From: Mobula hypostoma
Lineage: Eukaryota
DNA length: 64,000 bases
Direction: 5' to 3'
NCBI RefSeq assembly: GCF_963921235.1
Contig: NC_086108.1
Location: 90,522,001 to 90,586,000, forward strand
A program made the position numbers and the translations under genes. Below the pieces are notes generated by a model. The model saw nothing but the letters and a program-made list of their open reading frames with translations. It was not told where the DNA came from and searched no databases. Of the stretch, positions 1 through 64,000 are shown one piece after another (within the stretch, counting starts at the first letter, position 1; every line of letters starts with the position of its first letter).

Positions 1-1182
1 GACTGCTAACATAATTAATTGTATTATTTATTATAATGTAAGATTTAATTCATCTTTTAAATTTAATTCTATAATAGTTAATAATGATGCCCCATTGAAA
101 GCAGTAAATTTGAGTCTGACACTGCCATCACCTGAGGGTGAGAATAGAATTGGACAAATTGGCGATATCTTTAATAGCCATCGTCTCTTATATCCATCGT
201 CTCTTATATCCATAAGATCATAAGACGTATGAGCAGAGTTAGGCCATTTAGCCCTTTGAATCTTCTCCACCATTCAGTCATAAAAGCTGATATATTTTCT
301 CTCTCAACCCTACTCTTCTGCCTTCTCCCCATAACCTTTGATACCTTACTAATCAAGAACCTATCAACCTCCATTTTAAATATACCGAATGACCTGGCCT
401 CCACAGCCATGTGTGGCAATGAGTTCCACAGATTCACCGTGCTTTGGCTAAAGAAATTCCCCCTCATATCTATTCTAAAGGAACATTCTTCGACTGTGGG
501 GCTGTGCCCTCTGGTCCTAGACTCCCCCGCTATTGGAAATGACTTGCTCATGTCCACTCTATCTAGGACTTTCAATATGTGGTAGGCTTTAGTGAGCAAA
601 GCCCTCATTCTCTAAACTTCAGCAATACAGACCAAGAGCCATTAACCCTTTCATTCTGATACATTAAGACTTTCATTCCTGGGATCAATCTTCTTAAACT
701 TCTCTGGATCTGCTCCAGTACCAGCAAATCCTTCCTTGGATATAGGGTCCAAACCTGCTCACAATATTCCCAAGTGAGGACTGACCAATGCCGAATAAAG
801 CCACAGCAATCCATCCTTGCTTTTATTATCTAGTCCTCTCAAAATGAACGTCAATATTGCTTTTTCTTTCCTTACCACAGACTCAACTTGCAAGTTAACC
901 TTTAGGGAATCCTGCACTAGGACTCCCAAATCCCTTTACACCTCCAATTTCTGAACTCGTTCTCCATTTAGAATATAGACTATGCCTTTATTCCTCCTTT
1001 CAAAGTACATGACCATACACTTCCCTATGCCGATTTTCCATTTGCCACTTCTTGACCCGTTCTCCTAATATGTCTAAGTCCTTCTGCAGACTTTCTGCTT
1101 CCTTGCCCCTCCACCTATCTTTGCATCTTTGGAAACATAGCCTCAAAGCCAACAGTTCCGTTATTCAGGTCATTAAAATATA

Positions 1183-1972
1183 CAGTGGATATTGGTTAAT
1201 TGGGACACATCAGGAACAATTTCATTTTGGCCCAATTAGCCAATGTTTCATGGAAAATATTTAAAAGATATTTAAGTGACCAACTACCATTTAACTGAGA
1301 AACAAATTATGTATTTAAGTGAAATACAGAACAAATTAAAACACTACCAATCCTACTAAATTACTGTAAATCTGTATTAGTTCCTAATAGTTATCAACAG
1401 AGTTCATCCAGTGTGCGCTGCCATTTTTTTGTGATTGACTGTAAATGAATAAAATCAGCGCAGACTCCTAATCAGATAATAGACTGCCTTCATACAATGC
1501 TTTTGACAACTGCATATCTCAAGTCTTCATTTTCATTGTAACCTTCAAGATGATTGTGGATACCTTCAAATTATTCATATTTCCTAGCTTGTTGAAGTAA
1601 TGAAATTGTTTCATTTCCTCTCCTGCTTGTTTCTGCCATCTCCAAGCCCGAAATCCCGGTGAGCAGAACATTTCATAATTTTCTTACTGCTTAATTATCA
1701 CCCACTATCAGTGACAAAAATCACTGCTCTTTGAACAGAAACACACGCTATTTAAAAACTGTTTGCTCTAAGCAAGGTGTAGAGTCTAATGGCCATACAA
1801 GTGCTCACGACTAATACCACTTAGAAACTATTTGTCAACAGTTTCCTGTCCCAATTAAGTGGCATAGTGTCCCAAAAGAACAAAGGGAATTCTTTTTTGT
1901 TCTTTAAAAGAATTGTCTCAAATAAGTAGCTGCCCTGGTTAACAGATAGCCCGATTTAATTGGAATCCACTG
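1183..1972 (-). mobile_element. Tigger/pogo-type non-autonomous DNA transposon, copy 1
   Basis: TA|CAGTGGAT..TTAATTGGG ... CCCGATTTAATTGGAATCCACTG|TA gives imperfect TIRs and a TA duplication, and the CR1 resumes seamlessly on both sides. The minus-strand remnant AVIFVTDS..SSKKIMKCSAH resembles the C-terminal part of Tigger transposases. A paralog lies at 39635-40435. Confidence 0.85.
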
Positions 1973-2040
1973 TAATGTGAAAAGCAGCAGATCCGACACC
2001 TAACCCTGCTGAACGCCATTAGCAGCCAAACAGCAAAGAC

Positions 2041-2170
2041 CCTGATGAAGGGTCTCAGCCTGAAATGTCGACTGTACTCTTTTCCGTAGATGCTGCCTGG
2101 CCTGCTGAGTTCCTCCAGCATTTTGTGTGTGTTTCTGGATTTCCAGCATCTGCAGATTTTCTTTTGTTTG
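2041..2170 (+). mobile_element. Short Penelope-like (PLE) terminal-repeat insertion
   Basis: It is the same sequence as the 3' terminus of the RT/GIY-YIG-bearing PLE at 40472-41670 and is inserted inside the CR1. Confidence 0.85.
2042..2074 (+). ncRNA. Minimal type I hammerhead ribozyme core (degenerate)
   Basis: CTGATGA-A-GGGT-CTCA-GCCT-GAA-ATGT-C-GACTG. Both conserved boxes are intact, stem II forms, and the helix III palindrome ACGT has decayed at its CpG. Confidence 0.7.
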
Positions 2171-2290
2171 TGATAAGACCTGCTTTATTCTCTCTCTTTG
2201 CCTCATGCCAGTCAGACAATTTTCTATCATGATATTTCCTGTAATATCATGGGCTCTAATATTATTTAGCAACCTCATCTGCAGCACCTT

Positions 2291-2588
2291 CTACGTCATC
2301 ATCATTATGTGCCATGTTGTATGATGTAGGTGATCATGTTCTTTGACCATGATTTTTCTAGGCAAATTTTTTTACACAAGGTTGCCTGCCTGGCATCAGG
2401 GCTCACATAACAGGACATGTAATATGGACCAGTTGCTCATACGACCACCCCCTGCCATGGCTTCACATGACACTGATCGAGGGGGCGAAGCAGGTGCTAC
2501 ACCTTGTCCAAGGATGACCTACAGTCTAGCAGTGGGACGAAGCACCTGATGCCTCCTTTGGTAGAGACGTATTTCCACCCCGCTACCC
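2291..2588 (-). mobile_element. Short non-autonomous retroposon with RTE-type 3' end and (GAT)n tail
   Basis: The minus strand ends CATGATCACCTACATCATACAACATGGCACATAATGATGATG. It is flanked by CACCTT (2285-2290 and 2589-2594) and interrupts the CR1. Confidence 0.6.
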
Positions 2589-3881
2589 CACCTTTTCTAA
2601 AGCTTTCTGAAATTCCAAGTAAAGAACATCCACAGACTCTAATTTGTCTATCCTATCTGTTATTTTCCCAAATAATTCGAACAGATTGATCTGATTGATA
2701 AGGAAATCATGCTGACTTCGGTCTATTTTATCATGTGCCAAAAGTGCCCCAAAACCTCATCCTTAATAATGGACTTCAACACTTTCTCAACCACTGACGT
2801 CAAGCTAGCGCCAATAATATCCTGTCCTTTGTCTCCCTCCCTTCTTAAAGAGTGGAGTGACATTTGCAATTCTCCAGTCCTTTGGAACCATTATACAATC
2901 TAGTGGTTCTTCAACGTTCACTATTGCAGCCGCCACAATCTCTTCAGCTACCTCTCTCAGAACCCTGGGGTATGGTCCATCTGTTCCAGGTGACTTACTT
3001 ACTTTCAAACCGTTCAGCTTCCCAACCAGCTTTTCCTTATTAATGGCAACTACACGCACTTATGCCCCCTGACACTCTTGAATTTTTGGTGTACTGCTGG
3101 TGTCTTACACAGTGTAGATCCGATATAGAATACTTATTAAATTCATCTGTAATTCTTTGTCCCCTTTTACTACCTCAGCAGAGTCATTTTCCAGTGGTCC
3201 AATGTCTATTCTCACCCTTTTACTCTTTATGTAACTGAGAAACATTTTATATCCCTTTATGTTATTGGCTAGCTTTTCTTTATATTTCACCTTTTCTCTT
3301 TTTAATGCTTTTTTAGTTTCCTTCTGTTTGTTTTTAAAAGCTTCCCAATCATCAAACTTCCCAGTAATTTGTGCTATATGTCCACTGTGTAGCATGCTGT
3401 CTTTGCTATGCTGCCTTTGACTTCCTGTGTCAGCCATAGTTGCCTCGTCCTCCTCTTACTTCTCCTTTGGGATGTATCTATCTTGCACTTCCAAATTGCT
3501 CCCAAAAACTCCAGCCATTGATGATGATGCCGCTGTGTCTGCTAGTGTCTCCCTCTCAAACTGTAAGGTGAATTTTACAATATTATGATCACTACCTCCT
3601 AAGGCTTACACTTTCATAAGCTCCCTAATCAAATCTTGTTCATTACACAACATCTAATCCAGAATTGTCATTTCTCCAGTGGGCTCAACAACAAGCTGCT
3701 CTAAAAAGCATCTCAAAGACATGCTACTAATTCCCAATCTACCTGCATATTTAAATCCCCATGACCATGATAACATTGCATTTTTTACATACCTTTTCTC
3801 TCTCCTGTTGTAATTTGTACCCCAGATCCTGGCTACAGTTCAGTGGCCTGTATATAACTCTCATCAATGTCTTTTACCCTT

Positions 3882-4022
3882 GGAAAAGAATAAACAGTTG
3901 ACATTTCTGACCCATTTCGGACTGCTTACTCTTTTCCATAGATGCTGTCTTGCCTGCTGAGTTCCTCCAGCTTTTTGTGTGCGTTGCTTTGGATTTCCAG
4001 CATTTGCAGATTTTCTTGTGTT
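3882..4022 (+). mobile_element. Short PLE terminal-repeat insertion with an inverted 5' segment
   Basis: 3882-3910 is the reverse complement of part of the repeat, followed by a + strand copy. It is flanked by a ~14-15 bp duplication, TGTCTTTT(T)ACCCTT (3868-3881 and 4023-4037). Confidence 0.8.
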
Positions 4023-4878
4023 TGTCTTTTTACCCTTAGAGTTCCTTTATTCTACCCACAAGGATTCTACATCTTCCTGTCCTTTGTCACCTCTTTCTAA
4101 GGATTGGATTTAATTTTTTACCAACAGAGCCACCCCAGCTCTCTGCCTACCTGCCTGTTCTTTCAACACAATGTGTATCCTTGGACGTTAAGGTCCCAAT
4201 GGTGATTTTCTTTCAGCCACAACTCAGTGACATCGTCACGCTTGCCAATTTCTAGCTACTTATCGACCTTAATCCATATGCAGCATGCATTCAAATATAA
4301 CGCCTTCAGTCCTGTATTCACCACCTTATTCTCAACTTGTCTCCATGTTGCCTGATGTTTAATTATTCCACTTTTCTAAACTTTCCATCTTATTCTTTAT
4401 TTTGGAAATTTTATTAACCACTCCTGCACTCTCCTCTTTTACTTTATCCTTACTTTCCCAAGCTGTTGAACTCCCCCCTCCCGTGCCACACCGAACTATA
4501 CTCTTTAGTTTAAAGCTCTATCCATTGCTGTCATTATACAATTTGCCAGGACCCTGATCCCAGCATGGTTCAAGTGAAGCCCATCCCATGAGAACAATTC
4601 CTTCCTTCCCTTACACTGGTGTCAATGTCCATGAGTTCAAACAACTTCTCCCAAACTTCTCCCGCACATTTAACTCTCTGATCTTATTAACATTCAGCTA
4701 CAACACATCACCTGATCCTGCATCCCTACTTTATTTATTTAGTTGTAATTTAGCATTATTTAAAATTTAAGTAATAAAAAAACATGGTGGATATCAGGCA
4801 GCTTATAAACCAGATTCATTTTGTGCTACCATGTATGAAATTTATTGCCACTCCTGCTTCACCAGTATATTTCCAGAC

Positions 4879-4959
4879 TAGGGGTTTCCAAACTTTTTTT
4901 TGCCATGGATCCTTACCATTGACTGAGGGGTCCATGGCCCCCAAACTTGGGAACCCCTG
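4879..4959 (+). mobile_element. 81-bp hAT (Charlie-like) MITE
   Basis: TIRs are TAGGGGTTTCCAA / TTGGGAACCCCTG, with an 8-bp TSD TTCCAGAC (4871-4878) / TTCTAGAC (4960-4967). Confidence 0.85.
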
Positions 4960-5062
4960 TTCTAGACTATTTGTGATGTTCAGGAGCTTATTCCAATATC
5001 TCTATTGTAAATTTCACTGCTGCACAGCAGAAACTGGATATTGTCTTAGTTTTTTGAAAAAA

Positions 5063-5450
5063 AATGAGAGGATGAGAGGTGACTTGATAGAGGTGTACAA
5101 GATAATGAGAGGCATTGATTGTGTGGATAGTCAGAGGCTTTTTCCTAGGGCTGAAATGGCCAGCACGAGAAGGCATAGTTTTAAGGTGCTTGGAAGTAGG
5201 TACAGAGGAGATGTCAGGGGTAAGTTTTTTACGCAGAGTGGTGAGTGCGTGGAATAGGCTGCTGGCAACAGTGGCGGAGGTGGAAACGATAGGGTCTTTT
5301 AAGTAACTCCTGGATGGCTACATAGAGCTTAGTAAAATAGAGTGCTATGGGTAAAGCCTAGGTAGTTCTAAGGTAGGGACATGTTCGGCACAGCTTTGTG
5401 GGCTGAAGAGCCTGTAATGTGCTGTATGTTTTCTATGTTTCTATGTTTCT
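5063..5450 (+). mobile_element. 5'-truncated CR1 LINE 3' fragment
   Basis: Encodes RMRGDLIEVYKIMRGID..LFPRAEM..RGDVRGKFFTQ and ends in the tail TTCTATGTTTCTATGTTTCT. Confidence 0.9.
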
Positions 5451-6349
5451 AAATATTAACTTCCCATTCAAGAAAGAAAATGCAAGCAGACTGTTTTCTA
5501 AGTACTGAGAAGGATCTTTAGTTATAGTATCAACTATTGATGTTTTAACACTTAATCAGTCCCATTAAATTTCCATTTTAAAAACTTTGCAGCATTATTT
5601 TGTACGATGTTATGGTTGAAGGAAGTGTTGGAGTAATCGAGTTGCGTATTGGTGGATAAATGCAAGTTTGTATGGAAGCCATCTTTTCATAAGGTGCCTT
5701 GCTGATTAATTATTGGATATATTTTGTAGTTTTTAATTCGATTTCCTGATATTTCATATTTCCTACTTGACCCAAAGCTAACTGTGCTTGGCTATTAAAG
5801 TGACCTTTATTGATGTCACTGTAGTCTTTAGTTGAGTGGATGATTCTATCCTCCAACATCTGGTGGATTTATTAAACTCTTATACATATGCAATATGGAA
5901 TTTTAGAGGTTTTGATTTTATTGGTTATTTTATATCAAATGTTCTGATAGGAAACTGCACTGAATTACTCTTGAACAATCAGTAATCTTCTAACCTTATT
6001 TTCTATTTTGGTTTATTTTAAATACCAATGTCTAATGTTCTTCAAATGTGGTTCCACTAATAAGTCATTAAAAACTTATTTTAATAGTAATATACAACAA
6101 TTTCATCAAGATTTAAAATCAAGAAAGGTTTGATTTCCAATGTACAGTAATACGAACTGGAAGCAAACTCACAAATAAACTAAGTAAAAAGGGCAAGGGG
6201 GTGAAATGAGAAGGTCAAGAAACAGGATCTCCATTTCCTTATGTTAGTTATTTTATTGTCTCTCTAGTAACTTTTTGTAAAGATGGAAAGGTATTTAAAC
6301 ATATTAGGATATTGAAAATACATTTAGAGCATAATTAATTCTCTGTATT

Positions 6350-6790
6350 ACAATGGGTGGAGTATGAAAGTAAAAATGTCTTGCACTGTTAAGACTGTAT
6401 TTGGAGTACTGCATATACTTGTTTAAGGAGGAAGATAATTGCACTGGGGATATTCAGAGAAGATATAAAGGAGGTTAACTTGGCTGATTCTTGAGATGAA
6501 GGGATTGTCTTATGAGGGCTTTTAGTTGTTAGTGATTAGAAGAATTAATGGTGATCTAGTTGAAGCCTATAATGTTTTGTGGTAGCAGATGCCAAGAAGA
6601 TATTTACCCATTGAGGATATCTGGGTCTTGGGTTCATTTGCAGAATAAGGAGTGGTCACCCATCTAGGAAGGAAATAAGGAAGAGTTTCTTCTGTCATGC
6701 TCTTCTGAAACTTTAAAATTCCCTCTCCCAGAGAGGCGTGGAAGTGGAGTCATTGAATATATTCATTTCTAAGGTGTCAGGGTTATGTGA
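6350..6790 (+). mobile_element. Highly degenerate CR1 3' fragment
   Basis: Remnants TTTGGAGTACTG, GGAGGTTAACT..GATTCTTGAGATGAAGGGATTGTCTTATGAG and GTCATTGAATATATTCA match the younger CR1 copies in the window. Confidence 0.6.
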
Positions 6791-7694
6791 AAACAGATAG
6801 TAAGCTGGAGCAGAAGCTGATATTATACAGTCCCACATGCCTGCTTCTTTTCTTCTTATATTCATTGCTAACAGTGGGGAGTGGTGACGACTCAGATGGA
6901 CTAGTATCTGATCTTCTTTCAGTGGAGATTCAGACACCTAATAACCTGGTCAGGTTCTCAAAATTGAAATCCTATTTTCTGTTTTATATTTTTGTTAAAT
7001 TCATTCTCTTGGCAAGTTTATGAGCATATCCTATATATTTTTGTTTCAAATGATCTTCAGTTCTTTCTTGTTGTTCTACATTTAGTTTTAAGGTGCTCAA
7101 ATTCTTTGAAGTCTGTGCAAAAGATGTCAATTAACTACTTCCTCTCTTTACTGTTTACATTAAAATTCTATAACTTTTCTTTACTTGTATTTTACAATTT
7201 GAGTTATCCATGATGGAGTTATTTTCCTTCTTTTTATTAAATATGCTCCTCCTATCAAGTATTAAATTCACTTAAAATTAGACATCCAATATTCCTTAAG
7301 TGTATGTTGTAGTTGTTATTCATATCTTTAATTTGCTAGATGTTACTTGTACAGAAAAAGCAATACCAAAAAATTGCAGAATATAATACAATAATGAATT
7401 AAGAAACCGAATTGATTTGTTTTATATACCATATCAGGTTTACACAGTTTTCAGTGATTCATTCCTGTCAAAAGGGGTAGGAAAGACTATCAAAAGCGAG
7501 AGATTAAAATAACTTAGCGTCCTCAATTGATGAAACTTGATTACGACCAAATTTACACAAATACACAGTGAGCTTAGATTTGAGACCAAAAAATGAACAT
7601 CTCTCCTCATGAATGTGCATATTGCATTCCCTTTGACCCCTACCAAATTATGAAATTTTTGGTTGTGACTGGCCAAACTAAACCTTCCAACATA

Positions 7695-8330
7695 CACAAG
7701 GGGAGACAGTGCCACCCTCAGTGACGTGGTTGATGTCAGGCATACTGGAGCCTGCTTGTGACTGGAACATGGCTGTTGACCTTGACCAAAGGCTAATATT
7801 TCCTCTGGAGATAGCTACTACCACCCTTAGAACAGATTTGGTCTGAAGACTGTAGTAATCTCAGAGCTCAGGGAAAATGCAGTCTGGGAGGTGTATGAAC
7901 AGAAACGTGTGAGATACGCTGAGCTGGCCACAGATGCTAAGCAGCATGGATGGAAGGTGCAGATTTTCCCAGTAGAGGTTGGCTGCAGAGGATTTGTGGC
8001 TACTTCCATGGTCAGATTACTGAAGAGGTTGGGAGTCCGAAGCCAGGGCCAGCAGCAAGCTATAAAAGAACTCTCGGAGGCAGCCGAGTGAAGCAGCCAC
8101 TGGCGATGGATGAAGAGGAGTGATGGCAGCTGGGCCCTAAGATCACCCATGGGTGGCCAGGTGTGAAGTGGGGGAACCTGGACTCTGGGTTGCACTGTTG
8201 AGACCTCTAGAGATGTAGTGGACTTAAACTGATGAACTGACGAAACATCTAAGGGGGAGGGGGGTGCCCACCTGATGACCCCTGGGAAGCATCTGGCACC
8301 CACCTCAAGATCTCTATGCTATGACCTGAG
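7695..8330 (+). mobile_element. Hero-like (R2 group, restriction-like endonuclease) non-LTR retrotransposon 3' fragment with 3' UTR
   Basis: From 7739 it reads GILEPACDWNMAVDLDQRLIFPLEIATTTLRTDLV, then KTVVISEL..YEQKRVRYAELATDAKQHGWKVQIFPVEVGCRGFV..ELSEAAE*SSHWRWMKR. This is the PD..E..K-type C-terminus, with a stop and a deletion. Confidence 0.85.
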
Positions 8331-9639
8331 TTAGGATCTGCTTATCAAAGCTAAACATCTAGTCCTATGAGCTCCAACTGTAACATATGACAATATTCCA
8401 AAATTAGTTGTGGAAATCTCAAAATATTGCCTTATTGTTCATACTTTTCTAATATGACTAGTTGATTAGCCATAAGATATTACATCTTCCTTCTCATGAG
8501 AGTTACAGTTCTATTATGTGGAACACTTAATCATCACTGCCTCTATTTGTTTCACCAAAGTACAAGTTGTTCTGATCATTCAATCCCTTCTTTCACAAAT
8601 AACTTCCACAGAAGTAGAGAGGGTCAAACCTTCGGGGTATTGTCAACACCTGCTGATAAAAGTTCTCTGCAATGATAGAACCATCCAGTTGCTAACAGGG
8701 TTGAACATATGTTTTAGAATTGCTTAACTTATCAGCCATGGAACACAATCTTTTAACATGGTGCAGTATGAGGGAGATGCAATTGTGAATTAGAAGTGAA
8801 ATAATGATCCCAGTTTGAGACTCAGTCTTTCAGTCAGAAGATAGCAATATGTTTAAGAAAATAATAGTTTGAGGAATTGTTTATGCTTGCATAAAAAAGG
8901 AACATGCTAGAAACTTAAACATGGATCCAGATTTTCAGCAAGCTGTATTGGGAAATCTGAAGTGAATTTATACACATTTATGTGTGAGCTTCATTAAAAC
9001 TCTGATTTCTATGCAAATGAAGGAGGTTTACTTAATGGAGTGATTTTTTTTATTTTCTTCATGGGAATGAGCTGTATACTGAGCTTGTCTTTGTTAAGTG
9101 GGTGATGAAAGGCGGTTGTGTTCTTTCCATAAGGGAGTACTTTGCATTGCTGAACTTTTCAGTGTTATAGTTTAAATCATTAAAATGGATTATGCGTCGG
9201 AAGTAGAAGAAAATAAAAAGGTTGATGTGTTTCTTGTAATTCTTATCACTGTGAGAGCTCATGATGACTTGGATAATTCTACTGAGGATGCTAAACTTTT
9301 ACTGAACCTTAAATGCCCTCTGGTTTACTCAATGTACTGAATTTTGAATGATTGTACCCTCTGTCTGAAAATAACGAGGGGTCTTCTGTAATTGTGAACA
9401 ATTTGCAACTCCTCTTTTTATGTTTCTGACTGCGGGGGGGGCTCTTTCCTCAAGTTCTTATACATATGAAACTTCAGGCAAGTTTAATTTAAGGCTCTGA
9501 CTGCTTTCTTCCTGTGATCTTTTTTTAAAAGGACTTTTTTCCAAAAATTGTCAAATTTAGAATTTCCAGTGTCTATCACTGATCCTATTCCTAATCAATA
9601 ATTTTGATCAGCATTAACCATTTCTTACTATAGCATTTG

Positions 9640-10010
9640 ACTTCAGTAGCAGTGGGTTTGAGACCCAAGTGCACAATCTAGTTTCAGTGCTGTGCTCTCA
9701 GGGGTGTCATGTCAAGAATGAGACATCAAGCTGGAGACGTGTCTTTTCTTTCAGATGGGTATAAAGATCCTTTACAGCTGCTTATAGAGGAGCAGTGGAG
9801 TTCCTCCAGTTCCGTGGCCAATATTTATCATACATCCAACATTACTCAGAGAGGATGTTTGTTCTTTTATTTCTGGAACCTTGCTGAGTCTATTTGGTTA
9901 CTGTGATTCCCTGTATAACAGCAGTGACTATTCTTCAATAGTACCTCACTGGCTGCAGTATGCTTTGAGGTGTTCTGAGCCTATAAATAAGATCATGTGA
10001 ATGCATTTTC
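9640..10010 (+). mobile_element. Ancient Deu-domain SINE (SacSINE1/AmnSINE1-like), degenerate
   Basis: Shows the ordered motifs TAAAGATCC..GAGGAGCAG..GAGTTC..TGGCCAATATTTATC..CCAACATTACT..AACAGCAGTGACTA..TTCAATAGTAC..TGGCTG..TGCTTTG. Confidence 0.7.
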
Positions 10011-10211
10011 TTTTAACTTGTATGTCTCATTTATAAATATGTTAATCATTGAATTTGCTCTGCCTAAGTAAGGAAAGATTAGGGAAAAACTTACTTTTTC
10101 CTGATTCTATGATCTGTGATTCTTCTGCTTTCCCACTGTGCACATACAAAGCAAACCAATTTACTTAAATCCATGCCTGAGGTTTCTTTCTTCATACAGC
10201 ATCTTCCACAA

Positions 10212-10640
10212 ACACAAGAGATTCTGCAGATGCTGGCAATCCAGAATAGCACAAAAAAAATTGCTGGAGGAACTCAGCAGGTCAGGCAGCACCTATGGAA
10301 AGGAATAAATATTTGATGTTTTGGGCTGAGACCCCCTTCTTCAGGACTGAGAAAGATGCGAAAAGATGCCAGAATAAAAAAAGTTGGGGTAGGGGAAGAA
10401 GGCTAGATGGAAGGTGATAGGTGAAGCCAGACGGGTGGGAAAAGTCAAGGGCTGGAGAAGAAGGAATCTGATAGGAGAGGAGAGTTGACAATAGGAGGAA
10501 GGGAAGGAGAAGGGGACCTAGGGAGAAGTAATAGGCAGGTGAGAAGAAGTAAAAGGATCTCGGCCTGAAGCATGTACTGTTTATTCTTTTCCATAGATGC
10601 TGCCTGACCTGCTGAGTTCCTTCAGTATTTTGTGTGTGTA
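10212..10640 (-). mobile_element. PLE 3' fragment (minus strand) joined to an inverted terminal repeat (plus strand)
   Basis: The minus copy at 10212-10555 includes a hammerhead core at about 10308-10349, and the plus copy spans 10556-10640. The flanking duplication is TTCCACAA (10204-10211 and 10641-10648). Confidence 0.85.
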
Positions 10641-11163
10641 TTCCACAATCTAGGGAAACGCACTAACTTTTTTTTGGGTGAATGGGAGTACAGTACTGAA
10701 GTCCTAGTGGGAGATGCAGCAAAAGTTTAGTGAGGGACAAGAGAAGACATCTGTGTATGTCAGCTGTTAGAAACAATCTGGCAAAGGCATTGAATACAGC
10801 AGTTTAATATTGTTCAGTAAATATCTGAAGATTGCTCCATCTGGCAACTTTGCATCTGTTATCAATTACAACCTGATTGAGAAATATCCAAGAAACAGTC
10901 AACTATAAAGATAAAGGTACTTCTATCTTGTAATTAAGTAAAAATTTAAAACAAAAACTTATTTCAGGAACAGTGCTGAATTCATCTAATCGTCATCTTC
11001 AGGAAAGGAATTCTACCAAGCTTACCTGATCCAATCAATATGCAAATCTAAACCCACTAATATAGTTGGCTAGATCTACTTTGTGAAATGCCTTACTAAA
11101 TCTTTCCATTCAGATGAAGGACTTTTATTGTACCATTAAAGCAAATAATATAGATTAGTTATA

Positions 11164-11387
11164 ACAATGCACACAAAATGCTGGAGGAGCTCAGCAGGTT
11201 AGCATCTATGGAAAAGAATGAACAGTTGACACTTTGGGCCTAGAGCCTTCTTCAGTCCTGAGGAAGGATTTGGCCCAAAACATTGACTGTTTGTTATTTT
11301 CCATAGATGTTGTCTGGTTTGCCAAGATCTTCTAGCATTTTGTGTGTATTGCTTTGGATTTCCAGCATTTGCAGACGTTCTCGTGTT
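11164..11387. mobile_element. Palindromic head-to-head pair of PLE terminal repeats
   Basis: 11164-11255 is the reverse complement of about 11257-11350. The junction CCTTCTTCAG-TC-CTGAGGAAGG joins two CTGANGA boxes on opposite strands. Confidence 0.85.
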
Positions 11388-11686
11388 TAGATTTTGAATA
11401 AATTACCTTTTGGAAGAAAATATTTTCTATCGTTGACCATGTTGCATACTTCCATGCTTCCAAAATCATTAAAAACCGTAAGAAAAGCATGTTACAAAAT
11501 CATATTTGCCTGCAGATTCAATCATGTAACACATTTTTCACTGTGATGCAACGGAAAAAGTATCTTATTTCCTCTTCTGCAGAGAAGAATGATAACCACC
11601 ATATTCAGTTTTTTTTTGGACACTACTGGAGTCAGTAAAACATTTCCCAATGTAATTTAAACATCTGGGCACTCAATAATCACATA

Positions 11687-12245
11687 CACTCAGTGGCCAT
11701 TTATTAGGTATCCCCTGTAACTAATGTAGTGGCCACTGAGTGTACATTCATGGTCTTCAGCTGCTGTAACCCATCAACTTCAAGGTTTGATGTTCTCTAC
11801 ATTCAGAGATACTCTGCTGCACATCACTGTTAGCATGTGTGATTATCTGAGTTACTGTTGGCTTCCTGTCAACTTGAAATAGACTGGCAGTTCTCCCCAA
11901 CCTCTCTCAAAAACAAGGTGTTTTCACCTGCAGAATTGCTGCTTTGGAATTATTTTTGATTTTTGAACCAATCATTTTCTGCAAGCTCTAGAGCAGTAGT
12001 TCCCAACCTGGAGTCCTCAGACCCCTCAATTAACGGTAAGGGTCCATAGCATAAAAAGCCCTGCTCTAGAGATTGCTATGCATGAAACTCCTAGGAGATC
12101 AGCAGTTTGGTCTGAACTACAACTGAGCCTCTTGACCATGTCTGTATGCTTTTATGTTTTGAGTTTCTGCCGCATGATTGACTGATTAGATTTTGGCAGC
12201 AATAAGCAGGAGTTAAGATTAACCAAATAACTTGACCACCAAGTG
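11687..12245 (-). mobile_element. Non-autonomous Tc1-derived element
   Basis: TA|CACTCAGTGGCCA ... TGACCACCAAGTG|TA. The interior is the reverse complement of the copy at 30990-31427. Confidence 0.85.
11994..12063 (-). mobile_element. hAT MITE of the same family as 4879-4959, nested in the Tc1 derivative
   Basis: Has a perfect 8-bp TSD CTCTAGAG (11986-11993 and 12064-12071) and termini CAGTAGTTCCCAACCT ... CCCTG. Confidence 0.85.
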
Positions 12246-13564
12246 TATGTTCAATATACTTGACTTCCACTGTGGAATGAACTTCAGAGAATATGTATAG
12301 TACTTTGTCATGAGCACATAGTGAATTCCATGCTCATGACTGGGAATTCATTATTTTTTCTATTTAGAAAATTTTATCTATGCAAGATTTTTCTGTTCTA
12401 ATTGTTAAAATGTTACTTTGGGAATAAAGATTAAACAAGATATGTGTTTTTTTTCAAAAAGACATCTTAAAAACATTAAGAAAACCTGAAAGAAAAACAC
12501 AGAAACTTTTAGAAACACTAACAGGTCTGGTAGCATTGGTGATACTGGTATTGGAATTAGTTTAATATTGTTGCATGTACCAAGATGCAAATGGTTTTGC
12601 AAGTTTTTCACTGAATCTTGGTACATGTGACAATAATAAACCAGAACTGCTGAGTGTTACCAGCATTTTGTGATTTTTGAAATTTTCAGGTTCACTTAAT
12701 GTTGGAAAGAGAAATAGAGCTTTTCATGTCAAAAACTGTTAATCAAAACCAGAGTTGGATTAAAGAGTGGTTGATCATTTCATTGCTTGGATGAAGGGTG
12801 AAGGATCTTGTTTCACCAGTTTTTGTTGCATATATTCAGTGGCAGAAAAATAACAATCAGCTTTCTGATTTGATGATAGGCATGACAATTTAATATAGGA
12901 TTCTTTGAGACTGAGAAATTCCCATTTGTGCATTTAGAAGCTGCACCCGAAAACTAAACTACTAAGCAAGTAAAAGGTGAGTTGGAGCCTAAAGCCTGTC
13001 CTGAGATGATTATTCAGGAATGCCAGATGAGCTTGAAGAACAGTCCTCCTGATGCAAGGTGGATGCAACTAATCAGGAGATTAATGAATTTTAAAACACT
13101 ATTTGTTATAGTAAATTGATCTAAACAAGGCTTTTCGAGAAAAATCGGACATGAAAGATTTGCAAATTATCTGGCTGAATAAATACCTGTCTTGGTAATA
13201 GAACAAAAGGATGGTAATAAGTTGATACAACCTGGGCAATGCTCCTAGTTTGTTGGCTTTCAACTACTTCTACTATAAAGACACAGGTGTAAGATCGATC
13301 ATAGAATGTCCAAAGATATTATTTCCTTTCCCTGTGGAACAGCAACAGTAACTACTCTTCAGTTGTTGGTTTATTGAATGTGAACTTCTTTAGAGAATGC
13401 AGTGCACACAAGGACTGCCATGTTACTGTGAAAATACACTTGTTCTTTTGGAAAATGTTAATGTAGAACTAGTAGCTTCCGTCAGGTGGAATGCAGAGAG
13501 GACAGGTTTTACTTTGTGACATGTTTCAGCTCTTCGTGTTGTTTCTTTCAGTGTAATGGAGAAC

Positions 13565-14900
13565 TACAGTGTAAAAAATGTAATCTTCCTGCAAGTAAGT
13601 GAAGTACAGAGGGCTCTGGGTATTCTAATGCTTGAAGAACAAAAAAGCTACCGGGCATATTTGGCAAGTAGTTAAGCAGGTGAGATGCACCATGGCTTTC
13701 ATTTCAAAGCGGTTGGAGTTTAAATATAGAGAGGTCTCCAGGCAATTCTGCAAGGTGTTGGTGTGGCCTCGCCTGCAATACTGCATGCACTATATAGATA
13801 TAATAATGTTGGAGGTAGTTCAAAGGAGATTCACCAGACTCACTCCAGGGATGAGAAGGCTGTCCTACTGGAAGAGAGCAAGTAGTGTGGGTGTTGCATT
13901 CTTGGAAATTTATAATAATGAGGGATAACATTCAAATATTTAAGATTTTTGTCTAGCATAGCACCCTTAAACAGGGCCCTCTATATATTGACTCAGGCAA
14001 CTTTCCTGGATATATTTCATAAATTCCATCTGGTCCAGTCCCATAACACTGTGAGCAGCCCAGTTAAAAATGTAAGCTCTTATTATTACCTATATTCTTA
14101 TAACTATGACTCCTGATAACTACTTACCCTATTATTCTTACAACTATGAACTATCTCCCTACATGGCTGCTTCTCGTATTCCCACTGACTATTGGAGGGT
14201 CCATAATGCAGTCCCACAAGAGTGGCCCACCTCTTCTTGTTTCTAAGTTCTACTTATATAGTCTCACAGGACAGTCCCCCAAGATTGTAATCTCTAAGTA
14301 CTGGTGTCAGTCTTCCTTCATCGAAAAGGCTACATTCTGTACTTGCTTAGTTGCACCTTTGTCACACCTATAACATCTGGAATAGTGAGCAAACAGACCT
14401 GGCCTTCTCTCAGCCATATTTCTGTTATGGCTATAACATCCCAACCCTCAGAATCAATCCACACTTTTGAGTTTGTATGCCTTATTTGTTAAACCTTCTC
14501 TATTGAAATAAATATCCAGTATTGTACTGGGTATTCCTTACCCTACCTTTACTGTGCCCTGGATATCCTGATAACTAAGCTTGCTCTTGCTGACTTCTGC
14601 TTTATCCCGTGCTCTGAGTTGTTGGAATGTTTTCACTAGTGGGAGTGTCTTGAGCAAGGAAACATAACTGCAGGTTAAGGATTCTTATAGTTATGTCCCC
14701 TTGTTCAAGAGGTACATAGAAGTTTCATGGAAGCTGGAGCATTAGAAGTGTTTAAAATGGGAATTATATATATGTGAAAGATTGAGGAATAGAAAAGTGT
14801 GTAAAATGATGCAGAAAATGAGTTGAGCCAGCTATGATCATATTATAACGTGTGACAAGTTTGAAGAGCCAGCTGTTCTATTACTGCTATTTTGTTGTGT
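13565..14900 (+). mobile_element. Fragmented degenerate CR1 (plus-strand RT and 3' pieces with an intervening minus-strand endonuclease-region piece)
   Basis: ORF 13632-13928 reads AFISKRLEFKYREV..LVWPRLQYC..VQRRFTRLTPGM. The 3' remnant is at 14620-14900. Confidence 0.7.
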
Positions 14901-15399
14901 TCTTATGTTATCTTCAATATCCAAATGCTTATTTATTTGGCAGGGCAGGCCTCAGCATGGATCTGCAGGGTCCTTCTGGAAATGAATCCATTCCTTTTCT
15001 CAAATTTGGGACTCTAATCAGAAATGTCAAAGTACCCAATGCTGGTCCAGTTTATTGAATTATTTGGGAAACAGCTTTGTGTTGCTTGTTTCTGCAAAAA
15101 TCACTAAGACTTGTTAGCATGGCCTGAAGCATCTTTGAGATATTGAAGGAAGTAATAGCATCTCTCAAAGATGAGAATAATTCTGGCTGTTCTATTCTGG
15201 CCATAGGATGTGAACTAAGAGGTGGATGAGCAGAGCAGTTTTCACATGCCAATACCCTACCTAAGTGTTTATTTGACCTAGAAAACTTGCCTCCAGCTTT
15301 CAAAGCAGCAGTTTCCCAGAAAATTGACCTTATCCAGGGGGATAGTCACAGGGATGTGGAATTAGAATTGGAAATGGTTTGAAATAACTCAGAAAGTGC

Positions 15400-15998
15400 A
15401 TAGCTGAGGTGGTTGATGGTTGGATTGAGTTGTTCTCTAATCTTGGCAGTCCATTTGCAAATGTTTTGTCACCTTGCAAGGAGACAGCATCAGTGCCCTA
15501 TTCATTTGTGGTATGTCTTCCAAATTCTTGGCCTTTATATACTTATCAGTCAGTTGATTGGTTGTCATTACAGAAACTCAATTGTAATGTAGAGAGGGCG
15601 TCTCATTGCTGATTGGTTGTGTGGCAAACTCTGCATTGTCTGGAATTTTGCCTGCATTGGCTTATAAATGGGAGCGAGGTCTACATGTCTGTTTATAGAA
15701 CTGTTTCCAAAAACTGGGCTATTGGACAAGACCAATGAGATCTGCAAAATCCAATGAGGTCTACAAAATCCAATCTAGTATTACATCAGCCAAACTAGGA
15801 AAAAACTAACCACAAGGATCCATGAACATCAACTGGCCATGCAGCAGAATGGCCAGCTCTCCCTGGACTCTATCCATGAAGATCATGAGGGGCACAAATT
15901 GGACTGGGCATCAGTGGAAGGCATTGGTGAATGCAAACAGGTGGCATGCAAGAGGATTCCTAGAAGCATGGTTTTCCACAAACAATTCTATAAACCCA
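15400..15998 (+). mobile_element. Second Penelope-like family (Poseidon-type): GIY-YIG C-terminal fragment plus an inverted upstream terminal repeat
   Basis: From 15782 it reads YISQTRKKLTTRIHEHQLA..LSLDSIHEDHEGHKLDW, then after a frameshift ANRWHARGFLEAWFSTNNSIN. A minus-strand hammerhead-like motif lies at 15457-15496. Confidence 0.8.
15457..15496 (-). ncRNA. Degenerate minimal hammerhead ribozyme (second PLE family)
   Basis: The minus strand reads GCA-CTGATGC-T-GTCTCCT-TGCA-AGGTGAC-AAA-ACAT-T-TGC. Stem I is GCA/TGC, stem II is long, and two of the core changes are CpG-type transitions. Confidence 0.55.
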
Positions 15999-16104
15999 CA
16001 TGATGCATCCAGGTAGGATATTTTCTACGGTGCATCGATAAATGTGGTAAGGGTCGATGAGGACATGCGGAAATGTCTATTTCCTCAGGAGGCTAAAGAA
16101 TAGA

Positions 16105-18610
16105 GAACTGTACACAATCTTGTAAGTGTGGTCTCTCAAGTGTGGTGTCACAAGTGCCTTATAGTGCCTCGACATCACATCCCTGCTCTTATCTCTTATA
16201 TTCTATACCTCTAGAAATGAATGCCAACATTGCATTTGTCTTCTGCACCACCGACTCAGCCTGAAGGTTAACCTTTAGGGTATCCTGCATGAGGACTCCC
16301 AAGTCCCTTTGTATCTCTGCATTTTGAATTCTCTCCCCATCTAAATAGTCTGTCTGTTTATTTCTTCCGCCAAGGTGCATGACCATACACTTTCCAACAT
16401 TGTATTTCATTTGCCCATTCCCTTAAACTATCTAAGCCTCTCTGCAGGCTCTGTTTCCTCAACACTACCTGCTCCTCAACCTATCTTTGTATCATTGGCA
16501 AATTTAGCCACAAATCCATTAATCCCATTGTTCAAATCATTGACATACTTCATAAAAAGCAGTGGTCCCAACAGCGACCCCTGTGGAACTCCACTGGTAC
16601 CAGCAACCAGCCAGAATAGGATCCCTTTATTCCCACTCACTGTTTTCTGCCAATCAGCCAATGCTCCATCCACGTTAGTAGCTCCCCTGTAATTCGCTGA
16701 GCTCTTCTCTAGCTAAGCAACCTTACGTGCGGCACATTGTCAAAGGCCTTCTGAAAATCCAAGTACACCACATCTACTGCATCTCCTTTGTCTACTCTGC
16801 TTGTAATTGCCTCAAAGAATTGCTGGAGGTTAGTCAGGCAGGATTTTCCTTTCAGAGAACCATGCTGGCTTTGGCCTATCTTGTCATATGCCTCTGGGTA
16901 TTCTGTAATCTCATCCTGACAACTTCTTAACCACTGATGTCAGGCTAACAGGTCTATAGTTTCCTTTCCACTGCCTCCCACCCTTCTTAAATAGTGGAGT
17001 AACATTTGCAATTCTCCAGTCATCCAGTACAGTGTCAGAATCTATCGATTCTTGAAAGATCATTGTTAATGCCTCTGCACTCTCTCTAGCTGCTTCCCTC
17101 AGAACCCAAGGGTGCATTCCATCACGTTCAGGAGATTTATCCACCCTCAGACCATTAAGCTTCCTGGGCACCTTCTCAGTCATAATTTTCACTGCACATA
17201 CTTCACTTCCTGACACTCTTGAATGTCCGGTATATTGCAGATGTCCACTGTGAAGACTGATGCAAAATACGTATTCAGTTCCTCTGCCATCTCTGCATCT
17301 CTCATTACCATATTTCCAGTGTCATTTTCTATTGGTCCTATATCTACCCTCAACTCTTTTTTACTCTTTATATACATAAAAAAGCTTTTAGTATCTTCTT
17401 TGATATTAGTCACCAGCTTCCTTTCATAATTCATCTTTTCCTTCCTAATGACCTTCTTCATTTGCTTCTGCAAGTTTTTAAAAGCTTCCTAATCCTCTAT
17501 CTTCCCAGAAGCTTTGGTGTCCTTGTATGCCCTTTCTTTCGCTTTTCTTTGGCTCTGATTTCACGTGGTAGTGTCCTTCTTCCATTCGAAAATTTCTTCT
17601 TATTTGGAATATATCTGTCTTGCACTTCTGTCATTTTTTTTTTGCAGAAAATCCAGCCATTGCTGCTCTGTTGTCCTTCCTGCTAGTGTCCCTTTCCAGT
17701 CAACTTTGGCCAGTTCCCCTCTCATGCCATTTTAATTTCCATTATTTCACTGAAATGCCGACACATTGGAATTTAGTTTCTCCTTCTCAAATTTCAAAGT
17801 GAACTTGAACATATTGTGATCACTGTTCCCTAAGTGTTCCTTAAACTTAAGCAATCTTATCACCTCTGGATCATTGTACAACACCCAATCCAGCATAGTT
17901 GATCCCCTAGTGGGCTCAACAACCAGCTGTTCTAAAAAGCCATCCCTTAGACATTCGACAAATTCTCTCTCTTGAGGTCCAGTACTGGCCTGGTTTTCCC
18001 AATCCACTTTCATGTTAAGATCCCCAACTATCATCATGACATTGCCCTTCTGACACGTCTTTTCTTTCTCTTGCTGTAATTTGTAATCCACATCCCAGCT
18101 GCTGTTTGGAGGCCTGTATACAACTGCCATTAGGGTCCTTTTACCCTTGCCATTTCTTAACTCAACCTATAGAGACTCTACACCTTCTGATCCTATGTCA
18201 TCCCTTTCTAATGATTTAATATTATTTCGTACACACAGGGCCACACCACCCCCTCTGCCTACCAACCTATCTTTTCGATACACAGTATATCCTTGGATGT
18301 TCAGCTCCCAATGGCAGCCTTCCTTTAGCCAAGTTTCAGAGATGACCACAATATCATACTTGCCAATCTGTAGCTGAATTCCAAGATCATCTATTTTATT
18401 TCTTATGCTGCGTGCATTCAAATATAACACTTTCAATCCAGTATTTGTTGCTTTCTGTTTTAAATCATCCCACTGGCTGTGATTATGCCTCATCTCCTGC
18501 TTGTCCTTCCTGTCATCTCTGTTGCACGCTATCTTTGGTTTACTTCTGTTTTCCCCTTCCTCAGCTCTCATCCCCCTGCTAAATTATTTTAGACCCTCCC
18601 TAGCGCTCCC
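16105..18610 (-). mobile_element. CR1 LINE with most of ORF2 (AP endonuclease and RT), frameshifted and lacking the 3' end
   Basis: Encodes KVLYLNARSIRNK..DIVVISETWL..YRKDRLVGRGGGVAL, VVYRPPN..VGDLN..LGNSDHN, DWRIANVTPLFKKG..NYRPVSLTS and SGVPQGSLLGPLLF..KFAND. Confidence 0.95.
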
Positions 18611-19184
18611 TAATGAGTCAAGCCTTACCACCCTGACTCAGACCACTCCGTCGATGACTGTCCACTAGGCAGCGTCTTCCTTTTATGCCTGAACCGTCCC
18701 TGCTCTCCAACTTTTCTTATGTTGTAAGAAAATATGAGCTATGATATTCCTAGTTGCTGCTGGGGTGAAGATGCAGCTCTGTTAGTGATCCTGGAGTCCT
18801 GTATAAACCAGAGTAAGTAATCATAGGCGATTTCCTACCTGCAAATAAGTGAGTTCTTAGAACAATCTGGTAGTTCCATTGTCATCATGATTGGTGCAAA
18901 CTTTTCATTCAATTTAATTAATTACTAATTCTCATGCTGGTGCAATTCAAACTCATTTCCTTAAATCGATAGGCCAGGCCTCCAGATGCAGTATACTAAA
19001 TTATTCAGTTTACTTCTTATTAGGCAGCACTGGGGCGGAGGGGCACATCCAGAAACTACAGTGAAGTAAAGCCAGAGACACAGTAGGCCATTTGGCCCAT
19101 CAAGTCTGCTCTCCCATTCAGTATTGGCAGATTTATTTTCCCTCTCAACCCTATTCTCCTGCCTTCTCCCCATAACCTTTGGTA

Positions 19185-20200
19185 CCATAGAACCATAGAA
19201 ACTACAGCACAGAAACAGGCCTTTTGGCCCTTCCTGGCTGTGCCGAACCATTTTCTGCCTAGTCCCACTGACCTGCACACGGACCATATCCCTCCATACA
19301 CCTCCCATCAATGTATCTGTCCAATTTATTCTTAAATGTTAAAAAAGAACCCGCATTTATCACCTCGTCTGGCAGATCATTCCATACTCCCACCACTCTC
19401 TGTGTGAAGAAGCTCCCCCTAATGTTCCCTTCAAACTTTGCCCCCCTCACCCTTAACCCATGTCCTCTGGTTTTTTTTCTCCCCTTGCCTCAGTGGAAAA
19501 AGCCTGCTTGCATTCACTCTATCTATACCCATCATAATTTTATATACCTCTATCAAATCTCCCCTCATTCTTCTACGCTCCAGGGAATAAAGTCCTAACC
19601 TATTCAACCTTTCTCTGTAACTGAGTTTCTCAAGTCCTGGCAACAACCTTGTAAACCTTCTCTGCACTCTTTCAACCTTATTTATATCCTTCCTGTAATT
19701 TGGTGACCAAAACTGAACACAATACTCCAGATTCGGCCTCACCAATGTCTTATACAACCTCATCATAACATTCCAGCTCTTATACTCAATACTTTGATTA
19801 ATAAAGGCCAATGTACCAAAAGCTCTCTTTACAACCCTATCTACCTGTGATGCCACTTTTAGGGAATTTTGTATCTGTATTCCTAGATCCCTCTGTTCCA
19901 CTGTACTCCTCAGTGCCTTACCATTAACCCTGTATGTTCTACCTTGGTTTGTCCTTCCAACGTGCAATACCTTACACTTGTCTGCACTAAACTCCATCTG
20001 CCATTTTTCAGCCCATTTTTCCAGCTGGTCCAAGTCCCTCTGCAGGCTCTGAAAACCTTCCTCGCTGTCTACTACACCTCCAAACTTTGTATCATCAGCA
20101 AATTTGCTGATCCAATTTACCAGATTATCATCCAGATCATTGATATAGATGACAAATAACAATGGACCCAGCACTAATCCCTGTGGCACACCACTAGTCA
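19185..20200 (-). mobile_element. Young 5'-truncated CR1 with a largely open RT C-terminal frame, nested in an older CR1 3' end (about 19075-20300)
   Basis: ORF 19431-20273 reads VTSGVPQG.VLGPLLFVIYINDLD..KFADDTK..LVRPNLEYCVQFWSP..RRMRGDLIEVYK. The tail CCATAGAACCATAGAA is at about 19185. Confidence 0.95.
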
Positions 20201-20892
20201 CATTACATATCAAGCTCCACTTGAAATATGCCCATTTACTTGGCCACCACAGCAATCTGGCAATGAATTCCACAAATTCAGCACCCTCTGGCTACAGAGA
20301 TCCAGGCTGCAGTCTAGCCTATTTCTCGGCAACAGTTGTTGCTGCTCTGGGTGTAAACATTGTGGAAGGTTGACCTGAACAAGATGCCAATTGCCAAGCA
20401 TTCCTTGATCCTGTAGTATAGACTGGCATGGCACTAATCTGTGTTTTTAGATAAAGTACTCAGAGGATTTCTGTATATACGTTGCTGTAGTGTTAGTAGT
20501 GAAGAAGTTGGGTTGTATCTTTCTTGTGCACTGAATTATTATGTGCATTGCCAGTACCAAATGTCATCACTAGAAATTGTTGAAAAAAGTTTGTGTGCTC
20601 TAATGTGATTTCTTCCTCAACAATGCACAGGACCATGAGCTACATGGCCCCAGAAGAATAATATTACAGTATTACAATGCTGCTGCACAATTTTGGTGCA
20701 CTGGCTCCTAACAAGGCCAACTTACAAAGCCATCAAAGCCTAACACCAAACTACACGGTCCCATGGGGGAGAAAGATTTTGCGAGTGCGTGCTCTCCCTC
20801 TTGCCCTAGCTGTGAGATGGTCACTGAACCAGACATAGCTTTATTTTTTTTCGTCCGTTATGTGTTCTGAAAGGTACTTACTCATTTGAGCA

Positions 20893-20980
20893 CAGGTCTT
20901 AGCCCAAAAAGTTGACTGTTTATTCCCCTCCATAGATGTTGCTTGACCGGCTGAGTTCCTCCAGCAACTTTTGTGCATTG
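20893..20980 (+). mobile_element. Short PLE terminal-repeat insertion
   Basis: GGTCTTAGCCCAAAAAGTTGACTG..GCTGAGTTCCTCCAGCA, flanked by TTGAGCA (20886-20892 and 20981-20987). Confidence 0.8.
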
Positions 20981-21281
20981 TTGAGCATGTCTGAATGTGT
21001 ATGAGCAGTCCATTCCCTTTGCATACATTATTAAAGCAAAGAAGAAGGTACTTGGCCCCTTGTATCTATGCTAGTTCTTCTTAAACCTTATGACAAAATT
21101 AGCTGTAACAGAGAACTTACAATTTGCTTTGAATTCCCGAATATTTAAAGTCACCGAATAAAAATTGTATTTCCCTGTGCAAACAGTCATACCAAGAAGC
21201 ATGCTTGTAAAAAGTAATTCTCCCTAATACAGTACCTAGTATCAACAATAATTTTGTGACAAATATACAAAGAACATTAGA

Positions 21282-21570
21282 GCTGCAATGGTTAGCTCAA
21301 TGTGTTATAGTACAGACAACCTGGGTTCAATTCCTGTCACTGCGTATTACCGGTTTCTACGTTCTCCCAGTGACTCTATGGGTTTCTCCTGGTGCTCCAG
21401 TTTCTTCCCACAGTCCAAAGATGTACGGTTGGTCAGTTAATTAGTCATTGTAAATTGTCCTGTGATTAGTGTCAGATTAAATCAGGAGATTGCTGGGCAC
21501 CTTGGCTCGAAGGGCCGGAAAGGCCTATTCCATGCTATACGGCAATAAATAAATAATTAAATAAATAAGC
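21282..21570 (+). mobile_element. tRNA-derived V-SINE (HE1-like) with a CR1-type tail
   Basis: Has a B box GGTTCAATTCC (21324-21334), the V-domain TGGGTTTCTCCTGGTGCTCCAGTTTCTTCCCACAGTCCAAAGA, and the tail GAAGGGCCGGAAAGGCCTATTCC followed by (TAAA)n. Confidence 0.85.
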
Positions 21571-22939
21571 TGTAAATGTTTGATATAAGCAGTATTTCCA
21601 AATAATGCTCCATGCTATTTTAAAACTATGCCTCGTGAATTTTTGCTCTTTGCTACAGCAGCAAGGAATTTGAACCTCAGTGTTAGGTGTACTTACTCTG
21701 ACCTAACATTATATTGCATTATATACGCATTGCATTTGTTTCTGAATGCTGATAAATATGAACAGACTCTGGTCATTTCAATTGGATTCATGAATTACAT
21801 ATATCTGTTGCGTGTATTTTATGTACAATAAACCCTGTTGCTTTTTTATTGTGCAAATATAAAAAACATAAAATATGTAATCACAAAAATAACAGCAAAA
21901 ATTACATCCTTTTTTTATATTTATTTAACAACCAAGTAGCAAAAAGTGATTTTTTTTTAATATAATGGAATTATTTCAGTTGATTCAGGAATAATATTAT
22001 GGTTAGTATTTGCAATTTGACTTGCACTGCAGTGGCAAAGTTGACATGAATCGGTTGATTAAAGACAGCAATTTTTTACTATAATTGGAATTATCTGTGG
22101 TCCCTGCAGTCTTGCAGTGATGTACCAATCAGCAAAAAACCATAATGCAGCTTTCTGTTTGATCTAATAAGAAAAACACAGCAGGAATTATAATATTTGT
22201 CTTAGATAATTTATCTTATCCAACCTAAAAATTTTGTGTTACTAGAGGAAAACTTAATTTGCCTGTCTTTGACAGGTTTATTAAAGTAAAACCATAATCA
22301 GAGTAACAGATGTTTTAAGTTTTGCTAATACTGCCATTTTGAAATGTACAATTTTGTTAAAATTTTGTTGGTAATGCCTTGTGCCACATGCAGGAGAAAT
22401 ATAAAATCAAGCGTCTTTCACCAATTGAGTTTATCGCTTTTGTCTTTCTCTCTCTCCTTCCCTATATTTATGTACTTCTCTATCTGCAGGTTTTCTTTTT
22501 CAATTTCTTTAACATGCTTTGAAATTTCTTTCCTTCTCAATGCACTGATATGTTTGCCTGCTAAATAATCTCAAAACCTGCACTGGGACATCCAGATGAT
22601 TACCATCTTGTGTCCATTTAGTTTCATTTTATTTAACCAATTATATTATAAGAAATTTCTTCTATTATACACTTACTTGCAATGTGCTTCACTCTTGCTA
22701 TAACCCAAGAATGGAATACTTTAGCAGTCGAGCCATCTGGTTTTCACAGTTCAATTCAAGGCAAACTTTTTTTCTGCTACAGCCTTCTATCATTTTCGTT
22801 CTTCTTGGTAACACCTTTGACTTTCAGTTTCTTTCCAGTTTACCTATTTTCACTTCCTAACTAGACAAAAAAAATTTTACATTTATCACTTTTTCAACTC
22901 CTTTTCGAAGTATTTCTGAGGACTTTGTATCCAGTTGAA

Positions 22940-23700
22940 TATTTTTGCAGTGCATTCACTTCTGTAATATATATAAAATAAATTCACAGCAGCCTATTTG
23001 TGCCCAGCAACCTCCCAAAAGTTGATATGACAATGAACAAATAATTAGTTCTTTGGTGTTAGTTTAGGCATAAATATCAGCCAGGTCATCGGTGATAACA
23101 TCTCTATTTTTCTTTGAAACAGTGTCATGGGATCTCTTCCATCCAGTGAAGGTGATATTGGTTTAACTTCCTGATTGATTGATTCCTGGGATGGCAGGAC
23201 TTTCATATGATGAAAGACTGGATGAACTAGGCTTATACTCGTTGGAATTTAGAAGATTGAGGGGGGATCTGATTGAAACATATAAAATCCTAAAGGGATT
23301 GGACAGGCTAGATGCAGGAAGATTGTTCCCGATGTTGGGGAAGTCCAGAACGAGGGATCACAGTTTGAGGATAAAGGGGAAGCCTTTTAGGACTGAGATG
23401 AGGGAAAACTTCTTCACACAGAGAGTGGTGAATCTGTGGAATTCTCTGCCACAGGAAACAGTTGAGGCCAGTTCATTAGCTATATTTAAGAGGGAGTTAG
23501 ATATGGCCCTTGTGGCTAAAGGGATCAGGGGTATGGAGGGAAGGCTGGTACAGGGTTCTGAGTTGGATGATCAGCCATGATCGTACTGAATGGCGGTGCA
23601 GGCTTGAAAAGGGCCGAATGGCCTACTCCTGCAGCTATGTTTCTATGTTTCTGATCCAGAAGATACCACCTTGGATGGTACCGCACTCCGTCGCTGTATT
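22940..23700 (-). mobile_element. Deu-domain SINE split by a CR1 insertion
   Basis: Reverse-complement Deu motifs (ATAAATATCAGCCAGG, GTGTCATGGGATCT, GGTTTAAC) precede 23175, and the element resumes (ATCCAGAAGATACCACC..GCACTCC) after 23650. Confidence 0.7.
23176..23650 (+). mobile_element. Young 5'-truncated CR1
   Basis: ORF 23179-23580 reads IPGMAGLSYDERL..LEFRRLRGDLIETYK..NFFTQRVVNLWNSLP. It ends in the tail CTATGTTTCTATGTTT, with a possible TSD CTGAT. Confidence 0.95.
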
Positions 23701-24103
23701 CTTTCTCCTCCCACATCCATTTCAGAGCATCTGTTCTTTTACATTTTTCTCTTTATTTTTCTCTTGAGTTGTGATTGTCTTTTTCTCACACTAGTCTGTC
23801 ACACAATATATCCCCAACATGTCTCCTGTCCTTAACTCTAGTCTACTTTCTGTTGCACACTCCTCAGACACTCTCTTGTGCTTTCATTTCCACTGCTAAT
23901 TTTGTCCTTTCTCTCGCTTTTACTCTGCGTTCGAAGCAATTTTCATTCTTCTTACTTGTCTGCCTCTATCTGCTTTTCTTGGCAGCAATGAAATGAAACT
24001 TTTTTTTAAATTCCAGCATAACAGTTGTACCTGGTGGATTCAGTGTCAGTAGGTGTGTTTTAGGGCCATTGGAGGAAACTTTTAATCATGGGAATGGCAG
24101 TAA

Positions 24104-24770
24104 ATGGGAGGAGGAGAAGATGGTGCGTGCGGCCTCTCCGGTGATGAATATCTGTTATCTGTCAAGTAGGGGACTGTGCACAATTCTGATTTGATAGAGA
24201 CAGATGTAAGAGTAGGGAGGAACATCTGGAAAACTTCTGAAATGCCCACTTTGCTGCCAGTGCTACTGTGTGGTAATCGGAATCTCCGGAGCAGAAGGCC
24301 CCGAAATCCTCAGCTTTATGTGTTTCAGCGGCCGGGGCGAGGTTGAAGGCGCTCAGCAGAGGATGGCGCTTGGGAGGCTGTATCGGAGCGGCTGGTCAGA
24401 GGCTCAAAGTTTTCGGACGGATGGACTGAGTGTCGGCTGCTTCCAAGGCTTCGGCAAGTTGACGGTGCCTGGAGGTTTATGGCAGGGAGTGTCTCCCTTT
24501 TGCCGCGTGCTATCGGGGACTCGGGAGTCGATCGACTCGGGGACTTTGAGACTATTTTTACCGTGCGCATGGTTTGTTCTTCATCAAATTATGGTATTGT
24601 TTAGCACTGCTGTAACTATATGTTACAATTATGTGGTTCTGTCAGTGCTAGTCTTTGGTTTGTCCTGTTTTCTGTGATATCACTCCAGAGAAACATTATA
24701 TCATTTCTTAATGCATGTATGCATTTCTAAATGACAGTAAAAGAGGACTGAGTGTTCTCATAATCTAAAA
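24104..24770 (+). mobile_element. ~670-bp non-coding retroposon, copy A (GC-rich head, Rex1/Babar-like tail)
   Basis: Colinear end to end with 57770-58443. It starts ATGG..GAGGAGAAGATGGTG and ends AAATGACARTAA..CTCATAATCTAAAA. Confidence 0.8.
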
Positions 24771-25260
24771 TATCATCCAAAGTCACTGTGGTTGATTGGA
24801 ACAGGGTTCAGAATCACCTGTCAGCCTCCAGAGTGCTCAGCATCAGACTCCAGCTTTGTGCAGAACATTTTCGTGGCACAGCAGGAGGCTGAAACCTTAC
24901 CACTCCAGTGACAAAGGTTCAACCCTGACCCCCGCTTTTCTCCCGAATCCTAAAGATCTGGGTGTTAGGTTATTTGGCTCATCGATCTTCTCCCTGGTAC
25001 ACTTAAGTGATAGGGAAATCAGCAGGGATTGTCAGGCACATGCGCCAAAACTGGTTACAGAAAGGTAAGTAGGGGAATGGGAATGAATAGTTCGTATTGG
25101 GAACTGGTATAGACACAAAAGGCTGAGTGACTTCCCTCTGTGTCATCACAAAATGAGACAAAATTACTGGAAAAATAGATTTATTGGAGTGATCCAACTT
25201 TGTCCTGACCAGGAACAACAAGCTCCAGTTTCTATTTTTAATGCTGATGCGTGACAATTA

Positions 25261-25300
25261 ACATCACGTTGTGGAAGTGAACATCACGTTGTGGAAGTGA
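25261..25300. repeat. Perfect 20-bp tandem duplication
   Basis: ACATCACGTTGTGGAAGTGA occurs twice in tandem. Confidence 0.95.
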
Positions 25301-27802
25301 CATGCACAAACTCACAAGCCGTACTGAAGAGCAGCAACCTAATTTCCCAGCTTGTGCTATCCTCAAAAGTATGTATCGAGTGAGATAAAATTTCAACTGC
25401 AGAATTATGTTAAAGGCTGCAGGATGTGAAACAAAAATCGGAGCAAATTGTGATTGCATACCTTGTTCACACAATTGCAAAATTGTTCAAGGAACAGAAT
25501 TCATTTACTTTGAGATTCCCAGTCCACCTTCACACAAATTCAAGGAGTTCCCCAGTCCCTGGCGACTTATAAAAGCAACACTAGCTAAAGTAGCAATATA
25601 TTGGTCAATAATAAACCCAATTTTTGAAAGAAAATGGAAGATTGCTCATAAAATTTCCTTCTGGAGAACTAAGAGTCGATTGCACCATCCTTGTGCCTGC
25701 GGATGTTGGAGTGGTTGTTAAAAGCAGAATAGGAATGGCCAAAGTAAATTTCTCTGATTGTATAACTCTTGTAATTTATGCTTACTTCATTTGTCATTGA
25801 AGAATTACGTACTGGCTTGCCTGAAATTCAACAAAAGAATGGAAAACCACTATTATACTCCTATTTTTAAATGGAAAGTGGGTTATTAAAACATTTAATT
25901 CATTATTGCATATTGAAGTTGACAGTAAATGAGCATGCAGTGACTACTTTTGCAACACATGCTTTCAATATAGAGTACTTGTAACAGATAATGTTTCCTC
26001 AGTGGCTGCAGTTAATATTTAGCATTACTGAGCAAAAATAGGCGACTGTGATTGCATTCTGGCAGCATTGGCCTCCAGAATAGGTCAACTGTGTGTTACT
26101 GCAGCAGCAAAGGCCCACTAATGAATGCTGCAGCATGTCTCCATTTTGACAAGCCGATCTTGCATATCCACGCTCTTTTCATGCAGATCAATTGAATCAA
26201 CTAGAGAAATGTTGGAAAAGAGCGTGCAGCAAGGGACAATTTGTGATTGATGGACGTCATTGGCACAACTATAGGCACAAGCACAACACAACCAAAATGA
26301 CCCCATTTACAGAAATATGAAAAATATTAGTTTATATATTTTCCCTTTTCTTTCCACCTACCATGAATCATTTTTTCAATAGAAAGTGGTTTGGTTGGTT
26401 TGTAACTATAAGCTTATGTTTCCCATTGATGCTATGTTTTATACATGATGGATATAGCCATAATGTGTCTGACTACAACAAAATTCATGTTTTCCATTCA
26501 CGTCTGTAGGAAATAAAGCATGGTCTGAAAAATCTTCATCTTTCATATAAAGCAATAAACATGAAAAGTATTTTGAATAAGATGAACAATCTCTGTAAGA
26601 AAGTATAAGCCATTTCTATTCCTGGTCACATCTGCTCTATTCTTTTCAAGTACCCTTAATGTAAGCACGCATTCATTTAAAACCAAAAAAAATTTTAAAA
26701 CCATATCCTTAATCTAAGTGTTTCTTCTGAGAGACAGAGTACAATGCAAAGCTATTTGGTTTTTCAGAAATATTTGATTAACTTTTATTATTTCTATTAA
26801 AAACCCATCTTTTTGTGCGGTCATTATTATTGTGACAACTGAATTATTTTGATCCTGCTTTACTGTACTTTTAGTGTTAGTGCAACATATTGCTTTTTGC
26901 TGTCTCAGTGCCAATTCTATGGTAATAAAGCATCAGACTTCACAGTTGCGTGCGAGTTTTAGCATGTTGCGAGACCACCTGGAGGAAGCAGGTTTGCACT
27001 GGGAATGCGTTTCTCCCTGTATCGTACCTGCAACTGTGGGGAAACTTGATTAAAGGGTGACTTTTGAAAAAAAAAGCAAAAACCTCTATCTTGCTTTTTT
27101 ATAATTTTGTTTCCAATAATTGATCAGTGCTGAGTAGTCTGTCAGCTCTTCTCTGTCAGTAGAAATCTCAGAGGAATTCACAGGCCATAAACAATGCTTG
27201 GTACTTGTACTGTAAAACACAACCCTTCTGTGTGGCTATTTGTTTAAATGCTAGAGTTGAGACTATGTCAATTTTTTTTCTTGATATTGGATTAGATTTC
27301 TATTAAATTTCAGTGTGCAGTCAGCTGCTGGCATTGTTACTTTGCAGGTATTAGAGGAGAGAGTTCCTAAAACAAGCATAGATACCGATAAGAATTGTGG
27401 TTCTGAGAAGAATTACGAGATTAACAATTCCAGTTACAGTCCGTGTATAAAACAGGGATTCAAATTCAGTGAAAGAACCAGTTTTTTTTACTCACTCAGC
27501 AGCAGGATGTGTGCAAAAGTCAGTTGAGGACAGAAATACACTAGTTTGTATGTAGCCAACAGATGTTCAAAATGCTGTATTAGCTTGTTTAGTAGATCAT
27601 TTGACTTTGAAAGTTATGAATTCAAGTTGTGATTGTTTCAAACTTAGCTTCTTGGCTTTTGTATTCAGTGGAGTAGTGAGGGAACATTTCACATATTAGA
27701 TTGGATATTTGGCACCACAGCAAGCTGTTAAATCCAATTGGTCCATACCAGTGTTTATGCTGCTAGTGCCTCTTATTACCTTTTCTCCCCTACACCTGTC
27801 AG

Positions 27803-27890
27803 TATATTTAGTTTCCTATATATCTCCTTAAATATATTTAGTTTCCTATATATCTCCTTTATGCCTCCTATATATCTCCTTAAATATATC
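27803..27890. repeat. Short imperfect tandem repeat (about 30-bp unit)
   Basis: TATTTAGTTTCCTATATATCTCCTT occurs twice, followed by a partial third unit. Confidence 0.85.
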
Positions 27891-28028
27891 TACACAATTC
27901 ATTCATGTGGTGAGTTCCACATTTTCACCAATCTTTAGGCAATGAAGTTTCCTTTGAATCCTCACTAGATATGCTCTTACTTAGAATTGGAAACATTCTC
28001 TCTGCAGACAATAAAAACACTCCATTAA

Positions 28029-28117
28029 GTGTCTTAGCCCGAAACCCCAATTCATTATTCCTTTCCGTAGATGCTGCCTGGCTTGCTGAGTTCATCCAGC
28101 ATTTTGTTTGTGTTGCT
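28029..28117 (+). mobile_element. Short PLE terminal-repeat fragment
   Basis: GTCTTAGCCCGAAAC..GTAGATGCTGCCTGGCTTGCTGAGTTCATCCAGCATTTTG. Confidence 0.8.
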
Positions 28118-30240
28118 CTTTATTTTAAAGACCTCTGTTGAGTCGGCCATTCATCCCCTCATATTTTTGGTGTCATTTTTGTACGTCTTCTTTGTCCCTT
28201 CTCCAGTACCTCATATTCTTTCTGTCTTGTGGCAGTTAGAATCTTATGCATTATTAGAGTAGCCTTCCTTTAGCTGAAGGTTATTAAATAAAGGCAATTT
28301 CAGACAACTTAGATGTATGTAAAATAATTGTCACAATTATTTGAAAGAAACGTAAGCTGTTTAGCATACAATCCTCTTCTCTAACTTTCCCCTGACAACT
28401 AACATTGGCAGGAATGCTTGATGTGATCGTGTCTATATTTGCTGTGCATTAGTTAGTTGCTATGTTTGTCAATTAGTAGTAGTGAGTTAATTTCAATGGG
28501 TATAAAAATGGTTTTTGATGTCCTGAAAAAAATGATAGAGTGACATATATATGCAGGTTTTGGACCTTTAGTTTTGTAAATGTACTTACTATTTTTCAAG
28601 ACTGACTATTCTATAGAATTATATGCATACAGGGAGATATTATATGAATATTTTTGTATCACAGGATACATGGACTAAAATGTGAGGTATTATTTGTATT
28701 GTATTAATACTGATTAGAGAATTAAATACTGGATTGTAAAACTATTGGCACTATGAGTTAGTAACATATTAAGCAACATTGCCCAACTAAAAAGTTAGCA
28801 ATTAAGCTAATAATTATAGAACTAAGAATTCCAAACGTTGGTACCCCTTTGTATATCTCTTGACTATTGGCATGTCATCACAAATATATAAATATGAATT
28901 TCCTTTATCAGTTGTTTTAAAAAGCATCGTAATTTTGAAGAGCCTCATGCCTTTGATAAAATAGAAACGGCAAGAATGTTATGCAAGTGCTTTAACATAT
29001 TCATTACTGATATTGCACAGTTCACAGTATGATTTTGACACCAAAATAAGAGTGCCATTTGAACCCATCTGGGTCGGATTTGAAATGCTTCTCTCCACAA
29101 AAATCACTTGGCAGAAAATTTATGATGCAGCTTCTGATACTGTTGGATTTAATTAAAAATAGCTAAGTTTCAACCACATATATGTTTGAGGATGCCTAAG
29201 TAGATGATTTTAGATAAGTACAGCACTCAAAAGGCCATTTGTCCTATGATGTGGTGCCAATCTTGATGCCAATTTATAATAAATGTCCTCCTCCTGAATA
29301 TCATCCACATCCTTCCATTCTATTTATATTAATGTGTCTATCTGATTGGCTCTTAAATTACCTCTGTGAAGAAAATGTTACCTTTAAACTTCCCCTCCTC
29401 TAACCTTGGTGTCTGACATTTCTATTCTGGGGAAAAGAATTTAACTGTCCAGTTAGACCTCTCAATTTCAAAAACCTTCAACAAGTCTCTCTTCAGCCTC
29501 CAACACTTCAGGGAGAGCAACCTAAGATTGTCCAACTTTTCCTTATAGCACATGCCCTCTAATCCTGGCAGCAACCTGGTAAATCTCTTCTGCACCTTCT
29601 TCAGACTCCACACCCTTCCTATAATGGGATGACCAGAAATGCATACAATATTTCCTGTGCAATCTGGCTGAAGTTTTACTAGCTGCAGCATTACTTCCTC
29701 ACTCTTATACTCAACACCTCTACCAATGAAGTCGAACTTGCCATATGCCTTCTTTACCACCATATTTACTTGTGTAGCCATTTTTGGTAAATTAGGGACC
29801 TGATCTCCAAGATCCCTCTGTGTGTCAGAACTAAGGGACTTACTATTAACTGTATACTTTCTCCTTTTAGTTGCCCTCCCAAAAATGCAACAACTCATGC
29901 TTTCGCAGATTAAACTCCATCTGCCACTTCACTACCCATTATCTACTGTATATCTTGCTGTATCCTTTGATAATCCTTACACTGTCCATAACTCCACCAA
30001 TATTGACGTCACCTGCAGACTACTTGCGAATTCACCCACCTACATTTTTACCCTGTATTTATAACAAACAACACCAATTTCCTATCTTTGCTGAACGTCG
30101 CTGATCACAGACCTCCAGCCAAAATAACAGTTTTCCAGTAGTAACAGTCTTTCTGTCTTATTTGGGCCCGCTAGTTCTGAATCTAAACCTTGAAATCACC
30201 TGGACGCATTGCATCTTCTGAATCAACCTAGCATGAGAAT

Positions 30241-30613
30241 GTATCATCTGGTTAACAACAGATGGTACAATCCTGGTCATATTACGATCAAGGAACGTGT
30301 TTGTAGCCTGGATATTGAACTTTTTGCTGTTGGACTCCGGCCATATTCCACTGAGATGCAACACTGGGCATCATGGGAGGTTATTCCTGCCTGTGGCCAT
30401 CGAACTTTGCAGCTCCTCCCGTGGAGGGTCAGACACCCTGAGCCAATGGGCTGGTCCTGGACTTATTTCCATCTGGCATAGTTTGCATATTGTTGTTTGA
30501 TTGTTTGTGGTTTTCAATTGCTATATTTATGCTCTATTCTTGTTTGGAGCAGCTGTAACGAAACCCAATTTCCCTCGGGGTCAATAAAGTATGCCTATGT
30601 CTATGTCTATGTC
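30241..30613 (+). mobile_element. Internally deleted Rex1/Babar-type LINE copy
   Basis: The endonuclease peptide LVNNRWYNPGHITIKERVCSLDIELFAVGLRPY directly abuts the ORF C-terminus RCNTGHHGRLFLPVAIEL. A 3' UTR, CAATAAAG and a (TATGTC)n tail follow. Confidence 0.75.
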
Positions 30614-30989
30614 GAATGGCTTACTAAATGTCATGTACAGAACTTTCACCATTTTACCTCATGTAGCTTTTTCATCAGATCCTCAAAAAACTCAGTCAAG
30701 TTTGTAAGGCATGATCTGCCCTCCACATTGACTGTCCCTAAGCATGCCATGTGTTTCCAAATGTAGATCCTATCTCTCAGCATCCTCTCCAATGGCAACC
30801 ATGCCACTGATGTGAGGCTCACTTGTCTAAAATGACCTGGATTATTCCTATTTCCCTTCTTGAACAAAGCTGCAACCTTTGCTACCCTCCAGACCTCTGG
30901 CATCTTGCCTATTGCTGGAGAATTCATAAAGATTTTTGTGAAAGCTCCAGCAATCCCCTCTCTCGCCTCCTCAAAAATTCTGCAATATA

Positions 30990-31427
30990 CACTCAGTGAT
31001 GACTTTTTTGGGTACACCTGTTCAGTAGGGCACACCTGTTAAGGCAGATATCTGATCAGCCAATCATGTGCAGCAACTCAGTGCATAAAAGCATGCAGAC
31101 ATGATTCAATTGTTTTTCAGACTAAACATTTGAATGGCAAAGAAATGTGTTCTAAATGACTTTGACTGTGGAATGATATTGGTGCCAGATGGAGTAGCTT
31201 GAGTATCTCAAAAACTGCTGATCTCCTGTGACTTTTACACACAACAGTCTCAAGAGTTTGCAAAGAATGTTGCAAAAAACAAAAAAAGTCCAATGGGCTT
31301 TTTGCAGAAGAGCATCTCTGACCACACATCACGTCAAACTTTGAAATGGAAAGGCTACAGCAACAGAAACTACTAACATACACTCAGTAACTTAACATGA
31401 GAAACCTAATAAAGTGGCCACTGAATG
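30990..31427 (+). mobile_element. Non-autonomous Tc1-derived element
   Basis: TA|CACTCAGTG ... AAAGTGGCCACTGAATG|TA, with the transposase N-terminal remnant LNDFDCGMI..LSISKTADLL*LLHTTVSRVCKEC. Confidence 0.9.
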
Positions 31428-33544
31428 TATGCCATCTGGCCCTTTGACTTATTCTCCTTAATGCTTTTCAGTGGACCCAGCACTACCTCCTCTTTAAGCT
31501 CAAAATGTCTCAGCACATTAGCATGCCCCACTCTACATTCACTATCCTCTAATTCCCTCTCCTCAGTAAATACCAGTACAAAGTATTCGTTTAGTAACTC
31601 AGCTACTTGCTCCAACTCCAAGCACAAATAGTCTCCTTCATCCTTAGTTATCCTGTTCTTAATGTAAACATAAAATACCTTGTTTGACAGCAGCTTCTCC
31701 TAATCTACACCGCTTAGATTCTCCCTGATCCTGCTCACCAAGTACATCCAAGGCTCCTTCTGCCTTTCTAATTACCTGCTTGAGCACTTCCTGCTTTCTT
31801 TATATTCTGCAAGGGCCCTGTCTGAATTCAGCTTCCTAAACCTTATCTATGCTTTCTTTTCCTTCCCGATTAAATTTAGGATTCCTGGGTCACCCGAGGT
31901 TCCCTTACCTCTCCATCTTTGTCCTTAGATCTTACTGGAACATATCGATCCTGAACTCTGATCAGCTGGTCTTTAAACACTCCTACTTATCAGACGCAGG
32001 CTTGTCAGACAGCAGCTGACCCTAATCTATACCCCTTAAGTCCTGACTTATCCTGCCAAAATTTTTCCTCCCTCAGTTCAGTACCTTCTCACAAAATCTG
32101 ATTTTACTCATCTTTACTCATCGCATTGTGTTTTACCATATTTATGTGTACCTTTACTCATAAATATTATGAAACATCATGAGTTATGATCACTATTCCC
32201 AAAATGTTCACCCAGTAACAGGTCTGCCACCTGACTCATTTTCCAAAACTTTTCTCCTTTAGTTGGACTCTCCACATACTGTTTCAGGAACCCCTCTTGG
32301 ATGTGCCGAAGAAATCCTGTCCCATCTAAACCACTTGCATTAAGAAAGTTCCAATCAAGACTGGGGAAGTTGAAGCTCCCTACAATGACAATCCGATCAT
32401 TGCTGCATCTTTTCGTTATCTGACTACATATCTGTTCCTCCACCTCTTAGTGGCTATTGGAAATCTATGTAACCCCAACAGCATAATTAAGCCTTTCTTA
32501 TTTTGGATCTCCACTCAGACTATCTCCACAGTTGAGCCCTTCAGCGTATCTTCCCTGAGTACTACTGTGACATCCTCAATTACCAGTAGTGCAACCCCTC
32601 CACTACTTCTCTCCTCTGACAACAAAGCCTAGCAATGCTGAGCTGCCAGTCTTGTCTCTCATGCAACCAGGTCTCTGTAATGGTAACAACATCACAATTC
32701 ATTGCACTGATCCAGGCTCTGTTCATCCTCCAAACCCATAGTACTCCCAACATTGAAATAAATGTATTTCAGCCCACCGTGTTTTATAGACTCCCCTTTG
32801 ATGTCTTTCCTTTAAGTCTTACTTGCCATACTATTTCTCTTGCCCTCATCCCTACCACCTGATGCCCTGTGCTATGCTCCTGCCACCCTAGTTTAAATCC
32901 TCCCAAATATCCCAGCAAGGATATAAATTCCCTTCTGTTTCAGGTGCAGACCATCTTGTTTGTATAGGTCCTACCTACCCTGGAAGAGTGCACAATGATC
33001 CACAACTCTGAAGCCCTCCTTCCTGAAACCATGCATTATAAAAATGAGTGTATATATTGCATCATTAATTATCTACAGAAAAATATGTACCATGTTCCAT
33101 CTACATAAGGACAGAATATACATGGTGTGTTTTCCTGTCGCTGACCCTATGTGCAAAGCCAAAGCTACCTCAGAATGGACCCACTCTAGGTATGTGATAA
33201 ATATGGCAGTATTTTGAGCCTTTACTATCCTTTCAGTTGGTACGTTCTAGATTCTGTCACTCACCTCTTGACTCCCCTTTCTATTAGTTAACTTCACTCT
33301 ATTATTAAAAACAGTATGTTGAAAACAACCTGCAAATCCAGCAGCATCTATGGAAAGGGAAACAAAGTTAAAACTTCAGCAGGTCAACAATCCTTTGTTA
33401 GAATTTTAATCTATTCCCACAGTTATTAACATCTCTTTATTGTAAATAGGTATTTCCTGCCATGATTTTATATACCTTCAAAGCTCAGAGCTCACATTAG
33501 TTAAATATTCTCTATTTTTCCAAAATGAAGGAAAACAATCATAT

Positions 33545-34600
33545 AATCTGAATCAGAATCACTAATGTATGTCATAAAATCTGATGTTTTACAATAGCCC
33601 AGTACAATACATCTAAATAAGTTACAAAAATAAATAAATAGTGCAAAAGATGAATATGACATGGTGATCATGGGTTCATGGACCATGATGGTGGTGGGGA
33701 AGAAGCTGTGCTTAAAACATTAAGTATTGGTCTTCAGGCACTGTGTACCTCCTCCCTGATGATTGTAACATGAACGGGGCATATTCTGGACGGTGAGAGT
33801 TTTTAATAATGGGTGCCACCTTCTTGAGGCACCTCTTCTTGTAGGTGTCCTTGATGGTGGGGGGGGTTGTGCCTGTAATGGATCTGATTTGCCTACAACC
33901 CTTTATGGCCTCTTATGGTCCAGCTGCGATACAACCAGTCAGAATGCCTTCCACTGTACATTTATAGAAATTTTCATGGGTCTTTGGTGATGCCAAATCA
34001 CTTCAAACTCCTAATGAATTAGAGTACCTTGCATGCCCTCTTCATGATTGCATGATTATGTTGCTCCTGGACAGGTCCTCCAAGAAGTTGTCACCCAGGA
34101 ACATGGAGCTACTCACCCTTTCCACTGCTAACCCCTCAGTGAAGACTGGTTGTAGTTCAGCCAAATTCCCTTCCTGAAGACGGCAAACAATTCCTTGGTC
34201 TTGCTGACATTGAGGGCAGGGTTGTTGTCACTTATCACCATCTGAGGTTTTGCCAACACGAGTAGTGTCGTCAGTGAATTTATACATGGAGTTTGAACTG
34301 TGCCTTGCCATACAGATGCATGCAGAGAGAGTGGAGTGGTAGGGTCAACATGCATTCTTGAGGTGCACCTGTGTTAATGGCCAGCAAAGGGGAGATGTTA
34401 TTTCCAATCATACTGACTGTAGTCTCCCAATGAAGAAGTCAAGGATTTAGTTGCTGAGGAGGTACAGAGGCTCAGGTTTTGAAGTTTGTTGGATAGTGCT
34501 GAGGAGTTGATAATGTTGAATGCTAAGTTGTAAAATGTTTTGCTGTAGTGTAGGTGCTTGAAAGCTGAATAGGGAGCCTGTGAGATTGTGTCTGCTCTAG
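33545..34600 (-). mobile_element. Degenerate Rex1/Babar-type LINE 3' portion
   Basis: Has a tail reading (TCAGAA)n on the plus strand and the fragment DNNPALNVSKTKEL..FRK. It is similar to 48484-48998 and 61130-61450. Confidence 0.75.
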
Positions 34601-35038
34601 AGTACTGCCCTCCAGGCCCTTCTTATAACAATATTTCTTCAGTACTGGCAACATCTGCTGCATCAGCATTCACTTTTGCGCTATTGTATCCTACCCTGTG
34701 TTGTGGTGCTCAGTACCCATTGTTGTAGCTGTTTCCATGCCTTAGCCAATAAATTAAAGTTTTCAATTTGCCCTCTGAGCCTCCTCCTTCACAAGCAATA
34801 CTTGGAGTGAGGATAAAGGACCTGTATTGTGCTGTAGGTTTTCTATGTTTCTATGTTCTATGTTTCTATGACTTGGTTCCACCACAATGAAGTATAAAAG
34901 CTATCTGTCTGGCCTCTCTTAATAGGAAAACCTTCTCACCATGGGAATTGCCCTGGGTGAATCTCCTTCAAACTATCACTAATGCCAATATATGCTTTTT
35001 TTAACGTAAGAGGATCAAAACTGCATAACATTCCAAGT

Positions 35039-35130
35039 CCTGCTGAAAGATCTAGGCCCAAAACGTCGACTGTACTCTTTTCCGTGGATGCTGCCTGGCC
35101 TGCTGAGTTCCTCTAGCATTTTGTGTGTGT
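35039..35130 (+). mobile_element. 92-bp PLE terminal-repeat insertion with a 17-bp TSD
   Basis: TGCATAACATTCCAAGT (35022-35038) and TGCATAATATTCCAAGT (35131-35147) flank it. It retains the ACGT-C-GACTG of the hammerhead. Confidence 0.9.
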
Positions 35131-35504
35131 TGCATAATATTCCAAGTGTGGCATTACCAATCCCCTGTGCAACCATAACCAAACCACCCAATTCATAAAC
35201 TCCAATCCCTTTGTAACTATCTGAAATGTCATTTGTTTTCATTACTTTTTACATCTAACTGCTATTTTAGATTTATGTACTAAACTGCTCAGCTCTCTTT
35301 CAGCTTCACTCCAATGCAACTTCTCTCTATTTATAATATAATCATCTACCATTTTATTTCCACTGGTACATGACTGAATTCCCCCCCCCACCACACACTC
35401 CTTCTCCTCTCAATTCTCTACCTGCTAGCCTCATTCTCTTGCATGTCTGAAACCCCTAGGCCACATTTAGTTGTTTCTGTGGATCATTTACAAGCATAAT
35501 CGCG

Positions 35505-35508
<4 letters not shown>

Positions 35509-35560
<52 letters not shown>
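35509..35560. repeat. (CA)26 microsatellite
   Basis: Uninterrupted CA run. Confidence 0.98.
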
Positions 35561-35561
<1 letters not shown>

Positions 35562-37034
35562 GTGCAAAGCATGCATATACAGTCGCATGCATTTTAACTG
35601 AATTTTCAAAGCTCAATGTTGTAATGTATGTTCTAACGCAGGAGTTTATTGATAGACTTCAAGTAAACATTACTTATCATTATAATTCTTCACCCTGTTC
35701 CTACTCTGACCTTCCTTCCCTCAGTCACCAATTTTGTTCAAAAGAATCTGAATTGTATCTCAAGAAATTGTACTGGATTTCTTAACTGGACATCTTAAAG
35801 CCTTAAGGAATCCTACCTCATCTACATTTTCTGCTACTCTTCAGAGATTTCTAGAAGTTGACTTCCAGATTCCTCTGTTCCTCTGCACTTCTTGGTATTA
35901 TATAGGAACATACAAATTAGGAAGAGGATTACATCATTCATCCTGTCAAGCGTGCTCTACAACTTAATAACATTATCACTGATGTAATTATAATCTTGAC
36001 TCAGTATTCACATTATTATTCATGTCTCCAGTATGCAAGGCATCTTTTTTTTAAGGGAAAAAGAAATAAAAGAACTGGCACCTTAGAAATGGGTGGTCTA
36101 CGATGGTAGAGGTCATTTACAGTCTTACATCTAAGGGGACCATCACTAAACAAACAGTGGAGGGTGAGTTCAATACGTTGGATCTTTGGAAGGCAAAAGA
36201 GGGAACATACACTGATCTCCAGAGATGCACATTTTTTAATGGATTTCAAGGAAATTCTGGAAGAGTACCAGCAACAAATGAAAGGCAACACAGCCAGTGA
36301 GAATATAGATGCATATTATTGCACAGTCCCTCTCTGTATTCCATTCTCGGTAGCATAACCTTTTATTAGATATTTATAACACTAAAAATGTTAGTTGCTC
36401 TAGCTATTTATTTTTGGCTAAGAACCGCACTTTTGAAAAGTAACCCTCTTCTACAAATAACATGATAGACCAGTACGTATATTAAAAGTGACAACTTAAT
36501 TTACTGAGTGCTTGTGGTATAGACCTTCACTATGCTGTTTTTAATGCTAAACCCCTGTGGTTCTTGTGCTATTCATAAATGATGCTTTACCAAGGAGCGT
36601 TGAGTGATTATTGAGCCAACTAATGAGTGGCTAGTGATTCAGAAAGCCTCCAACTCATGACAAGTCCTAACTCTGATGTATTCATGTGCGTGCCTTTATT
36701 GTCAGGTGCAGTTGTTGCACTGGGCTCATTCTTTTGTTACAGTGCATGCATCCACTTATGCATAGTTGTGTAGCCTTCTGCAGCCTTTATGTTACTGGGG
36801 ACAAAGGGAGCTGATCCATTGGGAGGGCCCTTGTGTAATAATCCTGTGAATTATTTGCTTTGATGCCTTCCATATTCATCTTGGGTGATTGTTTTCTCAC
36901 TATGCCACTTGCCATTTTGGGTGTTTGAGATGGAACTCTGCTAAATCAAGGTGAGGTAGTGAAAATAAATGGTACTTACCCGTGAGTACACTCTCACTTA
37001 TTAACCCAGGTTCTGCAGGTACTTGAATTCTTAA

Positions 37035-37360
37035 GATGCTAGAGGAATTCAGCAAGTCAGACAGCATTTATGGAGGGGAGTGAACAATTGAATTTTTGAG
37101 CTGACACCCTTCATCAAAGCTAGAAAGGAAGGGGGCAGAAGAGAATGACCTCATCTTCCCACCACTCTACACATCCCATCCCAATTGCTCGCTTTCCTCT
37201 TCCAACCCTTCTCCTCTCAATTCTCTAGCTGGTGGCCAGAATAAGGAGGTGGGGGAGGGGAAAGGGTGGAAGATAGCAGGTGATTGATGAGACCAGGTGA
37301 GTGGAAGGTAGGTGACCAGTGAGAGGGAATGTGAGCGACCAGGTGAGGGAGAAGGTGCTC
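37035..37360 (-). mobile_element. Degenerate PLE 3' fragment
   Basis: ATGCTAGAGGAATTCAGCAAGTCAGACAGCAT..GCTGACACCCTTCATCA..GCCAGAATAAGGAGGTGGGGGAGGGG. Confidence 0.75.
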
Positions 37361-37399
37361 ATTTGTTTTCTGTAGCTGTAATTGCAGTATCTGAAAGCT

Positions 37400-39632
37400 C
37401 TGTTGGTTGCCTAGTATCAGATTCATGGACCTCTCTTCAGGACTAGAGAGTAAAGATATTTCCTTCTAGCCCTGGGGAGATATCTGCAATTCTGGCACAA
37501 GGAGGTGACATAGATATGACTAAGAATGAGTTTCTTCTGAGCATCTAGGCTTAACTTAAAAAGCAGATCTACATACAAATTATCTCTGGATTACGACCTG
37601 AATCACTAACAAATTCACATAGGTGAAATCAGCTCAGAGAACTGAATCCATGACTAAAAAATTGTGCAGGATAAGTGGGTTTCCATTCGTGGGACGCTGT
37701 TATCATTATTGAGGAAAGAGCGGTTGATCCATTGGGAGAAACTTCACTTGATTCATGCTAGGACCAATTATCAATGAAATTGAATAACAATGGCTGTAGC
37801 TAAGGCTTTCAGCTAAATTAAGTGAGGAAAGATTCTGGTGATGGAAAAGAAGCAACAAGGTGATTATGTGTATTGGCAAAGTGTAGTGTAGCACCCTGGG
37901 AAAGGTTTCACTGCTAATGCAATGGTTTCTCTGCAGCGGCAGTGTTTGGCTTATGACTAGAGATAATGGTATCTTTGGAATATGCAGCGTCCAATGAGGG
38001 AAGTGTTTTTCTTTCTTGTGTGCCTGAGAGCGAGGTATTCGCGGGCTTTTGTTCGGCAGAAGATGGAGAGAGAAGATGCCTGAATGGAGAGGTTGTAGAC
38101 CGCAGGATGGAGTGGACTTGGAATGGGGTTGGGAGTAGACGACGCCCAGGGGAAATTAATGGAGAATGAATGGACGGGAAAACCGTGAGCTCCAACATGC
38201 ACATTAGACTTTTTCATTAAAATGGGCCCTTTTTCTTTTTGTTTTGTTTACTAATCTTATAGTCAAATTAAGAATTATAAAGCTCAATTGGTTAATTGCA
38301 TATGGTGTACTGTTTGTTATTTCGTGGTGCTGATTTGTAATGGGAAAACATCACGCAGCATCCATACAAACACGATTTCACAAGTTTGGTTGGGCCAGAG
38401 ACTGTCTTCCCCTGGACTAATGCCGCTGCCGAACTTGAAGGTTACAGTAGCTAAAGGCAACACAAGTCCTTTAAGAAGGGACAGTGCATAAAGCATACAA
38501 GTATATCTCTCTAAACAGGGTAAAGTAATGAAAATTGGAAAAAAATGCTAAAATGATATCTTTTTATCAGAATAAACATATATTAATGATAATATGTATG
38601 AATTATTAACACTAATAGAAATAACACTAATAGAAATACAGTGTAATAAGCAGTACAGAGATGTGATTGTAAAATGACCAGATATGGGATTAATATTCTG
38701 GAATATGTGAAAAATAAGCAAAATTGAAACAGTAGCCCTGATATTAATGAAAACATTGGGGATAGTAGTGAAAAAGGGTCTTACTCCAGAAAATCAGGAA
38801 GTAGATTCAGTTTTGGTGAAGCTAAAATGCAACAAATGACAGCAATCTTTGTGGGGAGTTGTTATGGCACCAAGCCACTAAACAGTAGTGGTAATAAAGG
38901 TCGCAGAAATAAATCTGGAACTAGAAGTGCATATAACAAAAATAATGCCGAAATCATGAGGAATTATAATCTACATTTAGAGTGAGCATATCAAGCATGA
39001 ATTCAGAAAAGTTATAAAAGGTGGTTTTCTACACAAGTATTTTGAGAACCACTGAAAGAAGAGGGCTATTTTAAATGCAGTATTGTGTGGAGAAAAGGTA
39101 GGTTGATAAACATAGTTCAATGGTCTTAAGAACACAGTGTTCATCATATGATATTTTATATAAAATGGTTTCAGATTAAACAAAGCCATTGTCAGTGTGC
39201 TTGATTTGAACAAAGCAAATAAGAAAGCTGGAGGCATGAGTTGGTTATGGTAGATTAAAAACTAAATGAAAAAGGTATTACAGTAAATGAGCATTGGTTG
39301 ACATTCATTGAGCAAGCAATATATATCTATTTAAGCATAAAAACAACGTGGAAAGTAGTCCAACCAAAACTAATCAAGATAATGGCAAGGCAAAGGAAGA
39401 GACTTCCAAAGTTGGCAAAAAAACAATAAGGATGACGATTTGAAAATTAGACTTCATCAATTGATGTGAAAGTATTAGTAAGCAAAAGGAAAACAGAATA
39501 CTGGAGTAGTTTGGAGAGACTCCAAACCAGACTATAAGGATATCTATTCATGTGTAATTAGGAAAATAAAATATTAAAATTAATGAGGTTCCCTTTCAGA
39601 GGAATCATGTAACAGCTGAGAAATCAAAGAAG
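37400..39632 (+). mobile_element. Very degenerate CR1 5' and endonuclease region, host of the solo LTR, the Tigger MITE and a PLE
   Basis: Scattered CR1-like remnants are present (GCTATTTTAAATGCAGTATTGTGT, CATATGATATTTT). The element resumes after 40435 as TTTGTGTCTGTCTTCAC. Confidence 0.5.
37887..38446. mobile_element. Solo LTR (560 bp), probably Gypsy-type
   Basis: GTAG|TGTAGCACC ... GGTTACA|GTAG gives TG..CA ends, a short terminal inverted repeat TGTARC and an exact 4-bp TSD. It has more CpG than its flanks. Confidence 0.85.
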
Positions 39633-39634
39633 TA

Positions 39635-40435
39635 CAATGGATTCCGGTTAATTGGGACACATTGGGATCAATACATTTTGGCCCAATTAAGTGACTGCCC
39701 CAATTAACTGAGGTTTCATTGAAATAGGTAAAAAGGTATATAAAAGGCAAGCTGAGTAACAAATTATGAGTTTAAATGAAATACAGAACACATTAGAACT
39801 ACTGCAGTATTATAAAGCTGTGTATACGTTCCTAATACTTATCAACGGAAGAATTCCTTGTCGCAAGGAACTCCTTGATGAATTCTTTTGACTGTAAGTG
39901 AACACAGTCTGTGCAGACACCTAGTGCAGATAATTAATTGCCTTCAAATAATATTGTCAATGATTGCTTCCTCCAATTCTATATTTTCTTTGTAACATTC
40001 AAGATGATTGTCAATACCTTCAAATCCTTTGTAGTTTCTAACTTGTTGAAGTAGAGGAATCATTTCATTTTTAGTCTTGGCCGTTTCTGGATGCTTGAAA
40101 CTGCTGTGAGCAAAACAGTTAGGAGTTGTCTTACTGCTTTATTTCTCGCCTACTGTCAGTGACAAAATTTTTTGCATTTTGATCACAAACACATGCTCTA
40201 TTTTTAATCTGTTCGCTCGAAGTACAGTGTAGCGTCTAATCGCCAAGCAAGTGCACTTTACTGATGCTGACTAGAAACTGTTCAGTTAGCCTTCTGCCCT
40301 GATTAAGTGTCATAGTGTCCCAAAAAAATGAAGGAAATCCTGGTAAGTTTCTCGATTAGATTTTGTTCTTTAAGAGTTGTCCCAAATAAGCAGCTGCCTC
40401 AATTAACCAATGGACCAATTAACCAAAATCCACTG
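39635..40435 (-). mobile_element. Tigger/pogo-type non-autonomous DNA transposon, copy 2
   Basis: TA|CAATGGATTCCGGTTAATTGGGAC ... GGACCAATTAACCAAAATCCACTG|TG. It is colinear with 1183-1972 and carries the remnant FVTDSRREI..SKTTPNCFAHSSF. Confidence 0.85.
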
Positions 40436-40471
40436 TGTTTTGTGTCTGTCTTCACAAAGGACATAGAATAC

Positions 40472-41670
40472 TTCCATTCTCAAGCTCTCAAGCTCTTCAA
40501 CACACTCTATAGGCTCTTGATGTACTCAACAACTCCCGATTCCCTGGCACTGACTGTTGCATTTTTACTATGGGTGTCCAGTCCCTAAACATATCTGTTT
40601 CCTATCAAGAAGCCTTAAAGCTCTCCGCTTCTTTCTCGACAAAAGACCCTATCAGTTCCTGTCCATCACCAAACCCCTCCATCTGGCAGAACTGGCCCTT
40701 ACCCTCATAATTTTGCATATAACTTCTTTCACTTTCTCCAAACTCAAAGTATAGCCATTGCCAGTCGCATGGGTCCCAGCTTTGCCCCAGAAGTCCTCTG
40801 CAACTCCTGCCATCTTCAGCAGGGATCCTAACATCAAGCACATCTTTCTTTACATCCCAACCAACCTCCCCCCAGCCCACTGACTCTCTGCTTTCTTCAG
40901 GGGTGCAGGGATCAGTCCGCCTGTGATTCACGTGTACTCATCTCTCCCCACTAATCTCCCTCCTGCCACTTAGCCCTGCAAGTGAGAGAGATGCTACACC
41001 GGCCCATTAACCTCCTACTTCACCTCCAGTCAGGGTCATTAACAGTTCTATCAGGTGAGGCAACACTTCAGCTGCAAATCTGTTGGGGTTGTTTATTGTA
41101 TCTGGCAGCCTCCTCTACACTGGTGAGACCCACTGTAAATTGGGGGACCACTTTGTCAAGCACCTCTGCTCCATCCACGAAAAGTGGAATTTCCTGGTGG
41201 CCAACCATAATACCTATCCCACGATGATCCTCTTCTACCACGACGTACCTACCATCACATTCTGTCTAGGTATCCTCCCACCTGATGGCATGAACATTGA
41301 TTTCTCCTTCTGGTAATGTTTTTCTCTTTTTTTTTCTTTTCCCCTCCCTTTCCCTCCTCTTCTATTCTCCACTTTGGCCTCTCACCTCTTCTCCTTGCTT
41401 GACTTATCACCTCCCGCTGGTGCCCTTCATTCTTCCTTTTCTTCCATGGTCCACTCTGCTCTCCTATCAGCTCCCTTCTTCTCCAACCCACCTGGCTTCA
41501 CCTATCATCTTCTAGCTTCTCTTCGTTCACCTCCTCCCATTTTTTTTTCTGGCATCTTCCCCCTTCCTTTCCAGTGCTGATGAAGGGTCTCAGCCTGAAA
41601 CTTTGTCTGTTTATTCGTTTTCATAGATGCTATCTGACCAGCTGAGTTCCTCCAGCATTTTGCATCTATT
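40472..41670 (+). mobile_element. Penelope-like retroelement fragment: RT remnant, GIY-YIG remnant and terminal repeat with hammerhead
   Basis: RT-like IFTMGVQSL..LKALRFFLDKRP and IAIASRMGPSFA are present, as is GIY-YIG-like VGVVYCIW..LLYTGET..LGDHFVKH. The TSD is ACATAGAATAC (40461-40471) / ACACAGAATAC (41671-41681). Confidence 0.9.
41572..41609 (+). ncRNA. Minimal hammerhead ribozyme core (degenerate) in a PLE terminal repeat
   Basis: CAGTG-CTGATGA-A-GGGT-CTCA-GCCT-GAA-ACTT-T-GTCTG. Confidence 0.6.
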
Positions 41671-41789
41671 ACACAGAATACCTCCGGTGGAAAGCTACAA
41701 GTTTGTAGCGAACGAGAAAGAGAAAGAATTTATCATCAATAAACAATCAGTATTTGAAAGATTTATCAGAGAAAGAATCTTCACATCAG

Positions 41790-43770
41790 CCATTACTACC
41801 TAATTCACCCTGCAGTTTGAGAGGGAGAAGCTAAAGTCAGATGTATCAGAATTACAGTGGAATAAGAAGGGAATTAGAGAGGCATGAGAGAGGAGCTGGC
41901 CAATGCTGATTGGAAGGAGCACTGTCAAGGATGCTGGCAGAGCAGCAATGGCTGGACATTCTGGGGACAATTCTGGGGATAAATAAGAATCCCAAAGATG
42001 AAGAAGTATTCTAAAGGAAGGATGAAGCAACTGTGGGTGACAAGGGAAGTCAAAAACAGCATAACATAAAAAGAGAGGGTATATAATATAGAAACATTTA
42101 GTGGGAAGTTAGAGGATTGGGAAGCTTTTTTAAAAACCAACAGAAGCTAACTAAAAAAGTCAAAAGGAGAAGATAAAAAAAAGGTGAGCTAGCTAATAAT
42201 ATAAAAGAGGACGCCAAAGATTTTCCCCTATATATAAAGAATAAAAGAGAGGTGAGAGTAGATATCACACTGCTGGAAAATGTTATTGGAGAGGTAGTAA
42301 TGGGGAACATAAGAATGGCAGATGTACTTTGTATTTTGTGTCAGTCTTCAATGTGGAAGACTCTAATATTTTGCCAGAAATTTGAAATTGTAACGAGGCA
42401 GAAGTGAGTGTAGTTGCTATTACTAAGGAGAAGGTGCTTGGGAGGCTAAAAGGTCTGAAGGTAGGTAAGTCACCTGGACTAGGTGGACTGCACCGCAGAG
42501 TTCTGAAAGGGATAACTGAAGAGATTGAGGAGGCATTAGTCATGATCTCTCAAGAATCACTAGATTATGGAATGGTTATGGAGGAGTGGAAAATTGAAAT
42601 GTCACTCACTCTTAAGAAGGGCACCAGGCAAAAGAAATGAAATTATAGACAATTTAGCCTGGCTTTAGTTGTAGGGAAGATGTTGGACTCCATTGTTAAG
42701 GATGTGGTTTTGGGGTACGTGAAGGCTCACGGTAAAATCAGCCAAAGTCGGCAAATAACCGGATAGACAGTGGATGTTGTTTACTTGGATTTTCAGAAGG
42801 CTTTTGACAAGGTGCCACACATGAGGCTACTTAACAAGCTATGAGCCCATGGTATTATAGGGAAGATTCTAGCACGGATAAAGTAGTGGCTGACTGGCAG
42901 GAAGCAAAGAGTGGGAATAAAGAGGTCTTTTCTGGTTGGCTACTAGTGACTAGTAGTGTGCCACAAGGGTAATTTCTTTTCACGTTATATGACAACGATT
43001 TGGATGACAGAATTGATGGCTTTATGGCCAAGTTTGTGGATGATATGGATAGGTGAAGGGGCAGGGCAGTGTTGAAGCTGGGAATTTGCAGAAGGACTTA
43101 GGCAGAATTAGGAGAATAGGCAAAGAAGCGGCAGATGGAATATAGTGTTTGGAAGTGTATGGAATGCACTTTGGTAGACTGTTTTCTAAATGGGGAGAAA
43201 ATTCAGAAAGCAGGGCTGTTAAGGCAATTGGGAGTCCTTACAGGATTTTCTAAGGTTAACTTGCAGGTTGAGTTGGTGGTAAGGACGGCAAATGGGATGT
43301 CAGCATTCATTTTGAGAGGACTAGAAGAGAAAAGCAAGCATCTAATGCTGATGCATTATAAGGCATTAGTCAGACCACACTTGAAGTATTGTGAGCAGTT
43401 TTAATTCACAAATCGAAGAAAAAATGTATTGGCATTGGTGAGAGTCTAATGGAGGTTCACAAGAATAATTCTGGGAATAAAAGTGTTAATGTATGAGGAG
43501 TGTTAGATGGCTCTGAGCCTGTACTTGCTGATGTTTAGAAGAATGAGGGAGGATCTCATTGGAACCTATTGAATATTGAAAGGCCTAAACAGAGTGGATG
43601 TGGAGAGGATATTTCCTGTTGTGGGTGACGCTAGGGCCAGAGGGCACAGCCTCAGAATAAAAGGATATCCCTTTAGAACAGAGATGAGGGGGACGTTTTT
43701 TAGCCAGGTGGTCAGGTGGTCAGTGAATCTATGAAATTCATTGCCAGTGATAGATGTAGAGACCACATTA
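41790..43770 (+). mobile_element. Degenerate CR1 ORF2 (linker and RT)
   Basis: Encodes ITKEKVLGRLKGLKVGKSPG.GGLHRRVLK, DVVYLDFQKAFDKVPH (about 42773-42820) and YKALVRPHLKYCEQF. Confidence 0.9.
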
Positions 43771-44560
43771 TTGTATCTATGCACATTTTATTCCATATCT
43801 GTATTTCCAATTTGTTTTTATATACTTCTTTATTCTTTATAATTGTTGAATGTTGATATTTTATGTTGCATGTTGCACCCTCTCCAACACACCGCAGCCA
43901 GTTCCTAACACATGTAAATGTATGTGGCGACCCTTGATCCTCTTGGATTGGAAGCAGATTAGATTCAGGCAACTGATTACCTGTATCCTAAGGTTTCAAA
44001 GGAAGTCGCTATGGAGATATTGGCTGCAGTCATTTCCAAATTTCAGCTGTTTCGTGAATAGTTCTATATATTGGCAGGAAACAAAATGCAACCTTACTAT
44101 TTAAAGATGAGGAAAAGAGGGTGAAGGAAAGCTGTGAAAGCTAGCCACTAACCACGACTTAATGTTCAAAACTAAAAGCATAGTCTGGTCTCAGCTGCTA
44201 TGGATGCTAATGCTATTCTTGATATTTGTAAAGCAGAAAACAAATGATATATACTGTGCATTTGCTTCTAATTCTAATTTAATTAATTACGTTTCTGATT
44301 TTGGGAACAGGCTCCATCCACTTTTAATTTCCAATTGGTTCTGCTGTCAAATCTGAAGCTAGGGCACATACAGAAAAATGGAAATGGTCAGAAATACAGG
44401 ATTTGTCAAAAATCTGAAATCTGTCAAATAGAAGCATAGAACACTCTAGTTCAGGTGAATTTGGAAGGTCTTATAGCAAAATAAATACATTAACTAAGTA
44501 CGTTGCTAATAATCCTTGCTATTTTGACTTAGATAAATTCATTTGCCACACAGATAAATT

Positions 44561-45414
44561 TAAACACATGAAAGTCTCCAGATGCTGGAAATCCAAAGCA
44601 ACACACAAAAAATCCTGGAGGAACTCAGCAGGTCGGGCAGCATCTGTGGAAATGAATAGACCTGGGGGGAGTAATAGACAGGTGAGAAGAGGTAAAAAGC
44701 TAGAATGCGGAATAGAGGAAAAGAGGGGTGGGGTGTATTTATTTTACTGGAAGAAGAAATCGATATCCATGCCATCACTTTTGAGACTACTCAGATGGAA
44801 TATAAGGTGTTGCTCTAGCACCCTGAGGGTGACCTCATCTTGGCATAAGACGAGGCCATGGACCAACAAGTGAGAATGGGGATGGGAATCAGAATTAAAA
44901 TGTTTGGCCACTGGAAGTCCTGTTTGTGGCGAATGGTGCAATGGTGCTCAAAGAAGCAGTCACTCAATTTATGAGGGGTCTCACCAGTGAAGAGGAGGCC
45001 ACATTGGGAGCACCACATGCAATAGACAACCCCAGCAGATTCACAGGTGAAGTGTTGCCTCTCCTGGAAGGACTGCCTGGGGGCTCTGAATGGCGATGCG
45101 GGAGGAGGTGTATGGGTAGGTGTAGCACTTAGGTCGCTTGCAGGGATAGTTAAATCCCCCCCACCTTCCTCTGTTCCCCATTTTGACCTTTTACCTCTTC
45201 TCACATGCCTATTACTCCACCCTTGGTCCCCTCCTCCCCGTTTCACCTATTGTCCACTCTCCTTTCCTATCAGATTCCTTCTTCTCCAGCCCTTGACCTT
45301 TCCCACCCATCTGGCTTCACCTTTCACCTTCCAGCTCATCTCCTTCCCCTCCCCCCACCTTTTTATTCTGGCATCTTCCCCTTTCCTTCTCAGTCCTGAA
45401 GAGGTGTCTCTGCC
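44561..45414 (-). mobile_element. PLE GIY-YIG fragment (minus strand) with an inverted terminal repeat (plus strand, 45155-45414)
   Basis: ORF 44815-45246 reads FRAPRQSFQERQHFTCESAGVVYCMWCSQCGLLFTGET..LSDCFFEH. The plus-strand repeat is cut within the hammerhead (CAGTCCTGAAGA at 45391) by a CR1. Confidence 0.9.
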
Positions 45415-46925
45415 ATAACATAGAAACATAGAAAACCTACAGCACAATACAGACCCTTCGGCCCACAAAGTTGTGCTGAACATATTCCTACCTTAAAAAT
45501 TACTAGGCTTACCTATAGCTCTCTATTTTTCTAAGCTCCATGTACCTGTCCGAAAGTCTTTTAAAAGACCCTATCGTATCTGCCTCCACCACCGTTGCCG
45601 GCAGCCTGTTCCATGCACTCAGCACTCTCTGGGTGAAAAAACTTATCCCAACATCTCCTCTGTACCTACTCCCTATCACCTTAAACCTGTGTCTTCTTGT
45701 TGCAACCATTTCAGCCCTGGGAAAAAGCCTCCGACTATCCACATGATCAATGCCTCTCATCATCTTATACACCTCTATCAGGTCACCTCTCATCCTCTGT
45801 CACTCCAAAGAGAAAAGGCCGAGTTCACTCAACCTATTCTCATAAGGTATGCTCCCCAATCCAGGCAACATCCTTGTAAATCTCCTCTGCACCCTTTCTA
45901 TGGCTTCCACATCCTTCCTGTAGTGAGGTGACCAGAACTGAGCCAAGTGGGGTCCTAGATAGCTGCAACATTCCACGATTGATGAAGGCCAATATACTGT
46001 ACGCCGCCTTAACCACAGAGTCAACCTGCGCAGCTGCTTTAAGCATCCTATGGACTTGGATCCCAAGATCCCTCTGATCCTCCACACTGCCAAGAGTCTT
46101 ACCATTAATACTATATTCTGCCATCATATTTGACCTACCAAAATGAACCACTTCACACTTATCTGGGTTGACCTCCATCTGCCACTTCTCAGCCCGGTTT
46201 TGCATCCTATCAATGTCCTGCTGTAATGTCTGACAGCCCTCCACACTATCCACAACACCGCCAACCTTTGTGTCATCAGCAAACTTACTAACCCATCTCT
46301 CCACTTCCTCATCCAGGTCACTTATAAAAATCACGAAGAGTAAGGGTCCCAGAACAGATCCCTGAGGCAGTCCACTGGTAACCGACCTCCATGCAGAATA
46401 TGACCTGTCTACAACCACTCTTGCCTTCTGTGGGCAAGCCAGTTCTGGATCCGCAAAGCAATGTCCCCTTGGATCCCATGCCTCCTTACTTTGTCAATAA
46501 GCCTTGCATGGAGTACCTTATCAAACGCCTTGCTGAAATCCATATACACTACATCTACTACTCTTCCTTCTTCAATGTGTTTAGTCACATCCTCAAAAAA
46601 TTCAATGAGGCTCCTAAGGCATGACCTGCCCTTTGCAAAGCCATGCTGATTATTCCTAATCATATTGTACCTCTCCAGATGTTTGTAAATCCTGCCTCCA
46701 AAGATCATCTTCATCAATTTACCAACCACTGAGGTAAGACTGACTGGTCTATAATTTCCTAGGCTATCTCTACTCCCTTTCTTGAGAAAAAGAACAACAT
46801 CTCATCCCTCCAATCCTCCGGAACCTCTCCCATCCCCATTGATGATGCAATGATCATCGCCAGAGGCTTATCAATCTCCTCCCTTGCCTCCCACAGTAGC
46901 CTGGGGTACATCTCATCCGGTCCGT
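45415..46925 (-). mobile_element. 5'-truncated CR1 with RT domain
   Basis: Encodes NQHGFAKGRSCL..VDVVYMDFSKAFDKV and SGLPQGSVLGPLLFVIFISDLD..KFADDTK, with the tail AACATAGAAACATAGAAA. Confidence 0.95.
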
Positions 46926-48483
46926 TCTATTTATTTCCAAAGATGATAGATAAATTTAGTTAGTTTCTGATTTGGAACCAGTATGAAAAGGGCACCCTTG
47001 TAGGTTTTGATCTTTAAAAGTGGTCACATAATGTTATCAATAGTGTGAGTTTTAATGCAATTTCATAAATCACTATGTGTTGAATGAATCTTATTATCAG
47101 TCTAGATAATATTTAAATTATTTGAGCTTCATTTCTTCCAGATGAATAAAGTGAAAAGTTAGGGTTGATAATCATCAACTGACTGAGAAAAATTCACAAT
47201 CACCACAGTAATAAAATTTGGAAATGCCTTTTAGATTGGAGCAAATAAGGACAGTGTGAGTAGAAGGAGGCTAAATATTTTGAATTCTGGTTATGCATGG
47301 AAGATTAGTTTATTACGATTCTTTTGGTCATCTCAGTTTTTATTGTTGATATTAAGAAAATGAGTCAAACTTTTGCTTGTGAGCAATGCAAACAAAGCAT
47401 TGATTACCTGGAACATCCTCGTTCATGCAGAATTTAATTACATCAAGGATAGGTTTGAAACAGACACTCTTAGCAGTTTTACTGTTTGGTTGAGGTAGCA
47501 GCTCCACACAGGGAAGGCCAGGAGCTGTAATTGACTCATCGGGATCTGCATACTGTATTTTCATGTATTATATTGAAAACAATAAATCTTGGCCTCTGAA
47601 TCATAATATCATTACTCAGGAGCATTCTGAGGTCATCATGCCTAAAGCTTAGATTCCAAGCTGTATTCAGGTTAGCTTTAATCATTCTATGATACAAAAT
47701 TCAAAGAAAGACTATTGCTTAAATGACTCACCGTTTAATAAATGAAATTGTTTCAAAGTCTGCACGGCAGGATAAATGATGGTATTTTGATAGGTAGTGT
47801 TATACTCTTGTAATACAAGATGATAATTAAATGCAGGAAAAACCTGCACAATCAGCAATAAGTTGCTACAATAACTTGCAATTAAATATAAAGCACATCA
47901 AAGGTATTTTCTTAAGCAACAAAAGTTGTTTGGCTAAGTCTATTCATTTGTGGCAATCGTCATCTTGAGTTATGTTTATAAAGGACCCAGATTTTGAAGC
48001 ATTTAACACTGATGGTGTGAATGTAGGAGGTTTGATTGCTAAGTTTACAGCTAACATGGAAATATATGATGCTGTTGACAGTGAGGAGCATTGTAAGAGT
48101 TTACAGAATGATATTGATTAGTGTGTAAGTTAGTAAGCAATGACAACTGTAAGATGGTGAGTTTTGAGGGGGTCCAATAAGAAAAGGACATATACCATGA
48201 CCGGCAGCCCCTGAAGAATATTGAGGAATAAAGTGATCTTCATGTACAAGTTCAAAGATGGAAGCATAGGTAGATAGGATATTGAGAGGGTTTATGGGAT
48301 GTGTTCACCAGGATGGAAGCAACTAAGGCCAGTGGACATAATGTAGATTTAAGATGAGACATAAGCTAGTTAGAGAGAATCTGAAGAAGAATATCAGTTA
48401 CTCTGTCAGAGAAGGTGGAGAAGCCAGATGTTCTCACAGAGGTAAGAAGCATCTGGATGAGCACTTGAGTTTCCAAGGTATAG

Positions 48484-48998
48484 TATCAGAATCAAAATCA
48501 GATTTAATATCACCGGCGTATGTTGTGAAATGTGTTGTCTTTGCAGCAATACATAATAGTCGAAAAAAGCTGTGAATTACAGAAGGTATTATATATTAAT
48601 TAGTTAAATTAAATAAAAAAGTAGTGAGGTAATGTCGATGGGTTCAATACCAATTCAGAAACCAGATGGCAGAGGGGAAGAAGCTGTTCCTGAATTGTTG
48701 AGAGTGCACCTTCAAGTTTCTGTATCTCCTTCCTGTTGGTAGCAATGAGAACAAGACATGACCTAGGTGATCGGGGTTCTTAATGATGGACGCCGTCTTT
48801 TTGAGGCATCTCTCCTGGAAGGTGTCCAGCAAACTACAGAGGCTGGTGCCCATGATGGAGCTGGCTAAATTTCCAACTCTCTGCAGGTTATTTCAATCCT
48901 ATACAGTAGTTCCCTCCCCCCCCCCAATACCAGACAGTGATGCAGCCAGTTAGAATGCTCTCCATGGTACATCTGTAGAAATTTGCGAGTGTCTTTCA
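48484..48998 (-). mobile_element. Rex1/Babar-type LINE 3' fragment
   Basis: ORF 48644-48853 reads RCLKKTASIIKNPDHLGHVLFSLLPTGRRYRNLK..FRNSFFPSAI. The tail is (ATCAGA)n. Confidence 0.85.
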
Positions 48999-50515
48999 TG
49001 ATCAGCAGAAATAGACTCTGTTGTGTCAAAGTGAAAACAGTCTTTACAAAATGACCTAAATTAATTACAAATATAAAACACAAAATAATTGATTCCTTAA
49101 GTATTCATCCCCCCTTTAATATGACACACCAAATCATCACTGGTGCAGCCAATTGGTTTTAGAAGTTAAATGGAGAGCTGTTTTTGGAAACCTTTCAACT
49201 GACTGTGGTAAAAATACACCAGTTATCTGGAAGGTGCAATTGCTGGTGAGTCAGTATCCTGGCAAAAACTACACCGTGAAGACAAAAGAAGATTCCAAGC
49301 AACTCTGTGAAAAGGTTATTGAAATGCACAAGTCAGGAGATGGGTACAAGAAAATTTCCAAGTCACTGAATATCCCTTGGAGTACAGTTAAGTCAATCAA
49401 CAAGAAATGGAAAGAATATGGCACAGCTGTAAAACTGCCAAGAGCAGGCCATCCTCAAAAACTGAGTGAACATGCAAGAAGAGGACCAGTGAGGAAGGTC
49501 ACCAAAAGACCTATGACATCTCTGGAGGAGCTACAAGCTTCAGTGGTTGAGATGGGAGATACTGTGCATACAACAACTGTTGCCCAGGTGCTTCACCAGT
49601 CACAGCTTTATGGGAGAGTGGCAAAGAGAAAGCCCTATTGAAAAAAACTTGCGTGAAATCTCGGCTAGGGATTTTTCAGAAGACATATGGGAGACTCTGA
49701 AATCAGCTGGAAGAAGTTTCAATGGTCTGATGAAACGAAAATCGAGCTTTTTAGCCATCAGACTAAATGTTATGTTTGGTGTAAGCCAAACACTGCACAT
49801 CATCAAAAACACACCATCTCTACTGTGAAGCATGGTGGTGGCTGCATCATGCTGTGAGGATGCTTCACTGCACCAGGCCTGGAAGGCTTGTGAAGGTAGA
49901 GGGTAAAATGAATGCAGCAAAATACAGGGAATTCCTGGAGGAAAACTTGATGCAGGCTGCAAGATAACTGCGACTTGGAGAAGATTTGTTTTCCAGCAAG
50001 GCAATGACCCCAAGTATAAAGCTAAAGCTACGTAGGAATGGCTTAAAAACAACAAAGTTAATGTCCTGGAGTGGCCAAGTCAAGTCCAGATCTCAATCCA
50101 ATTGAGAATTTGTGGCTGGACTTGAAAAGGGCTATTCATTCACAATGCCCATGCAATCTGATAGAGCTTGCACACATTCCATTTGTCAAGAAGAATGGGG
50201 AAAAATTGCAGTGTCCAGATGTGCAAAGCTGATAGAGACCTATCAACACAGACTCAAGACGTTAGTTGCTGCCAACAGTGCATCTACTAAATACTGACTT
50301 GAAGGGGGTAAGTAATTATGCAATCAATTATTTTGTAATTAATAATTTTAATACATTTAGACCAATTTGAAGAAATTTGTTTTCACTTTACACGACAGAG
50401 TTGTTTTCTGTTGATCAGTGTCAAAAAAAGCCAAATTAAATTCACTGTGATTCCATGTTGTAAAACAATAAAACATGAAAACCTCCAAGGGGGTAAATAC
50501 TTTTTATGGGCACTG
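48999..50515 (+). mobile_element. Tc1 (DD34E, IR/DR-type) DNA transposon with a truncated left TIR
   Basis: The right TIR at about 50301-50515 has two AAGGGGGTAA direct repeats and ends GGCACTG. 48999-49117 is the reverse complement of its inner half. Confidence 0.95.
49276..50297 (+). pseudogene. Tc1 transposase pseudogene
   Basis: Encodes the HTH KTKEDSKQLCEKVIEMHKSGDGYKKISKSLNIPWSTVKSI, then [30 protein letters not shown] (D to G) and SPDLNPIEN, with 34-residue D-E spacing. Several stops and frameshifts are present. Confidence 0.95.
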
Positions 50516-50919
50516 CATATATGATATTCACCAACATCTTCCTTTGCAAGATGAGTGTTAAATAAGCTTTTAATCCACTACTTAAGTGGCTCACTTCAAC
50601 TGTTCTCAGTTGTGTACTTGAGAATTATTTCAGAATTGTTTGCATTCATGAACGTTCTCACAGGTGGAGGAGACAACTGGAAGCCTCTCCTTTCAGTAAA
50701 GCCTTGAGATCTCCTGCACACTTTCCCCATCCCCCTTCATTCAGCTCCTCCACTCCCAACCCTGGCACATAGGAACTCCTGCTGACTATCTCACCATGAG
50801 AATATACAGATCCCTCTCACTAGCTGCCTGCTGGTGAGTGCTGTCTCCCTCGCTCTTGAAACTTCCATCTCCTCTATGGTAACTAAAGTACATGTTGATG
50901 CTCCTGGGTGACCTTGGCA

Positions 50920-53005
50920 GGAATATTTAAGGCAGAGATTGATAGGTGCTTGATTGGTAAGGGGTTTAGGGGTTAAGAGGAGAAACAGTAGAATGCTATA
51001 ATTGGCATTCAGTCAACCATGACTGAAATGGCAGACTAGATTTCATGGACCAACTGCCCCAATTCTGCTCCTATCTGTCATAGTTTATGGTAATAAGAGG
51101 AGTGGATCACTTTTAAAGTTTTGATGTTAAGCATACATGCCAAACACTCATATAAAATCCCTAGGTACAAAATAAAAGAAATTGTCTATAAATGAACCAA
51201 TAAATAAAATTAAGGTGAGCTGAAGAGAAAAATTAGCTGTTCAAAGTCCAGAGGGACAAAGGCAGTTAATGGCAGAGTAAAAGTAATGTAGAAGAATAGG
51301 TTGAATTAAAATTAGATTTGAACAAAGTGTTGTATGTTCAATATACGAGAAAAGTAGCTTAGTAGTTTTGTTACTAGACCTGTTCTCCTGCTATCTCCCC
51401 ATAACCTTTGATGCCTTGACTAATCAATAAGCTACCAACCTCCACTTTAAATATGCCCAATGACTTGACTTCCTCAACAGTTTATGGCAATGAATTCCTT
51501 TCATACCACCAACTCAACCTGCAAGTTAACCTTTAGAAAATCCTACATAAGGACTACGAAGTCCATTTGCACCTCTGATTTTTGAATTTTCTCCCTGTTT
51601 AGAAAATAGTTCATGCCTCTATTCCTTTTACATATCGCATGGCCATACTCTTCATCTGCCTCTGCTACTTCTTTGCCCATTCCCCTATTCTGCCCAAGTC
51701 CTTCTGCAGACTCCCTGATTTCTCAATATTACCTGCCTCTCCACCTATCTTCATATTGTCCACAAACTTAACCACAAAGCCACCAATTTCTTCATCTAAA
51801 TCATTGACATATTATGTATTGTGAAAAAAAGCTGTCCTAACACCAATCCCTACAGCACACTACTAGTTACCAATATCCAACCAGAAGAGGACCCCCTTAT
51901 TCCCACTATTTGACTTCTGCCAGTCAGCCAATCTTCTATCCATGCTAGTGTATAGTACAGCACGGTACAAGCCCTTCAGCCCATGATATTGTGCCAGCCC
52001 TTTAACCTACTCTGAGATCAATCTAACTATTCCCTCCCACAGAGCCTTCCATTTCTATTTCATAAATGTGCCTATCTCAGAGTCTCTTATATGTCCTTAA
52101 TGTATCTGCCTCTTCCACCACCCCTGGCAGTGTGCTTACCCATTCTCTGTATATAAACCCTATCACTGTCATGCCCCCTATACATTACTCCAAAGACCTT
52201 CATGTTATGCCTCCTTGTATTAACCATTTCTACCCGGTGAAAAAATATTTGGCTGTCCACTCTATGTATGCCTTGTATCATCTTATCATCCCTTGTGCCT
52301 GACGGCGGCCCCCTAGGCCTGAGTCGACGTAGTAGTAGTATCCCTTGTGAGGGTCACACCTGATCTTGGCAGAATAATATTTTACTACTCTCTCAGTACT
52401 ACTTGGTCAAAATTCTGGGACTTATACCTAATAACATTGCTGGAGTACCTTCAGTAATTGGACTGCAGTACTTCAAGAAGGCAGCTTACCATTGCCTTAT
52501 CAAGTGATCTGGGAGGAGACGATAAATTGTTGTCATGCCTGTAATATGCATTTCCCATAAATGAACAAGGAAGATTCACAATGAAGTTGCCAGGACTGAT
52601 TTAGGGAGAGATTTTGACTTTAGGAGAGATTGGAGGTTAGTTCTTTATTCTTTGGAGCATAGGAGACTGAGAGATGATGTTATAGATGTGTATAAGATTG
52701 ATTGTTTTTCCCAGGGTTAGGAAATCAAGAGCTAGCAGGCATGGATTTAAAATGAGAGAAGAACAATTTGATAGGCATTTGAAAGTCATCTTTCCTTGGT
52801 ATATATGTGGAATGAGCTGCCAGAGGAATTGGTTGAAGCAGGTACGATCATAATATTTAAAAGACATCCAGGTACATGGATTGGAAAGGTTTAGAATGTA
52901 ATGAACCAAATGCTGGCAAATGGGACTAGCTTTAATGGAGCACCTTAGTCAGCATGGACTACTTGGGCTGAATAGCTTGCTTCCATTCAGTTTAACTCTA
53001 TGATC
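50920..53005. mobile_element. Cluster of short degenerate CR1 fragments in both orientations
   Basis: A plus-strand 3' end at 50920-51090, minus-strand pieces at 51375-51950 and 51955-52285, and a plus-strand piece at 52575-53005 all match other CR1 copies here. Confidence 0.75.
52298..52339 (+). mobile_element. 42-bp extremely 5'-truncated retroposon with a (TAG)n tail
   Basis: Has a perfect 10-bp TSD ATCCCTTGTG (52288-52297 and 52340-52349), a CpG-rich body and the tail GTAGTAGTAGT. Confidence 0.75.
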
Positions 53006-53934
53006 ACCGTGAACTCTACCTATGAAAACTACTGAGAATACCTTCAAGAAACTTTTATTAATGTAAAGACAAATCAACTTGTGGGAAAGATTTCTTGGTA
53101 GAATAAAGAAATCTGTAATCATTGTGGAAGCAATTATGTTCTATAAACAGGAAACACTGGAATCCTCTCTGAGTGGAGGAATTAATATGCACTGGTAGCC
53201 TTTCCCATCTTAAAGTTTGAAAGAAAATTCAGTATTGAACTTCTTATATGAATGCTGATTCTAATTTGAGAATATGTGATAAAATTTGATCATAAATGCC
53301 TTCAGTAAAATCATATTCAAAATGGGAATGGATTCAATTATATTTCGTATTTTCAAATGCAGTGGTAGTTGAAGCAAGATTTTTTAAAATCTGGCCAAGA
53401 CATATGAAATGTGGAAAAGAAAATGCAAGAGTATAATGGGTGATATCCAATGTAAAGAAATGGTTATGCAAAGAAAGTTGGGAGGATGAATGTGAGAAAG
53501 AAACCTGCTGGCAGTATCGGGAATACTTTTGACAAAGTTGAAATTGGTTAATGTATTGTGGTTATCAGTGAGAATAGTGGAGCAGCAAAATGAGTCTGCA
53601 GCATTTGCTGAGTCCAGGTTCCCTGCACAGTGCAATGCACCAGAATGCCAACATTCTGCAGGTGGAGGTTTAACTTCTGGCAAACTATTGATAAAAAAAG
53701 AGATGTATTTGCCAAACATGCTGTTAACCACTGGCGCAGAGATTTTTCCATGTGGAAAACACAACAGGGTGGGTGTGAGTGATGATAACTGCTTAGAGCC
53801 TCTCCTTGAATGTTCACCCAGATCCAGCATAAATGTCCACTGGATTATTGGAGAATATCCATCTAATATTATCGATATTCACCCACATCCTCTACTACTT
53901 CCAGCAATAGTTTCTGTTAATCATCGTTGCTTTG

Positions 53935-54240
53935 AAGTTCAAACTTAAAGTAAATATATTGTCAAAGTATGTATATGTCAGCATGTATTGCCCTGAGATT
54001 CATTTTCTTGCAGGCATTCTTAGTAGACAAAGAAGTACAATAGAATCACTAAAGAACTACACACAAAGAAAGACTGACAATCAACCAACAGGCAAAAGAA
54101 AATAAACTGCAAATACAAAAGGTTAATTAATTAGTACAAGGAACGTGAGTTGTAGAGTCCTTGAAGGTGAGTCCATCAGTTATGGAATCAGTTCCTTGTG
54201 TCCTTGCTGGTTCAGGAGCCTGATGGTCGAAGGGTGAAGG
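53935..54240 (-). mobile_element. Rex1/Babar-type 3' tail fragment
   Basis: Shares AAAGTAA..TTRTCAAAGTATGT..TTCATTTTCTTG..GGCATT with 59245-59330 and GTTCARGAGCCTGATGGT with 61150. Confidence 0.65.
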
Positions 54241-54578
54241 AATATTGTGCATGAAAAATACACTTACGCACAGATCTCCAAAATTACAGTGCAAGATTGT
54301 GCTAAAGATCTGTTTACATACAGTGCATGAGAGTCTGCTTGTCCTGTGCTCCGAAAAATCATTCTCCTTTGCCTGAGAATAAGGACCATTTTATCAGATA
54401 TTTTTATGCTTGGAAGAATTCACAGGTCAATGTGTTTCTGTTCATTTTGAGATAACTGACCGGAAATTAACAGTGTGGTATTAGGTCTCAAAATCACTGA
54501 GGGGTGGGGATTGTTTAGATGTCTTCAGCTCTTTCAGTGGTCTGTGATATTTACTAAATGTGTGACTCAAAACGATCT

Positions 54579-54853
54579 GATAAGATTAGCTTTATTTGTC
54601 ACATGTACATCAAAACCTACAGTGAAATGTGTTCTTTGCGCCAACATTATGATAATGTGCTGGAGCTGCCCATAAGTGGCACCATGTTTCTGGCGCCAAC
54701 TAAGCGTGCCTGCAATTTACTAATCTGTACATCTTTGGAATGTGGGCGGGAACTGGAGCATGGTCATGGGGAACACGTACAGACTCCTTATAGACAGTGG
54801 CGGGAACTGAGCCCCGATTGCCGATGATGTAAAGTATTATGCTAGCCGCTACG
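54579..54853 (-). mobile_element. V-SINE-like element with a non-CR1 (Rex1-like) tail
   Basis: The minus strand has a B-box-like GGCTCAGTTCC, a V-domain TGCTCCAGTTCCCGCCCACATTCCAAAGATGTAC, and the tail TGTACATGTGACAAATAAAGCTAATCTTATC. Confidence 0.7.
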
Positions 54854-57769
54854 GACATTTTAATCCATCGCAGTACAGTGGATGGTGTCTTGGTTAGAGG
54901 TATGGCTCAGAATAGATAAAAATGTCAAAGATATCTTGACAAAGGACCTAATCCACTGACTTCCAGAATTAGTCAAATTGGGGCAAGTGAGAGGCAGCCA
55001 TTCTTTTCGCAGGAGGCAACTTGGCATGTTGGTAGACTAATAAAAGGAACAGTCTCTTGGCTAGTGATGAGTGACCGAATTTCCAAGCATCTATTAACCC
55101 TATAGCTGTGGCAGGAAGGGAACAGGTTTTTGGAGCAGGCGATAGCACTCATAGGCACTTCCTTTAACCAAGGGAAGAGTTGGAGACAGTTACTTTTCTC
55201 CTATACTTTTCCCTCCCTCAACCTCTTCTCCTTGCAATAGAGTCCTGTCTCCTGAGGCAGGTGTCAGAGTCATAGAATCACAGTGCGACTACATTGAAAC
55301 AGGCCCTTCAACCCAACTCCTCCATGCTGTCCAAGAATTTGATATAAGCTATTCCCATTTACCTGTGTTTAGCCCACATCTCTCTAAACTTCCCTGTGCA
55401 TGTTCCTATCTAAACATCAGAGCTAACTAATCCCCTGCCATATGCCAGATTATCTTCTGCTAGTCTCAAAGCAAAACTTATCAAAACAATTGACTTCTAA
55501 TCATTGAACAGAAGTGTACAGACTCCAAAGTAAAATTGAAGCCTTGGCTTCCTGGTTTTCTGCCTCATTCCTCAACTAAGTGTGTGATGCACACTTGTAA
55601 ATATCTAGAGCATCTTCCAGCTTTATCCACACTACAAAGTAAGTTTCCTTTTTGGCATTAAGCATAATTATAATAGAAGCTTTAAGGGATTGAAGTAATT
55701 AATTTGAGAGGTCGAAGCTGTCAGGAATTAACACAATAATACAATCATTTAAAGTTGCAAATTATTTGGACTGCTTGATCTGTGTGTTCATTTTTTAACA
55801 TGAAACACAGTTTTTAAAAGTTTTTTGTATGTTTTAGGAAATCACTTTATCCCCCATGAGGTCTTGGAATGTGCCTTAATCTTTTGGTATTGGTTAAATG
55901 TAATTTATGTCCTGTGTAGAGATAAAAGTGCCAGATGTAGTTAAGCCAATGTTGGGCATCCTGTAAATAATGTATTGTGTAGAGTCAGAAAGCTATCATT
56001 TAAAGAGCAATAAATGAAAATGTGAACGTTATAACCAGATTATTCTGTACTTGGAAGGCTTTTGTGCATCATGTCTCTGAGGTCTTCAGGGATCAAAGGA
56101 TATCGAGCACCATGTAACAGCTGTCTTATATTTGAAAGAAAACTGTGGTTGTGATAAGTAACGTAGTGAGCCTGAAGACAGAAACCTCCCAGACCATTGT
56201 TGGCATGGTGTGGTTAGACCACAACTCTGAGGTCGGCAGATGGGAGAAGAGCTTAAGGTGTTATTGAGAGTGGAAAGTAATGATAATTTATTTTACTGCA
56301 CCAAGTCAATCATTTCACATGATTACTTTCAGACCAGTATATGTGGAAATGTTTTTTTTTCACCTTCCCCCAGAGTACCTTTTTGGATGAAATAAATTCT
56401 CTGGACAAATCTAATAATAACCTTTAACAAAGCAGATAGGTTCAAAGAGATGTTGACTGGATGGTTGCATAGGGATCAGTGTCAGTGGGTTAAGGAGCTG
56501 TTGCTCATCTTAGTTTAACACCAGTGAAATGATCCAGTATATTAAAAATAATCATGAATGCTGCAATGCAAAATAAACATCTCTTTATTCCACAATGCAG
56601 TTGAGTGTTGTGTATTTAATATTTCAATAATATTTTAGTAATCTTGTACATATGTTAATTATGCATTCTTGTATGTTTAAATAATTTATTACAGGTTAGA
56701 TGTAAAAATACATTAATTGCATATTCCTTCATGCTACCATGTGATTATGTGCATACCTCACTTAAAGGAAAGACGAAGGTACACCCATATTTCAGACTCT
56801 CATCTTCTTTGGATCAGTTTAATGTTTTGAATTTACAGAACATAACGGGGTGGGTGAAATTTTATTAAATTAATGATTTGAAATATATACATTATGCTGA
56901 CCACAAAATGTTTGCAAATGCACCTTTTTTATATTGCATGTCAGTCATGGATGTACACATTTTAGAGGTTCTGTTCCAACCTAATGCATTTTATACGTTG
57001 TTTAAAATTCAAGACTGTTACAGTTTCCAACAAAATAAATTTCTGATGGTTGTTTGATAAACAAGGCCTTATTTCCAGCATGGATAGAACTTCTAGAACT
57101 GGATCTTCAACACTGGCAAATAGTTATTGTATTGATTAATGCATTCCAGGTTATTGCATTCCTGCTCCATCTTATTTGCAGAGAATGTCCCTAATGGGAG
57201 CAACACTCAAGCCATTAAAAGCATTCAAACTGTAATCGGTGTAATTTCTTTGAGGCTAATGTCCTGTATACTACATCTAAAAAAGCTGGGCACCCAGGCT
57301 GTATTCACCCAAATATTTTCAGTTGCTCTTCTTAAAAAGCAAAGAGAAAGGATGAAAGGTCCAGATGAAGGGTCTTGACTCGACACTTCGATTGTCCAAG
57401 ACCATGGCTAATTTTTAATCTCACAGCTGCTTGTCTACTGAAAAGCCATCTAGCAGCAGAGGAAGAATACCAGGCTTACCTTAAGCATTTGCTTTCTCTA
57501 TCTGGCTTGAAGTCAAAGACCAAAAGAAATACGTATTTATATTTCTGAGCTGGGAGCTGTTGGGATGTGCAGACTGCTTCTAGATGTGTTGTCACTTGGA
57601 GGGATGACCAACAGTAACTCCCAGACCTCATTTCCCTGGCCAGATATTGTCCCAAAATAGGGAGGCAAGGTTCTATCATGTGGTAAGTCCCAGGGTGGGT
57701 GGTGAGATGAGGTTGATGGTGCAGGGTTCGACTTGGTTTTACTAATTATCACAATGTTATATATAATTA

Positions 57770-58443
57770 ATGGCGGGAGGAGAAGATGGTGGCGCGACGC
57801 AGCTTGCTGCGGCCACTCCAGTGGTGATGTCTGTTATCTGTCAAGTAGGGTGCTGTGCACAATCCTGATTTGATGGCGACAGACGTGAGGGCACAGAGGA
57901 ACGTCTGGTGAAACTTCTGAAATGCCTGCTTTGCTGCTGCTGCTACTGTGTGATCCAGAATCTCCGGAGGGGAAGGCCCTGAGTCCTCAGCTTTGCTTGT
58001 TGCTCGGCGGCCGGGCCGGGGTCGAAGCGCTCGAAAGAGGATGGTGTTCGGTGCTCGGTGTCGGAGGCTCGAAGTTTTCAGATGGACTCCACTGCGGTCC
58101 GCTGCGGTCGGGTGCTTCCAATGGTGCGGCATCGGCAAGTTTGCGGCTCTTGGAGGTTCATGGCAGGGAGAGTTTCTCCCTTCTACCATCTGCGTTAGAT
58201 GATGAGTCTATCGGAACTTTGAGACTTTTTTTTACCATGCCCATGGTCTGCTCTTTATCAAATTACGGTATTGCTTTGCACTGTTGTAACTATATGTTAT
58301 AATTATGTGATTTTGTCAGTTTTAGTCTTGGTCTGTCTTGTGTTTCTTGTGATATTCTGGAGGAACATAGTATCATTTTTTAATGCATGCATTTCTAAAT
58401 GACAATAAGCAAGGATGAGTGTCCTCATAATCTAAAAAAAAAA
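57770..58443 (+). mobile_element. ~670-bp non-coding retroposon, copy B
   Basis: Colinear with 24104-24770, CpG-rich, and ends in an A-run. Confidence 0.8.
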
Positions 58444-59327
58444 TTAGGCCATGATTATATATTTTTGTTTTATACTGCCTATAACAGAGAAAAAACAGAA
58501 ATGCTATTTTAAAAATCCTTCTCTTTTAACACATCAGTAAAATATTTATTGACAATATATTTTATTAATATCAGTCATTCAATTTAACTTAAGACTGCAA
58601 TTCCTGAAACATTCATTAATAAATCATATGTAGGACTAATCACTGATTAAATTAGTTGGGCACGAGTCATAGGTGGGTCCAGGTTACTGTAAGTGTGGGT
58701 GGTGGGAGTGGCAATGGATGGCTTTGAAGGGGAAGGTGTTGCCATTATAAGTTTAGTTGCAATTTGTTATAGAAACTGAATGTTGAACTGCTTGCTTATC
58801 TTATTTTAAGAACCTAAAAATACCTAATTTTGCCAAAGTTAATTACACAAAAAAAAACTGAACTAAGGTAAAGATTAAAGACGTAAAAATATATACACAC
58901 AATGACCTCAGGCACATTAAGTTACTTTAAAGTACGAGAATGTTTTTTTCTGAAAAAATTTACTCTTGCATTATTTAAACTTTGTTTTCTGAGAATTAAA
59001 ATCATGGGGTGTGGGAAGAGTAGTGCAGAACAATTGAATTGGGCCATAGATCTATTGGACATTCTGTGCATGCAGTGCTAGAGCTGGTGAAAAATGACAG
59101 AGATGTTCTGCTATTTTATATTTCCATTTAGAAGTTTTGTGTACCATTTATGAATAATTATGATTTGAAATTGCATGATAGTTATCGATACATTCTGAAT
59201 CCCAGTTGTTAAAGGAATAATTTCCATATTCAGTTAGAGTATTTCAAAGTTCCAAGTTTAAAGTAAGCTCATTATCAAAGTATGTGTATGTCACCATATA
59301 TCAACAGGGGGTTCATTTTCTTGTGGC

Positions 59328-60008
59328 ATTCAAGATTCAAAAAACTTTATTGTCATTTTAACCGTACATCGGCTCTGCAGGGCAGAATGAGACAGTGTTT
59401 CCCAGGAGCAGTGCAATCATAACATAACAAACACAACACTAAATAATAAACATTACAATAAATAGTAAAACATAACAGCCACATGTCAGTTAAAATCAAG
59501 TTATAAGTGTCCAGTGCAAGTTAAAAGTGTCCAAAGCAGAGTCAGGTAGAGCAGCTATTTAGCAGTCTGACTGCCTGTGGGAGGAAGCTGTTTAGTAGCC
59601 TTGTGGTTTTAGTTTTGATGCTCCTGTAACGTTTGCCTGATGGCAGAAGAACAAACAGTTCATGTAGAGGGTGTGAGGGGTCTTTAGTGATGTACCGTGT
59701 CTTCTGGAGGCATCGACTCTGAAAGAGGTCTTGGACAGAAGGTAGGGAGACCCCAATAACCTTCTCTGCTCTCCTAACCACCCTCTGCAAGGCTTTTTTG
59801 TCGACAGCACTGCAGCTGGAGTACCAGGTTGTGATGCAAAAGGTCAGCATACTCTCAACCACGCCTCTGTAGAGTGTAGTTAGGATGTTAGTGGGGAGTG
59901 ATGCTTGTTTAAGCTTCCTCAGAAAGTGCAATCTCTGCTGGGCCCGTTTCACAATCCCAGTGGTGTTCCTGGACCAGGTGAGATTGTCCGAGATCTGCAC
60001 CCCAAGGA
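59328..60008 (-). mobile_element. Young Rex1/Babar LINE 3' fragment with an open C-terminal frame, nested in an older tail
   Basis: ORF 59542-60060 reads LGVQISDNLTWS..KRAQQRLHFLRKLK..CITTWY..KDPSHPLHELFVLLPSGKRYRSIK..NSFLPQAVRLLN. The flanks rejoin into the sequence seen intact at about 54000-54045. Confidence 0.92.
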
Positions 60009-61129
60009 GTAGAACAAAGAAATACAATAGATTTAGTAAACAAAGATGCATTCTGTTCAAAATGCTGTTGATTTAGTATAAAAATTGCACAATAGCTTTG
60101 TTAGTGACAATATTAAAATAAACATGTAGCACCTAAAATGTTATTGTTAAGTATTGTTCTATATACCATCATAAATTGTCATGACTTGGACCAATTGTTG
60201 TACAAAGTAGGTTCGCTGCATAATCTTTTGTTGACATTCCATAAGATCATGCAATATTGAACCAAATGAGACAGCATCATAACCTATCTATGGTTTTATT
60301 TGTAATTTAAAACATGAACTCCAATGTATATTTTCATACGGTATTACAAAATTGTCAATCATTGTATCATATAAAGACAAAGACAAAAGCTTATTTCTGC
60401 CCAAAATGCTTAGGTGTGATTTAAGAAGCTTTAGAGGAAATGTTTAAAGTCAAAATTTCTCTTATAGAACTTTGTGAAGCCATTTCAAACCTGAACTGCT
60501 TACTCAAGGCTTTTGGCACTTAGTGTCTAACGGTACTACACTGCTGCGTACAAGTACTAACATTGCATTTAAGTTGCAGCAATTTTGTGGTTTAACATTA
60601 ATGGACTGAATACAAACTATTGGCCACGCTTCCTAAATTGCTCCTTGGGGTAAACAAATCCAATGCACATCACTGACATTGATTTTTTTTCATGAAATAT
60701 TTAAATAGCAATTAAAGGAAAATGCTAAAACTTACTTGAGTTATTTGATTCACATCTCTGTATTAAATTCACACAACTGACATTGTTGTAAAAGGGGCAG
60801 AGGATACTTGCAAAAGGAATAAGAGAGCATGTGGATATTGTCTAAGGTCATTAAGGGATCTGTGGAATAAGGAAAGAAAAGTTAAAGAAAAAGACTAACC
60901 ATGTTCTTACTTTAGTGCTTTAGCTTTATGGCTTACACATGTATCTAATTTTGCCTGCAAAATTGTAAACTCAGTGCTGAGATTTTACTAATTGGTTTGG
61001 AGGGATGAGCAGCAACAGCCAGAGATTCCAATCTAGATTCAATGCCACAAGGGGTGAAGCACTAACAAGACAGAGTCCTTAAAGTAAGATCATTGATTGT
61101 GGGAATATCTCAATGGATTTGCAAGTGAG

Positions 61130-61450
61130 TGTAGTTATCCTCTCTTATTCAAGAGCCTGATGGTTGTGGGGTAATAACTGTTCTTGAACCTGGCGGTGTG
61201 AGTCCTGGTGATTTTGTATCTTCTACCTGATGGCAGCAGTGAGAGAAGAGCATGGCCTGGGTGGTGGTGATCTCTGATAATGAATGCTGCTTTCCTACAA
61301 CAGCGTATCATGTAGATGTGTCGGATGGTTGGGAGGGCTTTACCTGTGATGTACTGGGCAAAATCCACTACCTTTTGTAGGTTTCTGTTCAAAGACATTG
61401 GTGTTTCCATACCAGGCCATGGTGCAGCCAGTCAGTACACTCTCCACTAC
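61130..61450 (-). mobile_element. Rex1/Babar LINE fragment
   Basis: ORF 61135-61410 reads LQKVVDFAQYITG..HPGHALLSLLPSGRRY..RFKNSYYPTTIRLLN. Confidence 0.9.
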
Positions 61451-62128
61451 ATAAGAAAGAAACATTGCAGATAGAGTTGCAGTGTCTGATCCCTGTCAGT
61501 CCCTGGGCCAAGCCAGTCTCCAAGAATAATATTCACATAATGATGCACATCTACCTTGATGTTAGGTCCAGGCAATTGAATGTGCATTTTACCTAAAGTG
61601 GTTCACCTCTGACACTACAGAATTCAGGATGTGTTTTCCTGCTTTGCTGCTAACTCCTCCAAAGTGACTGACAAAACCAGCAGTAAAATATAAATGGAAG
61701 TGTCAAATACTGAGAACCACAGAATTGTTATGGAAGGAAGCATTTCCATCTATGGAGGCTGTGCCAGACCTTAGGGAGCAATGCCATCAGTCCCATTTTC
61801 CTGCTCTTTTCTTGTCACTGTGGATGTTGTTCTGTTTCAAATCTTTATATAAATTGATAGGCCACATTAAATTTCTTCATCGATAAATGTTACTAGCAAA
61901 TAAGTTCACAAAAATTAGCTCTTTTTATAGTTTACACTTGGGTAAATGGTTCTTCAATAAGGTGTCTGCCTGCATGGTACTTTGTGTCTTCTGGAAAAGA
62001 AGATCCTGTTTTATAATTTCAGAGATTGGGAGTTTATGCAAATTAGCAGCATACTCCAGGGACAGGCAACTGCAGATTATGGTAACACTGATGTATAGAG
62101 TTGGGTAGTGGGTAGTGGCTCCATATGT

Positions 62129-62543
62129 CACTACTACAGGGCGTGACGACCCTGCCTTACACGAGTCCCGGGCTCAGCTGGCTCCGGCTGACAGTACCCG
62201 GTATGGGCCCCTATCCAGGGTTACGGATCCCACTGCCTTGTGGGTATCTTTGGGAGAAGAGAAGGCTGAGCAGTAAACCCTACACAAATCCGGAGTGGAG
62301 CCCCTAAGGCGGTTGGATGACGTATCACATCACCTCCTGGCAGCTCCTGCAGCCAAGCTGATGCCAAATGTACTGCTTCGCATTCCTTTGGACCACATCC
62401 GTGAGGCCGAGAGGGGGATCTTGATGTCTGGGCAGCCCAGGAACTCCATATTCATCGTCTAGGTCTGCGCCCCAGAAAGGACCGGGCACATCCATTGTCT
62501 AATTAGACAGATGGAGCCATTATTATTATTATTATTATTATTA
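62129..62543 (+). mobile_element. Non-autonomous retroposon (RTE-like 5' region, 3' stem-loop, (ATT)n tail)
   Basis: A GC/CpG-rich 415-bp insert with a terminal hairpin CCAT-TGTCT-AATT-AGACA-G-ATGG followed by (ATT)8. It is flanked by ATATGT (62123-62128 and 62544-62549). Confidence 0.7.
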
Positions 62544-63129
62544 ATATGTAGAGGAAATACAGTCTTGTAGATCTGCTGCTAATAATCTCTTTCTAAATGC
62601 AGCCTGATTTTAAATTGCGAGGCTCTGCATGGCACAGATTGCTGTCGCATTGTGCGTGTAGCATGCATAGCTCACCCAACATGGCTGAAAAATGCTTTCA
62701 GCAGATGACATGCTTAATCCGATTATGCCAAGAGCATGGAAAATTAACAATGTAGAAACAAAATCAATTATTTACCACTTCCAGGTAAGTAAATTCATTA
62801 AAGTAAGCTCTTGAGCTCAAGTTCTTTGTAAAAATAAAATGTAAATTACCTAATACTTACCAATAACTTACTCACTGATAAGCAACTTACTCAATTACAC
62901 AAGCAACTTCAGTTGCCGAAATCTGGAGCAACAGAAAATCTGCTGGAGGATCTCAGCAAGTCAAGCAGCATCTGTTACAGGGGAAGAAGTTGTTGATGAT
63001 TCGGGAAGAAATGCTGCATCATTGGGCTCATTTTACTTCATTGAAGATATATATATTCCTCAATGCTAGAAAGTTCTTAAAATCCATCTTGTAACTTTAC
63101 TTGTACACCAAAGTAGAAATCAATCCTAT

Positions 63130-63300
63130 TCTTCTATCCTTCCCGTTATCCTCTTTCCCCTCCTCTCACCTTTTTATTCTGGCATCTTCCATCTTTCTTT
63201 CCAGTCCTGAAGAAGGGTCTCGGCCTGAAACATCAGCTGCTTATTCATTTCCATAGATGCCGCCCGACCTGCAGAGTTCCTCCAGCATTTTGTGTGTGTT
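63130..63300 (+). mobile_element. PLE terminal repeat, with a degenerate minus-strand relative at about 62910-63020
   Basis: TTTTATTCTGGCATCTTCC..CCAGTCCTGAAGAAGGGTCTCGGCCTGAAAC..GAGTTCCTCCAGCATTTTGTGTGTG. Confidence 0.9.
63202..63239 (+). ncRNA. Minimal type I hammerhead ribozyme (best-preserved copy in the window)
   Basis: CAGTC-CTGAAGA-A-GGGT-CTCG-GCCT-GAA-ACAT-C-AGCTG. Both boxes and the UC cleavage site are intact, and stems I and II are mostly paired. Confidence 0.7.
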
Positions 63301-64000
63301 GATTCAGAAATCCATTGCTTATGTGATGGAAATTATTCAGAAAGAGTTGCATTAGGAAATCTCCTCGCTTTTGAAACATTTAATTGCATCCTGATGAATG
63401 TTTTTTTTACCTCTTTCACATGTGTGCATTTCATGAAATACTAAATAATTGTACACCTTTATTATTCTATAATTGCACATTAGAATCTGCACAACACTTT
63501 AGTCAGGGGATAACTTATTACCACATTAAAAAAATAGGTCAGTGGTAACGTCACTTGATGATCATCAACCACAAGGGCTTAAAACCTACCCGTCATGCAT
63601 TCCTTAACAGCAGCTGATATTTTACTAGGACTACCTAGGTGCAGCACTAGTGTAATTACCTAGCTGTCAGTGTGATAAGTGGGATTAATGGCGGGCTGAT
63701 GCACTTTAGTCTGCAGAGTGGTTAGAGAATTGCAAGATGGGATTATTATTATAGGTACTTGTCTGTACCAAGGTAATCACAGCAGTGGAAAAATGGCTGC
63801 AATTTACTATAGCATTGCCCTGCCTCATTAACATTTGACATTTTCAACAGCTGTTTATTTGTGAACCTGTTCAATAATAAAGGTAAAACAAATTGGTAAA
63901 GACTTTTACTGAAGTGCTGCTATTGTCTGTATCTTATTACAATGCTACAAAACACAAGTTTAACCAAGACCGGTTACATATTTTGAGTATTGAAACATTC

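Follow-up and report, generated by a model that had tools for sequence, protein, structure and literature searches.

The 64-kb window analysed here, a stretch of 64,000 nucleotides from Mobula hypostoma, is CpG-poor (observed/expected 0.23), and at least 46% of it is repeats. Dispersed through it are copies, whole or partial, of a hammerhead motif and the tail that follows it (Table 1). A profile search with hammerhead and tail returned 15 copies scoring at least 15 in the window and none in the reversed sequence, so the repeat family reported in a preliminary description of this DNA is real and beyond chance; a longer seed profile gave 20 matches, fragments included. The consensus proposed in that description, taken as an exact 34-mer, occurs 1,290 times genome-wide, versus zero for a reversed control. 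An Rfam scan of the window found no hammerhead family at E ≤ 10, as the motif falls below the Rfam models. The positions listed earlier all lie on family members, but some needed correction: 10308 (-) is tail, with the motif there starting at 10347; the copies at 20895 and 28030, both truncated at the 5' end, have no CUGANGA box; and 45391 holds only the 5' half of a hammerhead. The list was also incomplete, having missed copies at 3920 (+), 10552 (+), 44654 (-) and 63021 (-) as well as weak fragments at 12641 and 33378.

Table 1. Copies of the repeat family and other features in the 64-kb window.
Feature	Position	Strand	Description
Focal copy	2040..2171	+	5'-truncated pseudo-LTR end, older subfamily, not intact
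Focal copy, boxes	2042-2048; 2049; 2062-2065	+	CUGAUGA; extra A; GAAA
Focal copy, stem II	2050-2061	+	GGGT/GCCT; 5' strand of stem I lost
Focal copy, helix III	2069/2070 (would-be cleavage site)	+	Helix III broken (ATGT for ACGT); tail to ~2171
Fold-back insertion	3877..4024	mixed	Short inverted piece 3912-3877 (-) and tail 3920-4024 (+), the latter starting near the cleavage site; 10-bp flanking duplication, one mismatch
Inverted pair	10209..10642	mixed	(-): 3'UTR, decayed hammerhead (starts 10347) and tail; (+): truncated partner 10552-10642
Head-to-head pair	11163..11389	both	Decayed hammerhead and tail copies
Weak tail fragment	12641..12675	+	Seed profile, E 0.031
Truncated copy	20894..20982	+	Lacks CUGANGA box
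Truncated copy	28027..28117	+	Lacks CUGANGA box
Weak tail fragment	33331..33378	-	Seed profile, E 0.026
Mini-insertion, ~100 bp	35037..35135	+	Start coincides with the first base of the motif; member of the A6C subfamily with a decayed stem II; target-site duplication matching over 17 nt with one mismatch and overlapping the element ends in part
Decayed copy	37011..37139	-	Hammerhead and tail
Longest remnant	40513..41665	+	Broken RT/linker/GIY-YIG protein pieces 40513-41307, 3'UTR, hammerhead (~41574-41609; core preserved, stems I and III disrupted), tail
Composite remnant	44561..45410	mixed	Tail 44654-44561 (-); broken endonuclease protein piece 45151-44756 (-); 3'UTR and 5' half hammerhead 45247-45410 (+), interrupted by other sequence
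Isolated decayed motif	57357..57397	+	No tail; two core positions broken, each stem II change on one side only
Inverted pair	62898..63304	mixed	Old copy 63021-62898 (-); 3'UTR, hammerhead and tail 63118-63304 (+), with core preserved and stems I and III disrupted
Inverted terminal repeats	48999-50417		114 nt, 72%, around transposase-like frame 49120-49641; presumably a Tc1/mariner-like element
Palindrome, 66 nt	11682-11747		Matches Rfam mir-9256 weakly on either strand (40.9 bits against a cut-off of 80); a probable miniature inverted-repeat element
LINE-type RT/endonuclease fragments	19431-20291, 45840-46801, 16911-18583, 59542-60072		Presumably CR1/L2-like and Rex/Babar-like
Exon-like open frames	9176-9337, 12428-12562, 12958-13116, 15230-15379, 36110-36355	+	Non-repeat sequence; possibly a host gene, no Pfam match at cut-off

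The window copies are ordinary leftovers, decayed and predicted to be inactive. All core bases are kept in 3 of the 15, and core plus all three helices in none; a structural descriptor likewise found no intact motif in the window, in agreement with the earlier statement that no copy is perfect. At the genome-wide density 1.1 intact motifs would be expected per 64 kb, so their absence is unremarkable. The core (CUGANGA, GAAA, UH) together with stems I and II is found genome-wide. A rough rule assigns six of the window copies to each older class and a single one to the young class. Many of the deviations had been put down to CpG decay, and 36 of 78 are indeed CpG transitions, with 47 of 104 CpG sites changed versus 31 of 306 other sites. 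The covariation claimed for stem II of the copy at 57358 does not stand, because both changes are one-sided and the core is broken (CAGATGA, GACA).

The evidence supports reading these repeats as the 3' ends (pseudo-LTRs) of Penelope-like elements (PLEs), with a hammerhead that is of the minimal type I and has a palindromic helix III. This identification, already proposed from the window, is borne out by a whole element with the motif on both sides and by the motif in relatives. A protein search gave 202,140 first-look candidates, of which 150 were scored and 11 of those 150 chosen for their long open frames; at genomic loci, a GIY-YIG C-terminus is encoded upstream of the motif. One locus, L037, holds a whole element in the order motif, about 140 nt, a 1043-codon frame (5736-2605, -), about 295 nt, motif and tail. 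Its motifs, at 5824 and 2311 (-), lie 3,513 bp apart in direct orientation, within a direct repeat of 271 bp at 95%. A second locus, L036, has an uninterrupted frame of 1043 codons (5820-2689, -) with YIDD and lacks the upstream hammerhead, whereas L037 has both pseudo-LTRs but reads YIND. With these two uninterrupted frames, the family looks recently active.

[quoted passage not shown] The pseudo-LTR repeats, the inverted truncated partner and the 30-40-bp tail are also those of a PLE. A DKG motif, a CX4CxxC linker and the motifs GVIY-CxxC-YIG are present in the frame, and the CKRNKCYTC linker and GVIYCVRCSRCGLLYIG occur in all three frames checked, matching the linker and cysteines of Neptune. 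The DKG, the linker and the GIY/YIG cysteines are described as Neptune/Nematis traits in the accessible text of PMC8557442. We consider the element to be Neptune-type, with Neptune rather than Nematis suggested by motifs and host group. The best named relative of its protein is from Chiloscyllium, at 73% identity.

Relatives in metagenomes provide a longer view of the motif. Among the best 80 of 524 loci encoding relatives, 21 have the hammerhead motif of this element on the coding strand; the matches number 22 on the plus strand, 3 on the minus strand and none in shuffles, and 14 of them are located 96-409 nt after the protein match. Three loci that repeated a motif were dropped, leaving a comparison set of 18 distinct relatives and the present element. 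The extra A is found in 17 of these 19 motifs, and G10.1-C11.1 and a palindromic helix III in all 19. Both sides change at six of the seven pair positions, in matches that were selected by a pairing descriptor; since the descriptor demands pairing, the 133 of 133 paired cells are true by construction. The motif and its both-side changes in relatives therefore point to a real and old PLE hammerhead. The test of stem covariation proposed with the preliminary description thus had a split outcome: covariation is seen across distant relatives but not inside the present genome, where none of 11 pairs changes on both sides in 14 chosen copies. All 119 young copies have A at the extra position, and helix III reads ACGT. 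The extra A had been singled out as special, but it is a described trait of PLE motifs (PMC4209133, accessible text). Two further observations concern variants. Metagenome relatives L373-L447 have minimal hammerheads with varied stems and helix III palindromes of 4, 6 or 8 nt, and L196:1493-1640 and L214 (motif on the minus strand) represent a further subfamily with intact motifs, loop II TTCC/TTTC and another tail, in which stems and core are conserved but loop and flanks are variable.

Genome-wide, 59,673 structurally intact motifs were counted as exact pattern matches in 3.48 Gb (control 0), or about one per 58 kb, mostly from the younger subfamily. This supplies the count that had been called for, with the CUGANGA and GAAA boxes kept, and agrees with the suggestion that the genome could hold a very large number of intact-looking motifs. 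An exact tail 33-mer from the young subfamily occurs 57,460 times, and one from older subfamilies 20,282 times. In 24 evenly spaced 10-kb stretches there were 35 copies, 5 of them intact, which scales to approximately 500,000 copies (350,000-700,000) and 72,000 intact ones (24,000-169,000). Median divergence from the class consensus is about 3% for young and 10% for older copies.

Two lineages carry altered motifs. The triplet CCT, which gives G10.1·U11.1, is found in 79 of the first 100 intact motifs listed, in 77 of 119 young copies and in the 3' motifs of all 11 long-frame elements examined, while older lineages and all 18 relatives have G10.1-C11.1. From this distribution, G10.1·U11.1 appears to be a fixed trait of the youngest lineage, beyond mere decay. 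An A6C pattern has 727 matches; of 30 such loci, 18 belong to an older subfamily and 12 are young copies. Position 6 is C in 15 of 23 unselected copies of that older class, and coding sequence lies directly upstream in 5 of the 18 older A6C loci. A natural A6C hammerhead is reported to cleave at less than 0.1 per minute (PMC3088659, accessible text), and G10.1·U11.1 would be expected to weaken the ribozyme. The lineages that amplified carry changes that are likely weakening ones.

To describe copy ends, we number the first base after GUC as 0; the G of the GTC before the CUGANGA box, which is the motif's first base, is then -31. Sampled copies were all anchored on the tail or on a pattern past the cleavage site, and those ending at the cleavage site are thus uncounted. 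Among 155 young tail-anchored copies, excluding loci picked for motif or junction, 94 end at +48 to +75, 61 at +93 to +114 and none between. These two clusters, about 35 nt apart, place the ends about 66 or 102 nt beyond the cleavage site, and they match the two internal start sites and the 30-40-bp tail of the anole element Poseidon, as described in the accessible text of PMC11167929. We propose that reverse transcription starts at two internal tail sites (+66 or +102) on RNA that is uncut at the hammerhead.

The 5' ends pile up at one place. Of 95 short copies, 28 start at -35 to -28, a density of 3.5 starts per base versus 0.57 at -13 to 0 and 0.93 at -49 to -36; an inverted partner lies beside 46 of the 95, and five of ten clean direct insertions among them start at exactly -31. 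Junctions were also counted genome-wide at five positions, with patterns that demand three foreign bases before the element and are of unequal stringency: 206 at -41, 146 at -37, 2,457 at -31, 420 at -17 and 490 at 0. After division by chance factors, -31 exceeds the other positions by approximately 6.5 to 14 times, a ratio to be read with that unequal stringency in mind. Among 30 loci at -31, ten are clean minis with 11-15-bp duplications and 12 join an inverted partner. The script had marked 13 clean minis, from which L268, L273 and L277 were dropped as their duplication matches lie far from the junction. Seven of the ten abut the duplication with no extra base or G. By comparison, 5' ends at GUC|GAC provide no fossil of cleavage in vivo, with 490 junctions versus 420 at the control position and no clean direct insertion in 30 loci. 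As a separate observation, L052 and L091 share a near-identical insertion and flanks, which suggests segmental duplication on contig C1.

Several candidates for the -31 boundary were set aside. An initiator-like TCAGTT lies 5-6 nt upstream, yet there is no pile-up at -37. For an extra G derived from a cap, a G does precede about half of the first 100 listed -31 matches, but among the 30 loci inspected it mostly accompanied inverted partners. As for a second cut at UUA|GUC, stems I and III would not pair, and the triplet is absent in older lineages.

Our main reading, to which we assign a probability of roughly 0.8, is that the copies are decayed, 5'-truncated 3' ends of Neptune-type PLEs, with a hammerhead that would act only as a dimer and likely only with the aid of the element's protein, that insertion would use uncut RNA as template, and that the ribozyme would have a role in the element's own cycle. 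Long copies with random truncation would arise from priming on the 3' pseudo-LTR, and synthesis primed on the 5' pseudo-LTR would run to the -31 boundary and give minis of 100-135 bp and inverted partners. The boundary itself is most likely the RNA 5' end (a transcription start) or else one set by protein or structure. A transcription start is our first guess, held at somewhat below even odds, with cDNA snap-back and a protein footprint as its rivals. Penelope of D. virilis has an internal promoter in its pseudo-LTR, although this does not fix position -31 (PMC2377424, accessible text).

A by-product of cDNA folding would account for the same pile-up with no RNA end at all: once both strands of stem I are copied, the cDNA would snap back and the RT drop off or switch template. 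The 12 loci at -31 with inverted partners, the joining of one copy (L064) to its partner in stem I register and the breadth of the peak over -35 to -28 would all be expected from it. However, stem I is only 3-5 bp, and half of the clean direct minis (5 of 10) start at exactly -31 although the young stem reaches -33. We regard this as a possible but rather unlikely origin of the boundary. Placed about as low, and offered tentatively, is a fuller scheme built on a transcription start. Transcripts would begin at the hammerhead's first base and the motif would be a protein-gated switch at the 5' end, its core locked (GACG:CGUC); uncut RNA primed 100-135 nt downstream would shed thousands of SINE-like minis, and the ribozyme would have grown weaker in successive lineages (first A6C, later G10.1·U11.1) even as these multiplied to tens of thousands of copies. 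If this were true, the genome would be a very large natural dataset in which PLE hammerhead cleavage lies off the insertion path.

The minis could instead form a separate non-autonomous family, SINE- or retrozyme-like, with its own master genes. Their sharp start, 11-15-bp duplications and 100-135-bp length would suit such a family. Against it, the diagnostic bases and both tail lengths are common to long copies in similar proportions, with a subfamily mix of 14/7/5 in minis versus 27/17/7 in long copies. Non-LTR retrozymes are defined by tandem units that each hold a hammerhead, and such tandems are rare here; no such array is present in the window, and of 30 loci examined among 210 junction matches, two were true head-to-tail tandems. 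We consider a separate family improbable.

The model put forward by Cervera and de la Peña, in which elements move as unit-length RNA that the ribozyme has cut and that is then circularised, deserves somewhat more weight but also seems unlikely. In that model the RT passes the ligated site, and a ligated circle also allows copies through the cleavage site. The motifs do flank the unit in direct orientation and the core is conserved over deep time. However, a circle has no end at -31, which leaves the pile-up unexplained; linear cut RNA left no footprint at position 0; and lineages with likely weakening changes amplified strongly. In Poseidon of Anolis carolinensis, moreover, cleavage needed protein and ribozyme mutants left insertion in vitro unaffected, according to the accessible text of Frangieh et al. 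2024 (PMC11167929). A point against our main reading is the long-term conservation of the core, which argues for cleavage being of importance at some step. In the main reading, the ribozyme would most likely act at a regulated point in the RNA cycle of the element itself, where unit-length RNA is trimmed or circularised, and the scattered copies would be passengers with little effect on host transcripts.

A wider role had been suggested, in which intact sense-strand copies in introns would pair within one pre-mRNA and cleave host transcripts with appreciable frequency. The numbers offer some opportunity: with 59,673 intact motifs, 58% would have an intact same-strand neighbour within 50 kb on either side (Poisson), as do 60 of 100 listed copies, and Xenopus retrozymes are depleted in introns according to the accessible part of a preprint (10.64898/2026.07.22.740005). 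However, none of the 15 window copies is intact, and folding disfavours the active dimer. In calculations that ignore core tertiary contacts, it is predicted at -12.7 to -21.9 kcal/mol versus -31.3 to -36.5 kcal/mol for competing dimers, 9-19 kcal/mol above the competing folds and so not the ground state. In the predicted fold of the young monomer, GACG of the core is paired with the CGUC that lies at the cleavage site. Close tandems are rare, and the inverted partner would mask the 46 short copies that have one. At distances of 4-100 kb, intact neighbours in the same orientation show no depletion (94 same-strand versus 103 opposite), a weak test made on the first 100 listed matches on contig C1, 4.5 Mb unannotated. 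A helix III of 4 bp would presumably need to form across kilobases before splicing, and published activity is low (PMC4209133) or protein-dependent (PMC11167929) in the accessible texts. Latent cleavage of host pre-mRNA is unsupported rather than refuted, and we judge it very improbable. The predicted folding would fit a protein-gated ribozyme. The two true tandems, L354 and L365, have hammerhead and tail units about 105-110 bp apart and are candidates for a cis dimer assay. As for host genes in the window, none of the 18 frames scanned, out of 235 candidates, reached a Pfam cut-off.

For the role of the hammerhead in PLEs, this genome provides tens of thousands of young insertions with countable ends. 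The association of PLEs with hammerheads was already known, as were the extra A, the ACGU palindrome and solo copies scattered through genomes; the genome-wide junction counts at five positions and the two altered lineages are added here. Our literature search found no paper on the -31 pile-up or on PLE hammerheads of sharks and rays, although Lünse et al. (RNA Biol 14:1499) may list shark or ray motifs in their supplements; the accessible part of the 2026 preprint counts retrozymes in one chondrichthyan (10.64898/2026.07.22.740005).

The minimal hammerheads described by Cervera and de la Peña 2014 (PMC4209133, accessible text for all that follows) resemble the present ones in the core boxes, the extra base between 9 and 10.1, the palindromic 15.2-16.2 (ACGU) and the motif in both pseudo-LTRs. 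They also comprise thousands of solo motifs from truncated elements and close opposite-strand pairs, and showed low activity even as dimers. The present element differs in its shorter stem II (4 bp) in its dominant young lineage with G10.1·U11.1, where a highly conserved G-C was reported, and in an older lineage with A6C; no shark or ray is named among the hosts there. The count of 59,673 compares with about 4,000 motifs for coelacanth and about 9,000 for Xenopus tropicalis, by different descriptors. Axolotl has 126,247 type I motifs (PMC7229834, accessible text), so the present count is dense but no record. Animal non-LTR retrozymes (PMC7229834; 10.64898/2026.07.22.740005; accessible parts) share short non-coding units and PLE-related type I hammerheads, but they form tandem arrays (PMC7229834), whereas copies here are solo or in inverted pairs and tandems are rare.

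Within PLEs, the element resembles the Neptune clade, as described in the accessible text of Craig et al. 2021 (PMC8557442), in its single ORF with RT and C-terminal GIY-YIG, DKG and CX2-5CxxC linker, as well as in the cysteines between GIY and YIG, the pseudo-LTRs, the inverted 5'-truncated partner and the 30-40-bp tail. Poseidon belongs to another clade (PMC11167929, accessible text, here and below), and its hammerhead overlaps the start codon, whereas in the present element the first in-frame ATG of the long frame follows the cleavage site by about 140 nt. A 5' pile-up at the motif's first base is seen here and is not reported for Poseidon in that text. The two elements are alike in having two 3' ends, given by two internal RT start sites (proposed ones in the present element), with no ends at the cleavage site. 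For Poseidon, the template in vitro was mainly uncut RNA, and the cleavage site showed no RNA ends. The missing footprint of cut RNA, the sharp boundary at -31 and the amplification of lineages with a probably weaker ribozyme support that uncut-RNA template from the side of the genome.

Follow-up and report, generated by a model that had tools for sequence, protein, structure and literature searches.

We describe an RNA fold in the tail of an animal LINE that encodes a restriction-like endonuclease (RLE), and it is nearly certain that this fold is built on a conserved hammerhead core. The work departs from a window, i.e., the whole stretch of DNA analysed, which comprises 64,000 nucleotides of Mobula hypostoma (contig NC_086108.1, positions 90,522,001 to 90,586,000 of the forward strand). 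A sequence-only reading of this window had proposed a permuted hammerhead-like core in the 3' UTR of a retrotransposon copy. The proposal is partly supported: a conserved and covarying hammerhead-like core with a non-classical order of strands is present in the tail of the RLE LINE.

The element copy in the window

The window contains a 5'-truncated and decayed copy of an RLE-type LINE (family A; 7693..8384 on the plus strand, as are all features of the copy given below). Following the sequence-only reading, we provisionally call the element Hero-like. The borders of the copy are based on BLAST to 29 other family A copies (77-84% identity), whose matches mostly begin at 7693-7707 and stop at 8346-8384. 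A broken ORF remnant with the PD..E..K restriction-like endonuclease region extends over 7697..8145, as seen from translations and alignment, and the stop codon of family A aligns with 8143-8145. The element is an RLE-type non-LTR retrotransposon with a single ORF, which comprises a reverse transcriptase (RVT_1 domain with E 2.4e-13 in a full-length family B copy), a CCHC knuckle and the PD..E..K endonuclease, the latter two being read from translations of element copies. Family B resides in the same genome, has about 53% protein identity to family A, keeps the boxes of the motif and shows a unit length of 3884 nt (~3.9 kb). The genome harbours at least four such related families.

Insertions have a fixed 3' end, which carries a terminal stem-loop (8345..8384 according to the alignments) that is common to families A and B and has lost 4 nt in the window copy. 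We infer its role: it is likely the start site of reverse transcription. The stem-loop is near-identical between the two families despite their ~53% protein identity, and its loop repeats the GAAAC box of block G (see below). Tandem repeats were not found within 7000-9000 of the window. Fragments of another decayed LINE lie at 178-611 and 4778-5317; judged from their translations, they presumably represent the ORF tail of a CR1/L2-like element.

In Eckert et al. 2023, the hammerhead is split into blocks S, G and C, and the order S-G-C was validated in vitro (PMC10085705). In the window copy, block S (8212..8217) consists of the 5' strand of helix III, U16.1 (8216) and H17 (A8217), with the predicted cut after 8217. 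It is followed by the 5' strand of helix I (8218..8223), the 3' strand of helix II (8238..8241, ending in C11.1), block G with GAAA and the 3' strand of helix III (8242..8249), and finally the 3' strand of helix I with CUGAUGA (8266..8278), which is block C without its helix II strand. The elements on which the sequence-only reading was built are all found in the sequence: 8211-8216 is complementary to 8245-8250, GUA occupies 8215-8217, 8218-8223 pairs in 5 of 6 positions with 8266-8271, and CUGAUGA occurs both at 8272-8278 and at 8229-8235. The second CUGAUGA, taken earlier for a local duplication, stems from an 8-nt insertion (private duplication region 8229..8241) that is absent in 29/29 other aligned copies. 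The mismatch in helix I is likewise private decay, namely a G-to-A change at 8222, where 28/29 other copies have G. Helix III holds as a pairing with the exception of its proposed sixth pair, A8211-T8250; this pair falls within the k-turn pattern described below, and helix III therefore comprises 4 bp in family A.

Further strands lie upstream of block S. The 5' strand of helix P0 is a G run (8168..8173), and its partner (8279..8282) directly follows CUGAUGA; 8170-8173 gives 4/4 pairs and 8168-8171 gives 3/4. Hairpin P1 (8172..8196) is placed between P0 and helix II. Its basal stem is damaged in the window copy, which differs at 8173 and 8175 from 28-29/29 sister copies. The 5' strand of helix II (8197..8200, G8197 being equivalent to G10.1) pairs with 8238-8241. 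This contradicts the earlier statement that no canonical helix II forms, the 5' strand being located outside the region considered at that time. A pairing of 8279-8283 with 8252-8256 had been offered instead; it fails, since the G run at 8253-8255 is absent in 22-25/29 other copies, and the C run after CUGAUGA pairs upstream in P0. The 5' strand of P4 (8202..8207, partner 8260-8265) carries a private mismatch at 8203. Next to it, the non-bulged strand of a k-turn-like GA/AG motif (8209..8211) is partially kept, and the bulged k-turn strand, which precedes the 3' strand of P4 (both within 8250..8265), has decayed by expansion of the G run. The window copy is a dead fragment of 690 nt with an intact core and with damage in P1, P4, helix I and the k-turn; on these grounds it would probably cut poorly or not at all.

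Two other readings of this region were rejected. A classical type III hammerhead via the GAAG just after CUGAUGA is not kept in family B or in distant families, and the same applies to a reading via the GAAAC box of the terminal loop.

Conservation and covariation of the fold

Within this genome, a search pattern for the S-G-C order yields 100 matches, while the reversed pattern yields 0. For the search beyond it, loci were chosen solely by alignment of the endonuclease protein. This gave 80 loci from metagenomes, out of 132 confirmed there, and 2 from genome contigs; 70 tails were left after dropping 12 of these 82 loci with less than 150 nt of tail. Of the 70 protein-selected tails, 43 contain the strict core together with helices I and III of 3 bp or more, compared to 0/70 reverse complements, 1/65 coding stretches and 2/1400 shuffles. 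Because of these tail counts and the 100 versus 0 matches in the genome, the core is more than chance. A profile derived from the family alignment recovers 61/70 tails and none on the minus strand.

Some protein-selected tails are free of the motif (L097, L103, L126, L151, L155, L162 and L164); these copies may have lost their 3' part by deletion, or they may belong to lineages that lack the ribozyme. In the tail of L142, which was missed by the profile, the motif is recognised by eye with A-U in place of G-C at 16.2-15.2 (AUA triplet), a compensatory change at an otherwise invariant pair. Short contigs of this animal LINE were found in two prokaryotic genome assemblies (L171 and L172) and probably represent host contamination. 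In viral contigs, a protein-based scan found no relatives, and 23 matches of the box pattern were discarded as chance; they have at most 2 bp of helix I and are unlike LINE tails.

For structural comparison we used 28 non-redundant families, 26 from public contigs plus families A and B of this genome, with a median amino acid identity of 49% (range 36-84%); L170, which has a deletion and belongs to the same family as L137, was excluded. The strands follow the order P0-5', hairpin P1, helix II-5', P4-5', III-5', UH, the cut, I-5', II-3', GAAA, III-3', P4-3', I-3', CUGANGA and P0-3'. The boxes are kept and helices I and III covary across these families, where core letters and both helices (at least 3 bp) were required by the descriptor and are thus partly built into the selection. 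Helix II is formed by the strand before GAAA and a strand 20-25 nt upstream of the cut, each of its pairs being kept in 27-28/28 families, and the first pair (10.1-11.1) is G-C in 23/28. The partner expected for a canonical helix II, i.e., the base after A9 pairing with the base before GAAA, is found in 3/28 only; the base after A9 starts P0 instead. The first four pairs of P0 are kept in 24-27/28 families, and the helix reaches 8-14 bp in many of them. The stretch from P0 to helix II is taken up by hairpin P1, in most cases without a base left over. At H17, which the descriptor left free, U occurs in 11 families, C in 9, A in 8 and G in 0. On the protein tree this position changes 13 times yet never to G, and N7 changes 12 times. 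Four of the five helices between distant strands (P0, II, P4 and III) bridge the cut.

In the k-turn consensus, a 3-nt bulge precedes tandem G.A and A.G pairs. Between helix III and P4, this pattern is seen in 21/28 families at bulge length 3, compared to 6, 1, 0, 0 and 3 families at lengths 0, 1, 2, 4 and 5, respectively, and as a sequence pattern it would qualify as a k-turn. L123, L133, L168 and L131 keep the ribozyme fold with a plain bulge at this place and no GA/AG pattern. The loops of P1 are GACG/GAUG tetraloops in 8/28 families and contain a 6-nt palindrome in 10/28 (e.g., L100, L110, L111, L105 and L092). Both kinds resemble retroviral kissing loops, and the P1 loops may hint at RNA dimerisation.

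The pairing holds in an alignment that is blind to structure. In a MAFFT alignment of the 28 rows, 92.4% of the cells pair, compared to 66.0% after shuffling and 36-42% in slid registers. The same alignment holds 126 double changes versus 36 in shuffles (0/500); the number of pairs with a double change, one of five measures, is 13 versus 11.3 and does not exceed the shuffles (86/500). When counted on the protein tree, double changes on the same branch exceed the 99th percentile of the null for helix I in 4/5, for helix II in 3/3 and for helix III in 2/3, and weakly support P4 (2/5), P0 (1/6) and P1 (1/4). With the registers of II, P4, P0 and P1 chosen for best pairing, own strands are fully paired in 27/28 (II), 22/28 (P4) and 25/28 (P0) families, whereas cross-family chimeras under the same register search reach 32%, 14% and 51%. 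The core helices are therefore well supported; P4 is supported moderately, and P0 and P1 mainly by length and position. Plain folding recovers the nested helices P1, P0, P4 and III in 21, 17, 13 and 13 of the 28 families, and helices I and II in 2 and 3, which is expected because these are pseudoknots.

With regard to classification, the motif shares with the hammerhead a core in register with helices I and III and a helix II that closes on C11.1, and it deviates in the link from A9 to N10.1, which is neither direct nor made by 1-2 bases. With type SGC it shares the S-G-C order and a helix that bridges stems I and II, and its block C is not intact. With helix II-5' upstream, P0 and P1 in the gap, P4 and the k-turn pattern, the RNA has type-SGC wiring, the free ends of which are joined via the k-turn pattern while the chain is reopened between A9 and G10.1. 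The motif would work like type SGC, as a differently opened form of it. That its order is unlike hammerhead types I-III, which are three-way junctions free of pseudoknots, as the sequence-only reading had stated for the order, agrees with the pseudoknotted fold and with the lack of an Rfam hammerhead match within 7500-9000 of the window (E up to 10) and in 10 loci (E up to 1). Rfam scans miss the motif because of the break in the catalytic core.

Predicted cleavage and the template of reverse transcription

Active elements probably cleave themselves. The pattern of invariance follows hammerhead chemistry down to 36% amino acid identity, with N7 free, H17 never G and G10.1-C11.1 favoured (23/28), and GUA and AUA are natural hammerhead triplets. 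Type-SGC ribozymes with S-G-C wiring cleave in vitro, at slow rates of 0.007-0.19 per min (PMC10085705), and hammerheads of a viroid and of Penelope elements accept one additional base between A9 and G10.1 (PMC1636495, PMC3705267, PMC4209133). Two whole helices at this place go far beyond the 1-2 tolerated bases (cf. PMC10085705), and no precedent for them was found in the papers covered.

The break of block C at A9 would also suit a fold that is not catalytic, i.e., a hammerhead-derived scaffold that binds the element protein or a k-turn-binding host protein, or that dimerises the RNA via the P1 loop. Such a scaffold is in line with the k-turn pattern in 21/28 families, with P1 loops that are often self-complementary, and with the lack of a genomic trace of cleavage. 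We consider it improbable, given that conservation obeys the catalytic rules of the hammerhead at N7, H17 and G10.1-C11.1.

Copies of the element end ~150-165 nt past the predicted cut, at the shared stem-loop, and a pattern search of the genome gave 0 copies that end at the cut. Simple 3'-end processing, as proposed in the sequence-only reading, is therefore unsupported. A site that makes the 3' end of the template RNA, or else a mere chance match, would be suggested by the location in the 3' UTR and by the ease with which short boxes arise, e.g., in the viral contigs; with copies running on downstream and with the poor helix I of the viral matches, so unlike LINE tails, either is barely conceivable. 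A pile-up of copies at the cut was not seen. In the 820 copies of family B the pattern matched 3 times, and two of these matches represent truncations located 2-3 nt before the cut; control anchors gave raw counts of 0 and 3 matches (1 truncation).

For the analysis of junctions, 30 of 42 matches to a pattern wholly within the 5' UTR were retrieved. The element's own tail is located directly upstream of the 5' UTR in 25/30 copies by BLAST and in 4 more by eye. These upstream tail fragments measure 22 to at least 1485 nt; 15/25 cross the cut, and none starts there. The junction of tail and 5' UTR is base-precise in most family B copies, and the N-terminus of a next unit was found downstream in 6/53 metagenome loci. 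It follows that the 5' end of these elements is not fixed, and that the RNA they are copied from runs without a break through both the unit junction and the cut. A conserved word ~15-20 nt after the unit junction was observed in the families of this genome as well as in L091, L098, L119, L121 and L128.

Both ends are present in 14 of 23 insertions, and they share 18 non-majority variants versus 5.6 when permuted (0/600), with 12 of the 18 coming from two insertions. At site -69 both ends agree in 12/12 comparable insertions, 3 of them with the minor allele; at two other diagnostic sites the ends disagree in 1 and 2 of 14. Within the stretches retrieved, none of the 23 insertions has two complete units. 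The remaining 9/23 junction-bearing copies end inside the unit (L256, L257, L259, L265, L267, L269, L272, L274 and L181); L259, for instance, covers unit positions 368 to 3880, which are continued by positions 1 to 784. They could be permuted insertions or later deletions. Target-site duplications above background were not found in the 23 insertions, and the nine copies are therefore indistinguishable from later deletions and carry no weight in the argument.

Template jumping is known for the R2 reverse transcriptase. On this precedent, tandems might arise on linear RNA when the enzyme jumps from a 5' end to the 3' end of another RNA, either at the unit junction or across a nick at the cut; the cut halves would stay paired, so that a jump across the nick would mimic a circle. 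We hold this for very improbable in view of junctions that are base-precise in most family B copies and present in ~29/30 copies, and of the agreement of both ends at site -69 (12/12, 3 with the minor allele).

Precise head-to-tail junctions fit a circle and an uncut tandem linear RNA equally. In the latter case, the ribozyme would be active, but the template would be a read-through RNA that is linear, tandem and uncut, on which reverse transcription starts internally at the terminal stem-loop; cleavage would serve turnover, release from host transcripts or translation. This is possible, though rather unlikely. A Penelope element provides a precedent, with internal initiation, hammerhead cleavage that is unneeded for insertion in vitro, uncut RNA as the main substrate and no RNA-seq reads at the cut (PMC11167929). 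The 15/25 upstream fragments that cross the cut with none starting there, their extension up to nearly a whole unit (L259), and the slow rates of type SGC (0.007-0.19 per min, PMC10085705) point in the same direction. A linear template, however, loses upstream length in each generation and needs long source arrays, where 0/23 insertions have two complete units within the stretches retrieved, and the four cut-bridging helices are left unexplained.

The best explanation, to which we give roughly an even chance, is a ribozyme that cuts after the equivalent of A8217 and an RNA circle, formed by re-ligation, as the template; the use of such a circle in reverse transcription is, taken for itself, about evenly balanced as well. 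A read-through transcript of a 1.x-unit insertion would carry two ribozymes, and cleavage by both would release the 3.9-kb unit. The ends of the unit would re-anneal because four helices (P0, II, P4 and III) span the cut, and they would then be ligated by the ribozyme or by a host RtcB-type ligase. Target-primed reverse transcription by the element protein would then begin inside the unit, at the terminal stem-loop that lies ~150-165 nt beyond the cut, and would go round the circle, at times more than once. A circular intermediate is a proposal in the case of Penelope elements (PMC4209133), and circles of retrozymes have been demonstrated (PMC7229834). The most far-reaching picture, a widespread autonomous animal LINE clade with an opened block C, a k-turn brace, a cut-and-rejoin switch, no true ends and a 3.9-kb coding circle, possibly as a dimer kissing via P1, is tentative and somewhat short of an even chance.

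Comparison with known systems

In the papers covered by our literature search, neither a hammerhead in Hero elements nor a split block C was found, and none reported a hammerhead in the tail of an RLE LINE; this agrees with the remark of the sequence-only reading on the R2 group. Dozens of natural, covarying versions of about 100 nt make the claims of a ribozyme and of a circle directly testable at the bench.

R2 elements, which now serve as tools for gene insertion, are relatives of the RLE LINE described here. As with their 5' HDV-like ribozyme (PMC13580325, PMC7650587), self-cleavage of the motif would release an RLE LINE from the longer transcript produced by read-through. The R2 ribozyme belongs to another class and fixes a linear 5' end, whereas the Hero-like LINE has no fixed 5' end and its copies run through the site.

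Penelope-like elements have in common with our LINE a retroelement ribozyme, partial head-to-tail tandems, a fixed internal start of reverse transcription, a tolerated extra base at 9/10.1 and a proposed circular intermediate (PMC4209133, PMC11167929). They differ by carrying type I or minimal hammerheads in GIY-YIG elements, as opposed to a doubly pseudoknotted form in an RT-RLE LINE. Animal non-LTR retrozymes likewise occur as tandem copies with one hammerhead per unit, and their circles form after double cleavage, in vitro mainly by RtcB (PMC7229834; bioRxiv 10.64898/2026.07.22.740005). Their units are non-coding, 170-400 nt long and equipped with type I ribozymes, and their circles have been shown; the LINE unit of 3.9 kb encodes its own protein, and its circle is a proposal. 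To date, a circular mode is likewise a proposal in Penelope elements, and the small non-coding retrozymes alone have been shown to use it. If the circle proves true, an RLE LINE moves as protein-coding RNA in circular form and is primed internally.

The closest relative is type SGC (HRIMA-1 and variants), which was reported from metatranscriptomes, with no instance in the genome of a known organism (PMC10085705). Both forms agree in the S-G-C order, in all core letters, in a short linker between the 5' strand of helix I and the 3' strand of helix II, and in an extra helix that connects the strand following II-5' with the one preceding I-3', i.e., our P4 and the stem I-II interaction helix of Eckert et al. 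In type SGC, helix II-5' directly follows CUGAnGA; in the LINE motif it is placed upstream of the cut, P0 and P1 lie between A9 and G10.1, and the k-turn pattern joins III to P4. Type SGC originates from metatranscriptomes, the LINE motif from animal genomes. Hence, the "undescribed topology" of the sequence-only reading stands in part: the S-G-C order is known already, being described and experimentally validated, while three features appear to be new, namely the break between A9 and G10.1 with its two inserted helices, the k-turn pattern, and the presence of such a motif in LINEs of eukaryotes. Eckert et al. assumed CUGAnGA and its helix II strand to be inseparable (PMC10085705), and the core would tolerate precisely the break that the authors of this permutation scheme assumed impossible. 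The LINE motif would extend the non-circularly permuted hammerheads from unknown metatranscriptome RNAs into the genomes of animals.
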